From: Gammaproteobacteria bacterium | GTDB taxonomy: Bacteria; Pseudomonadota; Gammaproteobacteria; SZUA-229 | Length of the DNA: 64,000 nucleotides | Assembly: GCA_041589175.1 (NCBI GenBank) | Contig: JBFHWF010000002.1 | Location: 9,843 to 73,842, forward strand | Reading direction: 5' to 3' | Shown here: positions 1 through 64,000 of the stretch, piece after piece | Numbering within the stretch: the first letter of the stretch is position 1 | How the letters are laid out: each line of letters starts with the position of its first letter | Notes under the pieces: model-generated | Database searches by the model: none | Seen by the model: the letters and a program-made list of their open reading frames with translations, nothing else | What the model was told of the DNA's origin: nothing | Position numbers and translations under genes: made by a program

Positions 1-1
1 T

Positions 2-1966
2 GTCGGCGACCCCTTCCTGCAGGATGAGTATTTTATGGACCTGCGAGCACTGGCAACAAAATTTGCAGTCGCCAGAATCGCCATGCTCGAAATGCCTCTG
101 AATGAAGATGAGAAACAACTACTCAAGGAACAGGGCAAGTTAACCGGCAAGGCGTTACCTTCTCAGGGTGAAATCAATGACCTGTTAAGTCAGAACAGGA
201 TCAGGGAAGCACAGGGCATTTTGATTAACAAGGCAATTCCAGCACAGGATCGAGTGCTGGAAAAGCTGGATGAACTCTATCAATACCAGAAAACAGCAGC
301 GCAGAGTGCAGCTGCAGATGGCAGGGAACGACAGTCAACAGCTATTCAGCTAATGCTTGTAGTGGCGAGTGCGGCATTGGGGCTTGGTGTCTTTATTGCT
401 GTATTCGTAGTAAGAAGAGCCAGCTATGAAACGACCCAGCGGGAAGTGCAGCTGGCCAAGATCAATCATATGAATGATGATCTTAAAAAGATTGCCAGTG
501 AAAAAGCAGCTGCACAGCAAAAAGCTGAGCAGGCGAATATCGCCAAGAGCACCTTCCTGGCAAATATGAGCCATGAAATTCGCACACCACTAACATCTAT
601 TATTGGCTTTTCTGAGTCCCTTATTGAAGATGATCTTTCGCCAGGGGAGCGGGATGATGTGGCCTATACAATCCTTGATTCGAGCCGCCATTTACTGGGT
701 GTTATCAATGATGTACTCGATCTGTCGAAGGTTGAAGCTGATAAGCTTGATATCGAAATGATTCCGGTGTCACCCGAAGAAATACTCAATGATGTCGTGA
801 ATATGGCAAAGCTTCATGCCGAGGCTAAATCAATCACATTCAATATGGACTGTGTGTCTCCTTTACCCGCTAAAGTCCTGACAGATCCGTTACGGGTTAA
901 ACAAATATTATTTAATATTGTTAATAATGCGATCAAATTTACCTACCAGGGTGGCGTGATGCTTCGTGTTCATTATTTGTCGAAAGAGGCAAAGTTCAGA
1001 TTTGAAATATCTGACTCAGGAATTGGCATGACTCGTAAGCAACAGAAGAAACTGTTCAGGCCCTTTGCGCAGGCAGACGCATCAACCACACGTAAATTTG
1101 GAGGAACCGGACTCGGCCTGCACATATCAAGTAAGTTGCTAGATGCACTGGGTGGGAATATACAGGTAGACAGTGAAATCAATAAAGGAAGTTGTTTCAC
1201 AGTTTCATTACCAGCTGAGATAGTTGAGGCCTCTAGTACAAAGTCACAATTATCCGAATATGCAGATGAGTTTACGGGGCACCAGATAGCTGGCCATGTA
1301 CTCGTTGCTGAAGACGTTGAAATGAACCAGAAGCTCATTTCGATGTATTTAAAGCGTCTTGGCGCTAATGTCGAAACCGCAGAGAATGGGCTGGTTGCAT
1401 TCGATAAGGCAATGGAAAAAAGTTACGATCTGATATTAATGGATATGCAAATGCCGGTCATGGACGGCTTTGAGGCAGTTCAGACACTAAGAGAACGAGG
1501 CTACAACAAGCCAATTGTTGCATTAACTGCCAATGCAATGAAACATGATCGGCAGAAATATATCGAGATGGGATGTGATGATTATCTACCTAAGCCGATC
1601 GACCGCCAGGCGTTTGGAGATACTGTCTCCCGATATCTTAAACAGGTGGGCGTGCAGCAGTCTGATAATTTAGCATCTGATGAAACCATTTTCATTCATC
1701 CAAAACTTGCGGGTTTTATTCAGACCTTTATCAGTCAGTTTCCCGAAATCATAAGTACTTTTCGAGATGCAGAGCAGAGTAATCAGCAAGACCTGTTGGC
1801 TCTTGAAGCTCATAAACTTAAAGGCCTGGGAGCAAGCTTCGGATTTCCGAGAATTTCAGAACTGGCTGAACAGATGGAGACCGTGCTAGAACAGGGTACA
1901 GATGATTTTTCTGTATTGATTGATGAACTACAGAAGGTCTTCGAAGAAATAAAGTCCTGTGCCTGA
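2..1966 (+). CDS. Hybrid sensor histidine kinase (TM, HisKA, HATPase, receiver, HPt), 5' partial
   Basis: The frame is open from nt 2 to the window edge. It has a TM stretch IQLMLVVASAALGLGVFIAVFVV, H-box SHEIRTPLTSI, G-box GGTGLGL, receiver DLILMDMQMPVMDG and a C-terminal HPt motif HKLKGLGASFGF. Confidence 0.85.
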   Translation, partial: VGDPFLQDEYFMDLRALATKFAVARIAMLEMPLNEDEKQLLKEQGKLTGKALPSQGEINDLLSQNRIREAQGILINKAIPAQDRVLEKLDELYQYQKTAAQSAAADGRERQSTAIQLMLVVASAALGLGVFIAVFVVRRASYETTQREVQLAKINHMNDDLKKIASEKAAAQQKAEQANIAKSTFLANMSHEIRTPLTSIIGFSESLIEDDLSPGERDDVAYTILDSSRHLLGVINDVLDLSKVEADKLDIEMIPVSPEEILNDVVNMAKLHAEAKSITFNMDCVSPLPAKVLTDPLRVKQILFNIVNNAIKFTYQGGVMLRVHYLSKEAKFRFEISDSGIGMTRKQQKKLFRPFAQADASTTRKFGGTGLGLHISSKLLDALGGNIQVDSEINKGSCFTVSLPAEIVEASSTKSQLSEYADEFTGHQIAGHVLVAEDVEMNQKLISMYLKRLGANVETAENGLVAFDKAMEKSYDLILMDMQMPVMDGFEAVQTLRERGYNKPIVALTANAMKHDRQKYIEMGCDDYLPKPIDRQAFGDTVSRYLKQVGVQQSDNLASDETIFIHPKLAGFIQTFISQFPEIISTFRDAEQSNQQDLLALEAHKLKGLGASFGFPRISELAEQMETVLEQGTDDFSVLIDELQKVFEEIKSCA

Positions 1967-1992
1967 CATCAGTTAGTCAGTACCGTTGTTAA

Positions 1993-3003
1993 CTACTCCG
2001 TGTATTCACGTAAAATTTTGCGGTAGTTCTCAAATCGCTCTGCTGTAATCTTCCCATCTTCCAGGGCCTGTTTGATTGCGCACTCGGGTTCCTGTTCGTG
2101 GCTGCAGTTAGAAAACTTGCAGTGACCGATATAATCTCGCAGTTCAATAAAGCCATGCAGTATGTCATCAGGTGAACTGTTCCATAATCCAAAGTCACGT
2201 ACACCGGGAGAGTCAATGAGGTTGCCGCCACAGGGCAGGTGATAAAGCGTTGAGCTCGTTGTTGTGTGTGTGCCTTCACCACTGGCTTCGGAAAGTTCGC
2301 CAACACGTATGTCGAGTTCTGGGAGTAGCTGGTTAATCAGTGAAGACTTACCAACGCCGGAAAGCCCGACAAATATACTGGTATGGGTTTTAAGTGCCAC
2401 ATGTAAATCGTCAAAGCCGTGGTCCAGTACATTGCTGGCAGTAATGACGTGGTAGCCGATAGTTTCGTACTGTTTTATGATCTGTTTGAGTTCGTTTCGA
2501 TTAGTGTCATCCAGCATATCAATTTTATTTAGCAGGATAATCGGAGTTGCTGGCAGGTTTTCGGCAGCCACCAGGTAGCGATCGATAAGGTAGGGGTTCG
2601 GTGGCGGCTGCACCGCAGAAACAATTACAATCTGGTTGATATTGGCTGCCATGGGTTTGAGTTTGCCACCAAAGCCAGGCTTCTGTAAGAGCGAGTCTCG
2701 CTCATCAACGGCAATAATCACACCTTCCTGTTCGCTGCTAGCCTGCCAGATAACACGATCGCCACAAACAATGGCGCCCAGATTCTGGCGTGCAACGCAT
2801 CGAAAGAGCTTGCAGTTTTCGTCTTCTATGAGCAGGGTCTGTCCGTAGTTGGTAATGACAAGGCCTGATTGCTCCTGTCCCAGGCCCTGGCTAGTCAGGG
2901 CGTCGGTTTTCTGTTGCTGATTTTTTGCGGCTTTCTCGCGGCGCTTATTCTGAATGTTCTGAATGCGCCTTTTTTGCTGATCACTGATACGCCGCTTTGC
3001 CAT
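1993..3003 (-). CDS. rsgA: Ribosome small-subunit-dependent GTPase A
   Basis: Circularly permuted GTPase motifs (NKID, GLSGVGKSSLIN, DSPG) and a C-terminal Cys/His zinc motif (CKFSNCSHEQEPEC). Confidence 0.9.
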   Translation of the reverse strand: MAKRRISDQQKRRIQNIQNKRREKAAKNQQQKTDALTSQGLGQEQSGLVITNYGQTLLIEDENCKLFRCVARQNLGAIVCGDRVIWQASSEQEGVIIAVDERDSLLQKPGFGGKLKPMAANINQIVIVSAVQPPPNPYLIDRYLVAAENLPATPIILLNKIDMLDDTNRNELKQIIKQYETIGYHVITASNVLDHGFDDLHVALKTHTSIFVGLSGVGKSSLINQLLPELDIRVGELSEASGEGTHTTTSSTLYHLPCGGNLIDSPGVRDFGLWNSSPDDILHGFIELRDYIGHCKFSNCSHEQEPECAIKQALEDGKITAERFENYRKILREYTE

Positions 3004-3056
3004 GCTAGACCATCTCTATTAGCGTTAACTGCGACGTGGCGTGTAGCATAGGTGAT

Positions 3057-3404
3057 TTAGAACTTGTAGTAGCGATCGTTAAGAAAGTCGATGACCGAAT
3101 TGGTTTCAGCCTGCGTCCACTCTGCACGGGCTGCGCCACGCATGCAATTGTTGACCTGGTTTTCCAGTGCCGACATGGTTTTTACCATTTTATCTTCACG
3201 CGTGTAGACCTCGTCTCGATGACAGCTGGTACATTTTTGCTCATGCAGGCTTTCGCCCTGGTGGTGTGGCGGAGTATTCGTTGTTTGTGCAATAGCCTTA
3301 CTCTCGATAGCCGGTGCTGATGTTGAGCTTTCTTCCGCGCAGGCAATAGCACTGAGAGAAAGGGAAATAACGATAATTGATTTTTTCATGGTTATGCTCT
3401 GCAT
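3057..3404 (-). CDS. Small secreted mono-haem c-type cytochrome
   Basis: N-terminal signal peptide (MKKSIIVISLSLSAIACA) and a single CTSCH haem-binding motif. The family is not identified. Confidence 0.55.
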   Translation of the reverse strand: MQSITMKKSIIVISLSLSAIACAEESSTSAPAIESKAIAQTTNTPPHHQGESLHEQKCTSCHRDEVYTREDKMVKTMSALENQVNNCMRGAARAEWTQAETNSVIDFLNDRYYKF

Positions 3405-3412
3405 AATGGTAA

Positions 3413-4654
3413 TCAGGATTGTTTTGCAAGGTGCGCAATGCGTACCGGTGCAGGAGGGTGACTGTCATAAAAACTGGAATACAAAGGATCCGGAGTGAGC
3501 GTACTGGCATTTTCCTTGTACAGGTTAACCAGTGCCTGAATCAGGTATTTTGCATCTGATTGTTGAGCGGCAAACTCATCGGCTTCAAATTCATTCTTGC
3601 GAGAGAACATGCTCATTAAAGGACTAAGTAAAAAAGTGAACACCGGCATGACCAGGCTAAATAACAACAGTGCCATATAGGTCGATGGTGTGCTGACTCC
3701 GAGAGCGGTATAGAACCACTCTGCCTTCATTAACCAGGCAAGTATGGCTAAACCAAGCAGTGTCATAGCGATGGTGATTGCCATGCCTTTGACAATGTGT
3801 TTACGTTTGAAATGGCCAAGCTCATGGGCCAGTACCGCTTCCAGTTCATCGTCATTGAGGGACTCAAGCAGGGTGTCGAAAAAAACAATACGCTTGTTTT
3901 TACCAAAGCCGGAAAAGTAGGCATTGCCGTGACTGGATCGCTTCGATCCATCAATCACAAATACACCGTTACTGTTGAAACCGCAGCGACTGAGTAATGA
4001 CTGAATACGCTTCAGGGTGTCACCTTCTTCCATGGGGGAGAACTTGTTGAAAATAGGGGCAATCCAGCTGGGGTAGGCCCAGGCGATAAACAGCGAGAAG
4101 CCGGTCCATACCAGCCAGGTATAGATCCACCAGAGTTCACCAGCCTGTTCCATCAGCCACAGTACCACCCAGATGAGTGGCAGGCCCAGAATGACCGCCA
4201 CCAGCGCGCCCTTGAAAATGTCGATGATAAAGGTTTTTGGTGTTGTGCGATTAAAGCCAAATTTTTCTTCGATAACGAAGGTTGAATATATTGAGAACGG
4301 CATATCCAGTAGTGCCGAGATGAGCATCATGCTGAAAATCACCAGTATGCCGGTTTGTATGGGGGAAAGTTCAAGGCCACGGGCTGCCTGGTCGAGAAGC
4401 TCCAGTCCACCGCCAAACGTCCAGAGTAACAGGATAGCTGCGTCGTAGAACAGTGGCCAGCGGCCAAAGGTGACTTTTGTCGTGGTGTAATCCGCTGCTT
4501 TCTGGTGCTCTTCGAGAGAAATTTTTTCGGCGAACGCCTCGGGCACAGCCGCACGATGTTGCTGAATATGCTTGAGGTGGCGTTGTGCCAGCCACAGTTT
4601 CACTACGATAGAAACGGCAAAAAATGCCAGAAAAACAATTGCAAATGTATGCAT
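3413..4654 (-). CDS. M48-family integral-membrane zinc metalloprotease (Ste24/HtpX-like)
   Basis: Multiple TM segments, an HELGH zinc motif and a downstream EFEAD motif. Confidence 0.85.
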   Translation of the reverse strand: MHTFAIVFLAFFAVSIVVKLWLAQRHLKHIQQHRAAVPEAFAEKISLEEHQKAADYTTTKVTFGRWPLFYDAAILLLWTFGGGLELLDQAARGLELSPIQTGILVIFSMMLISALLDMPFSIYSTFVIEEKFGFNRTTPKTFIIDIFKGALVAVILGLPLIWVVLWLMEQAGELWWIYTWLVWTGFSLFIAWAYPSWIAPIFNKFSPMEEGDTLKRIQSLLSRCGFNSNGVFVIDGSKRSSHGNAYFSGFGKNKRIVFFDTLLESLNDDELEAVLAHELGHFKRKHIVKGMAITIAMTLLGLAILAWLMKAEWFYTALGVSTPSTYMALLLFSLVMPVFTFLLSPLMSMFSRKNEFEADEFAAQQSDAKYLIQALVNLYKENASTLTPDPLYSSFYDSHPPAPVRIAHLAKQS

Positions 4655-4752
4655 TTATGATCCTGCTAAGAGCTTAAGTCTAAACCGATTATCGCTTTTC
4701 TGACTAAAATGTTCTACTGTGTATTTTTTGCTTATTCTGTCGGGAGAAATTT

Positions 4753-5301
4753 ATGCCACAAGTGGATTCGAATAATCTGATCTGGATCGATCTGGAAATG
4801 ACGGGGCTTGAGCCAGCCACCGACCTGATTATCGAGATAGCCACCATTGTGACCGACAAGGACCTGAATATTCTCGCGGAAGGCCCGACGATAGCTGTGC
4901 ACCAGTCTGATGAGGTTCTTAGTGGTATGGATGAGTGGTGTACGACACAACATGGTAAGTCGGGACTAACACAACGGGTTAAGGATAGCCAGATTTCAGA
5001 GGCTGAGGCAGAAAAGCAGACGATCGCATTTCTGCAGCAGTATGTACCCAAAGGGGCATCACCGATGTGTGGCAACAGCATCTGCCAGGACCGTCGCTTT
5101 ATGGTGAACTATATGCCTGAGCTGGAGGCCTTCTTTCATTACCGTAATCTCGACGTGAGTACCATTAAGGAGCTGGCGCGTCGCTGGTCACCCGAGGTCT
5201 ATAACGGCTTTACAAAGGAATCCTCGCATCTGGCCATGGATGATATCAAGGATTCCATCAATGAGCTGATCTATTACCGCGAGCATGCATTAAAAATTTA
5301 A
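4753..5301 (+). CDS. orn: Oligoribonuclease
   Basis: DEDDh exonuclease motifs: [12 protein letters not shown] at the N-terminus and [11 protein letters not shown] near the C-terminus. The size (182 aa) is typical. Confidence 0.95.
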
Positions 5302-5328
5302 TGCCATGCAGTAAGTTAATTACCGGAG

Positions 5329-6156
5329 TTAGTCTGTCTCGATCGGTGTATCGGGCCGGTTTCCCCATTCGCTCCATGAGCCAGGATAGCCGCGTACTTT
5401 GTCGTAACCCAGATATTTCAGCATCAGGTATGAGAGAGACGAGCGGTGATGACTCTGGCAGTAAACGATGATCTCCCTGTCCTTGCCCAGCCCCTGTTGA
5501 TCCAGCATGTTCTGTAATGTTTCCCTCGGCAGGAAGCGGTAATTACGTTCCGCATCCAGTCCCCGTGTCCACTCGAAGTGGCGTGCTCCCGGTATCCGGC
5601 CGGGGCGCTGGGCATAACGAGCGGTTCCGTTGTACTCTTCGAAGCTACGAGCATCCAGCAGGCCAATATCGCCTTTTTCCAGATGCTCTAGAATGTACTC
5701 GGTGTCAGCGACCACGGGCTGGCGACTGAAATCCACCGGATAGTCCTGTGTTGCGGGCTGGCTGGTTTCCTGCTGGTTGCTGAGTGGATACTCCTCTCGG
5801 TACCAGGCGATCAGACCACCATTTAACTGGCTGGTCTTTTCGTGCCCGGTTGCGTGCAGGGTCCAGAGCAGGCGTGCCGCCTTGCCACCACCTTCTTCGT
5901 CGTAGGCAATAACGTGGGTATCTGGGGTAATGCCGAGGTTTTTCAGGATATGGCCAAACGTCCCGGGATCGGGTAGCAGGCCGGTAAAGGGGCGATTCAT
6001 GCCAACGATATGACCGTAATCGAGGAACAGTGCGCCAGGAATATGCGCCTGTACATATTGATGATGCGTCGATAAATCAATCAGGCAAATATTCGCTTCG
6101 CCCATGACAGCTTTTAGCTGTTCGGGCTCAATCACCAGGGGGAGGTTTTCAGTCAT
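5329..6156 (-). CDS. Two-domain rhodanese-type sulfurtransferase
   Basis: Tandem rhodanese architecture with an active-site loop YCQSHHRSS. It overlaps the nadB stop by 4 nt. Confidence 0.75.
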
Positions 6157-7775
6157 GGGGTTTCCGGTTGTAAAACGGTGTTTCCCGGTGGCTCGCTGCT
6201 GAGACCGGGATAATCCAGGGTGTAGTGCAGTCCACGGCTTTCCTTGCGCTGTTGTGCACTGCGAATGATCAGGTCGGCTACCACTGCAAGGTTACGCAGT
6301 TCGAGCAGATCCGCTGTCACGCGGAAATTGCCATAGTACTCGTCGATTTCCATCAGCAGTAGATCAACGCGTCGGCGCGCACGTTGCAGGCGCTTGTCGG
6401 TTCTGACAATGCCAACATAGTCCCACATAAAGCGGCGCAGCTCTTCCCAGTTGTGGGAAACCACGACTTCTTCATCCGAGTCGGTTACCCGGCTTTCATC
6501 CCAGTCCTTGATCGTGTCCCATTGATATGGTGTGGCCCGGTTTTCGATGATGTGGCGCGCGGCAGCACGGGCAAACACCAGGCACTCCAGCAGCGAGTTG
6601 CTGGCCATGCGGTTGGCGCCATGCAGGCCGGTGAAGGCGGTTTCGCCAATTGCATAGAGGTTTTCGATGTCGGTCATGCCATTCAGGTCGGTCATTATGC
6701 CACCACAGGTATAGTGGGCGGCGGGTACGACCGGTGCCGGCTGCTTCGTCAGGTCAATTCCGTATTCCTTGCAGCGAGCATAAATAGTCGGGAAGTGAGA
6801 GCGGATAAATGCCGCAGGTTTATGGCTGATATCCAGATACAGACAGTCCACACCCAGGCGCTTCATTTCGTGGTCGATGGCGCGAGCGACGATATCACGG
6901 GGTGCCAGCTCTGCGCGCTTATCGAAGTTCTGCATAAAGCGCTTACCATCGGGCAGCAGCAGGTGCCCACCTTCACCGCGCAGGGCCTCGGTGAGCAGGA
7001 ATGACTTGGCATCCGGGTGATACAGGCAGGTCGGATGGAACTGCATGAATTCCATATTGGCGACCCGGCAACCGGCACGCCAGGCCATGGCGATACCATC
7101 ACCGGTGGAGCCATCGGGGTTGGAGGTATACAGGTATACCTTGCTGGCACCACCCGATGCGAGTATCACATAACGGGCCTGGAAGGTTTCTACACACTGA
7201 CGCTGCTTATCCAGCACATAGGCACCGATGCAGCGGTCATGATCCAGACCGAGTTTTTTGCCGGTAATCAGGTCAACTGCAATATGGTGTTCGAAGATTT
7301 CGATATTGCCATTATGCCGGGCATGGTTGATCAGCGTGGTTTCCAGGGCCTTACCGGTGGCGTCCGCCGCATGAATCACCCGCCGATGACTGTGGCCACC
7401 CTCACGTGTGAGGTGCCAGGTTTTACGCCCATCGGCGTGTTTGTCGGTGGTGAAGGGAACACCGAGGCTGGAGAGCCAGTCGATCGAATCCGGACCATTC
7501 TCCACGGTAAAGCGTACTGCCTCCTCATCACACAGCCCGCCACCTGCATTCAGGGTGTCCTGGATATGGGATTCGAAGGAGTCCTCGTCTCGTAGAACCG
7601 CCGAAATGCCGCCCTGGGCATAATAGGTGCTGCCCTCGGTATCCTGTTCCTTGGTGATCACGGCAACTTTCATACTGGTGGGTAAATTCAGCGCCAGACT
7701 GAGGCCAGCGGCGCCACCACCGATGATGAGAACTTCGTGGCGAAAGGATTGTCTATTAGTCAACGTGTTGGACAT
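6153..7775 (-). CDS. nadB: L-aspartate oxidase
   Basis: FAD-binding motif [12 protein letters not shown] and succinate dehydrogenase/fumarate reductase flavoprotein-like motifs. It is divergent from rpoE, as in many gammaproteobacteria. Confidence 0.95.
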
Positions 7776-7804
7776 TCTACTTTAATAACAAAGGTTGAGG
7801 CTTT

Positions 7805-8554
7805 ATGTCAGTTATCGAATCAGGTATTGTTGCTGGTTTTGGACGTGATGTTACACCAATTCCGGCAATTGCGCCCAAAACAACCATGAAAACCAGCCCT
7901 GGCTTACAGAAATTGAATCAGCAAGAATCATCACAGGACGTGTCCACATCTGACAAGGCCCGCTCCAGCGAGCGTCAAATAGACCAGTCACTGGTTGAAC
8001 GTGTGCAACAGGGCGATAAAAAAGCCTATGATGTTCTGGTGCTAAAATACCAGCATCGCATCATTAAACTGGTGGCACGCTTCATACGCGATGCCGACGA
8101 AGTTCAGGATGTTGCTCAGGAAGCCTTTATCAAGGCCTATCGAGCACTGAAAAACTTTCGTGGGGATAGTGCCTTCTATACCTGGTTATATCGAATTGCC
8201 ATTAATACTGCCAAGAATCATCTGGTATCGGCCAGTCGTCGTGCCACGGAGTCGGCGGTTGATGCGCAGGATGCCGAGCAGTACGACAGTGGTGACTGGC
8301 TGCGTGAATACGGGACACCGGAAAAAGAGCTACTGGCGAACGAGATCAGGCAGGTTATTTATAAAACTATCAGTGATCTGCCATCAGACCTGAAAGAAGC
8401 CATAACCCTGCGTGAAATGGAAGGCCTGAGTTATGAAGAAATTGCGGAGGTGATGGACTGCCCGATTGGTACGGTACGTTCCCGAATTTTCCGCGCACGT
8501 GAGGCGATTGATAACCAGCTCAAACCCCTGCTGGACGGACAGAACAAGAAGTAG
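7805..8554 (+). CDS. rpoE: ECF sigma factor sigma-E (RpoE/AlgU), with a possible N-terminal extension
   Basis: LVERVQQGDKKAYDVLVLKYQHRI plus region 4 (LREMEGLSYEEIAEVMDCPIGTVRSRIFRAREA). Alternative in-frame starts exist at 7886 (ATG) and 7940 (GTG). Confidence 0.9.
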   Translation: MSVIESGIVAGFGRDVTPIPAIAPKTTMKTSPGLQKLNQQESSQDVSTSDKARSSERQIDQSLVERVQQGDKKAYDVLVLKYQHRIIKLVARFIRDADEVQDVAQEAFIKAYRALKNFRGDSAFYTWLYRIAINTAKNHLVSASRRATESAVDAQDAEQYDSGDWLREYGTPEKELLANEIRQVIYKTISDLPSDLKEAITLREMEGLSYEEIAEVMDCPIGTVRSRIFRAREAIDNQLKPLLDGQNKK

Positions 8555-8562
8555 GTAGACGC

Positions 8563-9213
8563 ATGAAATCATCAGACATCAAACGAGAAGAACAGTTATC
8601 CGCATTGCTTGATAACGGCCTGGATGCCGACCAGTTGCAGGACTTTATGCAGGATCTCAAGCGCGACCCGGTAGATGATGCAGAACGCAGCCAGCGTTAC
8701 CGAATGATTGGTGATGCCATGCGTGATGAACTGGATGTGTCATCGTTTATGGACATCAGTGCATCGGTACATCGAGCTATCGAGCAGGAGCCTGATTGTG
8801 AGCCTGCTCCGCTGAAATCAGTCGGTGTATTGCAAGTCATCAGTCAACGTATGCAGCAGTGGCTTAAACCTCTCACAGGTGCAGCGGTTGCCGCTTCTGT
8901 GGCCATGTTGACCGTGTTTAGTTTTAATGCGGTGCAGACAGAAAAGGCCGATGAGTCGTTACAGGTTGCGCAGCAGGCAGTTCCGCAGAAGGTGAGCCCT
9001 GAAATTTCACGTAATGTGCGTGTCGCATCCACTGTTACGCCCGTAAAGCGTCCTCTGGAGCAGCAGAAACAGTTGAATAGCTATATGCTGCAACATTCGG
9101 GCTATGCCAGTCAGGCAACTATGCAGGGTATGATGCCATACGTTCGTGCGGCAGACCTTAAGGCGCAGGAAACGGTTCTGGAAGCGGGCCTTGAAATGGG
9201 GAGTGGAAACTGA
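8563..9213 (+). CDS. rseA: Anti-sigma-E factor RseA/MucA
   Basis: RseA N-domain signature (EQLSALLDNGLD...RYRMIGDAMR), a central TM segment, and its position after rpoE. Confidence 0.8.
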   Translation: MKSSDIKREEQLSALLDNGLDADQLQDFMQDLKRDPVDDAERSQRYRMIGDAMRDELDVSSFMDISASVHRAIEQEPDCEPAPLKSVGVLQVISQRMQQWLKPLTGAAVAASVAMLTVFSFNAVQTEKADESLQVAQQAVPQKVSPEISRNVRVASTVTPVKRPLEQQKQLNSYMLQHSGYASQATMQGMMPYVRAADLKAQETVLEAGLEMGSGN

Positions 9214-9238
9214 TCAAACCACAGGGCATTCATCGTCC

Positions 9239-10294
9239 ATGCTAAATCTAATTATGACAGCTAACCCAGGACGCATCGTTCAGCTCCTTATGATAATGGT
9301 GTTATGTGCGCCAGTTGCTGTCATGGCGGATACCGCAGCTGAGCGAGTGCGTCTGGCCGAGATGCTGAACCTGCCTGAGCAGTCCCAGGTAGCACCGCTC
9401 AGGCAGTCATTATCCGTTGACCGATGGCTCGATAAAATGAGTCAGGCCAGTCGGCTGCAGAATTATCGCGGCACCCTGATTATTCGTCAGCAGGACCGCT
9501 TACAGGCGATACGTGTTAATCAGGGGGTTACCGAGGAAGGTAGCTGGCAAACCCTGCAGTCCCTGAGTGGGGAAGCACAGAACATCTTTCGTCAGAACGA
9601 TCAGGTAACCAGCATCTTTCCTGCCAAAAAGCTGGTGACAATCAGTGGTGATTCGGCACTAGCACCCTTGCATCCTATTCTCCCGCAGAACCGCCGCATA
9701 CTCACCCGATACTATAGCCTGAGCCTGGGTGGGCAGGATCGGGTCGCAAATAAACTGGCACAGATCATAGAAATGAAACCCCTCGACGGGCATCGATATG
9801 GCTATGTGTTCTGGCTTGATCAGGAGACCGGGTTGTTGCTCAAGTGCGACCTGATGGATACTCAGGGCAATATCCTCGAACAACTGATGTACAGCGAACT
9901 GGAGTTGCTCGACGAGGCACCGCAACTGCCGCTGGATGTGCAGCATCTGCAGGGCTATACCACTTTGAATCTCCGTAAACACCATCAGCCGGTGGCTGCC
10001 AGCTGGCAGGCCGCACAATTGCCTGATGGCTTTATGCTTAAGCGATCTATGCGTTTTACTGCACCCGGCAGGCAACAGTCCCACCACCTGGTATATACTG
10101 ATGGCATGGCCTCGGTGTCTGTTTTTGTAGAAACCGAAAAGCCAGCACAGGCAGTGCAGGGGCCGTCCCGAATGGGGCCGGTTAATGCGTTTAGTGCTTT
10201 GCGGGGTGGTGCCTTTGTGACGGCCATAGGTGAAGTGCCAGGCGTCACCGTACAGATGATTGCCGAATCGATGCAGGTTGAAAGCAATGATTGA
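9239..10294 (+). CDS. rseB: Sigma-E regulatory protein RseB/MucB
   Basis: Signal peptide (LLMIMVLCAPVAVMA) directly after the internal ATG at 9239, and its position in the rpoE operon. The ORF-track start at 9146 overlaps rseA. Confidence 0.75.
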   Translation: MLNLIMTANPGRIVQLLMIMVLCAPVAVMADTAAERVRLAEMLNLPEQSQVAPLRQSLSVDRWLDKMSQASRLQNYRGTLIIRQQDRLQAIRVNQGVTEEGSWQTLQSLSGEAQNIFRQNDQVTSIFPAKKLVTISGDSALAPLHPILPQNRRILTRYYSLSLGGQDRVANKLAQIIEMKPLDGHRYGYVFWLDQETGLLLKCDLMDTQGNILEQLMYSELELLDEAPQLPLDVQHLQGYTTLNLRKHHQPVAASWQAAQLPDGFMLKRSMRFTAPGRQQSHHLVYTDGMASVSVFVETEKPAQAVQGPSRMGPVNAFSALRGGAFVTAIGEVPGVTVQMIAESMQVESND

Positions 10295-10718
10295 AGAGAC
10301 GGCCGAAGTGGTCGCTGTCGAAGGTGATATTGCCGTTCTGCGAACCGAACGTCAGAGTGCCTGCAATAGTTGCTCGGTTAAAAGCGGGTGTGGCACATCC
10401 GTGCTCTCGCGCGTAGTGGGTCAACGCAGTTCACAGGTTGAAGTCAGTAACACCTTGCAGCTTGAGGTGGGTGAACGGGTTGTTGTCGCTATCGAAGAGC
10501 AGGCTCTGGTAAAAGGTTCGTTACTGATTTATCTACTGCCTCTGCTGATTATGTTAGTGGCTGGTGTTGTTGCCGAGATGTTATTTGCCCGTGAAGTGGT
10601 GACCCTGATTGCGGCCCTGTCAGGCCTGTTGATTTCAGTTGTGCTCGTGCGGACATTGCTGGCTGTTACCGGTTTAAATCACGCTATTCGCCCCCAGCTT
10701 ATCCGGCGTATACCCTGA
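10287..10718 (+). CDS. rseC: RseC/MucC-family protein
   Basis: N-terminal Cys cluster (CNSCSVKSGCG) followed by two TM helices, and its position after rseB. Confidence 0.7.
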   Translation: MIEETAEVVAVEGDIAVLRTERQSACNSCSVKSGCGTSVLSRVVGQRSSQVEVSNTLQLEVGERVVVAIEEQALVKGSLLIYLLPLLIMLVAGVVAEMLFAREVVTLIAALSGLLISVVLVRTLLAVTGLNHAIRPQLIRRIP

Positions 10719-10736
10719 ATTCATGTAATTAACGAG

Positions 10737-12173
10737 ATGACGAGACCTATGGTGTTTGTAAATCGAATTTTCACTCTGCTAACCATTACGCTACTACTGG
10801 CGACCACAGCCCAGGCGGCGAGCCTGCCCGAGTTTACCCGGCTGGTTGAAGACAATGGTAAGGCCGTCGTAAATATCAGTACACGCACGAAGGTGTCGCC
10901 TTATCATCATCCCTGGGGGCGTTTTAAGGACGAGCTGGAAGACGAACTACAGATTCCGGAAAATTCACCCTTTGGTGAACTGTTTCGACACTTCTTTGGC
11001 GAACGAGGCTTCCCCAGTCAGCCGGAAGATGCAACCTCGCTAGGCTCCGGTTTTATTATTTCGTCCAATGGGTTCATCATTACCAATCATCATGTGGTGG
11101 AAGGTGCTGATGAGATTATCGTGCGCCTGAATGATAAGCGTGAGCTGGTGGCGGATGTCATTGGCAGTGATGAGTATACCGATATCGCGCTTATCAAGGT
11201 TGATGCCACTGACCTGCCAACCGTTGAAATCGGCAGTTCCGCCAGGTTAAAGGTTGGAGAGTGGGTGCTGGCGATAGGCTCTCCTTTTGGTTTTGATCAT
11301 TCTGCAACGGCGGGTATCGTCAGTGCCAAGGGGCGTAGCCTGCCACGGGCCAACTATGTGCCTTTTATTCAGACCGATGTTGCGATCAATCCTGGCAACT
11401 CCGGCGGTCCCCTGTTTAATCTTGATGGCGAAGTTGTAGGCATTAATTCACAGATCTATAGTCGAACCGGTGGGTTTATGGGTCTGTCCTTTGCCATCCC
11501 TGTTGAAGTCGCCATGGATGTCGTGAAACAGCTCAAGGAAAAAGGCGTTGTGAGCCGAGGCTGGCTGGGGGTGTATATTCAGGAGATGACCCATGAGCTG
11601 GCACAGGGTTTCGAGCTGGATAAGCCGGCTGGTGCGCTGGTGTCTCAGGTGATAGAGGACAGCCCGGCTGAGAAAGCCGGAATTCGTGCCGGTGATGTGA
11701 TCCTGGCATTCAACGGTACACCCATTATGAGTTCTTCGGACCTGCCGCCGCTGGTGGGCCGAGTGCCCGTCGGCGATCGAGCTGAGGTTAAGCTGTTACG
11801 AGATAATCGTGCTAAAACGCTGAAAGTGGTCATAGAAGAGCTACCGCGTGATGACCAGCCTGTCGCAGAAAGTCGCTCTAAACCCTCATCCTCAAATCGT
11901 ATGGGGGTCGAAGTGGCAGAGCTGGATGCTGATGCACGCAAGGCGCTGGGCCGTGGTGTACTGATCCGAAAGGTGCAGCCGGGTAGTGTGGCGGCACAGG
12001 CCGGATTACGCGGCGGGGACATTATCCTGCAGCTGGACCGCAAAAACGTAAAAAACCTGGCAGATTTTCGTAAAAAAGTTGCCAATTTGCCCACAGGCCG
12101 TATGATTCCCGTTCTGGTTCATCGCCAGGGGGCAGATCAGTTCATTGTGATGAAAATCGCTGAATCCGAGTGA
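10737..12173 (+). CDS. degP: Periplasmic serine endoprotease, DegP/DegQ/MucD family (trypsin-like domain plus 2 PDZ)
   Basis: Signal peptide, catalytic motifs TNHHVV, DIALIK and GNSGGPL, and two PDZ-like C-terminal domains. Confidence 0.9.
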   Translation: MTRPMVFVNRIFTLLTITLLLATTAQAASLPEFTRLVEDNGKAVVNISTRTKVSPYHHPWGRFKDELEDELQIPENSPFGELFRHFFGERGFPSQPEDATSLGSGFIISSNGFIITNHHVVEGADEIIVRLNDKRELVADVIGSDEYTDIALIKVDATDLPTVEIGSSARLKVGEWVLAIGSPFGFDHSATAGIVSAKGRSLPRANYVPFIQTDVAINPGNSGGPLFNLDGEVVGINSQIYSRTGGFMGLSFAIPVEVAMDVVKQLKEKGVVSRGWLGVYIQEMTHELAQGFELDKPAGALVSQVIEDSPAEKAGIRAGDVILAFNGTPIMSSSDLPPLVGRVPVGDRAEVKLLRDNRAKTLKVVIEELPRDDQPVAESRSKPSSSNRMGVEVAELDADARKALGRGVLIRKVQPGSVAAQAGLRGGDIILQLDRKNVKNLADFRKKVANLPTGRMIPVLVHRQGADQFIVMKIAESE

Positions 12174-12421
12174 TCGAATTTACGGTATACGCCCGTCATG
12201 GGTGTCACCTCTGTGAAGACCTGCTATTGCAGCTACATGAGCTGCAGCAGGCGCATGGTTTTCTGATCCGCGATATTGATATCGATGCGGACCCCCAACT
12301 GGTTGAGCGCTACGGCACACGTGTGCCCGTGGTAACCTGCGGTGAACGTGAAATATGTCATTACTTTCTTGATCAGGCCGCAGTGATGCAGGTGCTGTCA
12401 AACCAGGCTAACACTGAATAA
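12170..12421 (+). CDS. Small glutaredoxin/thioredoxin-fold protein (CxxC)
   Basis: 83 aa with a CHLCE motif near the N-terminus. The GTGA overlap with the degP stop suggests translational coupling. Confidence 0.55.
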
Positions 12422-12422
12422 C

Positions 12423-14216
12423 ATGCAGCAGAACATTCGTAATTTTTCCATTATCGCCCATATCGACCACGGTAAATCAACCCTGGCCGACCGCTTTATC
12501 CAGGTCTGTGGGGGGCTGTCAGAGCGAGAAATGGAGGCTCAGGTGCTCGATTCGATGGATCTTGAGCGTGAACGTGGTATCACCATCAAGGCACAGAGCG
12601 TGTCACTGGATTATAAGGCGCATAATGGCGTAACTTACCAGCTAAACTTTATCGACACACCGGGCCATGTCGACTTTTCCTACGAGGTGTCTCGTTCGCT
12701 ACAGGCCTGTGAAGGTGCGCTGCTGGTGGTCGACGCCTCGCAGGGTGTGGAAGCACAGAGTGTGGCGAACTGTTACACGGCTATCGACCTTGGCCTCGAG
12801 GTGATGCCGGTACTCAATAAAATCGACCTGCCTGCAGCTGACCCGGATCGGGTGAGCCAGGAAATCGAGGATATTATAGGCATCGAAGCAACGGATGCCT
12901 GTCAGGTGAGCGCCAAGTCTGGCGTCGGCATTGATGATTTGCTGGAACGCCTGGTGGAAACCATACCGGCGCCACAGGGGAATCCGGATGGGCCCCTGAA
13001 AGCGCTGATTGTTGATTCCTGGTTTGATTCCTACGTGGGTGTTGTCACCCTGGTACGTGTTATTGATGGCAGTGTACGCAAGGGCAATAAGATCAAGATT
13101 ATGTCCACGGGCCGCAGTTATGGTGTGGACTTCGTTGGTGTGTTTACTCCAAAACGGGAAGATCTGCCCGTACTGGAAGCCGGCCAGGTGGGTTATATTA
13201 TCGCCGGAATCAAGGAAATTGACTCGGCCAAGGTGGGGGATACGATCACCCTGGCGGATAACCCTGCCGAAGCGCCACTGCCCGGTTTCAAGGAAGTCCA
13301 GCCACGGGTATTTGCCGGTATGTTCCCGGTGGAAGCAGACGACTACGATGACTTCCGTGAAGCGCTGGATAAACTGACCCTGAACGATGCAGCCTTACAA
13401 TACGAGCCAGAAACCTCATCAGCACTGGGCTTTGGGTTCCGGATTGGTTTTCTGGGTATGCTGCATATGGAAATCGTGCAGGAGCGTCTGGAGCGTGAAT
13501 ATGACCTTAACCTGATTACCACAGCACCGACGGTGGTTTATGAGGTAGTGAAGACCGATGGTGAGGTGATTCAGATCCATAACCCATCGGATTTACCGGA
13601 AGTGAACTATATCGAGGAAATTCGTGAACCGATCATTCGCGCTAATATCCTTGTGCCTCAGGAATACGTCGGTAATGTCATTAGCCTGTGCGTCGAAAAG
13701 CGCGGTGTGCAAACGAATATGCAGTACATGGGCACACAGGTGTCATTGAGCTATGATATGCCCATGTCTGAAGTCGTGCTGGATTTCTTTGATCGTCTGA
13801 AGTCGGTGAGCCGTGGCTACGCTTCGTTTGATTACGAGTTCAAGCACTTCCAGACTGCCAAACTGGTTAAGGTCGATATACTGATCAATAGTGAGAAGGT
13901 AGATGCTCTGGCGGTGATCACCCATGATGATGCGGCACAGCGTCGTGGTCGTGAGGTTGCTGAGAAAATGCGTGAGCTGATTCCGCGGCAGATGTTTGAT
14001 ATTGCCATTCAGGCCGCAATTGGTCGACATATTATTGCACGTACCACGGTTAAAGCCTTACGTAAAAATGTAACCGCCAAGTGCTATGGCGGTGATGTGA
14101 GTCGAAAGAAAAAACTGCTGGAAAAACAGAAGGCGGGCAAGAAACGCATGAAGCAGTTTGGCAAAGTTGAAATTCCGCAGGATGCATTCCTATCCGTGTT
14201 AAAAGTGGATAATTGA
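12423..14216 (+). CDS. lepA: Elongation factor 4
   Basis: [28 protein letters not shown] and NKIDL motifs, plus the LepA-specific C-terminal domain. Confidence 0.97.
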
Positions 14217-14252
14217 TAATAATTAGATGAATCGGAAACTAACCTGTCGCTT

Positions 14253-15074
14253 ATGAATATTACCTATGATTTTGCATTTTTCCTGTTTGCAGGCACGCTG
14301 CTAACGGGGTTTATCTGGCTGTTTGACAGCCTTGTGCTGGCACCTCGTCGGAAGATCAGTAACCCCCATGAATATAGTAGTGAGTCGGTTCATGGTGTGT
14401 CTGGCGGTTCAACATCCGCCTCAAACAAGGAACCGATCATTGTTGAGTACTCAAAGTCTTTTTTTCCGGTGCTGTTGATTGTTTTCCTGTTACGCGGTTT
14501 TCTGGTAGAACCCTTCAGAATACCATCGGGTTCGATGATCCCCAGTTTATATGTGGGTGACTTCATACTGGTTAACAAGTTTGCCTACGGCGTGAAAATG
14601 CCGGTGTTTAATCATGTGCTTTTCGAAGTGGATAAACCGCAGCGCGGCGATGTGGCGGTTTTTAAATATCCGAGGGATCCGTCGATTGATTACATCAAAC
14701 GAGTAGTAGGCGTTCCCGGCGATCACATTGCGTATTACAATAAAATCCTCTATGTAAATGGTAAGAAAGTCGATAATAAACGTATTGGCGAATACAGCGG
14801 CCCGGGCGAGACAAACCGTGCAGAAGAGTACAACGAAGATCTGCTCGGTCACTCACATAATATTCTTATAATACCTGAGCGCCCCGGTTTAAATGCGGAG
14901 TACATTGTGCCAGAAGGGCATTACTTTATGATGGGTGATAACCGTGATAACAGTAATGATAGCCGTTACTGGGGTGTCGTCTCAGAGAAATATCTGGTCG
15001 GTAAGGCCTTCATGATATGGATGCACTGGGATAGCGGCATAAGCTTCGAACGTATTGGTCAGTCAATAAACTAA
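14253..15074 (+). CDS. lepB: Signal peptidase I
   Basis: IPSGSMIPSL (catalytic Ser), KRVVGVPGD (Lys box) and GDNRDNSNDSRYWG motifs. Confidence 0.92.
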   Translation: MNITYDFAFFLFAGTLLTGFIWLFDSLVLAPRRKISNPHEYSSESVHGVSGGSTSASNKEPIIVEYSKSFFPVLLIVFLLRGFLVEPFRIPSGSMIPSLYVGDFILVNKFAYGVKMPVFNHVLFEVDKPQRGDVAVFKYPRDPSIDYIKRVVGVPGDHIAYYNKILYVNGKKVDNKRIGEYSGPGETNRAEEYNEDLLGHSHNILIIPERPGLNAEYIVPEGHYFMMGDNRDNSNDSRYWGVVSEKYLVGKAFMIWMHWDSGISFERIGQSIN

Positions 15075-15085
15075 GGTGTGAATGG

Positions 15086-15460
15086 ATGATGAGAAAGCAG
15101 TCTGGTTTAACAATGATATCCTGGATGCTGGTACTGGGTTTACTGGCGGTTCAGGTAGTAATGGGGCTTCGTATTGTACCGGTTTATCTGAACCATAGTG
15201 CAGTGGTAACAGTGATGGACGATTTGCCGAAGAGTTCTGAAATAAAAGGCCAGACGGCCCGCAAGATTATGGATCTCTTTAGAAAACGCCTGAAAATAAA
15301 TAACCTCTATGACCTTGCTAAAGACAAGAATGCATTTAAATTAAAGCAAATTCAGGGCGGTTTTCTGCTGATTGCAGATTACGAAGTGAGGGGGCCTATC
15401 TGGGGTAACCTGGAATTTGTCGCAAGTTTTAAACATCAGGTGGAAGTTCTCACCAAGTAG
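15086..15460 (+). CDS. Small membrane-anchored protein conserved between lepB and rnc (DUF4845-like)
   Basis: N-terminal TM segment and a conserved position in the lepB-rnc interval of other gammaproteobacteria. Family assignment is from memory. Confidence 0.55.
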   Translation: MMRKQSGLTMISWMLVLGLLAVQVVMGLRIVPVYLNHSAVVTVMDDLPKSSEIKGQTARKIMDLFRKRLKINNLYDLAKDKNAFKLKQIQGGFLLIADYEVRGPIWGNLEFVASFKHQVEVLTK

Positions 15461-15476
15461 TATGCTGCAATAACCT

Positions 15477-16175
15477 ATGCCTAGATCCCCGGATATCAAG
15501 CAGCTCGAAACAGCTCTGGGTTATCAGTTCAAGCAGTCGGCGCGTCTTAAAGAAGCGCTGACACACAGAAGTGCCAGCGCTAAAAATAATGAGCGACAGG
15601 AGTTTCTGGGTGACAGCATCCTCAACTTTGTTATCGCAGAGGCGCTGTTTAAACAGTATCCCAAATCCTCAGAAGGCGACCTTAGTCGACTACGCGCCAG
15701 TCTGGTTAATAAAGATGGTTTGTTTCAGGTGTCGACCCAGTTAAAACTTGGGGATTTTCTGTATCTCGGTAGTGGTGAACTAAAAAGCGGTGGTTATCGT
15801 CGTAACTCGATTCTGGCTGATGCAGTTGAGGCTATTTTTGGTGCGATTTATCTGGATAGTGATTTTGAAACCTGTAAGTCTATTATCCTCAAGCTCTACC
15901 ATGAGCTGCTAGAAAATGTACCTGATGCCGATGAGCTTAAAGATCCTAAAACACGCTTACAGGAGCTGCTACAGTCGCGTAAACATTCGTTGCCGGGTTA
16001 TGAAGTGATTAATGTTAGTGGTCAGGCGCATAACCAGCAGTTCACCGTTTCCTGTCAGGTCGAAAAACTCAAGCTACAAACTGAAGGCACATCCACCAGT
16101 CGTCGTAAGGCTGAACAGCGTGCAGCTCGTGCCATGATAGAACTGGTAAAGCATGAGTTCGCCAGGAAAGACTAA
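15477..16175 (+). CDS. rnc: Ribonuclease III
   Basis: RNase III signature NERQEFLGDSILN and a C-terminal dsRBD. Confidence 0.95.
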   Translation: MPRSPDIKQLETALGYQFKQSARLKEALTHRSASAKNNERQEFLGDSILNFVIAEALFKQYPKSSEGDLSRLRASLVNKDGLFQVSTQLKLGDFLYLGSGELKSGGYRRNSILADAVEAIFGAIYLDSDFETCKSIILKLYHELLENVPDADELKDPKTRLQELLQSRKHSLPGYEVINVSGQAHNQQFTVSCQVEKLKLQTEGTSTSRRKAEQRAARAMIELVKHEFARKD

Positions 16176-16177
16176 AT

Positions 16178-17080
16178 ATGAAGCAAGCTGAAGATTTCAA
16201 ATGTGGCTATGTGGCGATTATTGGCCGACCCAATGTGGGTAAATCAACCTTGTTGAATCGGATTCTTGGCCTCAAGCTGAGTATCACTTCACGTAAACCA
16301 CAAACAACTCGACATCAGATACTTGGCGTCAAAACGCGCACTGAAGGTCAGATGATCTTCGTGGATACGCCGGGTATCCATAGCGGTGACAATAAGGCTA
16401 TCAACCGCTATATGAACAAGGCTGCCAGTTCTGTGATACACGATGTGGACCTGATTCTTTTCCTGGTTCAGGCATTGAAGTGGACGGATGAAGATGAGCT
16501 GGTGCTGAAAAAACTCGAGCATGCCAGTGTGCCGGTTGTGTTGCTGGTAAACAAGGTCGATAAGGTCAATGATAAAGATCAGCTGTTGCCGTTCCTCGAT
16601 GAGATAAATAAGAAATACGCATTTTCCAATGTCATCCCGGTATCTGCGCGCATGGGAGATAATGTCGATTCCCTGGAAGATTACATCATTCAGCGGTTAC
16701 CTCAAAATCCACCGTTCTTTTCAGATGAGGAGTTTACCGATCGAAGCGTGCGCTTCCTGGTGGCAGAAATCATACGTGAAAAGTTGATACGTGAACTGGG
16801 TAAAGAGCTACCTTACCAGACCACAGTTGAAATAGAGCGTTACAAGGACGAAGAAAAAATCACGCGTATTAATGCCCTGATTCTGGTTGAAACCAAAGGG
16901 CAGAAGAAAATTGTGATTGGTGATAAGGGCGCGCGTCTGAAGAGTATTGGGAGTAAGGCGCGTAAAGATATCGAAAACCTGATTGAGCGTAAGGTGTTTC
17001 TACAGCTGTGGGTGAAAGTGAAGGCGGGGTGGTCTGATAATGAGGCTTCGTTGAGAAGTCTGGGCTACGATAATGACTAG
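16178..17080 (+). CDS. era: GTPase Era
   Basis: GRPNVGKSTLLN, DTPG and NKVD motifs, plus a C-terminal KH domain. Confidence 0.95.
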   Translation: MKQAEDFKCGYVAIIGRPNVGKSTLLNRILGLKLSITSRKPQTTRHQILGVKTRTEGQMIFVDTPGIHSGDNKAINRYMNKAASSVIHDVDLILFLVQALKWTDEDELVLKKLEHASVPVVLLVNKVDKVNDKDQLLPFLDEINKKYAFSNVIPVSARMGDNVDSLEDYIIQRLPQNPPFFSDEEFTDRSVRFLVAEIIREKLIRELGKELPYQTTVEIERYKDEEKITRINALILVETKGQKKIVIGDKGARLKSIGSKARKDIENLIERKVFLQLWVKVKAGWSDNEASLRSLGYDND

Positions 17081-17129
17081 CGAAGTACTTGCATCCATTT
17101 GTGATCTGTAACCGCTACAGATAAGCCTT

Positions 17130-17834
17130 ATGCGTGTACAGGACCAGCCTGCTTATATATTGCACCATCGACCATTTCGGGATTCGAGTCAGATCATTGA
17201 TATTCTCAGTCGTGATCATGGGCGTCTGAGCCTGATGAGTCGTGGCAGCCTGTCGGCACGTTCACGTTTAAAGGCCGTTTTACAGCCTTTTATACCCCTC
17301 TCTGTGAGCTGGTCTGGGCGTGGTGAGATGCCAGCCCTGGTAAGTGCGGAGCCAATTCAGAAGTCTGCCGCAAATCTCAAAGGTAAGGCGCTTCCCAGTG
17401 CCTTTTACATCAACGAGCTGCTGGTTCGTTTGCTGCATCGCCATGATGTACATGATGATGTCTTTCTTCTGTACGAGTCGGTGATCGAGTTGCTACAGCA
17501 GGGACAGCCGGTAGAGCCTGTGCTGCGCCTGTTTGAAAAGCAGCTACTCGACTGTATGGGGTTTGCCCTGAATCTGCAGCATGAAGCGGATACTTCAGAG
17601 AAGATTCGGCATGATGCGGAGTATGCCTATTATCTGGAACATGGGCCTGTCAGTATCGAGCGAGTGCATGACCATGCCTATCTGGCCAGACTTTCCGGAC
17701 AGAGCCTGATTGATCTGCGGGAAAACACACTGGAAACCCCGCGCTCGCTACAGGAAGCCAAGCGATTGATGCGCTCTGTCATTCATTATTATCTCGGTGG
17801 TAAACCACTGAAAAGTCGTGAGCTGTTTCGTTAG
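17130..17834 (+). CDS. recO: DNA repair protein RecO
   Basis: N-terminal AYILHHRPFRDSS OB-fold signature and its position after era. Confidence 0.88.
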   Translation: MRVQDQPAYILHHRPFRDSSQIIDILSRDHGRLSLMSRGSLSARSRLKAVLQPFIPLSVSWSGRGEMPALVSAEPIQKSAANLKGKALPSAFYINELLVRLLHRHDVHDDVFLLYESVIELLQQGQPVEPVLRLFEKQLLDCMGFALNLQHEADTSEKIRHDAEYAYYLEHGPVSIERVHDHAYLARLSGQSLIDLRENTLETPRSLQEAKRLMRSVIHYYLGGKPLKSRELFR

Positions 17835-18241
17835 CGATACGTAGTACAGCCGAGAGAAAACAGCGATACCCTGAGTGTAAGCAGGCCTATACGTGTTTCT
17901 GGAAAACTTTACAGTATCTCGATTTTGTTGACGATATATTTTACAGGTGTCGGATTATTTTCATCTCATTGATTCTATTGATAAAAATGCTCTTTTATTA
18001 ATGGTTTCGTGTGTCTTTATATAGTGATCTTCTAAACTCTTACAACAGGCTTAATGTAATGTAAAATATTGATTTTTATTAATAATTTATTTTTCTGGTC
18101 TGTAATGTGCATTATTTGTGGTTGCAAGTCTATTTTGCAGTTGGATCAAGGCGAGTATATATAACCGAAATCATCTTCGCTTTAGGGAAAACTCGGGCGG
18201 TTTATGGCCCGTATGACGTCACTAAGTATAAACAGGAAAAA

Positions 18242-18781
18242 ATGATGAAATTTAAAAAACACCTGGCGGCAATTGCGCTTTGCCTGTCCAGTATAGCTCC
18301 GGCTTCAGCAACCGTGTTACACGAAACAGACGGTAATGTTAACGTCTGGGTTAATCTTATTGGCAATATCAATAACTTCACACTGGCTATGTTCGATGAC
18401 AGTGTTGTTAATGGTCTGGGAACGCAGCATCTGGAAACGGCTGACAAGCTCAATATTACCTATAACCAGGTCATCAGTTTTTATCCCACTACGGGTGGTT
18501 TTTTGGCTCAGTCGCCTGAAAACGCACAGCCTCTGACGCTGACAGGCAACAGTCATTTCGTGTTTGCGCTACGTGATAACCTGGGTAACTGGGCACTCGA
18601 TAATGGCTATACATCATTAGGTGCAGATGGTGTGGAGCTGTATTTTTCTCATGGTGCAGAAAACTCAGTAGAGAGCAATGTTATTTTAGGCGATGTGCAG
18701 GTTGTGCCTGTGCCGGCAGCTGCCTGGCTGTTTGCGTCGGGTTTTCTGAGCCTGATGGCGCTGCGTCGACGTAAGCACTAA
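18242..18781 (+). CDS. Secreted protein with a VPLPA/PEP-CTERM-like C-terminal sorting signal
   Basis: Signal peptide MMKFKKHLAAIALCLSSIAPASA. The C-terminus is VPVPAAAWLFASGFLSLMALRRRKH (motif, TM helix, basic tail). An AGGA Shine-Dalgarno sequence sits before ATG 18242. Confidence 0.6.
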   Translation: MMKFKKHLAAIALCLSSIAPASATVLHETDGNVNVWVNLIGNINNFTLAMFDDSVVNGLGTQHLETADKLNITYNQVISFYPTTGGFLAQSPENAQPLTLTGNSHFVFALRDNLGNWALDNGYTSLGADGVELYFSHGAENSVESNVILGDVQVVPVPAAAWLFASGFLSLMALRRRKH

Positions 18782-18803
18782 GCTTTACACCTCATCGTAG
18801 GCT

Positions 18804-18842
18804 AAAAAGCCAGCTGCTCCCATCCGGGAGGGCTGGCTTTTT
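18804..18842. terminator. Bidirectional intrinsic terminator between convergent genes
   Basis: A5 tract, GC-rich hairpin gccagc-tg-ctccc/atcc/gggag-g-gctggc, then a T5 tract. Confidence 0.65.
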
Positions 18843-18865
18843 AATTGCTCATGTCTTAATAAGGG

Positions 18866-19309
18866 TCAGGCCTTGATGTCGCCAAGTAGCTGACTGCTAC
18901 GCTGCTGGTTGCCAGACGAGTTGTAGGTAGTGTCTTTCTCAAAGCGTTTACCGCTCAGCATACCAATTAATTCCTGCTGAATCTGCTGCTGACGGATCAT
19001 TAAGCGGCCATTGGTTTCATTTTGCTGCTGACAGCGTGCAATCAGGCCGCGGGTAGTGTTCCACTGTTTGATCAGGCGGCTGTCACCGCAACTGGCGATG
19101 TATCGATTAAAAGACTGCGGCTGGCCATAGTGCTGACGCTGCTGATCCAGTGACTGCAGCTGATCCAGTAATGTCTGCTTGTTCTGGCAGAGCTGGGTCA
19201 GCTGACTGAAGTCCTGCTGGTCGAGGGCGGCTTTTTCATCCTCGAGGCAGCCCAGTAGCTGCTGGCTGTGATTATGAATGGTCTGGAGGAGAGAGAGTAA
19301 TTCGTTCAT
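18866..19309 (-). CDS. flgN: Flagellar chaperone FlgN
   Basis: Q-rich helical 147-aa protein immediately downstream of flgM. Confidence 0.7.
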   Translation of the reverse strand: MNELLSLLQTIHNHSQQLLGCLEDEKAALDQQDFSQLTQLCQNKQTLLDQLQSLDQQRQHYGQPQSFNRYIASCGDSRLIKQWNTTRGLIARCQQQNETNGRLMIRQQQIQQELIGMLSGKRFEKDTTYNSSGNQQRSSQLLGDIKA

Positions 19310-19318
19310 GGTGTTCGT

Positions 19319-19624
19319 TTATTCCAGCAGGGATTTCTCCAGATCGATCATGTTTTCAGCAATTTTAACGGGATCGAGTGGATAATTACCGGCGGCAATT
19401 TCCTGTTTTATGGCTTCAACCCGGGCAGTATCGACTTCGGGGATATTATTGAGCGTGTTCTGTAGCTCCAGAACCTGCTGTGAACCTTCTGACAGGCTGA
19501 CAGTGTCTTCTGCATTTCGGCTAGTGCGAGCGGTTTCCATGCGTTCCTGCGTCTGAGGCTTGCCAGTATTGTTACTGACAGTGCCGCTGTTCGTCCTGTT
19601 GATCGGGTTAATCGGATTTGTCAT
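19319..19624 (-). CDS. flgM: Anti-sigma-28 factor FlgM
   Basis: 101 aa with the C-terminal signature RVEAIKQEIAAGNYPLDPVKIAENMI. Confidence 0.85.
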   Translation of the reverse strand: MTNPINPINRTNSGTVSNNTGKPQTQERMETARTSRNAEDTVSLSEGSQQVLELQNTLNNIPEVDTARVEAIKQEIAAGNYPLDPVKIAENMIDLEKSLLE

Positions 19625-19672
19625 AGCTTGCTCCCGGTGCTGGACACCAGATTACTTTCTCTCTCATGGTCT

Positions 19673-19699
19673 TTATCGGCTGCTTTCACAATAACTTTA
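19673..19699 (-). promoter_or_regulatory. Sigma-28 (FliA) promoter for flgM-flgN
   Basis: The minus strand reads TAAAGTTA-N11-GCCGATAA (consensus TAAAGTTT-N11-GCCGATAA), about 45 nt upstream of the flgM ATG. Confidence 0.65.
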
Positions 19700-19707
19700 G
19701 CATTACT

Positions 19708-20442
19708 TTAGTTAATGCTAACCAGCCCCGAACCCTGCACTATGCCCTCGATAACGCGTTGAGAGGACAGGTTACGCACGCGTATGCGTTCGCCCTTAGC
19801 ACCATCCATTAGTGCTTTTCCATTCATTTTTACCGAAAATCCTGTGTTTTCGGAGACAATCGATACAACTTCGCCCCGTTTTACCAGTCGGGCAGGCTTG
19901 ATGTACTGCGATTTTATCAGTCGTTGCTGAGGTATACGCCTTGTCAGCTCCTTTCCGACTAACAGATTTCTGTCTTTTTCGGTGAAATAGCCGGAGTTCA
20001 GGCGGCTCAGGTCCCGTTCGACGAGTTTCAGGTCGGTATTACGGATAATCCAGCCTCTTTCCATGGGGCGGGCACTGACCAGTACAGATTGATATAGCTG
20101 TATATTGGCATTAATAAAAACGGTCCAGGGTTTACTGCCCTGACAGCGAACGTGTACGGTGGCCTTACTATTTAGCTTGCTGCCGGGGGCAAGCTCGGTT
20201 TGTAGCGGTGTATCACACTGACTGAGTCTCAGCCGGGGATCCAGTCGCCCCATGCTGATCTCGACCTTGCTGTACTGTTGCCTGTCGATTTGAGTGTTAA
20301 GGAAGTCGTGTGCTTCCTGGATGAGGGATTCGTGGGATTGATGACGGGTTTCTGCCGCAACACCGCTACTGAGGAATAACGCTACCATGCCTGTGATAAG
20401 CGGGTAGCGCCAGCGGTGCTGACGTGCAGAAGCCTGGGTCAT
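19708..20442 (-). CDS. flgA: Flagellar P-ring assembly chaperone FlgA
   Basis: Signal peptide and a C-terminal SAF-like domain (RGEVVSIV...GERIRVRN). Confidence 0.85.
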
Positions 20443-21788
20443 GACGAATTCACCTCTTTCAGTAACTGGTCGATATGGGCGGCTAGCTGCGTACTGTATT
20501 CCTCGATTTCGGCGAGTTTTTGACAGGCAGTAGCGGTTTGCCCCTGTGATACTAAAGAAGCAATTTCTTTGCCAATTTCATGCACTCGGGCATGGGGAGG
20601 CTCCATGGCGCGGAAGGCATCGATGTCACCAAATTCACTCTGCCCACGGTTGTAATACCACTGACCGAGTCGGCACTGGGTATGATCCTTGAGCTCACTG
20701 TCCTGCATCATCTCACCACCCATTGCCATATTGGCCAGCTTGATTTTCCAGGTGATATGATCGGCCTTAACAGTCTGCAGCAGTATCTGGTCCTGTTCGA
20801 AGGTGGTCATGTAGTTAAACTGCTTAAGAATGGATTCATTGAGCTGCTTTGCATGTAGCAGTACATCGTTAACCTGCTGATTCTCATGTTGTACGGATAG
20901 CGTAATCTCGTTCAGTTTGGATGCCATTTCAGCAGATACGGATTGTTGTTCATTGGCTGAGGTAGAAATCGTCTGTACCTGAGCGGTGACATCATTTACA
21001 ACTGCCGTGACATCACCGAGCGCAATCGCAACCGTTTCCAGGCTATCCAGACTGGTTCCGAGGCTGTCCTTACTGGCGGTCATGGAGTTGCCCACTTCTT
21101 CCATGAGGGTGTTCATGGTCGTCGTGACCGTCTCGATTTCTACCGTCGCCTTTTCGGTTTTTGATGCGAGCTGCTTGACTTCATCGGCAACAACCGCAAA
21201 GCCTCGTCCGGCTTCACCGGCACGGGCGGCTTCGATGGCAGCGTTGAGTGCCAGCAGATTGGTCTGGTTCGCAATATCTCTGACGATGGCTGTCAGATTA
21301 TTAATTTCTTCGGTAAAGCCGGCAAAACGTTGCACTTCGTTAAACATGGAAGTAAGTGCGCCTTCAAGGAGATCCATATCTCCCATCATGGAAGATATTG
21401 CCTGATTGCCAGATTCGGTTTTTTCGTAGCTTTCATTGGCTCGATCCGCCGTTACATTCGCTGACTGGGAGATCTCGGATGCAGACGCCGCCATTTCCTC
21501 TGTCGCGGTTGCAACACTGGCTATGGCATCACTGATAATGATGGCTTCCTTCTGTAATTGCAGGTTTTTGGTAAGAATTTCATAGGTGATTGCCAGGGAT
21601 TCGACACCGGAGGTGGCAACGTCAGTCAGAACCTGATTGTGTTCATTTATGACACTTGTTACATCAGACAGTGCACTGGAAGTGGAACCATTCGACTGAC
21701 TCAGCTGTGAAAACTGCTTCATATCGGCTTTTAATGCAGCTTGCAGTAGCGGTAGTGCAAGCTTTGTCATTATAAATGGGCTGGGCAT
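20439..21788 (-). CDS. Soluble methyl-accepting chemotaxis protein with a C-terminal CZB (chemoreceptor zinc-binding) domain, TlpD-like
   Basis: MCP hairpin motif [32 protein letters not shown] and no TM segment. CZB motifs are [12 protein letters not shown] and HARVHEIG. An AAGGGA Shine-Dalgarno sequence sits before ATG 21788. The stop overlaps the flgA ATG (ATGA). Confidence 0.85.
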
Positions 21789-22030
21789 ATATGATCCCTT
21801 GTTGGTTGTTCTATTTTTATTATGACTACATACCAGCAAAATTTACTAGCGATTCACTACATATAGACTAGTATCTTAACTAAGCCAAATGTTGTTTACC
21901 GGCAAGTTCATGTACTGGATGTCGTTGAGTATAGTAGAAAAATCCACACAACAGTATGTGTGAGCGAAGTGTCAGTAAATATCGGCAGGATAACAAAGAT
22001 GAATGTAGAACCACCTATTGGGAGTCCTAG

Positions 22031-22993
22031 ATGGCAGGCGTATTAGACAGTGTTGATAGCCGCACCCAGCTGGCCGGTCACAACCGGCTGGAATTATTAC
22101 TCTTTCGACTGGAAGGCAAACAGCGTTATGGCATCAATGTATTCAAGGTGCAGGAAGTCATCCGTTGCCCCAAGCTAACGCATATGCCAAAAGCAGATCG
22201 TAAGGTTGTGGGTGTCGCGCATTTACGAAATCGAACGATTCCCGTGATGGACCTTGGGCTGGCGATTAGTAACCAGCCTATTAAGGACCGGGAGAACAGC
22301 TTTGTTATCGTCACCGAATATAATCGCTTCATTCAGGGTTTCCTGGTTGCCGCGGTAGACCGTATCACCAACATGAACTGGAAAGAAATCCTGCCGCCTC
22401 CCAAGGGAAGTGGTAGTTCGAGTTATCTGACTGCTGTGACCCATGTGGATAAAGAGATGGTGGAAATTATTGATGTTGAGCGGGTGTTTGCCGACATCAT
22501 GGGGCATTCGGAAGAAGTCTCTAGTAATATTCTGGATGAAGCAAGTGAAATGGATAGTGAAAAACCGATGCATGTGCTGGTGGTGGATGATTCATCCGTA
22601 GCGCGTAATCAGGTGAAGCGTGTGCTGGAGAAAGTTGGCATTGAATGTACCCTGGCCAATGATGGACAGGAGGGGCTGGAAGTTTTACAGAAATGGGCGG
22701 ATGAAGGAACACCGCTGAATGAAAAGATAGCGCTGGTTATATCCGATATCGAAATGCCTCGTATGGATGGCTATACCCTGACGACCAAGATTCGCAAGGA
22801 CCCCAGAATGGAGGGGCTATATGTTATGCTGCACACTTCTCTGAGTGGTGTGTTTAATAACAGTATGGTAGAAAAGGTCGGGGCTAATCACTTTATTCCA
22901 AAATTTAAACCGAACGAGCTGGCACATACGGTGATTAATATTGTGAATAACAAAGACCCTAAAGAGGGGCTTGATCAGGTTAAAGACGATTAG
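22031..22993 (+). CDS. cheV: CheV (CheW-like domain plus receiver)
   Basis: N-terminal CheW-like domain (LLLFRLEGKQRYGINVFKVQEV) and C-terminal REC (VLVVDDS...ISDIEMPRMDG). Confidence 0.9.
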   Translation: MAGVLDSVDSRTQLAGHNRLELLLFRLEGKQRYGINVFKVQEVIRCPKLTHMPKADRKVVGVAHLRNRTIPVMDLGLAISNQPIKDRENSFVIVTEYNRFIQGFLVAAVDRITNMNWKEILPPPKGSGSSSYLTAVTHVDKEMVEIIDVERVFADIMGHSEEVSSNILDEASEMDSEKPMHVLVVDDSSVARNQVKRVLEKVGIECTLANDGQEGLEVLQKWADEGTPLNEKIALVISDIEMPRMDGYTLTTKIRKDPRMEGLYVMLHTSLSGVFNNSMVEKVGANHFIPKFKPNELAHTVINIVNNKDPKEGLDQVKDD

Positions 22994-23063
22994 CACACTA
23001 AAGCGTTTAAGCTCGATAAAATAATATGAAAAATCTAAACCAAACCGGTGGATCAAATCACCT

Positions 23064-23888
23064 ATGAGCGTAAGTTTTACTCCTGAGGAATATAAAAGTT
23101 TTCAGGCATTCCTGGAGAAAGCCTGTGGCATCGTGCTAGGGGAGAATAAGCATTATCTTGTCTCCAGTCGGCTCAATCGCTTGATGCAGGAAAATAATAT
23201 TCCAACATTACAGGTATTGGTCGATACGCTAGAAAAGTCTTTGAGTAGCCAGCTTAAAACCCGTGTTATCGAGGCCATGACCACCAACGAAACCCTGTGG
23301 TTTCGTGATACCTATCCTTTCAAGGTGCTTAGCGAGACGATTTTCCAGGAGTATCGTGATGCACGAAAACCATCTGTAAGAATATGGTCCGCTGCCTGTT
23401 CCAGTGGGCAGGAACCTTATTCAATGAGCATGGTTGCTGAGGAGTTTGCCAGGGACAATCCTGGTTTCCGAGTTGAAATCGTAGCAACCGATATTTCCCA
23501 GGCGATTCTTAACGAGGCTAAACAGGCGCAGTACGATGGCCTGGCGCTGGCCCGTGGTTTATCCGAAGAGCGTAAGCGGCAATATTTTTCCCAGCTGGGT
23601 GATCAGTGGCAGGTGAATGCAAATATTCGGCAACGAGTGAGTTTTCGTGAAGTGAATCTGTTACAGAACTATGCCACCCTGGGGCGTTTTGATGTAATTT
23701 TCTGCCGCAATGTGCTGATCTATTTCTCTACCGAATCGAAGAAAGATATTCTCGATCGCATGGCAAAAATACTCAATCCTCGTGGTTTCCTTATGCTGGG
23801 TGCGTCTGAATCCATCGCTCAGTACTCTGACAAGTTTGAAATGGTTCGTGCCAGTAGCGGTGTGGTTTACCGTCTTAAAGGCTATTGA
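23064..23888 (+). CDS. cheR: Chemotaxis methyltransferase CheR
   Basis: ETLWFRD, RIWSAACSSGQEPYS and FCRNVLIYF motifs. Confidence 0.92.
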   Translation: MSVSFTPEEYKSFQAFLEKACGIVLGENKHYLVSSRLNRLMQENNIPTLQVLVDTLEKSLSSQLKTRVIEAMTTNETLWFRDTYPFKVLSETIFQEYRDARKPSVRIWSAACSSGQEPYSMSMVAEEFARDNPGFRVEIVATDISQAILNEAKQAQYDGLALARGLSEERKRQYFSQLGDQWQVNANIRQRVSFREVNLLQNYATLGRFDVIFCRNVLIYFSTESKKDILDRMAKILNPRGFLMLGASESIAQYSDKFEMVRASSGVVYRLKGY

Positions 23889-24025
23889 GCCAATTACGTT
23901 CCCATTGTCCCTTCCCTTATCCCGACGGTAATGTGGCTTGCCGCAGGCGGCAAGAGTTGCCGCTTAATGGTGTTTTTTCTTAACAGCGATTCGCTAAGTT
24001 TCTGAATCCATTATAAAAAATATAT

Positions 24026-24041
24026 TGGCATTACCTTTGCA
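24026..24041 (+). promoter_or_regulatory. Sigma-54 promoter for flgBCDEFGH
   Basis: TGGCAT-tacct-TTGCA with GG-N10-GC spacing, about 25 nt upstream of the flgB ATG. Confidence 0.65.
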
Positions 24042-24065
24042 ACACTTCTGCACAAGGAGAAACTA

Positions 24066-24458
24066 ATGTCTGTAAATTTTGATAAAGCTTTCGGAGTCCA
24101 TGATAACGCACTGCTGTTATTCGAGCGTCGTACTCAGCTGCTATCCGAAAACATTGCCAATGTTGATACCCCGGACTTCCGGGCTCGTGATATTGATTTC
24201 CAACAGGCATTACAACAGGCACAGTCAAACCGACTGCTTATGCAAACGTCACATGCCGAGCATATTCAGCCATCACAACAGCCATTCTCCGAGCATGTGC
24301 AGTATCGTGAGGTTGAGCAAAGTGCGGCGGATGGTAACACGGTTGATCTTCAGAAAGAGAAGGCTGCGTTTGCAGAGAATGCTATTCGCTATCAGACCAC
24401 ACTGCATATTCTGTCGAGAAAGATCAGTGGCCTTAAGTCTGCTTTCAAGGGTGAGTAA
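24066..24458 (+). CDS. flgB: Flagellar proximal rod protein FlgB
   Basis: NIANVDTPDFRARD rod signature. Confidence 0.95.
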   Translation: MSVNFDKAFGVHDNALLLFERRTQLLSENIANVDTPDFRARDIDFQQALQQAQSNRLLMQTSHAEHIQPSQQPFSEHVQYREVEQSAADGNTVDLQKEKAAFAENAIRYQTTLHILSRKISGLKSAFKGE

Positions 24459-24460
24459 TT

Positions 24461-24877
24461 ATGTCTGTGTTTAAAATTTTTGATGTTGCAGGTTCCGGAA
24501 TGAGTGCACAGATGTTGCGCCTTAATACGGTAGCATCCAATCTGGCGAATACCGAATCGGTGGTAACCAATCGTGAAGATGTTTACAAGGCGCGACATCC
24601 GGTATTCGAATCTATTCTGCAGCAAACAGGCAGTATGGATGAGGTTGCCACAGTACGAGTGAAAGAAATTGTCGAAGAAGAAACGGCGGCTATACCTCAT
24701 TACCGCCCCAATCACCCCTTATCAAATGCAGAGGGTTATGTGTATAGCCCGAATATCGATGCGGTAGCCGAGATGGCAGATATGATTTCTGCATCGCGTA
24801 GTTATCAGAATAATGTTGAAGTCCTGAATACCGCCAAGCAGATGCTGTTACGCACGCTGCAACTGGGTCAGGCCTGA
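24461..24877 (+). CDS. flgC: Flagellar proximal rod protein FlgC
   Basis: SGMSAQMLRLNTVASNLANT at the N-terminus and SRSYQNNVEVL at the C-terminus. Confidence 0.95.
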   Translation: MSVFKIFDVAGSGMSAQMLRLNTVASNLANTESVVTNREDVYKARHPVFESILQQTGSMDEVATVRVKEIVEEETAAIPHYRPNHPLSNAEGYVYSPNIDAVAEMADMISASRSYQNNVEVLNTAKQMLLRTLQLGQA

Positions 24878-24900
24878 TTAATTAATGCACTGAGGTCACT

Positions 24901-25575
24901 ATGGAAATCAGTCAATACGAAAATATTCCCGGTCTGAGAACTATCATGGATCAGAAGGACGATCAGAAAGATCGTACCGAGCTGGGCCAGAATGAATTTC
25001 TCAAGTTAATGACGACCCAGCTTGCGAATCAGGACCCATTCAAGCCAATGGAAAACGGCGAATTCATGGGGCAGATTGCACAGTTTGGTACGGTCAACGG
25101 TATTAATGAGCTGTTAACGTCATTCCAGGATCTGGCCACAAATCTGCAGTCATCCCAGGCCTTACAGGCATCGAACCTGATTGGTCGTGAGGTACTGGTA
25201 CAGCATAACCAGGGGTACCTGCCAGCAGATGGAAATCTCGCAGGTGCAGTTGAGCTGACGTCGAGTGCATCTGATGTGGCAGTTAATGTTTACGATGCGA
25301 GCGGAGAAGTGCTGGGGCGGGTCGAACTGGGGGCTCAACCCTCGGGGCTGGTTCATTTCAACTGGGATGGCTCAACATTTAGCGGTCAACGTGCACCCAG
25401 TGGACGTTATCGAATCGAAGTTGAGGCTACCTATGGTTCAACCACAGAAGCATTAACACCACAGGTGGTTGATCAGGTGCATAGCCTGACCCTGGGTGGA
25501 GTCGGTCAGGAAATGGTCGTCGAATTAAAGAATCTGGGTAGTGTCGGCTTCACCCAGGTTAACCAGATACAGTAA
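24901..25575 (+). CDS. flgD: Hook capping protein FlgD
   Basis: FLKLMTTQLANQDPFKPM motif. Confidence 0.93.
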   Translation: MEISQYENIPGLRTIMDQKDDQKDRTELGQNEFLKLMTTQLANQDPFKPMENGEFMGQIAQFGTVNGINELLTSFQDLATNLQSSQALQASNLIGREVLVQHNQGYLPADGNLAGAVELTSSASDVAVNVYDASGEVLGRVELGAQPSGLVHFNWDGSTFSGQRAPSGRYRIEVEATYGSTTEALTPQVVDQVHSLTLGGVGQEMVVELKNLGSVGFTQVNQIQ

Positions 25576-25604
25576 TTTGTGAGTCGCAACGCGAGGAGTT
25601 AACG

Positions 25605-26933
25605 ATGTCATTTAATATTTCACTCAGTGGTTTGAACGCTGCATCATCCGATCTGGATGTGACCAGTAATAATATCGCGAATGTGGCCACTACCGGATTT
25701 AAAGGGTCGCGTGCAGAATTTGCCGATATATTTGCAACCGCACGACTGGGTACAACTTCGAAAGCTGTTGGTGCGGGTGTTCAGTTAGCCAATGTCTCCC
25801 AGCAGTTCGGTCAGGGTAACCTGGAGTTTACCGAGAATACACTGGACATGGCCGTGAATGGTGAAGGTTTCTTTGTGCTTCGCCAGAATCAGAATAGCAG
25901 TGATATTGTTTATACCCGTGCCGGCGCTTTTCAGATTGATCAGAATGGTCTGGCAACCAATAGTCAGGGACAGATATTGCAGGTGTTTCCGGTAGATCAG
26001 AATTCAGGCAATGTTACGACTACGAGTTTGACCGGCACAATTCCACTGCAGGTTCCCAATACCGTAGGTACACCCCAGGCGACTACACAGGTAGACATCA
26101 ACCTGAACTTGCCCGCAGGAATAAGCCCGGCGATAAACCCAGCTGCACCAGGCGGTATTGATGCCGAATTTACCGCTGCTCTTCCAGCCAGTACAGTAGT
26201 GCCGAGCACGACTAATTATCATAATTCAACGTCAGCAACGGTTTTTGATTCTCAGGGTAATTCACACATCCTCACGATGTATTTCATTATGACGGACGAT
26301 GCCAATAATACCTGGGAAGTGCGTTCAACCATGGATGGCGTCCCCATGCAAATCGGTGGTGCTTTTTCACCGGCAACCATTGATTTTGACTCATCAGGTC
26401 AGCTGGACCTTGTAACTTCAACCACCAATGCCGCATTGAATTTCGATGCATTTGCTTTGACGAATGGTGCAGCAGCAATTGACATTACAATCGACTTCAC
26501 TAACCAGGGTAATACGATTACCCAGGAAGCCCAGGGTAGTTTTACTGTTCAATCATTAAGTCAGGATGGATTTTCAACGGGCCGACTTTCAGGTCTTGAA
26601 GTGGCTGATGATGGGCTGGTTCGTGCAAGTTTTACCAATGGTCAAACAACTGCACTGGGTAAGCTGGCACTGGCTCGTTTTGAAAGTCCACAGGGTTTAC
26701 GCCAGACGGGTAATACCAGCTGGGTAGAAACCGTTGAATCGGGTCCTGTTATTGGTGGTGAAGCAGGAACAGGTAACTTTGGTCTGATTCAGGCCGGTGC
26801 ACTGGAAACATCGAATGTCGATCTGACTGCAGAGCTGGTAAACCTGATTACTGCACAACGTAACTTCCAGGCTAACTCCAAGGCCATCGAAACAGCCAAT
26901 AGTATTACGCAGACCATTATTAATATTACCTAA
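25605..26933 (+). CDS. flgE: Flagellar hook protein FlgE
   Basis: SLSGLNAASSDLDVTSNNIANVATTGFK at the N-terminus and LETSNVDLTAELVNLITAQRNFQAN at the C-terminus. Confidence 0.95.
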   Translation: MSFNISLSGLNAASSDLDVTSNNIANVATTGFKGSRAEFADIFATARLGTTSKAVGAGVQLANVSQQFGQGNLEFTENTLDMAVNGEGFFVLRQNQNSSDIVYTRAGAFQIDQNGLATNSQGQILQVFPVDQNSGNVTTTSLTGTIPLQVPNTVGTPQATTQVDINLNLPAGISPAINPAAPGGIDAEFTAALPASTVVPSTTNYHNSTSATVFDSQGNSHILTMYFIMTDDANNTWEVRSTMDGVPMQIGGAFSPATIDFDSSGQLDLVTSTTNAALNFDAFALTNGAAAIDITIDFTNQGNTITQEAQGSFTVQSLSQDGFSTGRLSGLEVADDGLVRASFTNGQTTALGKLALARFESPQGLRQTGNTSWVETVESGPVIGGEAGTGNFGLIQAGALETSNVDLTAELVNLITAQRNFQANSKAIETANSITQTIINIT

Positions 26934-26982
26934 TGATGGTTCGGCTAGACAGCTTGAAATGAAGTGATAAAGGTATCGAAAA

Positions 26983-27723
26983 ATGGATAAAGTGTTATTT
27001 ACCGCAGCGAATGGTGCAAGGCAGGCCTTACAGGCACAGAGTGCGCTTGCCCATAATCTGGCAAACGTAAATACCGTGGGTTTTAAATCGCATTTTAATA
27101 CCTTCACCAGCTGGCATGTGGATGGCCCGGGGTTAAATACCCGAGTGATGAACCAGCAACATGCCGATCATGTGGATTTATCTGACGGTCCTATGACTAC
27201 GACTGATCGCGAACTGGATGTAGCCATTAACGGTACCGGCTTTATCGCCGTGTTGAATTCTAAGGGCGAGGAAGCGTTTACTCGCGCGGGCGATTTTCGT
27301 ATCGACAGTGTTGGACGATTAACCACAGGCGCCGGTTTTGCGGTACTCGGTAATGGCGGTCCTATTGCGATTCCTCCTGCAGAAAAAATTGAAATTGGTC
27401 AGGATGGATCAATCAGTATTTTACCGGTAGGGCAGACAGCGGATGCACTGGTGATTGCCGATCGCATCAAGCTGGTTGATCCTGATCTTGGTGAAATCGA
27501 TAAGGATGCCGATGGACTTTTTCAAAATCGTAATGGTGCAGCTGAACCGGCTTCACCTAACGTGGTACTGGAAAGTGGTGTCATCGAACACAGTAATGTG
27601 AATGCGGTCGGTCAGATGGTTGAGTTGATTACCAATGCCCGACAGTATGAAGCGAATGTAAAAGTGATGCAGGAAGCCAAGGCGACTGATGAAGCCTCGG
27701 CACAATTGCTGCGTAACAGTTAA
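26983..27723 (+). CDS. flgF: Flagellar rod protein FlgF
   Basis: HNLANVNTVGFK near the N-terminus and IEHSNVNAVGQMVELITNARQYE near the C-terminus. Confidence 0.93.
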   Translation: MDKVLFTAANGARQALQAQSALAHNLANVNTVGFKSHFNTFTSWHVDGPGLNTRVMNQQHADHVDLSDGPMTTTDRELDVAINGTGFIAVLNSKGEEAFTRAGDFRIDSVGRLTTGAGFAVLGNGGPIAIPPAEKIEIGQDGSISILPVGQTADALVIADRIKLVDPDLGEIDKDADGLFQNRNGAAEPASPNVVLESGVIEHSNVNAVGQMVELITNARQYEANVKVMQEAKATDEASAQLLRNS

Positions 27724-27749
27724 GTTTAATTTAGCCTGGAGTAGACGGT

Positions 27750-28535
27750 ATGAACCCGGCACTATGGATTTCAAAAACAGGTCTTGATGCACAGCAGACA
27801 CGTATGTCTGTTATTTCAAATAACCTGGCGAACGTCAACACAACTGGATTTAAACGCGATCAGGCGATTTTTCAGGATCTGATCTACCAGAATCGCAGGC
27901 AGGTCGGTGGTCAGACGACGGAAGACAGTCGAGCGCCAACCGGTATGTTAATCGGTACAGGCGTGCGCGTTGTGGCAACCGAGAAACTCCATAATCAGGG
28001 TAATATTATCCAGACAGGTAAGTCACTGGATATCGCGATACTTGGTCGTGGTTTTTTTCAGATTCAACAGCCCGATGGCTCTCTGGCCTATACCCGTGAT
28101 GGTACCTTCCAGATGGATGCAGATGGTCAGGTCGTCACCTCACAGGGCCTGCTATTACAACCTGCATTAACGATACCAGCGGATACGCAAACTATTAGTA
28201 TCGGTCAGGATGGAACGGTAACGGTTTTATCTGGAAATAATACGACGCCAACACAGATTGGCAATATTCAGCTGGCAGACTTCGTTAATCCATCCGGTTT
28301 ACAACCGGAAGGAAATAACCTGTTTACCGAAACCGCATCCAGTGGTGCGCCCACTACGGGTACGCCTGGCTTAACTGGCCTGGGTACACTGGAGAATGGT
28401 GCACTGGAAACCTCAAATGTCAACGTCGTGGAAGAGCTGGTGAATATGATTGAAACCCAGCGCGCATATGAAATGAACTCCAAGGTGATTTCGACCACTG
28501 ACCAGATGCTTCAATACATCAGCAACAATATTTAA
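27750..28535 (+). CDS. flgG: Flagellar distal rod protein FlgG
   Basis: [14 protein letters not shown] and [23 protein letters not shown] motifs. Confidence 0.95.
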
Positions 28536-28559
28536 TGTTGCCGATGCTGGAGATGTAAG

Positions 28560-29240
28560 ATGAAAAAGTTACTTAATTTAAAATGGCTCACACCACTGCT
28601 GGTTCTGTTGATGAGTGCCTGTGCCTCCGGCCCGGAAAAGCTGGCTGACTTCGAACCACTGGTCCGGCCCGTAGCACCTCAGCCACCCAGCTATCAGAAT
28701 GGTTCGTTGTTTCAACAGAATAGTGTCTCATTGTTTGAAGATCCCAAGCCGTATCGAATTGGTGACATCATCACGATTAAATTACAGGAGAGCACCAGTG
28801 CCTCCAAGTCGGCGGGTACCAGTTCATCCAAGGAAGATGAATACACCATGACGGCGCCGACACTGTTTGGTCTGAATCCAACACATAATGGTCAGAACCT
28901 GTTTGAAATGAGTGTTTCACCGGAGCGTGAATTTTCGGGCTCCGCAGATAGCTCACAAAGCAATAGTCTGTCCGGTGAAATCACAGTGACGGTCGTTGAT
29001 ATCTTGCCAAACAGGAATCTTGTGGTGCAGGGTGAGAAGTGGTTTACCTTGAATCAGGGTAAAGAGTACATACGCATTGCGGGTGTGATTCGTCCGCAGG
29101 ATGTATCGCCGGATAATACGATTGCCTCATCCAAGCTGGCCGATGCACAGATTGCCTATAGTGGTGAAGGCTTCCTCGCCGATACCAATGAGCAGGGCTG
29201 GCTGGGTCAGTTTCTCAATAGCAGCTGGTGGCCTTTTTAA
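28560..29240 (+). CDS. flgH: Flagellar L-ring lipoprotein FlgH
   Basis: Lipobox LLMSAC and the GDIITIKLQE motif. Confidence 0.93.
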   Translation: MKKLLNLKWLTPLLVLLMSACASGPEKLADFEPLVRPVAPQPPSYQNGSLFQQNSVSLFEDPKPYRIGDIITIKLQESTSASKSAGTSSSKEDEYTMTAPTLFGLNPTHNGQNLFEMSVSPEREFSGSADSSQSNSLSGEITVTVVDILPNRNLVVQGEKWFTLNQGKEYIRIAGVIRPQDVSPDNTIASSKLADAQIAYSGEGFLADTNEQGWLGQFLNSSWWPF

Positions 29241-29267
29241 ACCAGCATACCATCGATTTGCCATCAG

Positions 29268-29303
29268 CCTGGATGTTTGAGCCCAACATCCGGGCTTTTT
29301 TTT
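29268..29303 (+). terminator. Intrinsic terminator or attenuator between flgH and flgI
   Basis: 10-bp stem cctggatgtt/aacatccggg (one G-U pair), 7-nt loop, then c plus T8. Confidence 0.55.
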
Positions 29304-29349
29304 GCCCGTTCATCCGTGGCCACTTTTATCGCTCTTGAAATTTAAGTAT

Positions 29350-29365
29350 TGGCCTCTGTTTTGCA
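29350..29365 (+). promoter_or_regulatory. Sigma-54 promoter for flgI-flgJ (possibly also flgKL)
   Basis: TGGCC-tctgt-TTTGCA with GG-N10-GC spacing, about 40 nt upstream of the flgI start. Confidence 0.6.
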
Positions 29366-29399
29366 GTAATTCCAGTATATGTATTGATATATCTGGAGA

Positions 29400-30515
29400 G
29401 TGCCAATGCTTTGGCGAGGTTTGTTATCATTTTTCTGTTTGAGTGTCTGCCTGATTGGCTCAGCGACGGCCGAGCGAATCAAGGATATCGCCACTATTGC
29501 AGGGGTTAGAGATAATCAGCTGGTGGGCTATGGGCTGGTCGTTGGCCTGGATGGCACCGGCGACCAGACATCGCAAACACCCTTCACCACACAGAGCTTC
29601 AAGAACATGCTGCAACAATACGGCATAGTTTTGCCGGAAGGTACTAACCCACAGCTGAAAAATGTTGCCGCTGTTGCCATTCATGCCAGCCTGCCGCCAT
29701 TTGCGAAAACCGGACAGAAAATAGATATCACCGTGTCATCGCTGGGTAATGCCAAAAGCCTGCGAGGTGGAAGTTTGTTAATGACACCATTGAAAGGTGC
29801 GGATGGCAATATCTATGCAGTGGCCCAGGGTAACCTGGTGGTGGGTGGTTTTGGTGTGGCCGGCAGTGATGGCTCCAAAGTGACGGTGAATGTGCCCAGT
29901 GTTGGCCGAATTCCGAATGGAGCATCGATTGAGCGCGAGGTGCCCAATCCATTTGCACAGATGGACAAGGTTGTGCTCAACCTGAACCGGAGTGACTTTA
30001 CCACCGCCAACCGAGTGGTACAGGCCATCAATAACGTACTTGGCCCAGACAGTGCCCATGCGCTGGATGCGGTATCGATACAGGTACTGACACCACCCAC
30101 AACCACACAGAAAGTCGAATTTGTCTCCTTCCTGGAAAATCTGCAAGTTGCGCCAGACAGTGCACCCGCAAGAATTATTATTAACTCAAGAACCGGCACC
30201 ATTGTTATCACCGCAGATGTGCGTGTGAAAAGCGCCGCCGTTGCTCACGGTAATCTGGTGGTGAGTGTCACTGCCGACCCGATTGTGAGCCAGCCGGGTG
30301 GTGCGCTTAACCAGGGTACAACCGCAGTCGTCGCTCGTGATCAGATTAATGTGGAACAGGAAGATGCGCGGATGTTTATGTTCCGCGCCGGGGTGAGCCT
30401 GCGTGAGCTGGTCGATGCAGTGAATCGAGTGGGTGCAGCACCGGGTGACCTTGTGGCCATGCTGGAGGCGCTTAAGCAGTCCGGTTCATTAAGTGCAGAA
30501 TTGATAGTGATCTGA
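29400..30515 (+). CDS. flgI: Flagellar P-ring protein FlgI
   Basis: Signal peptide, [25 protein letters not shown] signature. ATG 29406 after GGAGAG is an alternative to the GTG start at 29400. Confidence 0.93.
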
Positions 30516-31486
30516 TGATTAGCGAGCCGTCACAAAACCTGTATGCAGACTTCGGTCATATAACCGAGCTAAAAAAAGGTGCCCGCGAACAGGACCGGGA
30601 AACCATTCGTGAAGTGGCGCGGCAGTTCGAATCTCTGTTTGTGCAGATGATGCTAAAAAGCATGCGAGATACGGTGCCACAGAGTGAGTTATTTGGTAGT
30701 CATTCAGAGCGCATGTATCGCGATATGTATGACAAACAGATCAGCCTGAATATTTCTAATGGCAAGGGCATCGGTCTGGCCAGAGTGATAGAGCGACAGC
30801 TGGGTGGAGCACCTGAGGACAGTATCGAACCGAAACCCATACAGGCCTATCTGGCAAGCCCACTGCCTGTAACATCATCGCTCCCACCTGTGGTTGAGCT
30901 TTCCAGAATAAGCCAGCCAGGGGAAGGCGCAAAGGTCATGCAGTCAAAGGCTCCGGAGGCTGCTGAAATACAGCAGACCTGGGACACACCAGAGGCCTTT
31001 ATCGATGACATCTGGCCTCATGCGCAACGTGCTGCAAAGCGTCTGGGCGTAGATCCTGAAGTTCTGATGGCGCAGTCCGCGCTGGAAACAGGCTGGGGCA
31101 AGTATCTGCCGCTTCGAGCGGATGGCAGTAGTAGCTTCAACCTGTTTGGTATTAAGGCGGATCATCGCTGGGATGGAGACCGGGTCAGCATCAATACCCG
31201 AGAATTCCGACATGGGGTGATGCAGCGGGAAGAGGCCCAGTTCCGTGCTTATGATTCGGTCTCAGAAGCATTTGATGATTATGCAGACTTTATTATGCAG
31301 AGTCCGCGTTATCAGAAGGCGCTGGAACATGGCTATGATGCCGATGCCTATGCCCGGGAACTACAGCGGGCGGGTTATGCGACAGACCCTGATTATGCAA
31401 AGAAAATCAACAGGATACGAAACGGTGAGCTGCTCAATGATCAGCTTTCAACATTCAAGAATTCGGCCGAAGTGCCGCTAACCTGA
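30515..31486 (+). CDS. flgJ: Flagellar rod-assembly protein / peptidoglycan hydrolase FlgJ
   Basis: N-terminal rod-binding domain (QFESLFVQMMLKSMR) and C-terminal glucosaminidase domain (ALETGWGK...NLFGIK). Confidence 0.9.
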   Translation: MISEPSQNLYADFGHITELKKGAREQDRETIREVARQFESLFVQMMLKSMRDTVPQSELFGSHSERMYRDMYDKQISLNISNGKGIGLARVIERQLGGAPEDSIEPKPIQAYLASPLPVTSSLPPVVELSRISQPGEGAKVMQSKAPEAAEIQQTWDTPEAFIDDIWPHAQRAAKRLGVDPEVLMAQSALETGWGKYLPLRADGSSSFNLFGIKADHRWDGDRVSINTREFRHGVMQREEAQFRAYDSVSEAFDDYADFIMQSPRYQKALEHGYDADAYARELQRAGYATDPDYAKKINRIRNGELLNDQLSTFKNSAEVPLT

Positions 31487-31539
31487 GTAGCAGGTAAGCA
31501 AATTGGCCATGCCGAAGCGATGCTAAAGAACAGAGAGCA

Positions 31540-33444
31540 ATGACAGGAATCTTAAATACATCAGTGAGCGGTCTTAAGGCGTTTCAGTCTGCCCTTAATA
31601 CCACCTCGCATAATATCGCCAATGTGCAGACGGATGGCTATAGTCGCCAGCGCGTCGAGCTGGATACGCGTCCACCACAACAGTTTGGCAATATCTTTAT
31701 TGGCCAGGGTGTGGGTGTTACCGATGTGCAGCGTATTATCGATGAGTTTGTCACCGCTAATATCCGGGAATTCAGTTCATCGTTTAATCGCCTGGAAATG
31801 ATGGAAACCTTTGCCAGTCGCCTGGAGAACCTGATTGCCGATGAAAATGGCAGCCTGCTACCCGCACTGGACGATTTCTTTAACGCCGCCAGTGATGTCG
31901 CTAATGACCCCAGCTCGCCAGCACCGCGGGTGACATTGATCGCTGCGGCGGAAAATCTACAGGCTCGGTTCACCTCTCTTTCAACCGAAATGCAGAATCT
32001 GGATCAGGAGGTCGACCGTCGCATCCAGTTTGAAGTGGCAGACATCAATGCCATCACAACTGAAATTGCACGAATTAACGATAATATTGAACGCATTAGC
32101 AGTACGGATAACGAGCCCGCCGATTTGCTGGATAAACGCGATCAATTACTGCAACAGCTATCTGAAAAAGTTTCAGTGACAGTCGTTGAACAGACAGATG
32201 GAATTATTAATGTACTCGTTGGCTCCGGGCAATTACTCGTAACGGGAGCGATCACCAATCAGTTATCAGCAGTGGTTGATCCGAATAATACGGATCGGCT
32301 GGGAATTCAGCTGGTAAGTAATAGTGGTAGTGTAAATATTACGAGCAGTATCAGTGGTGGCTCGCTGGGTGGCCTGCTAGATTTTCGTGATAACGTGCTA
32401 ACCGATACGCAAAACAGTCTTGGGCGAACAGCGATAGCACTGGCAGAAACCTTTAATAGTCAGCATCGTGATGGCTATGACCTGAATGGTAATCTGGGCA
32501 CAGATTTTTTTAGTGTGAGTGCACCACAGGTGCTGGGCGCAACAACCAATAATCCAGCAACGGGTACGCCTACGGCGGTAATCAGTGATGTGACAGCACT
32601 TACTATTTCTGACTATCGTGCAGACTTCGTCGGTGGTAATTACACCATAACACGTCTTAGTGACAATGCCGTAGTGGCGGGTCCTGCAGTTGGTCCAGTG
32701 TTTGCGAATGTGGATGGTGTGGATTTTGATTTTACCGGTATAGGGGCAGTGGCCGGTGATTCCTTTATCTTCCGTCCAACACGACAGGGTGCAGAGAGTT
32801 TTCGCACGCTGATTACCGATGTCAATGATATTGCCGCGGCATCACCGATACGCGGTGTCGATACCACCGCTAATATCGGTGATGTGACAATTTCAAATGA
32901 AACCGTGACTGATGTGACTGATGCTAATTTGCTAAACACGGTTACCGTGACCTTCAATACACCGGCAAACACCTTTGATGTGTTTGATGTTACGGGTGCC
33001 GCGCTGTTAGCCGGTGGCGTTGCCTATACCGATGGTATGACGATTAGTTTTAATGGCTGGTCGGCAACTTTAAATGGTAGTCCACAGCCCGGTGATGTAC
33101 TCACAATCGAAGAGAATACCGGCGCTGCAACAGATAACCGTAATGCACTATTCTTTGCAGACCTGAGTAATCAGCAGTTTATCGGTGGTAATACGGCAAG
33201 CTATGAACAATCATACAGCGCAATGACAGCAAACGTGGGTGCGGTGACTCAACAAATCAAGATTAATCGTGATGTGGAAGAAAGCATGCTGAATGCTTCC
33301 GTGGCAGAACGCGAGTCCATATCAGGCGTGAATCTGGATGAAGAGGCGGCTAATCTGATTCGATTCCAGCAGGCTTACCAGGCATCCGCCAGGGTTGTGC
33401 AGACAGCGCAAACTATTTTTCAGACATTACTAGATGCAACCTAG
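31540..33444 (+). CDS. flgK: Hook-filament junction protein FlgK
   Basis: GLKAFQSALNTTSHNIANVQTDGYSRQ at the N-terminus and EEAANLIRFQQAYQASARVV at the C-terminus. Confidence 0.93.
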   Translation: MTGILNTSVSGLKAFQSALNTTSHNIANVQTDGYSRQRVELDTRPPQQFGNIFIGQGVGVTDVQRIIDEFVTANIREFSSSFNRLEMMETFASRLENLIADENGSLLPALDDFFNAASDVANDPSSPAPRVTLIAAAENLQARFTSLSTEMQNLDQEVDRRIQFEVADINAITTEIARINDNIERISSTDNEPADLLDKRDQLLQQLSEKVSVTVVEQTDGIINVLVGSGQLLVTGAITNQLSAVVDPNNTDRLGIQLVSNSGSVNITSSISGGSLGGLLDFRDNVLTDTQNSLGRTAIALAETFNSQHRDGYDLNGNLGTDFFSVSAPQVLGATTNNPATGTPTAVISDVTALTISDYRADFVGGNYTITRLSDNAVVAGPAVGPVFANVDGVDFDFTGIGAVAGDSFIFRPTRQGAESFRTLITDVNDIAAASPIRGVDTTANIGDVTISNETVTDVTDANLLNTVTVTFNTPANTFDVFDVTGAALLAGGVAYTDGMTISFNGWSATLNGSPQPGDVLTIEENTGAATDNRNALFFADLSNQQFIGGNTASYEQSYSAMTANVGAVTQQIKINRDVEESMLNASVAERESISGVNLDEEAANLIRFQQAYQASARVVQTAQTIFQTLLDAT

Positions 33445-33462
33445 ATATAAGAGATTGATACC

Positions 33463-34671
33463 ATGCGTGTTTCAACTTCACTGATTTACACTCAAAGTTT
33501 GCGGAATATGTTGCAGCAACAATCTGAGGTTATTCGTACACAGCAACAGCTGGCAACAGGTAAGCAGAATCTTGTGCCGTCTGATGATCCAAGCACGGCT
33601 TCTAGAATTCTGGATTTGAATGATGCATTAAATAAGATTGGCCAATATGAAGAAAATGCAAACTTTGCGGTACAGCGACTTGGTGTAGAAGAAAGTATCC
33701 TTGGGAGTGTAGAAAACCTGTTGCAGAGAGTCAGGGAGCTGACTATTCAGGCGGGGAATCTGGCGACCCTGGATCCAGTCTCCAAGGTTGCAATAGCGGA
33801 TGAGATTAGAGAATTAAATAATGAGCTCTTTAATCTGGTAAACACGAGAGATGTCAACGGTGAATACCTGTTCTCTGGTTATCAGACCGGTACACAGCCA
33901 TTCACTATTGATGCTTCGGGAAACTATGTTTATAACGGTGATCAGGGGCAATTGGAATTGCAGATAGGTGAAAATCGAAAGATCCTGACTAATGATTCAG
34001 GTGCAGACGTATTTCAATTGATCCGTAATGGTAATGGTTCATTTATTACTGATAATAATATAGCAAACACAGGGAATGGTGTGATATCGACAGGCAGTGT
34101 GCTGAATCCATCGGCATTTCTAAGTGATGACTATACGATACGATTTACTAGTGCAACAACGTATGAAGTTGATAATAATACTACTGGTGCAGTTAATATA
34201 ATCGGAGCTCAGGCATATACAGATGGTGGTTCAATTTCATTTGATGGTTTGGAAGTGTCGATATCAGGCACACCTGCAGTTGGTGATAGTTTTACTGTTA
34301 ACGCGAGCCGTAACCAGAGCATTATGACGACGCTACGAGATTTGAGTAGTGCGATAACAGGTACAACGAGCTCACCAGCGGGTAATGCACAGTATATTCA
34401 AAGTATTGCGTCAGCGCTTAATAATATTGACCGTGGAATGGAAAATATTATTGAAGTGCGAACTCGTGTAGGCGCGCGCCTCAACTCGATTGATGCGCAA
34501 CGTGATGACAACGATGCTCGTAAATTGCAGTTTACATCGGTGAAATCTGATATCGAGGATTTGGATTTTGCGGAAGCGATTAGCCGTCTGACGTTTCAGT
34601 CTACTGCGCTACAGGCTTCACAACAGACATTTGCACGTGTCCAAGATCTTTCCCTGTTTGATTTTATTTAG
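33463..34671 (+). CDS. flgL: Hook-filament junction protein FlgL
   Basis: Flagellin-like N and C helices (LATGKQNLVPSDDP...; LQASQQTFARVQDLSLFDF). Confidence 0.9.
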   Translation: MRVSTSLIYTQSLRNMLQQQSEVIRTQQQLATGKQNLVPSDDPSTASRILDLNDALNKIGQYEENANFAVQRLGVEESILGSVENLLQRVRELTIQAGNLATLDPVSKVAIADEIRELNNELFNLVNTRDVNGEYLFSGYQTGTQPFTIDASGNYVYNGDQGQLELQIGENRKILTNDSGADVFQLIRNGNGSFITDNNIANTGNGVISTGSVLNPSAFLSDDYTIRFTSATTYEVDNNTTGAVNIIGAQAYTDGGSISFDGLEVSISGTPAVGDSFTVNASRNQSIMTTLRDLSSAITGTTSSPAGNAQYIQSIASALNNIDRGMENIIEVRTRVGARLNSIDAQRDDNDARKLQFTSVKSDIEDLDFAEAISRLTFQSTALQASQQTFARVQDLSLFDFI

Positions 34672-34703
34672 CGTGCTATCAATTTCGATATATAGTTCAG
34701 TTC

Positions 34704-35024
34704 TCAGGAATTATCGAGATAACTGTTAATAGCGGATTTTGATTTTGCTGCTGATGATTTTTTGTTCATCAAAACTTGTTGATGGCTCTTGGCTATTTCA
34801 ATTAGGTGGTTATTTAAATCAGCAATGGTTTCCAGTTGATTGCGTATTTTTTGCTGTATTGAAGAGGTTTCGTAACTTACTTTATCATGTATATCACGAA
34901 TAATGGCATCTCTCTGCTCAATTAGAGAGTGAATCTCATTCCATTCATCATTTCTAGCGTTATCAAGTGCATGCTCTGTAAGCTGGTAGGCTTGTAGAGA
35001 GAGGTTGATAAGGTGGCTATCCAT
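34704..35024 (-). CDS. fliT: Putative flagellar export chaperone FliT
   Basis: Helical 106-aa protein immediately downstream of fliS. The call rests on position only. Confidence 0.45.
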   Translation of the reverse strand: MDSHLINLSLQAYQLTEHALDNARNDEWNEIHSLIEQRDAIIRDIHDKVSYETSSIQQKIRNQLETIADLNNHLIEIAKSHQQVLMNKKSSAAKSKSAINSYLDNS

Positions 35025-35027
35025 TTC

Positions 35028-35471
35028 CTAAGGGGTTGCCTGTGCGGCTGTCTGGCTTTTCTCTGAGCGGAATGTACTCGCCTCTGGAGTGTTTTCGATA
35101 GAATCCCAGGCTGATTTTATTTCATTCAGAAGGTCGAGGGTTTCTGTTAAGTGTTCGGAGACGTTGTCATTGTTTGCCTGTAGCAGGCGCATTTCCATGT
35201 AAGCATAAAGGTCGTCAAGGTTTGCAGCGATTTCACCGCCTTTATTCATGTCGACGCTATTACGTAAGCCATTAATAATGGCAATTGCCTTGCTGATCAT
35301 TTCACCTTTCTGAGCAACCTCATTACGCTGCATGTGGCCTTCAGCGGCTTTGATGCGCACAATGGCACCATCAATTAGCATCTGTATTAACTGATGTGGG
35401 TTGGCGTGATCAATCTTGCTTTGCAGGTCCATGCTGCCATATTGTTGAGCTGCTGAGAGATTGCGTTTCAT
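35028..35471 (-). CDS. fliS: Flagellin-specific chaperone FliS
   Basis: YGSMDLQSKIDHANPHQLIQMLIDGAI and LLQANNDN motifs, and its position after fliD. Confidence 0.9.
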   Translation of the reverse strand: MKRNLSAAQQYGSMDLQSKIDHANPHQLIQMLIDGAIVRIKAAEGHMQRNEVAQKGEMISKAIAIINGLRNSVDMNKGGEIAANLDDLYAYMEMRLLQANNDNVSEHLTETLDLLNEIKSAWDSIENTPEASTFRSEKSQTAAQATP

Positions 35472-35500
35472 GTTGTTCTCCAGGTTAATCAGGTCAGTTA

Positions 35501-36907
35501 TTACTTTTTGACACTGTTTGGTTTGGGTAAGTTACTAATTGCCTGTGTCAGGAAGTCACCGGATGCTGTGAGTTGTTGTACCAGATTGTCCATGGCAATA
35601 AATTGAGCGAGTAGACGTGCTTCATAGGCTTCCATGCGGTCAGCAAGTTGTGAGCGTTGTTCACCTATATCATTGATGCTGTTATTTAGTCCATCGGTTT
35701 TGGAGTCAAGTATTCCATTGACCTTGACATAATCATTAATGACGTCATCCAGTACCGTGGCTATACCATCATTGGCAGTGAACAGATTTGTTAGTGTATC
35801 AAGCTCATCTTCAATAACTGAGTTTAGATCGCTAGTATCAATGCTCAGTGTGTCATCATCGTTTGTTGTGATGCCGATTGCAGCCAGTGAACTGAAGTCG
35901 CTATTGCTAATGCTTTTTACCTGAGCGGTTATATTACTTCGTACTGTGCTCAGAATACCTCGTGCCAGTGCATCGCCAAGCAGAGCGCCACTGGTTCCAC
36001 CTTCGCTATAGGCAGTTAATGATTTCATGGTTTTTATGAAGTCATTGTATTTGTCGACCATGCTTTCAACCGCTGATGTGATTTTTTCGGTATCAAGAGA
36101 AGTCGTAAGAGTATGATCGACAGCAGGGTCAGCCTTATGTAGTTCCAGTGTTACACCGTCTATGGCATTCTCAATAGTATTGCTACTACTGGTGACGCTC
36201 AGAGTATCGATTAAAATGATGGCATCCTGAGCAGGGTTAAGCTGTGTAAGGTTGGTAACACCAGAGCCGGGGAGTGGGTCATATACAAGCTGTTGCAGAT
36301 CGCCTTCGCCACCATTAACTGCTGTCACGGTTATGGCATTATCACTTCCAGTCCCATCAGCTGTTAAAACCAATCGTGTTTCTGTACCACCGACACCATC
36401 ATCCACATTGACGAGGGTCGCAGATACACCAGTGTTAGTTGCTGCATTATTGATGGCATCACGAATGCCAGCTACCGATTTGTTACTGTCATCTATTGTC
36501 AGTGTAAAGGCGTCAGTGCCAATCTTGATGGTGAGGCTGCCAGTGCCTACCACTGTGGATGAGCTGGCAAATCCAGATGATGATAGTTTGTGTGATTCAG
36601 CAAGTTGGCTGACCTGGATCGTGTAATTAGCAAGTACAGCCGATGTGTCAGCGGTTGCGGTAAAAATGCTTTTATCTGAAGAACTTGCCTTACGATTATC
36701 GTAGCTGCCTGTTGAACTCAGTGCAGTCAGAGTTGAGCGTAAATCAGACATCGCACCTTTTACAATTCCGAACGAGGACAGTTGAGTTTGTAACTGAGCT
36801 TCCTGTCTATCCAGAAATGCGGTTTTTGGCGCAGACTCTGCGTTGACCAGGTTGGTTACTAGCGAGTTTATGTCCAGTCCAGAACCGATGCCGGCAGATG
36901 TGAGCAT
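35501..36907 (-). CDS. fliD: Filament cap protein FliD
   Basis: SAGIGSGLDINSLVTNLVNAE at the N-terminus and a C-terminal coiled coil (RLLAQFIAMDNLVQQL). Confidence 0.93.
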   Translation of the reverse strand: MLTSAGIGSGLDINSLVTNLVNAESAPKTAFLDRQEAQLQTQLSSFGIVKGAMSDLRSTLTALSSTGSYDNRKASSSDKSIFTATADTSAVLANYTIQVSQLAESHKLSSSGFASSSTVVGTGSLTIKIGTDAFTLTIDDSNKSVAGIRDAINNAATNTGVSATLVNVDDGVGGTETRLVLTADGTGSDNAITVTAVNGGEGDLQQLVYDPLPGSGVTNLTQLNPAQDAIILIDTLSVTSSSNTIENAIDGVTLELHKADPAVDHTLTTSLDTEKITSAVESMVDKYNDFIKTMKSLTAYSEGGTSGALLGDALARGILSTVRSNITAQVKSISNSDFSSLAAIGITTNDDDTLSIDTSDLNSVIEDELDTLTNLFTANDGIATVLDDVINDYVKVNGILDSKTDGLNNSINDIGEQRSQLADRMEAYEARLLAQFIAMDNLVQQLTASGDFLTQAISNLPKPNSVKK

Positions 36908-36992
36908 GGTGTGATACCTCTTCGAGATGCTCGAGTGAAATGTTTATGGTCCAACTGTAAAGTATAGCAAACAACTTCTACTTCACAGTTGA

Positions 36993-37008
36993 AGCAAGAA
37001 CAGTACCA
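36993..37008 (-). promoter_or_regulatory. Sigma-54 promoter for fliD-fliS-fliT
   Basis: The minus strand reads TGGTAC-tgttc-TTGCT with GG-N10-GC spacing, about 85 nt upstream of the fliD ATG. Confidence 0.6.
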
Positions 37009-37047
37009 ATACCGTCCATGGTATGGTTTTCCAGTTAGTGCATCTTC

Positions 37048-37440
37048 CTATGCCTGATCTCTAAATAAGAGACCTTGTATTTCTTCAAGGTTTTTAATGC
37101 GTTCCAGAGCTTCCTTTGAGGGAATCTGTCGTATCACTTCATCCGTTGAGGCGTCAGTGACAGTCACAACAGTACGACCACTTTCCTTATCTACTCTGAA
37201 GTTCAGATCACGTTGAGTTTGCTGAACAAAGTCATTCAGCCTCTCTACTACGTCATTCAGACGCTCTTCCATGTTTTCGGTAACTTGCTCGACGGCATCG
37301 GTTTGCCGCGGAGCTACATTACTGTCGACAGGGTTGCCGCTTTGAGTGACAGCAGGTGTTTCACTGTTTGCATTTTTTGCAGGCGTAGCAGGGCTCTGAC
37401 TGGGGACTGTCGAGGTATAATTAGTAACCATATTATTCAT
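37048..37440 (-). CDS. flaG: Flagellar protein FlaG
   Basis: LNFRVDKESGRTVVTVTDASTDEVIRQIPSKEAL signature. Confidence 0.88.
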   Translation of the reverse strand: MNNMVTNYTSTVPSQSPATPAKNANSETPAVTQSGNPVDSNVAPRQTDAVEQVTENMEERLNDVVERLNDFVQQTQRDLNFRVDKESGRTVVTVTDASTDEVIRQIPSKEALERIKNLEEIQGLLFRDQA

Positions 37441-37467
37441 GGTGCTAACTCCTGATTATCGTGTCCA

Positions 37468-37495
37468 GGGGAAGCAGGTTTTCACCCGCTTCCCC
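37468..37495 (-). terminator. Stem-loop after fliC (partial terminator or mRNA stabiliser, no U-tract)
   Basis: 11-bp stem ggggaagcagg/cccgcttcccc with a 6-nt loop. It is followed on the minus strand by the flaG Shine-Dalgarno sequence, not by a T-run. Confidence 0.35.
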
Positions 37496-37513
37496 ATGTC
37501 GAGATCCCTACGC

Positions 37514-39022
37514 TTATTGCAGTAGTGAAAGAACGTTCTGAGGAATCGCATTAGCCTGAGCTAGCATCGCGGTACCTGCCTGTTGCAGAATCTGCGTACG
37601 TGTCAGGTTTGAGGTTTCCAGAGCAAAGTCAGCATCCAGTACACGAGATCGTGCAGCTGAAACGTTGTTGGAAACATTCTCCAGATTGGCGATAGTTGAT
37701 TCCATACGATTCTGGATCGCACCCAGTGTCGCACGTTGTGAGTCAATGCCCTGAATCGCCGCGTCGATAATGGAGATCGCAGCCTGTGCACCTGCAGCAG
37801 TACCGATATCAACACTGTCAACCGAGGTAAAGGTAGAAGCAAATGAGGCAGAAGCGAATACCGTCGCGTTAGCACCACTGACGCTGAAAGCAGATGCGCT
37901 GTCAACACGCAGCTGACCAGTAATACGTGTTGAGTCAGTTGCACTGGCAGCAGCGTCTACCAGGTTAGTTGTTTCTGCCGTTGTGGCTGTACCATCGTAG
38001 TTCAGTGAGGTAACGGTAATCGTACCTGTACCATCATCTGCAGTACCTACGTCCCAGTTCGTGATGGTAATGTCATCGCCATTAGTATTGGTCAGGTCTA
38101 GTGTAGAACCATTTGAAACCGCAGTGATACCTGTGGTAGCTGCCTGCAGGTTAATAGCATCTGCCAGGCCTTGTAGGTCAGATGTGTTGGTGACGTTGAC
38201 ACTGATGGATACACTAGCACTACCACCACCGTTGTTAGCGGTAGCCAGGTCGAATGCAACTACGCCTGTGGTATCCAGTGCGCTAAGTCGAACCCGTGTA
38301 ACGGCGTCTGCAGATACACCGGTTGAGCCAGTGTCGGCGTTTATAGCGGCAGCAATTTGGCTTGCTGCATCTGTTGCAGAATAGTTGGCTACTGCTGAAC
38401 CCAGTGAACCGGCTACCGTGAATGTTGTGCCGGCGACTGTGCTTGCAGGAATGGCTGCGGCTGCAGCTTCAACTGCACCCAGACCTGAGCCGTCTGCATC
38501 GAAACGGTGACTACCGATATCGGTGGCGCGTGCTGCAGACAGTGAAACGTTAACGGTTTCATTGGCAAATGCACCTACCTGGAAGGCTTCACCTGAGAAA
38601 GTGCCATCCAGTACATTTCTGTTGCCGTATGTGGTGGTTTCGGCAATACGGGTTAATTCCTGTTGTAGCTGGGCAACTTCCTGCTGTAGTGCAGCACGGT
38701 CAGAGCCAGAGTTACTGCCGTTAGCTGACTGGATTGACAGCTCACGCATACGTTGCAGGATGTTGGTAGATTCTTGAAGAGCACCTTCAGTGACTTGTGA
38801 AATGGAGATGGCGTCATTTGCATTTCGTACAGCCTGATTAAGACCACGAATCTGAGAGGTGAAACGGTCGGCAATTGCCAGACCTGCAGCGTCATCTTTT
38901 GCGCTATTAATACGCAGACCAGTAGATAAGCGTTGTAGCGAGGTTTGCAGTGAGCTTTGGCTTCGATTCAAGCTGCTCTGGGCAAACAGAGAAGAAATAT
39001 TAGTGTTTACGATTTGTGGCAT
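37514..39022 (-). CDS. fliC: Flagellin
   Basis: N-terminus [46 protein letters not shown] and C-terminus [30 protein letters not shown]. The central domain is T/A/S/G-rich. Confidence 0.97.
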
Positions 39023-39109
39023 GGTTGATTCCTCCCTTCCAGTAAAACCCTGTGTTTTAAAGGAAGTAATGGTTGCGCTTGTTAGCGTAAAATCGAGCTA
39101 AATGCTTCG

Positions 39110-39136
39110 TTCAACCAGCTTAGCGGCGGCCAGTGG
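39110..39136 (-). promoter_or_regulatory. Sigma-28 (FliA) promoter for fliC
   Basis: The minus strand reads TAAAGTTT-N11-GCCGCTAA, about 85 nt upstream of the fliC ATG. Confidence 0.7.
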
Positions 39137-39376
39137 AAAAACTTTAAGAAAAAAAATCTCAAAACGCCTTATTGACCAGTGAATCGGGAAAATTTCACCT
39201 CTAATCTACTGATATTTATAGCATAAAGCATCTCGTCCTGGTGACAGACGGTCACTCTGCTGGTCGTAAAGTGGCTTTTATCGGACAAACTGACGCATCA
39301 TCCGCCGTGGCGCGTTAGTTATGGAATAGTGCTGGCTAAGTTTATGAATTTATGAGGAATATTGGGAGACAAAATT

Positions 39377-39404
39377 TTGACATTTGGCGTGTATCTGCTT
39401 TAAT
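39377..39404 (+). promoter_or_regulatory. Candidate sigma-70 promoter for fleQ
   Basis: TTGACA-N16-TTTAAT, with TGc directly in front of the -10 element (extended -10), about 35 nt upstream of the fleQ ATG. Confidence 0.4.
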
Positions 39405-39438
39405 CCACATCAGTGAAATGAAAAACCGCAGGTAACCC

Positions 39439-40968
39439 ATGGCAGATAGCCAGCAGACACGTCCCATACTCCTGGTCGAAGACGACCCCAGGCTATTTAA
39501 TGAAATCCAGTCACTGATGACATTCCTCGATCTGGAGGCTCGTTTTGTGAATGAGCTTGATGCGCTTCCCGGGGCGATGCAGCAGGGTGATTTCCGGGTT
39601 GTTATGCTGGGTCAGTTCCATGGGGATGCCGACAGGAGCAGGGTTATCGAGCTGGCGGCTGCTGCGAAACTGCCGGTAATTCTATTTAATATAGATAACA
39701 ACCTGCTGGAGAAGTACCAGTCCCAGTACGATCAGGTGGTATCGCTACTGGCTATGCCGCTTCGTTACGAGCCGGTGATGGAGGCGCTGGCGCAGGCCGA
39801 TGCCCTGTCGCCCCAGGCAGATGCCGCCAGTGTCACCAGCCAGATCGCCCAGGTGCCCAAGCTGGGGGGCAGTAGCGCTGCCATTCAGTATGTACGAACC
39901 ATGATCGAGCAGGTGGCAAAAACCGATGCCAGTGTATTGATACTGGGAGAGTCCGGGACCGGCAAGGAAGTAGTGGCACGCAATATTCATGCGCTTTCCA
40001 ATCGTTGTAAGGGTGGTTTCGTGCCGGTGAACTGCGGTGCGATTCCCGCTGACCTGCTGGAAAGTGAACTGTTTGGCCACGAGAAAGGCGCCTTTACCGG
40101 TGCGATTAGCTCGCGTCAGGGGCGCTTTGAGATGGCCGAGAAGGGCACGCTATTCCTTGATGAAATCGGCGATATGAGCCTGCCCATGCAGGTCAAGTTG
40201 CTACGCGTACTACAGGAGCGAACCTTCGAGCGGGTGGGGAGTAACCGCAGTATCCAGGCAGATGTGCGCATACTGGCAGCCACACACCGTAACCTGGAAG
40301 CCAATATCCGTGATGGTAAGTTTCGAGAAGACCTGTTTTATCGATTAAATGTATTCCCGATCGAAGTCCCCTCGTTAAGAGAGCGCCTTGAAGACGTGCC
40401 ATTCCTGCTACAGGACCAGATCGATCGGCTGGAAGCGGAGAACCGTGGCTCGGTTCGCCTTACGGCGGCGGCCATGGAAATGCTTAGCCTGTACCAGTGG
40501 CCCGGTAATGTGCGTGAACTGGCCAACCTGGTAGAGCGACTGTCTATTTTATATCCGGAGAGTATCGTTGACGTGCAGCACCTGCCACCACGCTACCAGC
40601 AGGCGACACCGTCTACGCTACCCGCTGCACGCACTGCAACCGAGAAGCCACCCTTTAATCCGGCACTGATGTTTGCCGATATGGATGATGATGAGCTGGA
40701 TAGTACGCCTGCTCCAGAGCCATTGCCTGCTGATCTACCAGAAAGAATCAGTGCGGGACTGGCCGAGCCCGCTATCACGCCAGAGTCAGCTGCACTGGGC
40801 GAGGAGGGAATCGACCTTAAGGAGCATCTGGCCAGTATGGAAGTTGAGTTAATCAAACAGGCACTGGATAAAACCGATGGTGTGGTTGCCCATGCGGCGA
40901 AACTTCTGAAGATGCGGCGTACGACTCTGGTTGAGAAACTTAAGAAGTACAATATTAAAGCCAGTTAG
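39439..40968 (+). CDS. fleQ: Sigma-54-dependent flagellar master regulator FleQ/FlrA
   Basis: REC-like N-domain, AAA+ motifs [14 protein letters not shown] and [10 protein letters not shown], a C-terminal HTH, and its position upstream of fleSR. Confidence 0.88.
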
Positions 40969-41347
40969 GCTGCTTTTAGCCTTTAGCGGGAAACCTGGTT
41001 GAAAGCATTTCTTTGCTAATAAACACAAATCGTTAGTAAGTGAGTAACTAGGAGCCTAACTAGTGAGCGCGGAGTAAAACCCACAAGCATGCAATATATA
41101 TTAAAACTAGATCATTAATAGGTGTTTTTACTCCGCCCCCCCCTATTTTCGATTGCTGATTTTTCCTTAAGACTCATCCCATTACCTATAGTGTGAAACC
41201 CTGATCTGGGGTTAATGAAGGGAGCTTGGTTGTTGAACGTTGTCACAAAACTAAATAGCACGGGTAGAACAGGAGTTTTCACTGTTTACTTTTTGGTTGC
41301 AACTGATTAGTTTTGAAGTTTGATTATTATAATGCAAGGAAATTGTT

Positions 41348-42268
41348 GTGATTAGTGCAAATGCAATAAAAAAACAGCTCGCTTCTGCTTCGCTGATAAC
41401 CTTATTTACGTATGCTGGATTTGTAAATGCTTCAGACATTACTTTCGATCGTTTACCTTCGTCTATGGATACGGGTGGTGTGTTTCATAGTGTAACGGAT
41501 TCAGGCTATACGGTTGAAGCAACAGGAAACTGGTTCTGGATCAGTACGGGTACTTCCTGTACGCCGGATTGTGCTGATAACGGCACGCAGTATCTTGCTA
41601 CGCAGATTGGCCCCGAACCGATCGCTGTTTATAAAAACGATGCAGGATTATTTGACCTTGTTGCTTTCGATTATGGTGAAACGCATATTGGAAATCGTAG
41701 CGCGGCAAGCTATATCAATGTGACTGGTTTTGTTCAGGATGGTAGCGTTGTTACAGAAACTGTTTATCTTGATTTCGTTAATGATGGTACTGGGCCATTA
41801 GCAGATTTCCAGACGGCTGTATTGCCTGATACCTTCCGTAACCTGACAATGGTTTATTTTGCCACAGATGAACACTTTAAAGTCTTTTCTCTCGATAACA
41901 TTGTTATGAATGACCTTGAGGCTGAGGTGATGATTCCTACCCAGTGTGAGATGGATTTTCCGGATATTCGTGTAATCTCAACTGGTGGTGGTCAGAGTGG
42001 TGCCGTGAATCAGCAGATTCAGGTTGTATTCACAGGGCATATTATGACGCAAACTGGCTTGACGACTGGCGGTAAAAACTCAGTCAGCATTTGTCCTGGA
42101 ACAGTTGTCAATTATGAAATATTGTCAATACAAGGAGAGGCCAGTTGTACGCTGAATGGCCTACCATTAAATTCGACTGGACGATTAGCAACTGGGCAGG
42201 TGATGATCTGTAATAATAAGCCAACGGGTCAAGATACAGATCGTTTCTCGATTAAAAGTGGCAGATAA
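41348..42268 (+). CDS. Orphan secreted protein of unknown function
   Basis: GTG start preceded by AAGGA. Signal peptide LASASLITLFTYAGFVNA, several Cys, and no motif I recognise. Confidence 0.6.
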   Translation: MISANAIKKQLASASLITLFTYAGFVNASDITFDRLPSSMDTGGVFHSVTDSGYTVEATGNWFWISTGTSCTPDCADNGTQYLATQIGPEPIAVYKNDAGLFDLVAFDYGETHIGNRSAASYINVTGFVQDGSVVTETVYLDFVNDGTGPLADFQTAVLPDTFRNLTMVYFATDEHFKVFSLDNIVMNDLEAEVMIPTQCEMDFPDIRVISTGGGQSGAVNQQIQVVFTGHIMTQTGLTTGGKNSVSICPGTVVNYEILSIQGEASCTLNGLPLNSTGRLATGQVMICNNKPTGQDTDRFSIKSGR

Positions 42269-42298
42269 TTTCAGGCACACAGGCTAGATAGATAATAT

Positions 42299-42328
42299 AA
42301 AGGGGCTGCCTAACAAGGCAGCCTTTTT
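42299..42328 (+). terminator. Intrinsic terminator after the orphan gene
   Basis: Stem ggctgcc/ggcagcc, loop taacaa, then T5. Confidence 0.65.
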
Positions 42329-42515
42329 GTTTATATCGGCTAAGAACGAGTAATGGAAATGGCAAAACCATAAAAAATCTAAGCTATCAACATGCGCTTC
42401 ATCGATGATTTCGTTCGCATGCAGCAGGCGGCAATGTCCTGCCTCATAAGCCGAAATATTGACTCGGCTTTGCCGCTATATACACAAGTCGCTGATAAAT
42501 AAGGATAAAAATTTC

Positions 42516-42532
42516 TGGCACAATAAATGCTG
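42516..42532 (+). promoter_or_regulatory. Sigma-54 promoter for fleS-fleR (possibly also fliE onward)
   Basis: TGGCAC-aataaa-TGCT with GG-N10-GC spacing, about 40 nt upstream of the fleS ATG. Confidence 0.55.
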
Positions 42533-42571
42533 CATTACTGCTAAGTTGAATACAGGTGACACAAACACGTC

Positions 42572-43906
42572 ATGCAGAGTGCAGTCAAAACATCATCTAG
42601 CCTATTAACGGAAGGTCGTCCCACCCCACGGGCCGATGCTACCGAGGTGCTGGATGCAGTGCCCCAGGACCCCACCGATAAGGGTGCTGCACAGATGGAC
42701 CCTGTACAACTTGTTGCCGCCTTCGAGCAGTTTGGGCGGCTATCCGAACAACTTCAGCAGTCCTACCATGACCTGGATCAGCGCGCTGAGCGCCTGACGG
42801 CCCAGCTGGCCTCGGCGCAGGATGAACGTATGCGCCAGCTTGCAGAAAAAGAAGCGCTGGCGCAGCGTCTTGAAACCCTGCTCGCAGCGCTGCCTGCAGG
42901 TGTGTTACAGGTTGATGAAAAAGGGCTGATTCAAAGCGCTAACCCGGCTGCAGAACAATTACTGGAACAATCACTGGGTGGTCTCCACTGGCAACAGGTT
43001 TATGAAAGTGTCTGTGCGCGGCATACGGATTCAGGTCTGTACCTGCAGTCCGGTCGTGTGCTTCGGGTGAAAACACAGCCACTGGAAGCCGGGCAGGGGC
43101 AGATTATCCTGCTGGATGATATTACTGAGCAGCGCATGCTGGAAGAACTTGCTAACCGAGAAAACCGACTGGCAGCCATGGGGCAGATGGCAGCGGGGCT
43201 TGCCCACCAGCTGCGCACACCACTGGCATCCGCTGTGCTCTACGCATCTCAGCTACCGCGTTATATTCCCGCCGAGGAAAAGCCTCAAAAGGCGGTACAT
43301 AAAATTCGCACTAGTCTGCGTTACCTCGAAAAACTGATCAATGACATGTTGATGTATGCCAAGGGTGGCGAATTTTCAGAACAGCATTTTGCTCTTGATG
43401 ATCTGCTAGTGACATTCAATGCGCGTATTGAAAATCGCTTACGGGAAAACGCGGCGAAGCTAAGTATTATCAGTAGTGAAAACGACATTAGTTTGACTGG
43501 CAGCCTTGATGCTCTGGTGAGTGTGCTGATGAACCTGGCAGAAAATGCCATCGAAGCCAGCGAGCCGGAAAATTGTGAGATGGAACTGGAAGTGTACCAG
43601 CAGGCCGGTTACCTGATCCTTGTGCTGCGTGATAACGGCCCGGGCCTGACGCACGAACAGCAGGCGAAAATTTTCCAGGCATTCTATACCCAGCGCGAAA
43701 AAGGTACCGGGCTCGGTCTTGCTGTCGCGCAGTCGATCGTGCAGGCCCATCATGGTGATTTACTCGTGCGCTCACAGCCCGGCAAGGGCAGTAATTTTTA
43801 CGTCTGTTTACCGCTGCAACGGGGTGAACAGTTTCTTTCCAGCGGTGAAGACATTGCCGCCGACATCAAAGCGAATAAGCCGGAGTTCATGGGAGGTTAT
43901 GCATGA
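42572..43906 (+). CDS. fleS: Flagellar two-component sensor kinase FleS/FlrB (PAS, HisKA, HATPase; soluble)
   Basis: H-box GLAHQLRTPLASA, N-box NLAENAIEA and G-boxes DNGPGL/GTGLGL. It overlaps fleR by 4 nt. Confidence 0.85.
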   Translation: MQSAVKTSSSLLTEGRPTPRADATEVLDAVPQDPTDKGAAQMDPVQLVAAFEQFGRLSEQLQQSYHDLDQRAERLTAQLASAQDERMRQLAEKEALAQRLETLLAALPAGVLQVDEKGLIQSANPAAEQLLEQSLGGLHWQQVYESVCARHTDSGLYLQSGRVLRVKTQPLEAGQGQIILLDDITEQRMLEELANRENRLAAMGQMAAGLAHQLRTPLASAVLYASQLPRYIPAEEKPQKAVHKIRTSLRYLEKLINDMLMYAKGGEFSEQHFALDDLLVTFNARIENRLRENAAKLSIISSENDISLTGSLDALVSVLMNLAENAIEASEPENCEMELEVYQQAGYLILVLRDNGPGLTHEQQAKIFQAFYTQREKGTGLGLAVAQSIVQAHHGDLLVRSQPGKGSNFYVCLPLQRGEQFLSSGEDIAADIKANKPEFMGGYA

Positions 43907-45276
43907 CTCAAATGAAGCAAGCCGAAGCGATTAAGCAGCAGGCGGATATCCTGGTTGTGGAAGACGACGCGGAACTGCGTGAAGCTATCTGTGATACCTG
44001 TGAAATAGCTGGTTACGAAGTAATCTGCGCCGAACATGGACAGGCCGCACTGGCACGCCTCGCGGATAGCCAGTTCAGACTGGTACTGACCGATATCCAG
44101 ATGCAACCCATGGACGGCTACGATTTATTGCGTCATATACGAGAATACCAACCCGAGTTGCCGGTAATCGTAATGACGGCTTATGCGAGTATCGAGAAGG
44201 CCGTTGATATTATGCGCATGGGTGCGAGTGATTATCTGGTAAAACCTTTCGAGGCGGAGGTATTACAGGAACTCATTGATCGCTACATGCCCGAAAAGCT
44301 GTCAGCAATTGATGAAGCCGAGTTAATCGCCGAAGATCCCAAGATGCAGTCGCTTAAGTTACTGGCTAGCAAGGTGGCACAGAGTGATGCAACGGTTCTG
44401 TTGCATGGTGAAAGTGGTGTTGGTAAAGAAGTATTCGCACAGTTTATACATAATCAGTCAAGTCGACGTGATTATCCTTTTGTTGCAATTAACTGCGCGG
44501 CAATTCCAGAAAATATGCTCGAGGCGGTACTGTTTGGTTATGAAAAAGGTGCCTTTACTGGTGCGCATCAGTCAACGCCTGGTAAATTCGAGCTGGCACA
44601 GAATGGCACACTGTTACTCGACGAAATTTCCGAAATGGATGCGGCTCTGCAGGCAAAACTGTTACGTGTGTTGCAGGAAAAAGAAGTTGAGCGACTGGGA
44701 TCTCGTAAGCCGCTGAAACTGGACGTTCGTGTACTGGCAACCACCAATCGTAATCTCAAGCGGGAGGTCAGTGAAGGGCGGTTTCGTGAAGACCTGTTCT
44801 ATCGTCTGAGTGTTTTCCCGATGCAGATTCCACCATTACGTGATCGTGTCGCCGATATTATTCCTATTGCCGTGCGATTGTTAAATAGACATGCAGGAAA
44901 TCGTGACAATAGTTTGCAACTAAGTCCAGAAGCACAGCAGAAGTTATTGAACTATTCCTGGCGTGGTAATGTGCGTGAGCTGGACAATGTCATGCAACGT
45001 GCCCTGATTTTCCGCGAAGGTAACGAAGTCAGCGCGATGCATATCCATCTGGAAACTGATGATTATGGGCAGTCGGCAGAAAGCCTGACAGCAGATAATA
45101 CAAGCCAGAATTCTGAACTAATGCATGGCCTCAAGGATCGTGAGCAACAGTTAATCCTGGAAGCACTAAAGGCTGGAAACGGTAGCCGAAAATATGCGGC
45201 TGAGCGTTTAGGTATAAGTCCACGTACATTACGTTATAAGTTAGCACGCATGCGAGATGCAGGTATTACGGTTTAA
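43903..45276 (+). CDS. fleR: Sigma-54-dependent response regulator FleR/FlrC
   Basis: Receiver (VLTDIQMQPMDG), AAA+ motifs GESGVGKE and GAFTGA, and a Fis-type HTH. Confidence 0.9.
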   Translation: MTQMKQAEAIKQQADILVVEDDAELREAICDTCEIAGYEVICAEHGQAALARLADSQFRLVLTDIQMQPMDGYDLLRHIREYQPELPVIVMTAYASIEKAVDIMRMGASDYLVKPFEAEVLQELIDRYMPEKLSAIDEAELIAEDPKMQSLKLLASKVAQSDATVLLHGESGVGKEVFAQFIHNQSSRRDYPFVAINCAAIPENMLEAVLFGYEKGAFTGAHQSTPGKFELAQNGTLLLDEISEMDAALQAKLLRVLQEKEVERLGSRKPLKLDVRVLATTNRNLKREVSEGRFREDLFYRLSVFPMQIPPLRDRVADIIPIAVRLLNRHAGNRDNSLQLSPEAQQKLLNYSWRGNVRELDNVMQRALIFREGNEVSAMHIHLETDDYGQSAESLTADNTSQNSELMHGLKDREQQLILEALKAGNGSRKYAAERLGISPRTLRYKLARMRDAGITV

Positions 45277-45291
45277 GGTGAGGTAGTTTCG

Positions 45292-45630
45292 ATGAGTAAC
45301 AATATTAATGTTCAACAGTTACTTGCGCAGATGCGCGTCATGGAAGCCCAGGCAAAGGCTCAGATAACCGAGCCAGGTGCCATTAACCAGGCAAACAATG
45401 TAAATGGCCCCGACTTTTCCGAGTTACTGGCAAACCAGATTAACCAGGTAAATGACACTATGCAGGCATCTGGAAAAATGGCTGCGGCATTTGAAAAAGG
45501 AGAGGCTGATATTTCCATGGCACAGCTGATGGTGCAGATGGAAAAATCCAGTGTCTCCTTCCAGGCAATGACACAGATTCGAAACCGACTCCTGAGTGCC
45601 TACCAGGAAATTATGAATATGCCGGTTTAA
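45292..45630 (+). CDS. fliE: Flagellar hook-basal body protein FliE
   Basis: 112 aa with the C-terminus SFQAMTQIRNRLLSAYQEIMNMPV. Confidence 0.9.
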   Translation: MSNNINVQQLLAQMRVMEAQAKAQITEPGAINQANNVNGPDFSELLANQINQVNDTMQASGKMAAAFEKGEADISMAQLMVQMEKSSVSFQAMTQIRNRLLSAYQEIMNMPV

Positions 45631-45664
45631 GGCTGTAAACGAGAATAGTTAATCGGACAGAATT

Positions 45665-47356
45665 ATGGCAGAGCAAGTTGTTGAAACTCCACCCGGCGTG
45701 ATGATGGTTCCCTTGCCCCGCATCATTGGTGCGGTGCTTGGCGTTGTCGTAACCGTACTGGTCAGTATTGGTATTTACAGCTGGGGAACAACGCCGAATT
45801 ACGCTTCATTGTATACCGGGCTGGAACCCGGTGATGCGGCTGAAGTCGTTGCTGCTTTGCAGGCTGCAGGGATTGAGTATGAACTGAACGCTGCCTCTGG
45901 ACAGGTCATGGTTGACAGTAGTCGTGTACACGAAGCACGTTTGAAAATGGCTGCCCAGGGTCTGCCTAAAGGCACAGCGATCGGTGTTGAAATGCTGCAG
46001 GAAGAGCAGAGTTTTGGCACCTCGCAATTTGTTGAGAGTGCACGCTATCACCATGCTATGGAAACCGAGCTGGCACGTACTATTAGCACCATGCGTAATG
46101 TTAAATCAGCGCGAGTGCATCTGGCCATTCCAAAACATTCCGTATTTGTGCGCAAGCGTGAACAGCCCAGTGCGTCTGTTGCTCTCAGCCTGTATGGTGG
46201 ACGAAACATGGAGCAGGGGCAGGTCAATGCGATTGTGCATATGGTTGCTTCGAGTATTTCCAGTCTGTCTCCAGAACATGTCACGGTAGTTGATCAGAAT
46301 GGTCGCCTGTTATCGTCGGGTGATATTTCCGGTAATGTGGCAATGACCGCAAAGCAGTACGATTATACCCGCCAGGTCGAAGAAGATTATGCGCGTCGTA
46401 TCGAGCGTTTGCTGGAGCCCATTATCGGGCTGGGTAAAGTGCGAGCCACGGTTAATGCGAATATCGATTTTACCCAGCAGGAAAGTACCGAAGAGCTGTT
46501 TAATAATGCTAACCAGGTGGTGCGCAGTGAGCAGTCATCTGAAACCAGTCGATTTAACAAAGATGCGACTGCAGGTGTTCCCGGTGCACTGGCAAATCAG
46601 CCACCGGAAGGTGGTCAGCTACAACCCGGTGCGGGTGAACTCGATGGTGAAGCTGCCACTGCCGCTCGACCCGCCCCTCTCAACACTAGCAAGAATTCAG
46701 TTCGCAATTATGAAGTGGACCGTACCATTCGTCACCTTCGTCAGAGTACCGGAAAGATTATGCGCCTGAGTGTAGCCGTGTTGGTGGATGATCGTGTCAG
46801 TGTGGCAGATGATGGTAGTACCACTCGTACACCATTGAGTAATGAGGAAATCACGCGAATGAACACGCTGGTACGTCAGACCATTGGCTTTGATGAAGAG
46901 CGTGGCGATGAAGTTAACGTGATTAATGCATCGTTTACTCCGCTGGATGAAATTGGTGAAGTTCCTGAAGGTTCATTACTCGAAAATCCATGGATACAGT
47001 TCGCGCTTAAGTGGATCTGGCCGTTTATACTTATACTGATCGTTATCTTTACTATTCTCAAACCCTCGATCAAGGGATTGACCAGCTATACCCCGCCAGG
47101 ACATCGGCTTGAGTCGGAAGGTGAAGAAGCCGGTGAGGGCGGTGCTAGAGCCGGTGGCAGAGGCGAAGCTGGCGAGGGTGGTGTAGAAGGTCTGGAAGGC
47201 CCCGAAGGTGTCGCACAGCTGGAGCATATGGGTGAAGGTGGTATTCCACTGCCGAAGGACCACGACGAAAAAGTTGAGTTTGCCCAGAATATGGCAAAAG
47301 AAGATCCCAAGAAGGTCGCCATTGTTGTCAAAGACTGGCTGGCCAATGAAAGTTAA
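45665..47356 (+). CDS. fliF: Flagellar MS-ring protein FliF
   Basis: N-terminal TM, the YASLYTGLEPGDAAEVVAALQAAGIEYE motif, and a second TM near the C-terminus. Confidence 0.95.
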   Translation: MAEQVVETPPGVMMVPLPRIIGAVLGVVVTVLVSIGIYSWGTTPNYASLYTGLEPGDAAEVVAALQAAGIEYELNAASGQVMVDSSRVHEARLKMAAQGLPKGTAIGVEMLQEEQSFGTSQFVESARYHHAMETELARTISTMRNVKSARVHLAIPKHSVFVRKREQPSASVALSLYGGRNMEQGQVNAIVHMVASSISSLSPEHVTVVDQNGRLLSSGDISGNVAMTAKQYDYTRQVEEDYARRIERLLEPIIGLGKVRATVNANIDFTQQESTEELFNNANQVVRSEQSSETSRFNKDATAGVPGALANQPPEGGQLQPGAGELDGEAATAARPAPLNTSKNSVRNYEVDRTIRHLRQSTGKIMRLSVAVLVDDRVSVADDGSTTRTPLSNEEITRMNTLVRQTIGFDEERGDEVNVINASFTPLDEIGEVPEGSLLENPWIQFALKWIWPFILILIVIFTILKPSIKGLTSYTPPGHRLESEGEEAGEGGARAGGRGEAGEGGVEGLEGPEGVAQLEHMGEGGIPLPKDHDEKVEFAQNMAKEDPKKVAIVVKDWLANES

Positions 47357-47373
47357 TGAGAGGTAGCTAAATA

Positions 47374-48384
47374 ATGGCAGATGAAAAACTACCCGCATTA
47401 ACTGGCGTACAGCGAGCCGCTGTGCTGTTAATGGTCATCGGTTCGGAAAACGCCGCAGAAGTATTGAAGCACATGAATCCCAAGGAGGTTCAGAGCCTCG
47501 GTTCAGCGATGGCTAATCTGCAGAATGTAAACAAGGCGACCATGGAAAAGGTGATGGATGATTTCATCAGCGAAGTTCACAATAAAACCTCGGTGGGGAT
47601 CGGTTCCGAGGACTATATTCGCGAGATGATGGTGAATGCGCTCGGCGAAGATAAGGCCAATAATATGATTGACCGTATTCTTCTCGGCAGTGGCAATAAG
47701 GGGCTCGAGTCATTGAAATGGATGGACGCGCGCTCGGTTGCAGAGGTGATCCGTCTGGAGCACCCACAGATTATCGCCATCGTGCTGGCCTATCTGGAGC
47801 CTGATCAGTCGGCAGAAGTTCTGAAAATGCTACCCGAGCGTGCGCGCCCGGATATTCTGATGCGTGTCGCTTCGCTGGAAGGCATCCCCCCCTCGGCACT
47901 GCAGGAACTCGATAAAATTATGGAGCGGCAGTTTTCAGGAAACCAGAATGTCAGCCAGAACAGCATGGGTGGTCTTAAAACTGCGGCGAATATTCTTAAC
48001 TTTATGGATTCCGCTATCGAAGGCTCGATTATGGAAACCATTGGCGATATCGACCAGGATATGCAGGAAGGTATCTCGGAACTCATGTTTGTATTCGATA
48101 ACCTGAATGAGGTTGATGATAGAGGTATACAGGCACTGTTGAGAGAGATTTCTACAGATATTCTGACACTCGCACTGAAGGGTGCCGATGAAGGCCTGAA
48201 AGAAAAAATTCTCAAGAATATGTCGAAGCGTGCGGCAGAAATGCTGCGTGAAGACATGGAAGCCAGTGGTCCCGTACGCCTGAGTGAAGTCGAAACCGCT
48301 CAGAAGGAAATACTCAGCACGGCACGCCGACTGGCGGATGAAGGTGAGATTATGCTGGGTGGTGGCGGTGAAGAGTTTGTATAA
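47374..48384 (+). CDS. fliG: Flagellar motor switch protein FliG
   Basis: LTGVQRAAVLLMVIG and MFVFDNL motifs plus the C-terminal torque-helix region. Confidence 0.95.
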   Translation: MADEKLPALTGVQRAAVLLMVIGSENAAEVLKHMNPKEVQSLGSAMANLQNVNKATMEKVMDDFISEVHNKTSVGIGSEDYIREMMVNALGEDKANNMIDRILLGSGNKGLESLKWMDARSVAEVIRLEHPQIIAIVLAYLEPDQSAEVLKMLPERARPDILMRVASLEGIPPSALQELDKIMERQFSGNQNVSQNSMGGLKTAANILNFMDSAIEGSIMETIGDIDQDMQEGISELMFVFDNLNEVDDRGIQALLREISTDILTLALKGADEGLKEKILKNMSKRAAEMLREDMEASGPVRLSEVETAQKEILSTARRLADEGEIMLGGGGEEFV

Positions 48385-48422
48385 GGTTCAGGCGGGCAAT
48401 GCCTGATCTTTAAGGTGAACAG

Positions 48423-49091
48423 ATGCCAAAAAAATATACGGTAACAGATGCAGATATACAGCATTACCTGCCCCCGGAGTTGACGGGACCAATCGTTGGC
48501 ATGCGGGAAGACAGTGTTCGCCCCAAAACCGTAGAAGAAATCGAAGAGATTCAGAAAAAAGCCTACGAGGAAGCCTACCAGGAAGGTTATAAAAAAGGCT
48601 TCGAAGAAGGCAGCCAGAAAGGCTACGAGGAAATGCAGATTGAAGTAAAGGCATTTCGCGAAAAGGCCACACAGTTAGAATCAATCATCCGCTTTATGAA
48701 TCACCCCCTCGAGAATATGGACGAGGCAGTTGAGCAGCAGCTTTCGAACCTTGCCGTTGAGCTTGCAAGGCATTTACTGAAAAAGGAAAGTAGCCTGGAA
48801 GCCGAACATATTTATGCACTGGTGCATGAATCGCTGGAGTATCTGCCAGTGCGTTCGCGTAATGTTTGTGTGCGCCTGCACCCGGATGATCTGGCATTGC
48901 TTAATCAGGCAGAAATCGATATCGATAATCAGAGCTGGAGCTATGTGTCCGACAATAATATTACCCCTGGTGGTTGCCTGGTGGAGTCGGATGCTTCACA
49001 TATCGATGCCAGCGTAGAAACGCGTCTGCAACAGCTGGTAGAACAACTGGATCTGCATGAGTCGGGAGAAAATACCGATGCAGATGAGTGA
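48423..49091 (+). CDS. fliH: Flagellar export ATPase regulator FliH
   Basis: AYEEAYQEGYKKGFEEG repeat region and its position before fliI. Confidence 0.85.
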   Translation: MPKKYTVTDADIQHYLPPELTGPIVGMREDSVRPKTVEEIEEIQKKAYEEAYQEGYKKGFEEGSQKGYEEMQIEVKAFREKATQLESIIRFMNHPLENMDEAVEQQLSNLAVELARHLLKKESSLEAEHIYALVHESLEYLPVRSRNVCVRLHPDDLALLNQAEIDIDNQSWSYVSDNNITPGGCLVESDASHIDASVETRLQQLVEQLDLHESGENTDADE

Positions 49092-50463
49092 TCATTATCA
49101 GAAGTGGCAGTCTAATCTCAGCAGAAAAAAATCCCTGCTAAGCTCCCCGGAACCGATAGTTGAAGGACGCCTGACGCGAATGGTGGGCTTAACACTTGAG
49201 GCCGTTGGCTGTGAGGCAGCTGTAGGCACTAGCTGTGATATCGTTGCACCGGGAAATCATCATATTGAAGCCGAAGTGGTGGGGTTTTCCGATGAGAAAA
49301 CTTTTCTCATGGCAATGGGTGAAAGTCGTGGTCTGGTGCCCAATGCACGCGTTATTCCGGTTGGCCATTCCAGTTTCGTGACCATCAGTGACGGATTTCT
49401 TGGGCGAGTTATTGATGGTCGAGGTCGTCCACTGGATGATCAGGGGCCTATTCGCATCACCGCAAAACATGCCATGGATATGCCGCTGGCAGGTAAGCCC
49501 GTAAACCCCCTCTTGCGTGAACCCATCAAGCAACCGTTAGATGTTGGCGTGCGTGCGATTAATGCACTCCTGACCGTTGGCCGTGGCCAGCGAATGGGGC
49601 TATTTGCCGGTACCGGCGTGGGTAAGAGTATCTTGCTGGGGATGATGACAAAGTATACCGAGGCCGATGTGATCGTGGTTGGTCTGATCGGTGAGCGGGG
49701 ACGAGAGGTGAAGGAGTTTGTGCAGGATATCCTTGGGCCTGAAGGCCTGCAACGAGCCTGTGTGGTTGCTGCACCTGCAGATGCTTCACCGCTGGTGCGT
49801 ATTCATGGTGCGATGCTGGCCACCAGTGTCGCCGAGTACTTCCGTGACCAGGGTAAGAAGGTGCTGTTGCTGATGGATTCCCTGTCGCGATTCGCCCAGG
49901 CACAACGGGAAATTGGCCTGTCGATATCTGAACCACCCGCGACCCGAGGTTACCCGCCTTCGGTTTTTGCTCGTATTCCCCAACTGGTGGAGCGTGCGGG
50001 TAATGGTCAGGCAGGTAAAGGCTCAATCACGGCATTTTATACCGTGCTGACAGAAGGAGATGATCAGAATGACCCTATTGCAGATGCTGCTCGCGGTATT
50101 CTTGATGGGCACATCGTATTATCTCGTCAGCTTGCGGATATGGGGCAGTACCCGGCTATTGATATGGAATCTTCGGTAAGCCGTGTCATGCCGATGGTCA
50201 CCGAAGAGTCTCAGTTACAGGCGAGTAACCGGGTCAAGCAGCTATACTCACTGTATGAACAGAACCGTGACCTGATAAATGTGGGTGCATACCAGGCGGG
50301 CACGAATCCGGCCATCGACCAGGCGATCATGATGCAGCCACGTATTCAGCAGTTCCTGAAGCAGGATATGACCGAAGCGGTTAATCTGAGTGACAGTCAG
50401 CATCAGCTCGATCAATTGATTGCTGAAGGTGACGCGGTTAGCAAGATTAATGAAACGGCATAA
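49078..50463 (+). CDS. fliI: Flagellum-specific ATPase FliI
   Basis: Walker A GTGVGKS and Walker B VLLLMDSLSR. A GGGAGA Shine-Dalgarno sequence sits before ATG 49078. The ORF-track start is 49057. Confidence 0.95.
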   Translation: MQMSDHYQKWQSNLSRKKSLLSSPEPIVEGRLTRMVGLTLEAVGCEAAVGTSCDIVAPGNHHIEAEVVGFSDEKTFLMAMGESRGLVPNARVIPVGHSSFVTISDGFLGRVIDGRGRPLDDQGPIRITAKHAMDMPLAGKPVNPLLREPIKQPLDVGVRAINALLTVGRGQRMGLFAGTGVGKSILLGMMTKYTEADVIVVGLIGERGREVKEFVQDILGPEGLQRACVVAAPADASPLVRIHGAMLATSVAEYFRDQGKKVLLLMDSLSRFAQAQREIGLSISEPPATRGYPPSVFARIPQLVERAGNGQAGKGSITAFYTVLTEGDDQNDPIADAARGILDGHIVLSRQLADMGQYPAIDMESSVSRVMPMVTEESQLQASNRVKQLYSLYEQNRDLINVGAYQAGTNPAIDQAIMMQPRIQQFLKQDMTEAVNLSDSQHQLDQLIAEGDAVSKINETA

Positions 50464-50495
50464 AGTTTGAATGTATATAACCTGAGAGGCATGTG

Positions 50496-50933
50496 ATGCG
50501 CTCGAAACGCATGCAATCCATCGCACATATTGCGGACCAGCAACAGCAGGAGGCTGTGCAGGTGTATGTGGCTGCGCAGCAATCGGTGGTAGAGGCTCAG
50601 CATCAGCTCGAACAGTTACTTGATTACCGTATTGAGTACAGTGAAAAGCGGGTCAGCTGCCATATGTCGATTCACCAGTTACGGGATTACCAGCTGTTTC
50701 TCGACAAGCTGAACCAGAGTATCGAGCAGGCGCATCTTCAGATTGAGCATCGAAAGCAGCACTGCGAAGCCCAGCGCCTTATCTGGTTGCAGACGCGTAC
50801 GCGAAGCAAGGCGCTTGATGCAGTGATCACTAAATACCAGCAGCAGGAAGCGATGCTGGAAGCGCGTATCGAACAGAAAGAACAGGATGAGTTCGCCAGC
50901 CGTATCCTCGGCAGAAGACATAGCCAGAAATAA
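50496..50933 (+). CDS. fliJ: Flagellar export chaperone FliJ
   Basis: Coiled-coil protein of about 145 aa after fliI, with GAGAGG before ATG 50496. Confidence 0.8.
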   Translation: MRSKRMQSIAHIADQQQQEAVQVYVAAQQSVVEAQHQLEQLLDYRIEYSEKRVSCHMSIHQLRDYQLFLDKLNQSIEQAHLQIEHRKQHCEAQRLIWLQTRTRSKALDAVITKYQQQEAMLEARIEQKEQDEFASRILGRRHSQK

Positions 50934-50956
50934 CGATTAACGCAGCCAGTATAAGT

Positions 50957-50972
50957 TGGCACGTCAATTGCG
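50957..50972 (+). promoter_or_regulatory. Sigma-54 promoter for fliK
   Basis: TGGCACG-tcaa-TTGCG, a near-consensus match with GG-N10-GC spacing. Confidence 0.7.
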
Positions 50973-50981
50973 AATCTGTGT

Positions 50982-52346
50982 ATGAAATGGTTTACAACAC
51001 AGGTTGGAACAATGGATACACAACAGCTTTCAGTTCTTCAGGTGGCAAAAACTCCCTCCGCAGCATCAAGGTCGACAACCGGTGTGACATCGACGGGGCA
51101 GGGTGAGGCAGAGTCACAGCCACAAGTATTCAAAGACCATCTTGAGCAGCAGCTAGAGCATCAGCTAGAGCAGCAGGTCGAAGCACCTGTCGAGTCCGAA
51201 TATCTACAAAAAACTGTTGATAATCAACAAGATAAAACAATGCATGAATCACCCGCTTCGACACTTCTCATGAACAATGAGGATGCCCTGGTGATGACTG
51301 CAGAGCAGCAGGCAATCATGCTGGATAGCAGAATCAGCACGGCGCTGAGTAGTCAGCCTGATTCACCTGAGCCGGGCTTGCCTGAACTCGATAGTTCAGC
51401 AGAATTGGTGATTCCGGGGCTAGCGACAGACATGCCATCTCAGAACGCAGGCTTGCCGCTGGGTGGCAATGCATTGCCGCAGGATCACATACCTCAACTC
51501 AGTCAGTCACCCGCACAGATAGTTTCCAGAGGTTTGCCATTTAAAGCTGCTAGTGACACAACTGTGATGACAGGCTCGCAGCCGGTGATCACAGGTCAGG
51601 CCACTGGTATACAGCAGGCTGTCTTAGCACAGGCCAGTATTGTACAGGCGCAAAGTGAATCGACTGATGTGCCAGTAACACAGTATATAGCACCGGTGTT
51701 GAAACCAGTGGTAGCAGCACTTGAGGGCGGGCTGCGTCAGGCCGAGGGTAAACCTGCACTGGATGCCATTTTCAGTCAGCTGTCAGCGACACAGGTGCTG
51801 AATCAGGCCAGCCTGCAGCAGCGAGTACCAGAACTGAACCAGACAATGAGTCCACAACTTTCAGTATTTAATGCCACACCTGTGATGGATTCACCGCTGA
51901 TGGCCAATGCTCAGACAGGTTTAAGTATTCCTGCGTCACTTGGAACTACGCAATGGTCACAGCAGATGAGTGAGCAGGTAAGTATGATGCTAAGAAATGG
52001 TCAGCAGGTCGCAGAAATCAGATTAAACCCGGCACATCTTGGGCCGATGGAAATTCGCCTGACAGTGAATGATGATCAGGCGAGTGTGAATTTTATTGCC
52101 CAGCATGCACCAGTACGTGATGCAATTGATCAGGCATTACCCCGTCTCAGGGATATGCTTGAGCAGCAGGGGCTGAATCTTGCGGATGTAGATGTAGCGA
52201 CTCATTCTGATACACAGCAGCAACAGGCAGAGGAATATTCAGCACAGGGTTCTGATGACGGAGAAGTTGTAACAGATAAGCAGGGTGAAACTCAGGGAGA
52301 TGTGGTACAGCGAGTGATTGATAGTGGATTAAGTCTCTATGCCTGA
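50982..52346 (+). CDS. fliK: Flagellar hook-length control protein FliK
   Basis: Q/P/S-rich ruler region and C-terminal FliK domain (AEIRLNPAHLGPMEIRLTV...QQGLNLADVDV). The true start is probably ATG 51012, given the promoter position. Confidence 0.88.
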   Translation: MKWFTTQVGTMDTQQLSVLQVAKTPSAASRSTTGVTSTGQGEAESQPQVFKDHLEQQLEHQLEQQVEAPVESEYLQKTVDNQQDKTMHESPASTLLMNNEDALVMTAEQQAIMLDSRISTALSSQPDSPEPGLPELDSSAELVIPGLATDMPSQNAGLPLGGNALPQDHIPQLSQSPAQIVSRGLPFKAASDTTVMTGSQPVITGQATGIQQAVLAQASIVQAQSESTDVPVTQYIAPVLKPVVAALEGGLRQAEGKPALDAIFSQLSATQVLNQASLQQRVPELNQTMSPQLSVFNATPVMDSPLMANAQTGLSIPASLGTTQWSQQMSEQVSMMLRNGQQVAEIRLNPAHLGPMEIRLTVNDDQASVNFIAQHAPVRDAIDQALPRLRDMLEQQGLNLADVDVATHSDTQQQQAEEYSAQGSDDGEVVTDKQGETQGDVVQRVIDSGLSLYA

Positions 52347-54823
52347 CGATGCATACTGGCTTCCGTCAGTAAGCTTAATGTCAGGTGAAGCAGTTCAGCA
52401 GAGTCGACGGGCTTTTTCATAAACCCCTTAATATGTAACTGTTCAGCACCTTCAGCAGTTATGGCATTACTATGTCCAGTGCATAGAATGATGGGTAATT
52501 CGGGGCGTAGTTCCAGCATCTGTGAGGCGAGTAAATCGCCGGTCAACCCGGGCATAGTCTGGTCGGTTATTATCAGATCAAACTGGTCAGGGTCGCGTTT
52601 AAAGGTTTCCAGTGCTTCTATCGAATCACAGTATGCTGCCGTTTCAAAACCGGCGTTTCTAAATAGCTCGGCGATAAATGAGGCTACGCTATTTTCATCG
52701 TCAACAATCATGAGTCGCTTGTTGGCGATTATTGACATGTCAATCGGCAATGTCTCACGCGTTTTTTCTTCGTTAACACGTTCCAGGTTAAATAACAGCT
52801 GAATCTGTGTTCCCTGCTGAGTATACTGTTCATCGATTCTGGAGCTGGAAATAATTATATGGCCGTTACTGCTATGAACAATGTCATTGGCGATTCGTAA
52901 TCCGGAGTTATTGCTATCGGCTGACTCGCTTTCAAGTAAATCTGTAATACTCTGTTTGCTAATACCCGGTCCATTATCCTGTATGGTAAGCACAGCATAT
53001 GAATGATCCAGAAGTTTGCCGCAACAGGTGCAATGTTTACCCTGAATGTTCTGACAATCGAGGTTAATAGACAATGTTCCCTTGCCGTTCATGGCGTTGC
53101 GAGAATTAATCAGTAGATGCATTAGCAGTTGGTTAAACCGTGATGCATTAATAAATACAGCAGGTATATCTGGAGCTATCGATGTTGCAATTTCCATGGA
53201 TGATGGCAATGCCGAACGTAGCATTTTGAGTGTGTTTTTTAGCAGTGAGGGCAGCACAATCGCCCTCGAGGATGATTCCTCCTGTAAATTTATGTTCTGT
53301 ATCTGCTCAATAATATCCCGAGCTTTGATTCCAGATTCGCGTATATGACCCAGATAGCTGGCTAGTTTTGCATCTGTGTTGTTTAAGTGTTCAATAGCAA
53401 GGTCAGAGAATCCCAGTATGCTTGCCAGGATGTTATTGAAATCATGTGCGATGCCGCCAGCAAGCATGCCCAGGGCTTCCATTTTCTGTGCCTGGTGAAG
53501 CTGGTTTTCGAGTAATTTCTGCTCTTCCTGTTGCTGAAGCTGAACGGTTATGTCGTCACCTGCAAAGATGACAGATATTGGTCGCTTATCATCACATATA
53601 ACAGTGCTTTTCCAGCGTATCTGTCGGCACTGATTATCATAGGTGATGATTGGAAGTTGCTCACTGGTGTGTGATTCAGTGTCTGGCGTTAGCTGACAAG
53701 TCAGTAACTGGTGAAAGTGATCACGAAAAGTTTGCCTGACCTCCTGTGGTATGAAACTGTCAATAAAATTCATTCCAGCCAGGTCGTTCTGCGTGCAACC
53801 AAGAATATGTGAAGCATGCTGGTTGGCTAGAACGATGCGTTCATGATTGTCCAGTACGATAATGAGAACCTCAGCCACATCAATATATCGACGCGAAAGT
53901 TCACGCTCATATTTGAGAGAGGCTTCCATGTGTTTTCTATTTATCGCTTCAGCAAGAATATTCGATATTGATTGCAGAAAATTCAGTTCATCGAATTTAA
54001 GTTTGGTTTCGAGTGGGCTGAATAAAATAAAAATTCCAAAAGGGTAGTTCTTTTCACCAATCAGTAGGCTGGTGAAGGATTTGTAGCTGTCTTTTATTAG
54101 CTCGTCGGGGAACTCGAACCGATGTTCAGCTTTTATGGATTCGCAGGAAACTGGTGTGTCGCTACTCATAGTAAAACCTATGAGGTTGGATCTTGATGCC
54201 TGTATTACGGTTTTTGCAGCTTTTACCTGTGGCGTATTATATGCGGCTTTTACGAGAGCGGATTTACCATTAATTGCTAGTTCAAGAATGATACCGGAAG
54301 ACATTCCAAGAGACCCACAGACAACGGCGAGTGTCTGCTCAAGTAGATCTGTTACTGGTATATTGCTAAGAGACACCTGCCCCAGTATTGCAATAAGACC
54401 CTGTCGATGCGCTCTCTGTTTGAGCCCGTCGATAAGCTTTTTTCTAGGTCGTGAATCTACCAGTTGCCCAATGTGGAACTGTTTATCATCTATCTGTGCC
54501 GGCGTGAAGGTGGCATCTAGCCAGATTGTTTCACCATCGCTGGTGATGAATTGAAGCTCACCCTTCCAGGTTTGTCTCGAATTTAATGTGCTGGCAAGAA
54601 AATCGTAGTTATTATGCGTGCTTTCAACATGAGTAAAATCTTTGATTGGGCATCTGGTCAATGCCTCCTGAGTGGTGTTTAGAAGGCTGGCAAAGCGTTG
54701 ATTGCAGTAGTGTATATTAAGCTCATCATCAAGAATACAGATGACAGAGTAATTCAGTGTCTGCTCTATCAGGTGCGATTCTAACTGCTGTTCAAGTTGC
54801 ATATTACTCGATAGGGAGGCCAA
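52337..54823 (-). CDS. Soluble hybrid histidine kinase (PAS, GAF, PAS, HisKA, atypical HATPase, receiver)
   Basis: H-box GGIAHDFNNILASI, N-box LLINSRNAM, DNGPGI, and receiver LIITDQTMPGLTG...KKP. ATG 54802 is an alternative start, 1 nt after the upstream REC stop. Confidence 0.85.
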   Translation of the reverse strand: MASLSSNMQLEQQLESHLIEQTLNYSVICILDDELNIHYCNQRFASLLNTTQEALTRCPIKDFTHVESTHNNYDFLASTLNSRQTWKGELQFITSDGETIWLDATFTPAQIDDKQFHIGQLVDSRPRKKLIDGLKQRAHRQGLIAILGQVSLSNIPVTDLLEQTLAVVCGSLGMSSGIILELAINGKSALVKAAYNTPQVKAAKTVIQASRSNLIGFTMSSDTPVSCESIKAEHRFEFPDELIKDSYKSFTSLLIGEKNYPFGIFILFSPLETKLKFDELNFLQSISNILAEAINRKHMEASLKYERELSRRYIDVAEVLIIVLDNHERIVLANQHASHILGCTQNDLAGMNFIDSFIPQEVRQTFRDHFHQLLTCQLTPDTESHTSEQLPIITYDNQCRQIRWKSTVICDDKRPISVIFAGDDITVQLQQQEEQKLLENQLHQAQKMEALGMLAGGIAHDFNNILASILGFSDLAIEHLNNTDAKLASYLGHIRESGIKARDIIEQIQNINLQEESSSRAIVLPSLLKNTLKMLRSALPSSMEIATSIAPDIPAVFINASRFNQLLMHLLINSRNAMNGKGTLSINLDCQNIQGKHCTCCGKLLDHSYAVLTIQDNGPGISKQSITDLLESESADSNNSGLRIANDIVHSSNGHIIISSSRIDEQYTQQGTQIQLLFNLERVNEEKTRETLPIDMSIIANKRLMIVDDENSVASFIAELFRNAGFETAAYCDSIEALETFKRDPDQFDLIITDQTMPGLTGDLLASQMLELRPELPIILCTGHSNAITAEGAEQLHIKGFMKKPVDSAELLHLTLSLLTEASMHRQA

Positions 54824-55181
54824 GTATAGTGTTGACGCTTTCCCTGAGCTCTTTTACGGTAAATGGTTTTTTTAGTGTTGTCTCAGCACCTACCAGTTTG
54901 GCTATTGGAAGGTAATCGAAACGACCTGTGATGCCTCCACCCCCAGATATCGCCAGTATGCGCATGTCAGGATAGGCCTTGCTGAATTCCATAATCATGT
55001 CTATGCCATTTTTTTCTGGCATTACAAGGTCTGCTATTAGCAGGTCAATTTTATTGTCTTTACAGATGGTTTCAGCATCCGCAACATTTTCAGCAGTGTG
55101 AACCTGATGATGCTCAGATAGTGCCTCATCGATAAACTGAAGAATTGATGTGTCGTCATCGACGACAAGTATTGTGCTCAT
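54804..55181 (-). CDS. Single-domain response regulator (receiver only)
   Basis: VVDDD, LLIADLVMPEKNG, AISGGGG and KKPF motifs. Confidence 0.88.
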   Translation of the reverse strand: MSTILVVDDDTSILQFIDEALSEHHQVHTAENVADAETICKDNKIDLLIADLVMPEKNGIDMIMEFSKAYPDMRILAISGGGGITGRFDYLPIAKLVGAETTLKKPFTVKELRESVNTILGLPIE

Positions 55182-55214
55182 TGTATGGAACAGCCATATA
55201 TCGTTAATTCAATA

Positions 55215-56402
55215 TTAGAATAGCTCAATATCACCATTTGTCATCGATTGCTGAGATATTGGGTTCCGATTCATTCTAAGATCAAAATCTTGTATTTCAG
55301 AGAGCGTTGTCTGGAAAATCTCAACCAGGGCGTCGAGATTGAGGCTGCTATCAGTCTGATTATCAAGCGACTGGTTGATAGTTGCATCCATGCTGGAAAT
55401 CAGTAGTAACTTCTGAATGCGTGTGTCCATATGGCTGGACAACTGGGTAACCATGTCTTCAAACTGTAAAGATTGAATAGCGAGGCCAACATGTCGATTT
55501 AAAAGGTCTGATATCTTGGAAATTTCGGACAATTTGTTCGAAGTTTCTATGTTCCGGGCTTCGATCTCATGCATCATGTCATCCAGATGCGTTTTGTTAG
55601 AAATCGTCATATTCATATCACTTGATGCCATTCGACCAACCTGTGTGTTGGCGATTGATATCGTGTCCGCTGTACTGGTGAACTGTTCACGAATCTGGTC
55701 GCTAAAATTCTGGCTTCTCTGAGATAGTGATCTAACTTCATCGGCGACGACGGCGAAGCCACGACCCTGATCGCCTGCTCGGGCGGCTTCTATGGCAGCA
55801 TTCAGTGCCAGCAAATTAGTCTGGGCACTAATGGAGTCCATTTCATCCAGTAGTTTCAGAACTTTCTCGTAATCATTACGTACCTGATTTAATGAGTTCA
55901 CAAGCTCCATGCTCTGCTTGCTCATATCAGTAATGTTTTGCATGATGGTTTTCAGAGTGTCGGCAGCATCTACGGCAAGCCCCTGAATCGTCTTGTGATT
56001 ATCAGACTCATTAGATACATCATCGACTAGTGAAAATACCATATTTTTCTGTTGCATCGATTCACGTTCCAGTCCCTGGAAACTCGCAACAAGGCCCTTA
56101 ATAGCGGTATTCAATAATGACTGAATCTGTTCGTTCTCTGTTTTAACGATTTTGACTTCCTGTTTGCACACAGAGTGAGTTTCGGAAATCAGTCTTGCCA
56201 GTTGTTCACTATTGTCGATGGTGGAGGCGCTCTGCCCAGAATCTATCGTACTGCTGGATGTACTGCTTATGATGATGAGAGCTACGGCTGTTAGAAGAGC
56301 AATGCTTCCGTATGCAGTAATACCCGTTGGGAATACACTGTACAGTGCGATACAGATGATCGCTATGATTATAACGCTCAGGTGTTTCTTGTAATTTCTC
56401 AT
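55215..56402 (-). CDS. Membrane-anchored MCP with a TM hairpin and no periplasmic sensor domain
   Basis: Two adjacent TM helices and the MCP hairpin [32 protein letters not shown]. It also has an [10 protein letters not shown] motif and a C-terminus ending GDIELF. The TTG at 56429 is an alternative start. Confidence 0.85.
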
Positions 56403-56462
56403 ATTGATAATTAACGAATAAAGTATCAAGCAATAGCTTGTGGATATTTAATCATCAACAGG

Positions 56463-57545
56463 TTAATTAATGTCGTTACCTATCGATGGCCCATGAAACT
56501 CCGTGCATCCTATCTGTTTTGCAAACTCTAGTTCTTTTGGTGTGGAAATATCAGCACCAATTATTGTTATGTTACGGTTTTTATAAGCTTCCAGCATTAT
56601 TGATATGTTATTGCTGTTATTGAGCGAAATATATGTTAGTGGAATATCGATCTCAATCGCATCACATCGACTGTTTTTGATGATATTCAGTACATGTAGT
56701 GAAAAACTGAACCTTTCTATGTGCATCCTGGTATTAAGCTCTGATACTGCATTATACAAATGCTCATAGTCTTTTCTGTAAAGTTGTGACTCGCTGAATA
56801 CGCATTCAACCTGCGCCTCAGATATTTTCTCTGAACGCAGAGTATCTCGAAGCATAGATACGAACTGTACTGGATTTGCATTAAAAGGCTGAATATAGAT
56901 AGCCAGTCTGTCTGTTTTGTTATCGTTTTTGAACTGCTTGCAGGCACGTTCTATCAGAATTCTTGCATGACGCAGCTGCAGAGGTGTGTCCGGGCTGAGC
57001 AGACGTTTATTTTTAGCTTCGAGCTGATTAAACTGGACTAGTTGTGTTACCGGCTGCTCATAATCAATCGATAGTCGATAACGTATGCTGACTCTATACT
57101 CGTTGTTTTCAATATCAGTTGCCAGATTGGTCGCGTCCCGAATAATACTGGCAGGTGTATTATGATGTGCGCGTGATATACGGTGCTTTAGTACAGACCA
57201 GTTAATTGGTTTGGTAATGTAATCATCAGCACCTGCGTTGAAAGCTTCCTCAACCGAGTTATCATCGTCAAGGCTGGTGATAATGATGGTGGGTATATCA
57301 GCATAGCGCTCCTTAATTTTTCGGCATGCCTCAAAACCGTTGAGTTCTGGCATAACCGCATCCAGTAGCACCATGTCTATATGATTCTGCTCAAGTAATG
57401 TTAATACTTCCATGCCATTGGCAGCATCATGGGTGATGTACCTTTCTTTTTCCAGTATATGCTTCAGCAGGAATCGTACAGATGGGTCATCATCGGCGAT
57501 AATGATATGCGGTCTATCGTGCTGGGCTATGCTTTGTCCATTCAA
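56463..57545 (-). CDS. Response regulator: receiver plus degenerate EAL-like domain
   Basis: REC motifs IIADDD, LLDAVMPELNG and TKP. The C-terminal roughly 210 aa has an EAL-fold-like pattern but with substituted catalytic motifs. The TTG start is preceded by AGGA. Confidence 0.7.
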   Translation of the reverse strand: MNGQSIAQHDRPHIIIADDDPSVRFLLKHILEKERYITHDAANGMEVLTLLEQNHIDMVLLDAVMPELNGFEACRKIKERYADIPTIIITSLDDDNSVEEAFNAGADDYITKPINWSVLKHRISRAHHNTPASIIRDATNLATDIENNEYRVSIRYRLSIDYEQPVTQLVQFNQLEAKNKRLLSPDTPLQLRHARILIERACKQFKNDNKTDRLAIYIQPFNANPVQFVSMLRDTLRSEKISEAQVECVFSESQLYRKDYEHLYNAVSELNTRMHIERFSFSLHVLNIIKNSRCDAIEIDIPLTYISLNNSNNISIMLEAYKNRNITIIGADISTPKELEFAKQIGCTEFHGPSIGNDIN

Positions 57546-57965
57546 ACTTATGATTCCTGACGCAATGACTTAATGCGGTGGCCTACGGAAGAGGAGGGGA
57601 TACCGTGACAGACCCTGTTTAATTCGAGTCTAGTCGCTGACGGTGGCTTTTCAAGTTTGTCTGTGCAATTAGGCATGTTGTGAGGAATTCAAATAAAGTC
57701 AATAAATACAATAAGATAGAGTTATCGATTGGTTTTTTATTAGAACCTCATTAAAAAAAACAATCTTAATGAGGAAAAAATCCCGATGCCACCTGAATAC
57801 TCAGTTGAAGATATCAACAGTCACTAATAAGTCGATAAAAATCATACTAAAAGAGTGTCTGGATGAATGGTTAATAGCGGAATCTTGGTCTATACATATC
57901 CTAGACACAGCACTATTAGCTGGAATAGTCGGAAACAGAAATGTGAATTTAGGGGAATATCCATA

Positions 57966-58328
57966 ATGGCGAGTATATTGGCGGTTGATGACTCATCATC
58001 TATGCGGCAGATGGTGTCTTTTACCTTGAAAGGTGCCGGCTACCAGGTCACTGAGGCTGCTGATGGGCAGGAAGCACTGAATAAGGCGAAAGCACAACAG
58101 TTTGATCTCATCATAACTGACGTAAATATGCCGGTAATGGATGGTATTACATTTATACGTCATCTACGCGGTGAAGCGAATTATCGATTTACCCCCATGC
58201 TCATGCTAACAACTGAATCTGCTGCAGACAAAAAGGCAGAAGGTAAGGCTGCGGGTGCAACTGGGTGGATCGTAAAACCATTCAATCCCGATCAGTTACT
58301 GAATACCATTAAGAAGGTACTGCGCTAG
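57966..58328 (+). CDS. cheY: Chemotaxis response regulator CheY
   Basis: ILAVDDSSSMRQM, IITDVNMPVMDG, LTTES and WIVKPF motifs. The internal ATG at 57966 fits the domain boundary. Confidence 0.9.
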   Translation: MASILAVDDSSSMRQMVSFTLKGAGYQVTEAADGQEALNKAKAQQFDLIITDVNMPVMDGITFIRHLRGEANYRFTPMLMLTTESAADKKAEGKAAGATGWIVKPFNPDQLLNTIKKVLR

Positions 58329-58351
58329 TTTATCTGTAGGAGTCCACATAA

Positions 58352-60394
58352 ATGTCGATAGATCTGGCTCAGTTTCACGAGACATTTTTCGAAGAAAGTT
58401 TTGAAGGGCTGGATGTTATGGAGTCAGGCCTGCTCGAGCTCGAGCAGGGCGAAGTTGACCTGGAAAACATCAATACAATCTTCAGATCAGCTCACTCAAT
58501 CAAAGGCGGCAGCGGCACGTTCGGTTTTACCGCAGTAGCAGATTTCACACATGATATGGAAACCCTGTTAGACCAGATGCGCAATGGCGATCGCCAGGTA
58601 ACCGCTGATATCGTAAATGTACTTCTGGGTTGTGTTGACACGCTTAGAAGTATGCTCACTGCGATCAAGGATAAGGAAGATGTTGACGTCACCGCTGTCG
58701 CGGAAATGTCAGCAAAACTGCAGGCCATTCTTAATGGTGAAGTGGTACATGACGGTGCACCTGGAGAACAGGTCAACGATACGGTTGTTACGAGCAAGGA
58801 ACAATCTACGGGTGATGGCTGGAATATCTGTTTTACGCCTTTTCAAGACATTATGAAGACTGGCAATGATACTGTCAGGTTGATAAGAGAGTTAAGAGAA
58901 CTGGCTCAGGAATCAGAAGTGGAGGCCATTACTGATAATTTGCCAGCGCTTGAAGAAATCGATCCTGAAGGGAGTTATATCAGCTGGAATATACGCCTGT
59001 ATGGCCAGGATATTAATGAAGAAGAAATACGTGAAGTCTTTGCGTGGGTCGATGATGAATGTGAACTTGAGATAAAGCCTCTGGTTGTTGGTGCTGCATA
59101 TACAGGCCCGGAGCGACGCGATGACTCACGCAGGCAGGAAGATGCACCTGACAGACGTTCTACAGACAGAAGAAGTAAGGCCTCAGAATCATCATCGATT
59201 CGCGTTAATATCAGTAAGGTTGATGAACTGATCAATATGGTCGGTGAACTGGTTATAACACAGTCAATGTTGAGCCAGTTTGGTGATGATGAGTTCAATG
59301 AGCAGCATCTGGAGCGGCTGAAAGATGGATTATCTCAATTAGAGAGCCACACCCGCGAACTTCAGGAAAGCGTCATGCGTATTCGGATGATGCCTATCAG
59401 CTTTGCATTTCAGAGATTTCCACGACTTGTGCATGACCTGAGTACACAGTTTGGTAAGAAAATCGAACTGGTTATGTCGGGTGAAAATACCGAGCTAGAC
59501 AAAACTGTACTCGAAAAAATTGGTGATCCACTTGTGCATCTTGTTAGAAACTCACTGGATCATGGTATTGAATCACCAGAATCACGGATAAATGCAGGCA
59601 AATCAGAAACCGGTGTTATCGAGCTTAAGGCTTATCATCAGGGTGGCAATATTGTCATAGAGATAAGGGATGATGGTGCTGGCCTCAATAAAGAAAAGAT
59701 ACTGACTAAAGCGCGGGATAATAACCTGATAGGTAATGATGAAAGACTATCAGATGAACAGATATACGATCTGATATTCAGGCCAGGTTTCTCCACAGCC
59801 GATGTGATTAGTGATGTATCGGGTCGTGGTGTAGGAATGGATGTTGTCAGGAGAAATATAAGAGAACTTGGGGGTGCAGTTGATGTCGCTTCAAGTCCAG
59901 GTGAAGGATCAGTTTTCACAATTCGTCTGCCGCTGACACTTGCAATACTCGATGGGCAGCTGGTGGGCATAGGTGATGAAACCTATATCCTGCCTGTTAT
60001 CTCTATCGTTGAATCCCTGCAGGTGAGAGAAGAAAACATTAATGCTGTTGCTGGTAATGCTGAAGTTTACAGGCTGAGAGAAGAATACATTCCTATTGTC
60101 AGATTGTATCAGATATTTGATATTCAGCCGGCCTCAGAAAAATTATCGGATGGCTTGCTGGTAGTCGTTGAGGCAGAGGGTAAGAAAATAGCTATCTTTG
60201 TAGATGACCTATTAGGGCAGCAGCAGGTTGTAATAAAGAGCCTGGAAACAAATTTTAGAAAAGTAGAAGGCGTATCCGGTGCAACCATACTGGGAAATGG
60301 CACGGTGTCCCTGATAATTGATATTGCAGGGCTCATAGAATTGTACCAGAACGATATTGCCGGTCTTGCACCCTCGGTAAAAGGTGCGGCTTAG
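58352..60394 (+). CDS. cheA: Chemotaxis histidine kinase CheA
   Basis: P1 motif RSAHSIKGGSGTFGF, P3/P4 motifs (DPLVHLVRNSLDHGIE, DDGAGL, GRGVGMD) and a P5 CheW-like domain. Confidence 0.95.
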   Translation: MSIDLAQFHETFFEESFEGLDVMESGLLELEQGEVDLENINTIFRSAHSIKGGSGTFGFTAVADFTHDMETLLDQMRNGDRQVTADIVNVLLGCVDTLRSMLTAIKDKEDVDVTAVAEMSAKLQAILNGEVVHDGAPGEQVNDTVVTSKEQSTGDGWNICFTPFQDIMKTGNDTVRLIRELRELAQESEVEAITDNLPALEEIDPEGSYISWNIRLYGQDINEEEIREVFAWVDDECELEIKPLVVGAAYTGPERRDDSRRQEDAPDRRSTDRRSKASESSSIRVNISKVDELINMVGELVITQSMLSQFGDDEFNEQHLERLKDGLSQLESHTRELQESVMRIRMMPISFAFQRFPRLVHDLSTQFGKKIELVMSGENTELDKTVLEKIGDPLVHLVRNSLDHGIESPESRINAGKSETGVIELKAYHQGGNIVIEIRDDGAGLNKEKILTKARDNNLIGNDERLSDEQIYDLIFRPGFSTADVISDVSGRGVGMDVVRRNIRELGGAVDVASSPGEGSVFTIRLPLTLAILDGQLVGIGDETYILPVISIVESLQVREENINAVAGNAEVYRLREEYIPIVRLYQIFDIQPASEKLSDGLLVVVEAEGKKIAIFVDDLLGQQQVVIKSLETNFRKVEGVSGATILGNGTVSLIIDIAGLIELYQNDIAGLAPSVKGAA

Positions 60395-60412
60395 TGAATG
60401 TGGAGTTAATAA

Positions 60413-60925
60413 ATGTCGGAAATAGCTGAAGAAATAGAGCACCAGGAAATAGCGAATGAGTATAAAGAGCTATTAACATTTTTTCTGGCTGGTGAGGAGT
60501 ATGGCGTCGATATTCTGCGCGTACAGGAAATAAAGGGCTGGGATACCGTTACAAATATACCCAATACACCTGAATATATTCGAGGTGTTATCAATATACG
60601 TGGCAGCATAGTGCCAATTATTGATATGCGACTGAGGTTCAATCTGGAGAAAAGAGACTACGATGCAACAACTGTCGTGATCGTGCTCAATGTCATGCGT
60701 GGTAATAAAGAGAGTCGAACCATGGGTATTGTCGTTGATGCGGTTTCTGATGTTTATAACATCCCGCTGGATGATGTTAAAGCATCACCAGATTTTGGTA
60801 CTGCTGTAGATACAGAGTTCGTTACTGGTCTGGCAACAGTTAATGAAAAGATGATTATCGTGCTTGATATTGACCATATGCTAAATGCAGCCGAGCTGGA
60901 AGTGATTGATACGATATCTGAATAA
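60413..60925 (+). CDS. cheW: Chemotaxis coupling protein CheW
   Basis: LLTFFLAGEEYGVDILRVQEIKG...GVINIRGSIVPIIDMR. Confidence 0.93.
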   Translation: MSEIAEEIEHQEIANEYKELLTFFLAGEEYGVDILRVQEIKGWDTVTNIPNTPEYIRGVINIRGSIVPIIDMRLRFNLEKRDYDATTVVIVLNVMRGNKESRTMGIVVDAVSDVYNIPLDDVKASPDFGTAVDTEFVTGLATVNEKMIIVLDIDHMLNAAELEVIDTISE

Positions 60926-60941
60926 TCGAACATATGATTAA

Positions 60942-61691
60942 ATGACAAGAAAGATCGCTGTAATCAATCAGAAAGGTGGCGTCGGTAAAACTACGACTAC
61001 TGCAAATCTCGGATATTTGCTTGCGGAAAATGGATCGACTGTAACATTAATTGATCTCGATCCTCAGAGTAGCTTGACTGTAAGTCTGGGTGTTGACTGG
61101 AGAGAGCATAAAGGTATTGAAGACGTGCTTTTGCACGGTGAATGTCTTGAAGATGTAGTCGTTAAAAAAAATTCACGGCTAAATCTGGTTGCTTCTGGTA
61201 ATCACCTGGGGCAAGCAGAGCATATAGATCAGGAGTCATCAGCTATTGCAAAAAAATTGAGGGATGTAATTGCAGGTATAGAAGATGACTATGTTCTTAT
61301 AGATTGTCCGCCATCATCTGGGTTTCTCATAGTGAGTGCACTATATGCAGTTGATGAGGTGCTGATACCGATTGCTGCAGATTATCTGACATTACATGGT
61401 CTGTCGCATTTGATAGGAACGATACAGGGGTTCGAGCAGCGCATTGGGCATAGCATTGCTAAGCGATTCGTAGTGACTCGCTATCATCCTAGAAGAAGGC
61501 TGGCGAATGATGTCAGGGAAAAGTTGCATGTATATTTTCCAGGTGAGGTGCTAGAGACCTGTATCAGGGAGTCTAGCTCGCTTGCTGAGGCGCCAGGATT
61601 TGGTAAAACGATTTATGAATATCAGCGTAATTCTAATGGCTGTGAAGACTATAGAAAACTGGCCGCTGAGTTTGCAATGATTGAGATGTAA
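60942..61691 (+). CDS. ParA/Soj-family deviant Walker-A ATPase encoded inside the che operon
   Basis: IAVINQKGGVGKTTTTANL (signature Lys plus P-loop) and Walker B-like YVLIDCPP. Confidence 0.88.
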   Translation: MTRKIAVINQKGGVGKTTTTANLGYLLAENGSTVTLIDLDPQSSLTVSLGVDWREHKGIEDVLLHGECLEDVVVKKNSRLNLVASGNHLGQAEHIDQESSAIAKKLRDVIAGIEDDYVLIDCPPSSGFLIVSALYAVDEVLIPIAADYLTLHGLSHLIGTIQGFEQRIGHSIAKRFVVTRYHPRRRLANDVREKLHVYFPGEVLETCIRESSSLAEAPGFGKTIYEYQRNSNGCEDYRKLAAEFAMIEM

Positions 61692-61693
61692 GT

Positions 61694-62557
61694 ATGCCAA
61701 GAAAGAAAAAAACAATGATAGGTGTTGATCCTCTGGCCTGGCTTAATGAGGAAAGTGAATCACAAACTGTTGTGACTGAGTCAGGTAGTAATACCGATGA
61801 AGAAAATATAATGTCACAGTCTGATCGTGATCTAAAATCAACTATGTTGGGTTATGAGTTCGATGAGTCAGAACTCATCAAGGGTTTTGAAAGAATTGTT
61901 CCATGTATGCAGGAAGTCGAGGATGCTGTCTCAACATATGTAACTGGTTTGAGAAGTGACTGGGAAGATTCTGAAATTAAAGAGATACAAGCGCATTCCA
62001 TGTCGGTAATTCGATTCATTGTTGATCATCATGCAGACGAAGATATTTTGCTGTCACATATAGCGGCTAATAAAGGCTTGTTTAGTAAAGTCGTTAGTGC
62101 GGATGAATACAGCACGGATAATATGTTAGCGGCAGTCAAGAAGGTTGTTGGGAGAGGATGGACGAAAGCGATTAATGCTGCCTGGTCGGGTATCGTCAAT
62201 GTGGTTATTGAGCATGTTGAAGATGATGAGCATAAGGAGAAATCGATAGATGTGCCTGAAGTTGTTGATGTGAAAACGGATGTACCTGGTAACCGTATAG
62301 AATTGCATGAGATACAGGATATTAGTCGATCTCAAGCGCTAAAGAATGAGTTGCTGAGTCTCGTAAATGAGAATGATGAAATCGAAATTGATGGTAGCAG
62401 GGTGGAGCGAATCGATGGTACTGCGCTACAGCTCCTTTGTGCATTATACAGATATGCGCATAGTAATAATATCTCAATACACTGGGCAGGGTGTTCTGAA
62501 GCGCTCATTGAATCAGCTAATGCTGTAGGTTTAAAACAGCTGACTGGTATTGATTAA
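61694..62557 (+). CDS. STAS-domain protein with a basic N-terminal tail and a helical central region
   Basis: The C-terminal roughly 100 aa fits the STAS pattern (EIDGSRVERIDGTALQLLCALYRYA...ISIHWAGCSEAL). The N-terminus is MPRKKKTMIGVDPLAWL. It starts 2 nt after the parA stop. Confidence 0.65.
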   Translation: MPRKKKTMIGVDPLAWLNEESESQTVVTESGSNTDEENIMSQSDRDLKSTMLGYEFDESELIKGFERIVPCMQEVEDAVSTYVTGLRSDWEDSEIKEIQAHSMSVIRFIVDHHADEDILLSHIAANKGLFSKVVSADEYSTDNMLAAVKKVVGRGWTKAINAAWSGIVNVVIEHVEDDEHKEKSIDVPEVVDVKTDVPGNRIELHEIQDISRSQALKNELLSLVNENDEIEIDGSRVERIDGTALQLLCALYRYAHSNNISIHWAGCSEALIESANAVGLKQLTGID

Positions 62558-62573
62558 GTTTTGGAGTATGAAG

Positions 62574-64000
62574 ATGAGTGGAATAGTGGCAGAAGACTTA
62601 AAGCCCCATGACGTTGATGTTTTAGAACGAAGTTTTGATCAGGTTGCGCCCCATGCACAGGACCTTGTTAGCAGGTTTTATGAAAGGCTTTTCGAAAAAT
62701 ATCCTGATGTAAGGCCAATGTTTGAGGGTACAGATATCAATGCTCAGAAACAGAAATTGCTTGCCTCTTTGAAGCTTGTAATTGGGAATCTGAGAAAGCC
62801 TGATGTGCTTGAGGAGTCTCTGAAAGAGTTAGGTCGACGCCATCAGGGATATGGTGCAGTAGAAGCGCATTATCAGGCTGTGGCAGAAACATTGATAGGC
62901 GTAATGAAAGAAATTGTGGGTAGTCAATGGAATTCTGAAATAGAACAGGCCTGGACAAAGGCATTGTCGAAAATAGCTGAGATTATGCTTGGTGCTTACA
63001 GTAGCAATGAGCAGGATGAAACTGGAGAGAATGAAATGAATGACATGGTTATTAATGAAGAAAGCATGCAAGAGCTTGCTAGATTGCGCTCTGCTGTAAG
63101 TGGTGCGATGCAGGCGATGATGATGATAGATAGAGATTTTAATATTACCTATGTCAATCAGGCGACCACGGCTCTTCTGAAAAAACATGAACATGTTATG
63201 CGTCAGGAATACCCCGGGTTTGAGGCTGATAATATGTTAGGCAAGAATATAGATATATTTCATTCAAACCCAGCACATCAAAGACAGTTGTTGAGTAATC
63301 CTTCGAATCTCCCATATTCTACAGTGATTCATGTTGCGCACCTGTCTTTCAAGCTCAACGTTACGGCGATGATCGATGACGAGGGTAATTATATAGGTAA
63401 TACACTTGAGTGGGCTGATGTAACGGATGAGCTGGAAAAAGCAAGCCAGGCAGCTCGATTACAGGGAGCAATCGATGCATCAATGCAGGCGATCATAATG
63501 ATTGACAGGGATTTTGTTGTTACTTACGCCAATCAGTCGAGTATAGATTTACTGTCGAAATATCAGATGCAATTAAGTGCAGTGTATCCAGGATTTAGTC
63601 CTGCTAAATTGATTGGTAGCTGTATCGATATGTTTCATAAAAATCCACAGCACCAGAGAACTATGTTGGCAGATCCTTCTAATCTACCCTATCAGACCGA
63701 TATCGAGATCGGCGACCTGAAGTTTTCCTTGAATGTTACAGCTATCATGGATGCTCAGGACAGATATGTTGGTAATACGCTCGAATGGTCTGATGTTACT
63801 GAAGTCAGGCAAAAGGAGATTGAGGTAGCCAGATTGCAGTCTGCCGTGGATGGCGCTCAGGCAAATCTTATGATCTGTGATACGGATATGTTCATCACCT
63901 ATGCAAATCCTGCTGTGATTGAAATGATGGCGGCAAGAGCAGATAAACTAAGGAAGATATTTCCTGGCTTCGATGCACGAAACCTTGTCGGCCAGAATAT
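62574..64000 (+). CDS. Soluble globin plus tandem-PAS sensor protein, 3' partial (probable chemoreceptor; output domain lies outside the window)
   Basis: This ORF is absent from the ORF track because no stop occurs before the window end. I translated it by hand. GGAG lies 7 nt before ATG 62574. It encodes a globin (FYERLFEKYPDVRPMF, LGRRHQGYGAVEAHY) and at least 3 PAS-like modules. Confidence 0.8.
   Translation, partial: MSGIVAEDLKPHDVDVLERSFDQVAPHAQDLVSRFYERLFEKYPDVRPMFEGTDINAQKQKLLASLKLVIGNLRKPDVLEESLKELGRRHQGYGAVEAHYQAVAETLIGVMKEIVGSQWNSEIEQAWTKALSKIAEIMLGAYSSNEQDETGENEMNDMVINEESMQELARLRSAVSGAMQAMMMIDRDFNITYVNQATTALLKKHEHVMRQEYPGFEADNMLGKNIDIFHSNPAHQRQLLSNPSNLPYSTVIHVAHLSFKLNVTAMIDDEGNYIGNTLEWADVTDELEKASQAARLQGAIDASMQAIIMIDRDFVVTYANQSSIDLLSKYQMQLSAVYPGFSPAKLIGSCIDMFHKNPQHQRTMLADPSNLPYQTDIEIGDLKFSLNVTAIMDAQDRYVGNTLEWSDVTEVRQKEIEVARLQSAVDGAQANLMICDTDMFITYANPAVIEMMAARADKLRKIFPGFDARNLVGQN

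Follow-up and report, generated by a model that had tools for sequence, protein, structure and literature searches.

The F7 'stage 1' chemosensory systems are represented by cluster III of Vibrio cholerae, with its receptor Aer2, and are also found in M. alcaliphilum, while the Che2 system of Pseudomonas aeruginosa is a related stage 2 system (Ortega et al. 2020, PMC7184735). ParA-like genes have been reported in che operons for 37% of 206 species (PMC2829493). In cheOp3 of R. sphaeroides, PpfA binds the nucleoid and the receptor TlpT binds PpfA (PMC10924463), and in the F6 systems of Vibrio and Pseudomonas the adaptor ParP links the ParA-like ParC to the array (PMC7534058). Partner proteins of ParA/MinD ATPases have a positively charged, disordered N-terminus (PMC10241942). 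Among globin-containing receptors, an MCP with PAS and Bac_globin domains has been noted in silico in Corallococcus (PMC6194562).

We analyzed a stretch of 64,000 nucleotides from a gammaproteobacterium (hereafter the window). Judged from sequence, its positions 57966-64000 represent the 5' half of an F7 stage 1 operon in which, as seems rather probable to us, a dedicated ParA/adaptor pair positions the Aer2 array. The operon would have its own ParA positioning ATPase, and the adaptor protein was previously undescribed. A preliminary description of this locus had not recognized its combination of genes as a known system; in agreement with this, no description of a ParA and adaptor in an Aer2 operon was found in the literature searched, although ParA-like genes in che operons are as such already common knowledge.

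Operon layout and chemosensory class

The features of the operon are listed in the table below. As described before, the six genes are co-directional and separated by 2-23 nt; the ORF calls give gaps of 23, 18, 16, 2 and 10-16 nt, with an alternative ATG of the receptor gene at 62568. No convincing internal terminator was found in the six-gene operon.

Features of the operon at the end of the window
Feature	Position	Strand	Remarks
cheY	57966-58328	+	120 aa, operon gene 1; nested in longer ORF from 57867
cheA	58352-60394	+	680 aa; Hpt, dimerisation (H-kinase_dim), HATPase_c and CheW-like domains (Pfam)
cheW	60413-60925	+	170 aa; Pfam CheW 2e-35
parA-like ATPase	60942-61691	+	249 aa; deviant Walker A KGGVGKT, conserved TRYHPRRRL
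adaptor protein	61694-62557	+	287 aa; alignment A1, Pfam STAS_2, AF2 model, Foldseek
adaptor, N-terminal basic peptide MPRKKKTMIGVDPLAWLN	61694-61747	+	nearly invariant in A1; candidate ParA-binding 'luggage tag'
adaptor, degenerate globin-like helical domain	61865-62221	+	approx. aa 58-176
adaptor, STAS domain of '5' STAS' type, VERIDGTALQLLCAL	62291-62554	+	approx. aa 200-287; no DSSG phospho-serine motif
globin-Aer2 receptor	62574-64000	+	N-terminal 475 aa only; 3' part beyond window end
receptor globin	62598-62996	+	approx. aa 9-141; TyrB10, PheCD1, GlnE7, HisF8 intact
PAS-haem repeat 1	63069-63431	+	approx. aa 166-286; DIFHSNPAHQR with haem-ligand His; LEW Trp
PAS-haem repeat 2	63444-63803	+	approx. 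aa 291-410; DMFHKNPQHQR; Pfam PAS_8/PAS_4
PAS repeat 3 start	63816-63998	+	PAS_8 aa 419-469; window ends before haem-His motif

CheY (Response_reg, 5.5e-29, Pfam) is 62% identical to CheY of V. cholerae cluster III and 89% to that of a related locus, L004. The corresponding values for CheA (PRK10547, 5e-190, NCBIfam) are 45% and 73%, and CheW is 44% identical to the cluster III protein. In relatives, the gene order is cheY-cheA-cheW-parA-adaptor-globinAer2-cheR-cheD-cheB-mcpA-STAS-RR/PP2C, which, apart from the replaced genes, is that of stage 1 (PMC7184735) and of the V. cholerae locus (L017). Based on domain content, Che identities, the relatives' gene order, the receptor alignment and the conserved haem-binding His and Trp of the PAS repeats, the operon is assigned to the F7 'stage 1' (V. 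cholerae cluster III/Aer2) chemosensory systems. The earlier proposal of a second, Che2/cluster III-like system with a soluble haem receptor thereby gains a class, namely F7 of the Aer2 type. Because the window stops before the receptor output domain and cheR/D/B, the presumed 3' completion of the operon was taken from orthologues that are 55-75% identical.

The operon thus shares with stage 1 its gene order (the 3' part being that of the relatives), the Aer2-type PAS-haem His/Trp and Che proteins that are 45-62% identical. It differs in having neither a stand-alone 5' STAS gene nor a second cheW, in the insertion of parA and the adaptor gene, in the N-terminal VHb-type globin and extra PAS repeats of the receptor, and in following fliK. 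The second cheW-like gene of canonical stage 1 clusters is absent, V. cholerae CheW2 matching only the cheW gene at 60413-60925 by tblastn, and no match to the 5' STAS was found upstream of cheY in loci with a peptide-STAS adaptor. On this comparison of gene content, parA and the adaptor gene are interpreted as standing in place of these two genes.

The flagellar gene fliK lies 5.6 kb upstream of the locus, which is located at the end of a flagellar regulon, and in many relatives the che operon follows fliK directly. The pathway had been regarded as lying outside a flagellar cluster, which is positionally wrong. This setting had been missed in the preliminary description, as had the conserved N-terminal peptide and the degenerate globin of the adaptor. 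An F6-style cheV-cheR pair is present elsewhere in the window.

The globin-Aer2 receptor

The receptor fragment matches Globin (2.2e-17, aa 34-137), followed by three PAS repeats (Pfam), and Aer2_vibrio (2.3e-126, aa 148-475). It appears to have no TM segment, as previously stated, since its highest 19-residue Kyte-Doolittle mean is 1.09. The best PDB matches of the globin are M. infernorum globins (3wfw, 3e-22; 3s1i, 4e-17) and VHb (1vhb, 1e-14), so that both Pfam and PDB matches support the reported fusion of a VHb-type globin to a multi-PAS receptor. A protoglobin type was considered and rejected, as Protoglobin scored under the cut-off and the best PDB matches were of the VHb/flavohaemoglobin type. 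For the receptor and adaptor globins alike, the best solved relatives are M/F-family globins, namely 3wfw (HGbRL), 3s1i/3ubc and VHb; the Tyr-B10/Gln-E7/His-F8 pocket is common to these, the receptor globin and most of the relatives' adaptor globins. Vitreoscilla Hb (VHb) and HGbI of M. infernorum belong to the M/F family, as does HGbRL of M. infernorum, a chimera of a globin and Roadblock/LC7. In function, an N-terminal globin coupled to an MCP is an analogue of HemAT; however, the HemAT-type globin belongs to the protoglobin-like S family (PF11563), which is sub-cut-off here, and the globin in the window precedes several PAS-haem domains. The Corallococcus MCP differs in both globin family and cluster.

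PAS repeat 1 aligns with the PAS domain of V. cholerae Aer2 (6ceq, 6e-27) and with P. aeruginosa Aer2 (3vol/4hi4), and repeat 2 is covered by the second segment of the BLAST alignment with V. cholerae Aer2. The receptor is 55-64% identical to that of L004 and, in its PAS region, 53% identical to V. cholerae Aer2. In the orthologues L008 (953 aa) and L007 (1068 aa), 3-4 PAS repeats are followed by HAMP-MCP; compared with V. cholerae Aer2, receptor orthologues show 0-4 gap positions over ~360-390 HAMP/MCP residues, and the EWEEF tail is common to them and stage 1. Every orthologous receptor that is complete has an MCP signalling domain at its end, followed by EWEEF, so that the MCP output expected earlier is also predicted for this receptor. 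A Haliea MAG contains a globin-Aer2 receptor without the parA/adaptor module.

The ParA ATPase and its proposed adaptor

ParA has Pfam matches to AAA_31 (6e-40), CbiA and ParA, and its best PDB match is Soj of T. thermophilus. It is 44-68% identical to ParAs at the same position in eight other loci and falls into a group of its own, in which scores are 203-383 bits, compared with 134 bits for Soj and 78 bits for an F6-context ParC (L078). The latter is 29-35% identical to the F7-linked ParAs, which are 44-89% identical among themselves. An Arg cluster of ParA aligns with the Soj region around an Arg that presumably binds DNA, and no C-terminal membrane-targeting helix is evident from the ParA sequence. 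In more than 70 loci, the gene is found between cheW and the receptor gene, or between the receptor gene and cheR, and it has neither ParB nor bcs or flhF as a neighbour.

Three observations agree with what the preliminary description expected: the orthologous receptors have MCP-EWEEF ends, more than 70 loci keep the parA/STAS pair within a che cluster, and the che-linked parA loci have no ParB.

The protein encoded after parA had been described as a STAS-domain protein. This holds for its C-terminal part, where STAS_2 matches (9.5e-13, restricted to aa 203-280, Pfam); as a whole, however, it is a predicted modular adaptor composed of a peptide, a charged linker, a (pseudo)globin and a STAS domain. 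Its N-terminal peptide (M-x-[RK]-x-KK-[ST]-MIG-x-DPLAWL) is nearly invariant, whereas the whole adaptor is only 31% identical to that of L004, compared with 69-89% for neighbouring proteins. The peptide occurs once per locus, always N-terminally, either on the product of the gene that directly follows parA or on the receptor. Scanning for the exact pattern of the peptide and nothing else yielded a census of 60 metagenome loci, where it is N-terminal in 59; parA is immediately upstream in 56 of the 56 loci with enough upstream DNA, a figure that overstates independence because the loci are phylogenetically related and a few metagenome projects supplied most of them. In the window, parA and the adaptor gene are 2 nt apart, and in relatives they overlap by 1-4 nt. 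At the V. cholerae cluster III locus, neither parA nor the peptide was found.

In two loci (L014 and L016), the globin-Aer2 receptor itself carries the peptide and a Lys-rich linker as an N-terminal fusion, and the 5' STAS is encoded by a stand-alone gene. Both the peptide and these fusions strengthen the idea of a dedicated ParA/adaptor pair. The fusions resemble PpfA/TlpT in that the receptor itself bears the ParA-linked peptide, whereas in the window it is carried by a separate adaptor with a STAS domain on the cargo side; chemosensory class and receptor type differ as well, these systems being compared by description rather than sequence. The slp gene of cheOp3 had tentatively been described as STAS-like; slp probably stood for Soj-like protein, the former name of ppfA.

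Residues 1-47 of the adaptor are disordered in the AF2 model, and the linker is acidic in the window and Lys-rich in others. The globin region is helical in this model, with only weak haemoglobin fold matches (Foldseek) and no Pfam Globin match at E<0.01. Adaptor and receptor globins are paralogues with 37-42% identity. The adaptor globin of the window has a 7-residue deletion in the B/C-CD region; positions B10/CD1/E7/F8 read S/W/I/K instead of Y/F/Q/H, the proximal His thus being missing. With its haem ligands lost, this domain can only be structural. A haem pocket is kept in 39 of 43 adaptor globins, and 13 of 53 classifiable census adaptors have no globin; in others, including that in the window, the globin is degenerate. 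Because the linker varies in charge and the globin is dispensable or degenerate, parts of the adaptor may serve more than one function.

The adaptor STAS groups with the stand-alone 5' STAS proteins found in L014, L016 and V. cholerae. It does not group with the RsbV-like 3' STAS, to which similarity reaches no more than 30 bits and is below BLAST detection for most pairs. In place of the DSSG/DSSA phospho-serine motif it reads DGTA/DAAA/DAAG, and its fold resembles RsbV/SpoIIAA/MlaB (Foldseek, TM 0.6-0.75). No CheW-like AIF domain was detected in the adaptor (Pfam).

As in ParC/ParP, a ParA-like ATPase gene and a downstream adaptor gene lie inside a che cluster. The array-binding domain of ParP, however, is CheW-like (AIF), in contrast to a STAS with or without a globin, and ParC is localized to the pole through HubP/FimV. 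McdA/McdB and other 'luggage-tag' systems also have a fast-evolving partner with a basic, disordered N-terminal ATPase peptide and a separate cargo part (PMC10241942); the McdA/McdB cargo is the carboxysome instead of a chemosensory array, and the partner architecture differs.

A model of array positioning and its alternatives

What the operon may sense is O2 or another haem ligand, by means of a soluble receptor with several haems: one VHb-type globin and at least 2-3 Aer2-type PAS-haem domains, continued, by homology, by a di-HAMP region and an MCP signalling domain with the EWEEF tail. The proposed positioning module consists of the Soj-like ParA ATPase and its translationally coupled adaptor, the probable tether between ParA and the soluble receptor array that would ensure correct placement and inheritance of the array. 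ATP-bound ParA dimers would sit on a matrix, most likely the nucleoid, and be bound by the basic N-terminal peptide of the adaptor (MPRKKKTMIGVDPLAWL), which would stimulate their ATPase. The C-terminal 5'-type STAS would dock on the Aer2 array, to which the haem-competent adaptor globin, a paralogue of the receptor globin, may contribute in most relatives. The cytoplasmic array would thereby be positioned and partitioned at division, as in PpfA/TlpT or McdA/McdB.

The nucleoid as matrix is not a given, because the arrays of canonical F7 systems are found at the pole in association with the membrane (PMC7184735, PMC7534058). It is conceivable, though unlikely, that the pair anchors the array at the pole or membrane via a landmark protein, as ParC/ParP does with HubP/FimV. 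The canonical arrays are polar and associated with the membrane although Aer2 has no TM segments, the cluster adjoins polar-flagellum genes, and relatives encode an mcpA-like membrane receptor. Nevertheless, ParA is much nearer to nucleoid-binding Soj than to F6 ParC, the adaptor has no AIF domain, and the Lys-rich, histone-like linkers that many adaptors and receptors possess suggest a location near DNA.

Less probable still is that the peptide-globin-STAS protein acts not as a tether but as an O2/NO-responsive, anti-sigma-antagonist-like partner-switching protein, with ParA as an accessory regulator and the signal feeding the RR-PP2C/HATPase_c_2 output at the 3' end of the cluster (cf. CrsR/CrsA and RpoS in Shewanella). 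The RsbV/SpoIIAA-like fold, the STAS and RR-SpoIIE-HATPase_c_2 pair downstream in relatives and the haem pocket of most adaptor globins are consistent with such a role, and Shewanella Che1 (F7) is reported to be linked to RpoS regulation (PMC9855816). However, the STAS belongs with the 5' type, is not significantly similar to the 3' STAS and has no phospho-serine motif, the globin is missing or degenerate in part of the adaptors, and the invariant peptide, its strict adjacency to parA and its transfer onto the receptor would all be unexplained. That ParA is unrelated to chemosensing, being a chromosome/plasmid partition ATPase, BcsQ-like or FlhG/FleN-like, present in the operon by chance, is very improbable, since, despite top NCBIfam scores to BcsQ and ParA partition models (both sub-cut-off), the Soj-like PDB match and flagellar genes nearby, its position is conserved without such neighbours and it lies 2-16 nt from both flanking genes.

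Chemosensory class of the operon

The six genes cheY, cheA, cheW, parA, the STAS-domain gene and the receptor gene lie where the preliminary description had placed them, and its domain assignments for all six products were each borne out by profile searches against Pfam and NCBIfam. The intergenic gaps from cheY to the receptor gene are 23, 18, 16, 2 and 10-16 nt, and no convincing internal terminator was found within the operon.

Genes of the chemosensory operon, the minus-strand block preceding it and the flagellar regulon of the window
Feature	Position	Strand	Remarks
cheV	22031-22993		flagellar regulon
cheR	23064-23888		flagellar regulon
Hybrid histidine kinase, 828 aa	within 52337-57545	-	2 PAS, HisKA, HATPase_c, REC
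REC protein, 125 aa	within 52337-57545	-	
mcpA-like MCP, 404 aa	55215-56429	-	N-terminal TM hairpin, ends DIELF
REC-EAL protein, 360 aa	within 52337-57545	-	
cheY	57966-58328	+	ORF call
cheA	58352-60394	+	ORF call
cheW	60413-60925	+	ORF call
parA	60942-61691	+	ORF call; Walker A KGGVGKT
STAS protein (adaptor), 287 aa	61694-62557	+	ORF call
Receptor gene	62574 (alternative ATG 62568) to beyond the window end at 64000	+	ORF call

According to Ortega et al. 2020 (PMC7184735), clusters of the chemosensory class F7 stage 1 contain cheY-cheA-cheW followed by an Aer2-like receptor gene, an anti-sigma-antagonist (STAS) gene 5' of cheY, two cheW-like genes, and a 3' part composed of cheR-cheD-cheB-mcpA-STAS-serine phosphatase. 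The gene order of V. cholerae cluster III (L017 among the related loci recovered for comparison) is exactly the one they describe, and the window has cheY-cheA-cheW plus a gene for an Aer2-like receptor in the F7 stage 1 order. Identities to the V. cholerae cluster III proteins are 62% for CheY, 45% for CheA and 44% for CheW, and the PAS region of the window receptor is 53% identical to that of VcAer2.

Relatives of the locus were gathered via homologs of ParA and of the STAS protein (hereafter the adaptor), a scan of GTDB genomes and a scan of metagenomes. The complete cluster in these relatives reads cheY-cheA-cheW-parA-adaptor-globinAer2-cheR-cheD-cheB-mcpA-STAS-RR/SpoIIE/HATPase_c_2, in which mcpA encodes a protein of ~400 aa with a TM hairpin and the STAS protein has ~100 aa. 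The part from cheR to the phosphatase gene is present in the orthologous loci L004, L006, L007, L008, L012 and L015 and in many census loci (metagenome contigs found by a DNA pattern for the adaptor N-terminal peptide). From these orthologous loci, we infer that cheR, cheD, cheB and the receptor C-terminus should follow past 64000. Compared with canonical F7 stage 1 clusters, parA and the adaptor gene stand in place of the 5' STAS gene and the second cheW. When the window was searched by tblastn, 5' STAS queries matched solely the C-terminal domain of the adaptor, and the V. cholerae CheW2 query matched only the single cheW. Upstream of cheY, where canonical clusters carry the 5' STAS gene, fliK or a minus-strand block is found.

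In the receptor fragment, a single Globin domain (PF00042, 2.2e-17) precedes three PAS repeats, and residues 148-475 correspond to the NCBIfam family 'aerotaxis transducer Aer2 (Vibrio)' (2.3e-126); the score of the fragment (423 bits) is below the cut-off of 1200 because the window holds only part of the protein. It had been described as free of TM segments over its first 475 aa, which agrees with the absence of any hydrophobic or TM segment in this fragment (maximum 19-residue Kyte-Doolittle mean 1.09). Its globin is of the VHb/flavohemoglobin (M/F) type, with M. infernorum 3wfw and 3s1i and Vitreoscilla Hb as the closest solved relatives, whereas HemAT-type globin-coupled sensors use the PF11563 globin; an S-family (protoglobin/HemAT) assignment was not obtained for the receptor globin, which scored 22 bits against Protoglobin (cut-off 25) and 64 bits against Globin PF00042. 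In both PAS1 and PAS2, the heme-ligand motif FH(S/K)NPxHQR and a downstream O2-stabilizing Trp could be aligned to the Aer2 structures 6ceq, 3vol and 4hi4. The locus illustrates receptors in which a VHb-type globin is stacked on 2-4 PAS-heme domains. A PAS plus truncated-globin MCP has been noted in silico in Corallococcus (PMC6194562), but its globin family and its cluster differ from those of the window receptor.

Aer2 receptors are characterized by a di-HAMP region, a 36H MCP signaling domain and a terminal xWEEF pentapeptide, and lack TM segments. Orthologous receptors of full length (799-1068 aa) can be aligned with VcAer2 across ~360-390 HAMP/MCP residues with 0-4 gap positions, contain HAMP_2 and MCPsignal domains, and end in the C-terminal pentapeptide EWEEF as VcAer2 does. 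Together with the Che and PAS identities, these features indicate that the locus belongs to the F7/Aer2 type and that the cut-off receptor gene probably continues into an MCP domain beyond 64000. By synteny and by similarity to V. cholerae cluster III, we therefore classify the window locus as an F7, Aer2-type chemosensory system, and the likeness to the Che2 cluster of P. aeruginosa suggested in the preliminary description was right in kind.

ParA and its adaptor

The ParA protein has a deviant Walker A motif of the ParA/MinD pattern KGGxxK[ST], matches the AAA_31, CbiA and ParA families, and belongs to the Soj-like fold family, its closest relative being T. thermophilus Soj (1wcv; 134 bits, 6.8e-38). 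F7-linked ParAs share 44-89% identity with one another (203-383 bits within the group) and retain the segment TR[YF]H[PS]RRRL, which aligns with the Soj region that contains the DNA-binding arginine. A chromosomal Soj-type ParA with a ParB partner was the finding that had been named as speaking against the preliminary interpretation; the protein is indeed Soj-like, but no ParB-like gene was detected at any related locus examined. In all loci, the gene 3' of parA encodes a peptide-bearing protein, in the window the adaptor, and not ParB or another centromere-binding partner, which differs from a ParABS organization.

The characterized paradigms of ParA proteins in chemosensory arrays are PpfA/TlpT and ParC/ParP. 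As in the PpfA/TlpT type, the che operon of the window encodes an orphan ParA, no ParB and a predicted cytoplasmic receptor, a likeness in organization. In TlpT, the ParA partner is the N-terminus of the receptor itself, whereas in the window the corresponding peptide is carried by a separate adaptor (and in L014 and L016 by the receptor). ParC/ParP systems are of class F6, with a motCD-parC-parP-cheW context and a ParP that contains a CheW-like AIF domain, whereas the window has an F7 context and a STAS partner. F7-linked ParAs showed 29-35% identity (78 bits) to the sole ParC representative compared, that of L078 (a Haliea MAG), which was identified by its F6 context cheA-motA-motB-parC-parP-cheW. 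Membership in ParC/ParP was rejected because of this low score relative to the F7 group and to Soj (78 versus 134 bits), the F7 context, and the lack of the CheW-like AIF domain of ParP in the adaptor. BcsQ was also rejected, as its score was under the cut-off and no bcs context was present.

An alignment of 18 adaptor homologs revealed a modular protein composed of an N-terminal peptide, a charged linker, a globin, a second linker and a STAS_2 domain. The N-terminal peptide is nearly invariant (M-A-[RK]-x-K-K-[ST]-M-I-G-[FV]-D-P-L-A-W-L; MPRKKKTMIGVDPLAWL in the window), and the first linker is charged and variable in length, being acidic in the window and Lys-rich in many homologs. The AF2 model of the window adaptor (mean pLDDT 66) agrees with this layout: disorder is seen at residues 1-47 and 178-198, a helical region spans 58-176, and an alpha/beta domain occupies 200-287. 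The latter contains VERIDG[TS]ALQLLCAL, matches STAS_2 (9.5e-13), and was clearly recovered by Foldseek (RsbV, SpoIIAA and MlaB; TM 0.6-0.75, rmsd about 2 A), whereas the degenerate globin gave only weak hemoglobin matches (rank 42).

The adaptor globin is a paralog of the receptor globin (37-42% identity, about E 1e-25). Its heme pocket, TyrB10/PheCD1/GlnE7/HisF8, is intact in 39 of the 43 globin-bearing adaptors. In the window adaptor, these positions are S/W/I/K and a 7-residue deletion is present, so that, as judged from these residues, the domain is a pseudo-globin. Independent losses of the pocket have occurred in at least three further lineages, and degeneration is likewise seen in several of the closest representatives. 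Relative to L004, the adaptor is only 31% identical and ParA, CheW, CheA and CheY are 69-89% identical, hence the adaptor evolves much faster. Fast evolution is typical of ParA partner proteins.

Besides the modules themselves, we observed that the linkers following the peptide in L012, L013, L014, L016 and census loci (e.g. L022, L042, L052 and L068) are often long Lys/Ala-rich repeats (AKKKVxAKKK) that resemble histone-H1-like DNA-binding tails. Such linkers could provide direct nucleoid contact in some lineages.

Proposed association of the adaptor with ParA and with the array

The spacing between parA and the adaptor gene is 2 nt in the window, and in relatives the two genes overlap. Each locus holds a single copy of the motif G-x-DPL[AE]W[LM], always N-terminal and always directly after parA, whereas the V. 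cholerae locus lacks both the motif and parA. A metagenome collection was also scanned with a degenerate DNA pattern that represented only the peptide (MIGxDPLAWL), which yielded 60 loci on contigs mostly from few projects and phylogenetically related. The peptide forms the ORF N-terminus in 59 of them, and a ParA gene ends just before it in all 56 of these related loci that have upstream DNA. The expectation that parA and the STAS gene would co-occur in che operons held, the pair being conserved across related loci. Partners of ParA/MinD ATPases are known to contact their ATPase via a positively charged, disordered N-terminus (PMC10241942), and we infer that the N-terminal peptide serves as the ParA handle.

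Among the census adaptors, 40 are of the peptide-globin-STAS type and 13 are of the peptide-STAS type without globin. Five of these 13 (L018, L019, L030, L039 and L060) have non-globin MCPs in the cluster, and no 5'-type STAS gene was found upstream of cheY at the peptide-STAS loci. In L015, parA and the adaptor gene follow the receptor gene. In L014 and L016, the globin-Aer2 receptor itself carries the same peptide and a Lys-rich linker as an N-terminal fusion, and these two loci also have a stand-alone 5' STAS gene. In L016, an apparent frameshift or assembly error within the first PAS domain divides the receptor (8076-11391) into a 'globin' ORF of 311 aa and a PAS-MCP ORF of 796 aa; when read through, the receptor consists of peptide, Lys-rich linker, globin, PAS and MCP.

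A strict link between ParA and globin was rejected, since the five census loci combine parA and a peptide-STAS adaptor with non-globin MCPs, and since the Haliea MAG has globin-Aer2 without the parA/adaptor module. In this MAG (GCA_046484605.1, L078, 7083-18472), an 823-aa globin-Aer2 with an EWEEF tail is encoded in a REC-cheW-receptor-cheR-cheD-cheB cluster that lacks adjacent cheA, parA and adaptor genes, from which it follows that globin-Aer2 occurs without the ParA module. This cluster directly adjoins the F6-type genes cheA-motA-motB-parC-parP-cheW.

When compared in a BLAST matrix, the STAS domain of the adaptor falls together with stand-alone 5' STAS proteins (36-62 bits), among them the one from V. 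cholerae, whereas adaptor/5' STAS domains and the RsbV-like 3' STAS proteins reach at most 30 bits, most pairs giving no match. The phospho-serine motif is DSSA in the 3' STAS proteins, versus DGTA (window adaptor), DAAA or DAAG in the 5'/adaptor type. The literature searched does not deal with what the small 5' STAS protein does in F7 stage 1 systems, V. cholerae cluster III among them. It is worth noting that three modules, the ParA-tag peptide, the globin and the 5'-type STAS, recombine across genomes, in a pattern of fusion and fission that would be expected of a peptide acting as the ParA handle, a receptor array serving as cargo and a 5'-type STAS associated with this array. Such exchange of modules suggests that the 5' STAS protein and the Aer2 array are physically linked, and it offers a useful lead on this protein of F7 systems.

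The ParA-adaptor feature is real and conserved, and its genetic organization identifies it as a predicted case of ParA-mediated array positioning with a new adaptor class. ATP-ParA would sit on a matrix, for which the nucleoid is the likeliest candidate by analogy with PpfA (PMC10924463), the N-terminal peptide of the adaptor would contact ATP-ParA, and the STAS domain, either alone or together with the globin, would hold the Aer2 array, with the outcome that the cytoplasmic array is positioned and partitioned. A polar, ParC-like anchoring role of ParA and the adaptor, which is in line with canonical F7 arrays being polar and membrane-associated (PMC7184735, PMC7534058), appears unlikely to us. 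A partner-switching signaling role of the STAS protein fits the data poorly and is more doubtful still, the adaptor STAS having the SpoIIAA/RsbV fold but not the further features of these anti-sigma-factor antagonists, a phosphorylatable Ser in a DSSG-type motif and pairing with an anti-sigma kinase. A ParA unrelated to chemosensing also agrees poorly with the data and is highly improbable.

As an extension of ParA-mediated positioning, we put forward only tentatively that the 5' STAS protein forms a physical part of Aer2 arrays or acts as their docking factor, that it has here been turned into a ParA 'luggage tag' by peptide fusion and joined to a heme globin, and that tethering of the array to the nucleoid could respond to O2/NO. 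If true, the assembly, position or inheritance of the array would be O2/NO-responsive, i.e. the positioning of a signaling array would be ligand-regulated. The attachment of Aer2/F7 arrays has been described as unclear (PMC7534058), and the locus may provide a handle on their placement and partition, which the reviews searched leave unexplained. Moreover, it would add a new class of partner proteins to the 'luggage tag' repertoire of ParA/MinD ATPases, and the tag, being short and highly conserved, could serve for engineered positioning.

ParA homologs were previously reported in che operons of 37% of 206 species (PMC2829493). The adaptor family is rare: an index of 5.8 billion proteins gave 19 clusters (90% identity), a set of 1.84 billion representatives likewise gave 19 (50% identity, E<=1e-10), and the family was found in 5 of 185,579 GTDB species, all of them uncultured Gammaproteobacteria and one a Thiotrichaceae. 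Neither a ParA nor a peptide-(globin)-STAS adaptor nor a globin-Aer2 in F7 clusters is mentioned in the text and 31 supplements of Ortega et al. 2020, and none of the three was found in Aer2 papers, reviews or keyword searches, in keeping with the initial impression that ParA, STAS and a globin-PAS receptor do not form a described system. No definition of 'slp' of cheOp3 was found in the literature searched.

Genomic neighborhood and additional observations

The region 19708-52346 of the window is a polar-flagellum regulon (flgA, cheV, cheR, flgD/E/K, fliD, fliC, fleQ, fleS/fleR and fliF-K). In many relatives, cheY directly follows fliK, the F7 cluster being appended to the flagellar genes. 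The earlier claim that the pathway lies outside a flagellar cluster was thus wrong by position, and the conserved fliK-cheY adjacency raises the question of co-regulation with motility. In the window, fliK and cheY are separated by a 5.2-kb minus-strand block of four genes, which may be an accessory of the F7 cluster. A minus-strand mcpA-like MCP gene between fliK and cheY was also observed in L007, L008, L012, L041, L050, L053, L072, L074 and L076, accompanied by a REC gene at several of these loci.

In addition, small ORFs of 46-56 aa sharing the C-terminal pattern (F/M)xxxAW(N/V)G were detected beside cheW, parA or the receptor gene in L013 (8791-8955), L014 (10208-10378) and L015 (8840-8980). 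They have no counterpart in the window, where the gap between cheW and parA is only 16 nt. Proteins of 169-193 aa without Pfam match adjoin cheR/cheB in L015 (12869-13450) and L078 (13208-13717); they contain an LQFEDM/FQFYDR motif and a C-terminal [IV]ELF, in common with the C-terminus of the 404-aa MCP of the window. By analogy with the xWxxF pentapeptides, this [IV]ELF end may serve as a tether.

Follow-up and report, generated by a model that had tools for sequence, protein, structure and literature searches.

It is membership of the sensor-globin lineage that defines globin-coupled sensors, and in the usual scheme the S family of globins goes with sensors, while the M family goes with flavohaemoglobins or free globins. 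In Aer2 chemoreceptors, O2 is, to our knowledge, thought to be sensed only via PAS-haem domains. The available part of one study of these receptors gives as criteria for an Aer2 PAS-haem domain a haem-ligating E-eta His, an O2-stabilising I-beta Trp and a DxT motif, lists the Vibrio vulnificus Aer2 pairs as H101/W151, H228/W278 and H353/W403, and describes PAS, HAMP or periplasmic domains as the N-terminal modules of such receptors (PMC10107281). In the available text of a survey of 130 Aer2-like receptors, the word "globin" is absent (PMC7184735). A globin-superfamily domain on a PAS-containing chemoreceptor does appear in the available part of another report, which presents PAS + Bac_globin + MCPsignal receptors identified in silico, namely Corallococcus coralloides Cc_4972 and six others (PMC6194562). 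Our literature search, which covered papers readable without a subscription and thus not the 2013 census of bacterial globins, turned up no account of Aer2, CheA or CheW carrying a fused myoglobin-family globin.

Here, we describe a receptor gene at the end of a 64,000-nucleotide stretch of gammaproteobacterial DNA (hereafter, the window). We consider it probable, from sequence comparison and with the MCP end assigned by homology, that this gene encodes an Aer2-type chemoreceptor with an extra N-terminal myoglobin-type haem domain on a flexible tether.

The receptor gene, its PAS domains and the che operon

The gene starts at ATG 62574 on the plus strand, 7 nt after a Shine-Dalgarno motif that can be read from the sequence (GGAG, 62563..62566, +). 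Its 5' part, 475 codons of a globin-PAS-PAS-PAS receptor (62574..64000, +), is visible before the window ends with the frame still open, the HAMP and MCP parts lying past that end. The window has a GC content of 47.7%. The closest protein to the 475-aa fragment in the protein database was 62% identical, and the closest locus among 185,579 species genomes, as found by motif scan, was 60% identical. Full-length relatives are about 800-1000 aa long and carry HAMP_2, MCPsignal and a terminal EWEEF. By homology with these proteins, the receptor is predicted to be soluble and, in our assessment rather likely, to continue from its tandem PAS-haem domains into a di-HAMP unit and a kinase-control domain and to end in an EWEEF-type tether.

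Residues 148-475 matched positions 16-348 of the NCBIfam Vibrio Aer2 model (804 positions) with 423 bits, and one full-length relative, L001, matched the same model end to end (positions 19-804; 992 bits). This model, NF041847, is an equivalog model with a cut-off of 1200, to be compared with 992 bits for L001, 889 for P0053, 781 for L030 and 423 for the window fragment. By profile score, the window protein is related to Vibrio Aer2 but is not its equivalog.

PAS1, an Aer2-type PAS-haem domain (residues 162-286; 63057..63431, +), was compared with the PDB by phmmer, where it matched the V. cholerae Aer2 PAS structure 6ceq (2e-27) and the Pseudomonas aeruginosa Aer2 structures 3vol (1e-22) and 4hi4 (2e-21), with the motifs FH(K/S)NPAHQR and W-D-T aligning to all three. 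Its ligand codons are those of His230 (63261-63263, +) and Trp280 (63411-63413, +), followed by a DVT motif at residues 282-284, and the His-to-Trp spacing of 50 residues is that of V. vulnificus Aer2. PAS2, of the same type (residues 287-411; 63432..63806, +), has His355 (63636-63638, +), Trp405 (63786-63788, +) and DVT at residues 407-409. Both domains keep the His and Trp that Aer2 uses at its haem, along with the DxT motif, and are probably haem sensors in their own right. An earlier note, made from the DNA letters, had taken the globin to be the sensor of a multi-PAS protein; the multi-PAS part holds and can be specified as Aer2-type, whereas the globin is probably not "the" sensor but an accessory input, given that the PAS domains probably sense via haem. 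A connector helix and the first half of PAS3 follow (63807..64000, +; Pfam PAS_8 at residues 419-469) and are cut by the window end. This stretch aligned to the last PAS of P0053, which is succeeded there by HAMP, MCP and a C-terminal DEWEEF, and PAS3 is expected to be the PAS in contact with the di-HAMP unit.

The location inside a che operon, also proposed earlier, was confirmed by genes upstream of the receptor and in the same orientation: CheY (57966-58328, +; Pfam Response_reg), CheA (58352-60394, +; Pfam Hpt, H-kinase_dim, HATPase_c and CheW) and CheW (60413-60925, +; Pfam CheW). In L052, a close relative that is globin-less, CheR-CheD-CheB lie 3' of the receptor. The window operon also includes a ParA/MinD-family ATPase (60942..61691, +; Pfam AAA_31 at 137 bits, CbiA), which scored 117 bits on NCBIfam ParA_partition, below that model's cut-off, and a STAS gene 5' of the receptor (61694..62557, +; Pfam STAS_2 at 48.6 bits). 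The STAS protein has three parts: a K-rich IGVDPLAWL motif at residues 3-17, a degenerate globin-derived domain at about residues 55-181, and STAS at residues 203-282. In the globin-derived domain, the B10 Phe-Tyr and the F8 His are lost, and residues 141-181 correspond to the G/H helices of the fused-globin HMM (17.5 bits). Over its full length, the protein is homologous to L039:8945-9871 (blastp 1e-45), which matches Pfam Globin and STAS_2.

Globin fold, haem pocket and lineage

The N-terminal globin that the earlier note had recognised in this reading frame is confirmed. Residues 34-137 matched Pfam Globin (PF00042) with 67.1 bits (E 2.6e-18; cut-off 22), far beyond chance; the AF2 model is all-helical with helices A-C and E-H at pLDDT 93.2; and Foldseek aligned this model to Hell's Gate globin I (HGbI; 3s1i) with a TM score of 0.94 and an rmsd of 1.1 A, as a 3-on-3 fold. 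Together with phmmer against the PDB, these analyses place the domain at residues 13-142 (62610..62999, +). The extent first given, 62574-63020, contains the globin, but its end falls in the linker, as the fold ends near residue 142 (62999).

The haem pocket consists of Tyr36 (B10; codon 62679-62681, +), which follows Phe35 (B9) in the motif FYERLF; Phe50 (CD1; 62721-62723, +) in VRPMF; Gln58 (E7; 62745-62747, +), the first Gln of QKQKLL; the proximal His90 (F8; 62841-62843, +) in GRRHQGYG; and Tyr100 (G5; 62871-62873, +) in AHY. Tyr at B10, Gln at E7 and His at F8 had all been assigned by eye, and these assignments stand, as does the position of the H helix (EQAWTKALSKIAEIM). Gln58 aligned to Gln50 of HGbI, which we take to be its E7 residue. 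When 3wfw and 3s1i, which are more closely related, are aligned, E7 falls on Gln58; with VHb it falls one position off, on Lys59. Across 36 fused globin domains that share only about 50% identity, there is no variation at B10 (Tyr), CD1 (Phe) or F8 (His), and at least 90% have Gln at E7 and Tyr at G5. This is the pattern expected of selection for haem and ligand binding, and we infer from the conserved residues that the globin binds haem b and a diatomic gas.

Regarding lineage, the window globin scored 24.3 bits on Protoglobin, under the cut-off of 25, and 23.7 bits on Bac_globin, to be compared with its 67.1 bits on Globin, and all 36 fused homologues examined likewise matched Pfam Globin. 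Among PDB structures, phmmer of the globin matched 3wfw (2.6e-23), 3s1i (4e-18) and VHb (1e-15), and the family profile scored 134 bits on 3wfw, 131 on HGbI, 95 on VHb, 95 on flavohaemoglobin, 83 on Cgb and about 69 on neuroglobin. The best 60 family-profile PDB matches, all of the M family, included no structure of HemAT, other globin-coupled sensors or protoglobins, and the best 50 Foldseek matches, all myoglobin-family globins, included no S-family structure. We therefore rejected a sensor-globin (S family) assignment on the Protoglobin score and on the PDB profile and Foldseek matches, in agreement with the earlier view that this is not a sensor globin or protoglobin. A flavohaemoglobin was rejected as well, since the C-terminal FAD/NAD(P)H reductase domain is lacking and PAS domains come after the globin; the NCBIfam Hmp model ("NO-inducible flavohemoprotein") was matched over positions 7-162 of 399 with 69 bits, against a cut-off of 432. 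These comparisons support a globin of the myoglobin-like (M/F) family whose nearest clade is that of the HGbI-like single-domain globins, so that the VHb/flavohaemoglobin lineage suggested earlier is right at the level of the family and gives way to HGbI at the level of the clade. A search of the protein database with the globin domain alone was misleading, as all its hits were single-domain globins of 58% identity or less, with no fusion among them, unlike a search with the 475-aa fragment, which found the fused family.

Linker, candidate internal start and recurrence of the fusion

Between globin and PAS1 lies a flexible acidic linker (residues 143-161; 63000..63056, +). In the AF2 model of residues 1-475, there is no secondary structure at residues 141-161 and pLDDT is below 50 at residues 145-160, in contrast to the PAS-PAS connectors, which are continuous helices. 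The model is of a monomer; in a dimer, the linker might become ordered or the globin might dock onto PAS1. Linker length in 107 homologues is mostly 10-39 aa, with a median of 23, and the linker sequence is not conserved.

The linker DNA contains an element resembling an internal ribosome-binding site (63024..63038, +), with GGAG at 63024-63027, an 8-nt spacer and an in-frame ATG at 63036-63038 (Met155); a second in-frame ATG follows at 63045-63047 (+; Met158). A Shine-Dalgarno motif with an in-frame ATG was present in the linker of 34 out of 37 fused loci, each from a different species, at a spacing of 5-9 nt, whereas the same arrangement occurred at only 5.7% of the other internal ATGs of these ORFs (Fisher p 1.6e-29). 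Given this conservation, a globin-less receptor isoform may be made from the internal start alongside the full form. Alternatively, Glu/Gly-rich codons could have produced such a motif incidentally, or it could mark a pause site.

Related loci were collected by scanning 185,579 species genomes with a motif derived from a 9-sequence alignment. Of 51 related loci found with the globin motif, 45 encode one to three globins and one to four Aer2-type PAS domains in one ORF; 39 of these ORFs reach the MCP domain, and the other six stop at a contig end. The fusion is therefore carried by about 45 other species, mostly uncultured, with Kineobactrum sediminis and Thioalkalivibrio sulfidiphilus as the two cultured carriers. 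The design had been called unusual in the earlier note, and it is so relative to the literature; with 45 species-level genomes carrying the fusion, it is not rare in sequence data.

Fused receptors contain 1 to 3 tandem globin copies, and many begin with a K-rich GFDPLAW motif, as do the STAS proteins. Globin and MCP-domain divergence were correlated (Spearman 0.60; 59 proteins). At L045, a free globin gene lies directly 5' of a globin-MCP gene, which fits an origin of the fusion from two adjacent genes. Globin-less receptors were interleaved with globin-bearing ones by PAS similarity; one of them, P0059, is 72% identical in PAS1 and has nothing of globin type upstream at its locus. A single gain of the globin is unsupported by this interleaving, from which it also follows that the globin is dispensable for core function. 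Globins of this clade occur as well in fusions with CheA (L032, L035), CheW (L011) and STAS (L039), from which it seems likely to us that the module is of importance to the array as a whole and not to a single partner.

Role of the globin and comparison with known systems

We favor, as the probable best explanation, an Aer2-type receptor with a tethered accessory gas-binding globin. O2 would bind at the PAS haems, and the signal would pass from the last PAS through HAMP and the kinase-control domain to CheA (58352-60394) and CheY, as in characterised Aer2. The globin would hold haem b at His90 and bind O2 (or NO) via Tyr36 and Gln58, probably with tighter affinity than the PAS haems. Given that the linker is flexible and non-helical, the globin would be an accessory module that modulates or extends the gas response, not an in-line primary sensor of the HemAT type, and it might act by contacting PAS1, by contacting neighbours in the array or by conditioning the pool of ligand nearby. 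The fusion would most likely have originated from an upstream globin gene next to aer2 by loss of the stop codon; the former aer2 ribosome-binding site and start codon would have been kept in the linker, and for this reason a globin-less receptor may come from the same gene.

Tandem arrays of two or three globins and several fusion partners fit an allosteric role no better than a stoichiometric one, in which the globin would be an enzyme, a buffer or a scavenger. The globin could accordingly be an enzyme or buffer tethered to the array, that is, an NO dioxygenase or a scavenger or store of O2 or NO without signal input, which protects or conditions the PAS-haem sensors, for example by clearing blocking NO or smoothing local O2. 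Such a role is a serious but minority possibility. Bacterial globins with NO dioxygenase activity typically have a Tyr-B10/Gln-E7 pocket, the 69 bits on the Hmp model point the same way, and VHb, flavohaemoglobins, Cgb and a Rhodothermus NOD are among the PDB neighbours. The variation in tandem globin number from 1 to 3, the flexible tether and the fusions to MCP, CheA, CheW and STAS fit as well, the latter suggesting that where the globin is placed counts for more than any particular allosteric contact. However, the visible receptor protein contains no reductase domain, NO dioxygenase turnover requires a reductase, and the sequence evidence fits catalysis and reversible binding alike.

That the accessory globin is instead a classical globin-coupled sensor, with the globin as primary O2 sensor relaying in line via the PAS array to the kinase-control domain, appears improbable. 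As in HemAT, the globin does form the N-terminus of a protein predicted to be an MCP, conservation of its haem pocket is strict, and connector helices let tandem PAS domains relay signals, according to the available text of one study (PMC10107281). Yet it falls outside the sensor family, helical continuity is missing between helix H and the PAS1 N-cap, where the linker is disordered, variable and of low complexity, the PAS domains retain their own haem and O2 ligands, and close relatives work without any globin. Still less credible is a haem-free scaffold, in which the globin fold would only act as a spacer, support oligomerisation or provide localisation for the cytoplasmic array: the neighbouring STAS protein, with a globin-derived domain without haem ligands, suggests that a haem-free globin fold is tolerated in this system, and the K-rich GFDPLAW start is common to many fused receptors and STAS proteins, but the receptor globin keeps the five pocket residues invariant or at least 90% conserved among the 36 sequences. 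An artefact, in which a sequencing or assembly error deleted the stop codon between separate globin and aer2 genes, would place a ribosome-binding site and ATG exactly at the expected start of the second gene, as observed, and is nevertheless highly implausible, with a continuous stop-free frame in 45 independent genomes and dozens of metagenomic proteins.

More tentatively than the tethered-globin explanation itself, and with some doubt on our part, we suggest that, in the Aer2/F7-like systems of gammaproteobacteria, the HGbI-type globin may be a portable haem module associated with the array, jointly with a gene that yields two receptors via the internal start. The portable-module part of this reading, equally tentative, would have the globin joined, depending on the lineage, to the receptor (1-3 copies), to CheA, where it replaces P2, to CheW or to a STAS adaptor. 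If it is true, there would be a second, non-S-family class of globin-coupled chemosensory proteins. An M-family globin together with two to four PAS-haem domains would give up to four or more haems per chain, outside the usual scheme, and would be a natural system for studying how one chemoreceptor array integrates two haem sensors that differ in chemistry and in expected affinity. If the internal start is real, one gene would encode two receptors and the amount of globin in the array would be set at translation, as a receptor counterpart of CheA-long/CheA-short. Confirmation of the internal start and of the CheA, CheW and STAS fusions would be of general interest for chemosensory-array biology, and the receptor could reveal what HGbI-type globins do physiologically. 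Given two cultured carriers and the established E. coli "hijack" assay for Aer2, these questions are directly testable.

In E. coli, CheA-long and CheA-short are two products of one gene via an internal start. The window gene resembles this case in its in-frame internal ribosome-binding site and ATG and in a candidate shorter product without the N-terminal domain. HGbI of Methylacidiphilum infernorum (3s1i), the best structural match, shares Tyr B10, Gln E7 and His F8 with the window globin, but it is free-standing, while the window globin is part of a chemoreceptor. The best PDB sequence match, 3wfw (a Chloroflexus globin with Roadblock/LC7), and 9q05 (the globin domain of a cyanobacterial NO synthase) are non-reductase fusions of the same globin lineage; their partner domains differ from those of the window receptor, and neither has a chemotaxis output.

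The Cc_4972-type receptors, as described in the available part of their report, combine a globin-superfamily domain with PAS and MCP, are soluble and lie in a che cluster, like the window receptor with its MCP by homology (PMC6194562). P0052, which has this architecture, is 39% identical to the window fragment, with a related receptor body and a Bac_globin score of 56.5 bits. Identity with these PAS + Bac_globin MCPs was rejected, as their globin is a truncated 2-on-2 (T-family) domain whereas that of the window is 3-on-3 and scores 67 bits on Globin against 23.7 on Bac_globin. HemAT and the other S-family globin-coupled sensors also carry an N-terminal haem globin on a methyl-accepting chemotaxis protein, presumably for gas taxis as here, where the MCP end is assigned by homology. 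They differ from the window receptor in that the latter has Pfam Globin instead of Protoglobin, PAS-haem domains between globin and output, and a flexible linker instead of a helix.

The Aer2 receptors of the F7 system, namely PaAer2 of P. aeruginosa, VcAer2 of V. cholerae and the tri-PAS VvAer2 of V. vulnificus, have in common with the window receptor the tandem PAS domains with His, Trp and DxT. Both are soluble, by prediction in our case, and both are encoded next to cheY-cheA-cheW. The di-HAMP, kinase-control domain and EWEEF-type tail of Aer2 are also found in relatives of the window receptor. In contrast to Aer2, the window receptor has an N-terminal globin added, and its operon also has genes for a ParA-like ATPase and a STAS protein.

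Domain architecture and globin lineage

The receptor ORF starts with an ATG at 62574 on the forward strand and stays in frame over its 475 visible codons to the window end, with a GGAG motif, read from the sequence, 7 nt before the ATG and the stop codon of the preceding gene 17 nt before it. Pfam placed a Globin domain at residues 34–137 (67.1 bits, E = 2.6e-18), followed by three PAS domains, the third interrupted at the window end. Among NCBIfam models, the globin part of the flavohaemoprotein Hmp matched residues 14–163 (69 bits), and positions 16–348 of the 804-position Vibrio aerotaxis transducer Aer2 model matched residues 148–475 (423 bits). Upstream, in the same orientation, lie genes for CheY (57966–58328), CheA (58352–60394), CheW (60413–60925), a ParA/MinD-family ATPase (60942–61691), and a STAS-domain protein (61694–62557) directly preceding the receptor; the ATPase gene lies within the che operon, flanked by cheW and the STAS gene. 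The window has a GC content of 47.7%, and in the collections searched the closest protein match to the receptor was 62% identical and the closest genomic globin match 60%. A divergent signalling cluster on the minus strand (52337–57545) adjoins the che operon and encodes a REC-EAL protein (56463–57545), a 404-aa, possibly McpA-like MCP with an N-terminal hydrophobic segment and without a recognised sensor domain (55215–56429), a single REC protein (54804–55181), and a PAS-PAS-HisKA-HATPase-REC hybrid kinase (52337–54823).

Among solved structures, PAS1 aligned with the PAS-haem domains of Aer2 from V. cholerae (6ceq, 2e-27) and from P. aeruginosa (3vol, 1e-22; 4hi4, 2e-21), including the FH(K/S)NPAHQR and W-D-T motifs. 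According to PMC10107281, Aer2 PAS-haem domains are defined by an E-eta His, an I-beta Trp, and DxT; PAS1 has His230 and Trp280 and PAS2 has His355 and Trp405, each pair followed by a DVT motif, and the 50-residue His-to-Trp spacing of both is that given there for V. vulnificus Aer2. The visible beginning of PAS3 aligned with the final PAS domain in full-length relatives, among them the database match P0053, in which HAMP, an MCP signalling domain, and a terminal DEWEEF follow. By homology, the window receptor would likewise continue into HAMP and MCP domains. L001, a full-length 979-aa relative with three PAS domains, matched positions 19–804 of the Vibrio Aer2 model with 992 bits, under the equivalog cut-off of 1200 bits. 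On these sequence comparisons, we classify the window receptor as an Aer2-family member and not a Vibrio orthologue.

The earlier note had assigned the N-terminal globin by eye to the VHb/flavohaemoglobin lineage. Its Pfam Globin score of 67.1 bits compares with 24.3 for Protoglobin, the sensor-globin family, under the cut-off of 25, and 23.7 for Bac_globin; Globin was likewise matched by 36/36 homologues, with weak Protoglobin matches (best E 1.8e-6). When a profile of 36 globin domains was run against all PDB sequences, it retrieved 3wfw, from Chloroflexus, in which a globin is joined to a Roadblock/LC7 domain (134 bits), Hell's Gate globin I (HGbI; 131), VHb and Ralstonia flavohaemoglobin (95), Campylobacter Cgb (83), and neuroglobins (∼69), while its best 60 PDB matches included no HemAT, globin-coupled-sensor, or protoglobin entries. 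Based on the Pfam scores and this ranking, we place the window globin in the myoglobin-like (M/F) family. The assignment was correct as to lineage and was refined as to clade, the nearest being HGbI-like single-domain globins and not VHb or flavohaemoglobin proper. Flavohaemoglobin identity was rejected because the receptor protein has no reductase domain.

Alignment to solved globins bore out the Tyr B10, Gln E7, and His F8 previously read from the sequence, as Tyr36, Gln58, and His90, and added Phe50 (CD1), Leu62 (E11), and Tyr100 (G5). Both closest structures put E7 at Gln58, which we take to be equivalent to Gln50 of HGbI; by the VHb alignment alone, it falls one residue off, on Lys59. Across the 36 globin domains of fused homologues, which share only ∼50% overall identity, Phe35, Tyr36, Phe50, His90, and Trp127 are invariant, and Gln58, Leu62, and Tyr100 are conserved in at least 90%. 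Structure prediction, as the earlier note had proposed, gave an all-helical AlphaFold2 globin model (pLDDT 93.2) whose best structural match was oxygen-bound HGbI (3s1i; TM 0.94, rmsd 1.1 Å), followed by flavohaemoglobin, Vitreoscilla haemoglobin, thermoglobin, and neuroglobins. A reasonably likely reading takes the protein as an O2 receptor of the Aer2 PAS-haem type; its HGbI-type globin, held on a tether, would bind haem and a gas ligand and would modulate the response or extend it. A clearly less likely reading, though one to be taken seriously, would make this globin an array-tethered NO dioxygenase, scavenger, or O2 buffer.

The globin–PAS1 linker

In an AlphaFold2 model of residues 1–475, the globin and PAS domains were confident, residues 141–161 had no secondary structure (pLDDT <50 over 145–160), and the PAS–PAS connectors 284–302 and 409–427 were continuous helices. 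Among 107 homologues, the linker is low-complexity and unconserved in sequence, usually 10–39 residues long (median 23). This disorder contrasts with HemAT-type sensors, in which the globin runs helically into the signalling rod. It also differs from the rigid PAS-to-PAS coupling of Aer2 described in PMC10107281; in V. vulnificus Aer2, the "core" of last PAS, di-HAMP, and kinase-control domain signals by itself, and the PAS domains before it act only as modulators. Given the disordered, variable linker and core signalling without upstream PAS domains, we regard the globin as more likely a tethered accessory; that it would instead act as an in-line primary sensor seems improbable.

The linker DNA of the window contains GGAG (63024–63027), 8 nt, and an in-frame ATG (63036–63038, Met155), closely resembling the gene's own GGAG-7 nt-ATG start region. 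An in-frame linker ATG with a GGAG, GAGG, or AGGA core 5–9 nt upstream occurs in 34 of 37 fused short-linker loci. Counted by codon, 35 of 48 linker ATGs carry such a Shine-Dalgarno (SD)-like core, compared with 53 of 931 ATGs elsewhere inside these ORFs (5.7%; Fisher p 1.6e-29). In tandem-globin receptors, the linkers between globins do not show the SD-ATG signature that precedes PAS1. Downstream of the Met, the linker sequence is similar to the N-termini of receptors that lack a globin, as seen for P0067 (MSDDTLTSDERLEL) and the linker of L002 (TTMSNNTLNEDERLEL). At L045:9995-13665, a globin-MCP gene is preceded, at a distance of 45 nt, by a separate gene for a free-standing 147-aa globin; the operon reads CheY-CheA-CheW-globin-(globin-MCP)-ParA-(motif protein)-CheR, and the arrangement looks like an unfused intermediate. 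The simplest reading of the linker start signals is a fusion in which the stop codon between an upstream globin gene and aer2 would have been lost. Since the signals were kept despite deep divergence and unfused pairs are almost absent, the pattern suggests that they may still be in use, yielding a globin-less receptor too. Alternatively, they may be a relic of the fusion, or may reflect codon composition or a site of translational pausing.

Related globins in other array proteins

The same globin clade occurs in CheA of two Thioalkalispiraceae MAGs (L035:5199-7667 and L032:136-2388), between the Hpt and dimerisation domains at the usual P2 position (Pfam for L035: Hpt 7–107, Globin 276–379 with 60 bits, H-kinase_dim 419–483). 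Pfam also identified a 607-aa ORF with a CheW domain (117 bits) followed by three tandem globins (L011:692-2515), and an intact Globin together with STAS_2 in a 308-aa protein that also has a K-rich IGFDPLAWL motif (L039:8945-9871). The window STAS protein is homologous to the latter over its full length (blastp 1e-45), with a K-rich IGVDPLAWL N-terminal motif, a globin-derived domain, and a STAS domain. Because neither the B10 Phe-Tyr nor the F8 His is retained in this domain, it is degenerate and probably haem-free. For the receptor's own globin, with both features invariant among its fused homologues, a haem-free scaffold is very unlikely.

The GFDPLAW motif stands at the N-terminus of 14 fused receptors (L003, L004, L015, L017, L018, L020, L021, L023, L027, L029, L031, L033, L049, and L051). 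The K-rich peptide with G(F/V/L)DPL(A/S)W(M/L) heads either the globin-MCP or an adjoining small STAS protein, as at 61700–61744 in the window, and in the loci inspected (the window, L032, L035, and L045), a gene for a ParA-like ATPase lies next to it. ParA-type partitioning of cytoplasmic chemoreceptor arrays occurs in Rhodobacter, and the window ParA/MinD ATPase is reminiscent of the partitioning ATPases of such clusters; by this analogy, we suspect that the peptide is a handle for the ATPase. The HGbI-type globin is fused to several different array proteins and varies in copy number, a pattern which suggests that its presence at the array is what counts.

Recurrence, evolution and comparison with known receptors

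Of the best 120 database hits for the 475-aa fragment, about half contained the globin; for the Aer2 proteins of Vibrio, Enterovibrio, and Grimontia, the match covered the PAS part only. Scanning 185,579 species, each represented by one genome, for a motif gave 51 loci, which were sorted with purpose-built HMMs for globin, Aer2-PAS, and MCP. One globin preceded two PAS domains and an MCP domain in 20 loci, three PAS in 15, and one or four PAS in one locus each; two globins with four PAS and three globins with three PAS, both with MCP, were found once each. Six further globin-PAS ORFs were cut by contig ends. Globins were free-standing in two loci, inside CheA in two, and joined to CheW as a triplet in one (L011); the remaining ORFs were cut, one after three tandem globins (L012) and one, with globin only, too early for classification (L022). 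Pfam upheld representative architectures, including those of the cultured Kineobactrum sediminis F02 and Thioalkalivibrio sulfidiphilus ALJ17. Carriers were mainly marine, vent, and soda-lake Gammaproteobacteria (Thioalkalispiraceae, Chromatiales, Cycloclasticus, Porticoccus, Haliea, Pseudohongiella), with a few Holophagae, Myxococcales, and other MAGs. We regard the globin–Aer2 fusion as real and widespread in sequence data, and a join created by misassembly as scarcely credible.

Some receptors are headed by tandem arrays of two to at least four globins (L004:8969-12811, L020:4825-8640, L012:9959-11419; also P0048, P0069, P0111, P0162, and P0163). In others, further modules separate the globin from the Aer2-type PAS domains: a GAF domain in a Myxococcales MAG (L047:9965-13054), a hydrophobic, probably membrane-spanning stretch in Pseudohongiella (L046:9998-13243), and an additional non-Aer2 PAS-like region in L010, L013, L039, L040, and L041.

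Pairwise identities of globin and MCP domains correlate across 59 proteins (Spearman 0.60), which fits long co-inheritance. By PAS similarity, receptors without globin interleave with globin-bearing ones, and the locus of the closest globin-less receptor (CheA-CheW-STAS-Aer2-CheR-CheD-CheB) has no globin gene upstream of it, which argues for more than one gain or loss of the globin.

Globin-coupled MCPs of the S family, HemAT among them, are already described in the searchable literature, PMC10107281 covers Aer2 receptors whose N-terminal modules are PAS, HAMP, or periplasmic domains, and MCPs combining PAS with a truncated Bac_globin were reported in silico from Corallococcus and six other organisms (PMC6194562). 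The available portion of a 2026 aerotaxis review contains no myoglobin-family globin receptor. Relative to these types, the globin–Aer2 fusion is a variant that, as far as we found in the openly searchable literature, subscription-only globin censuses aside, is undescribed and uncharacterised. The PAS and Bac_globin MCPs represent a parallel but different fusion from that of the window receptor. It is exemplified by an Aer2-like 826-aa protein (P0052), 39% identical to the window fragment, which carries a true N-terminal truncated Bac_globin (56.5 bits); Aer2-type receptors have thus acquired globins of two families independently.
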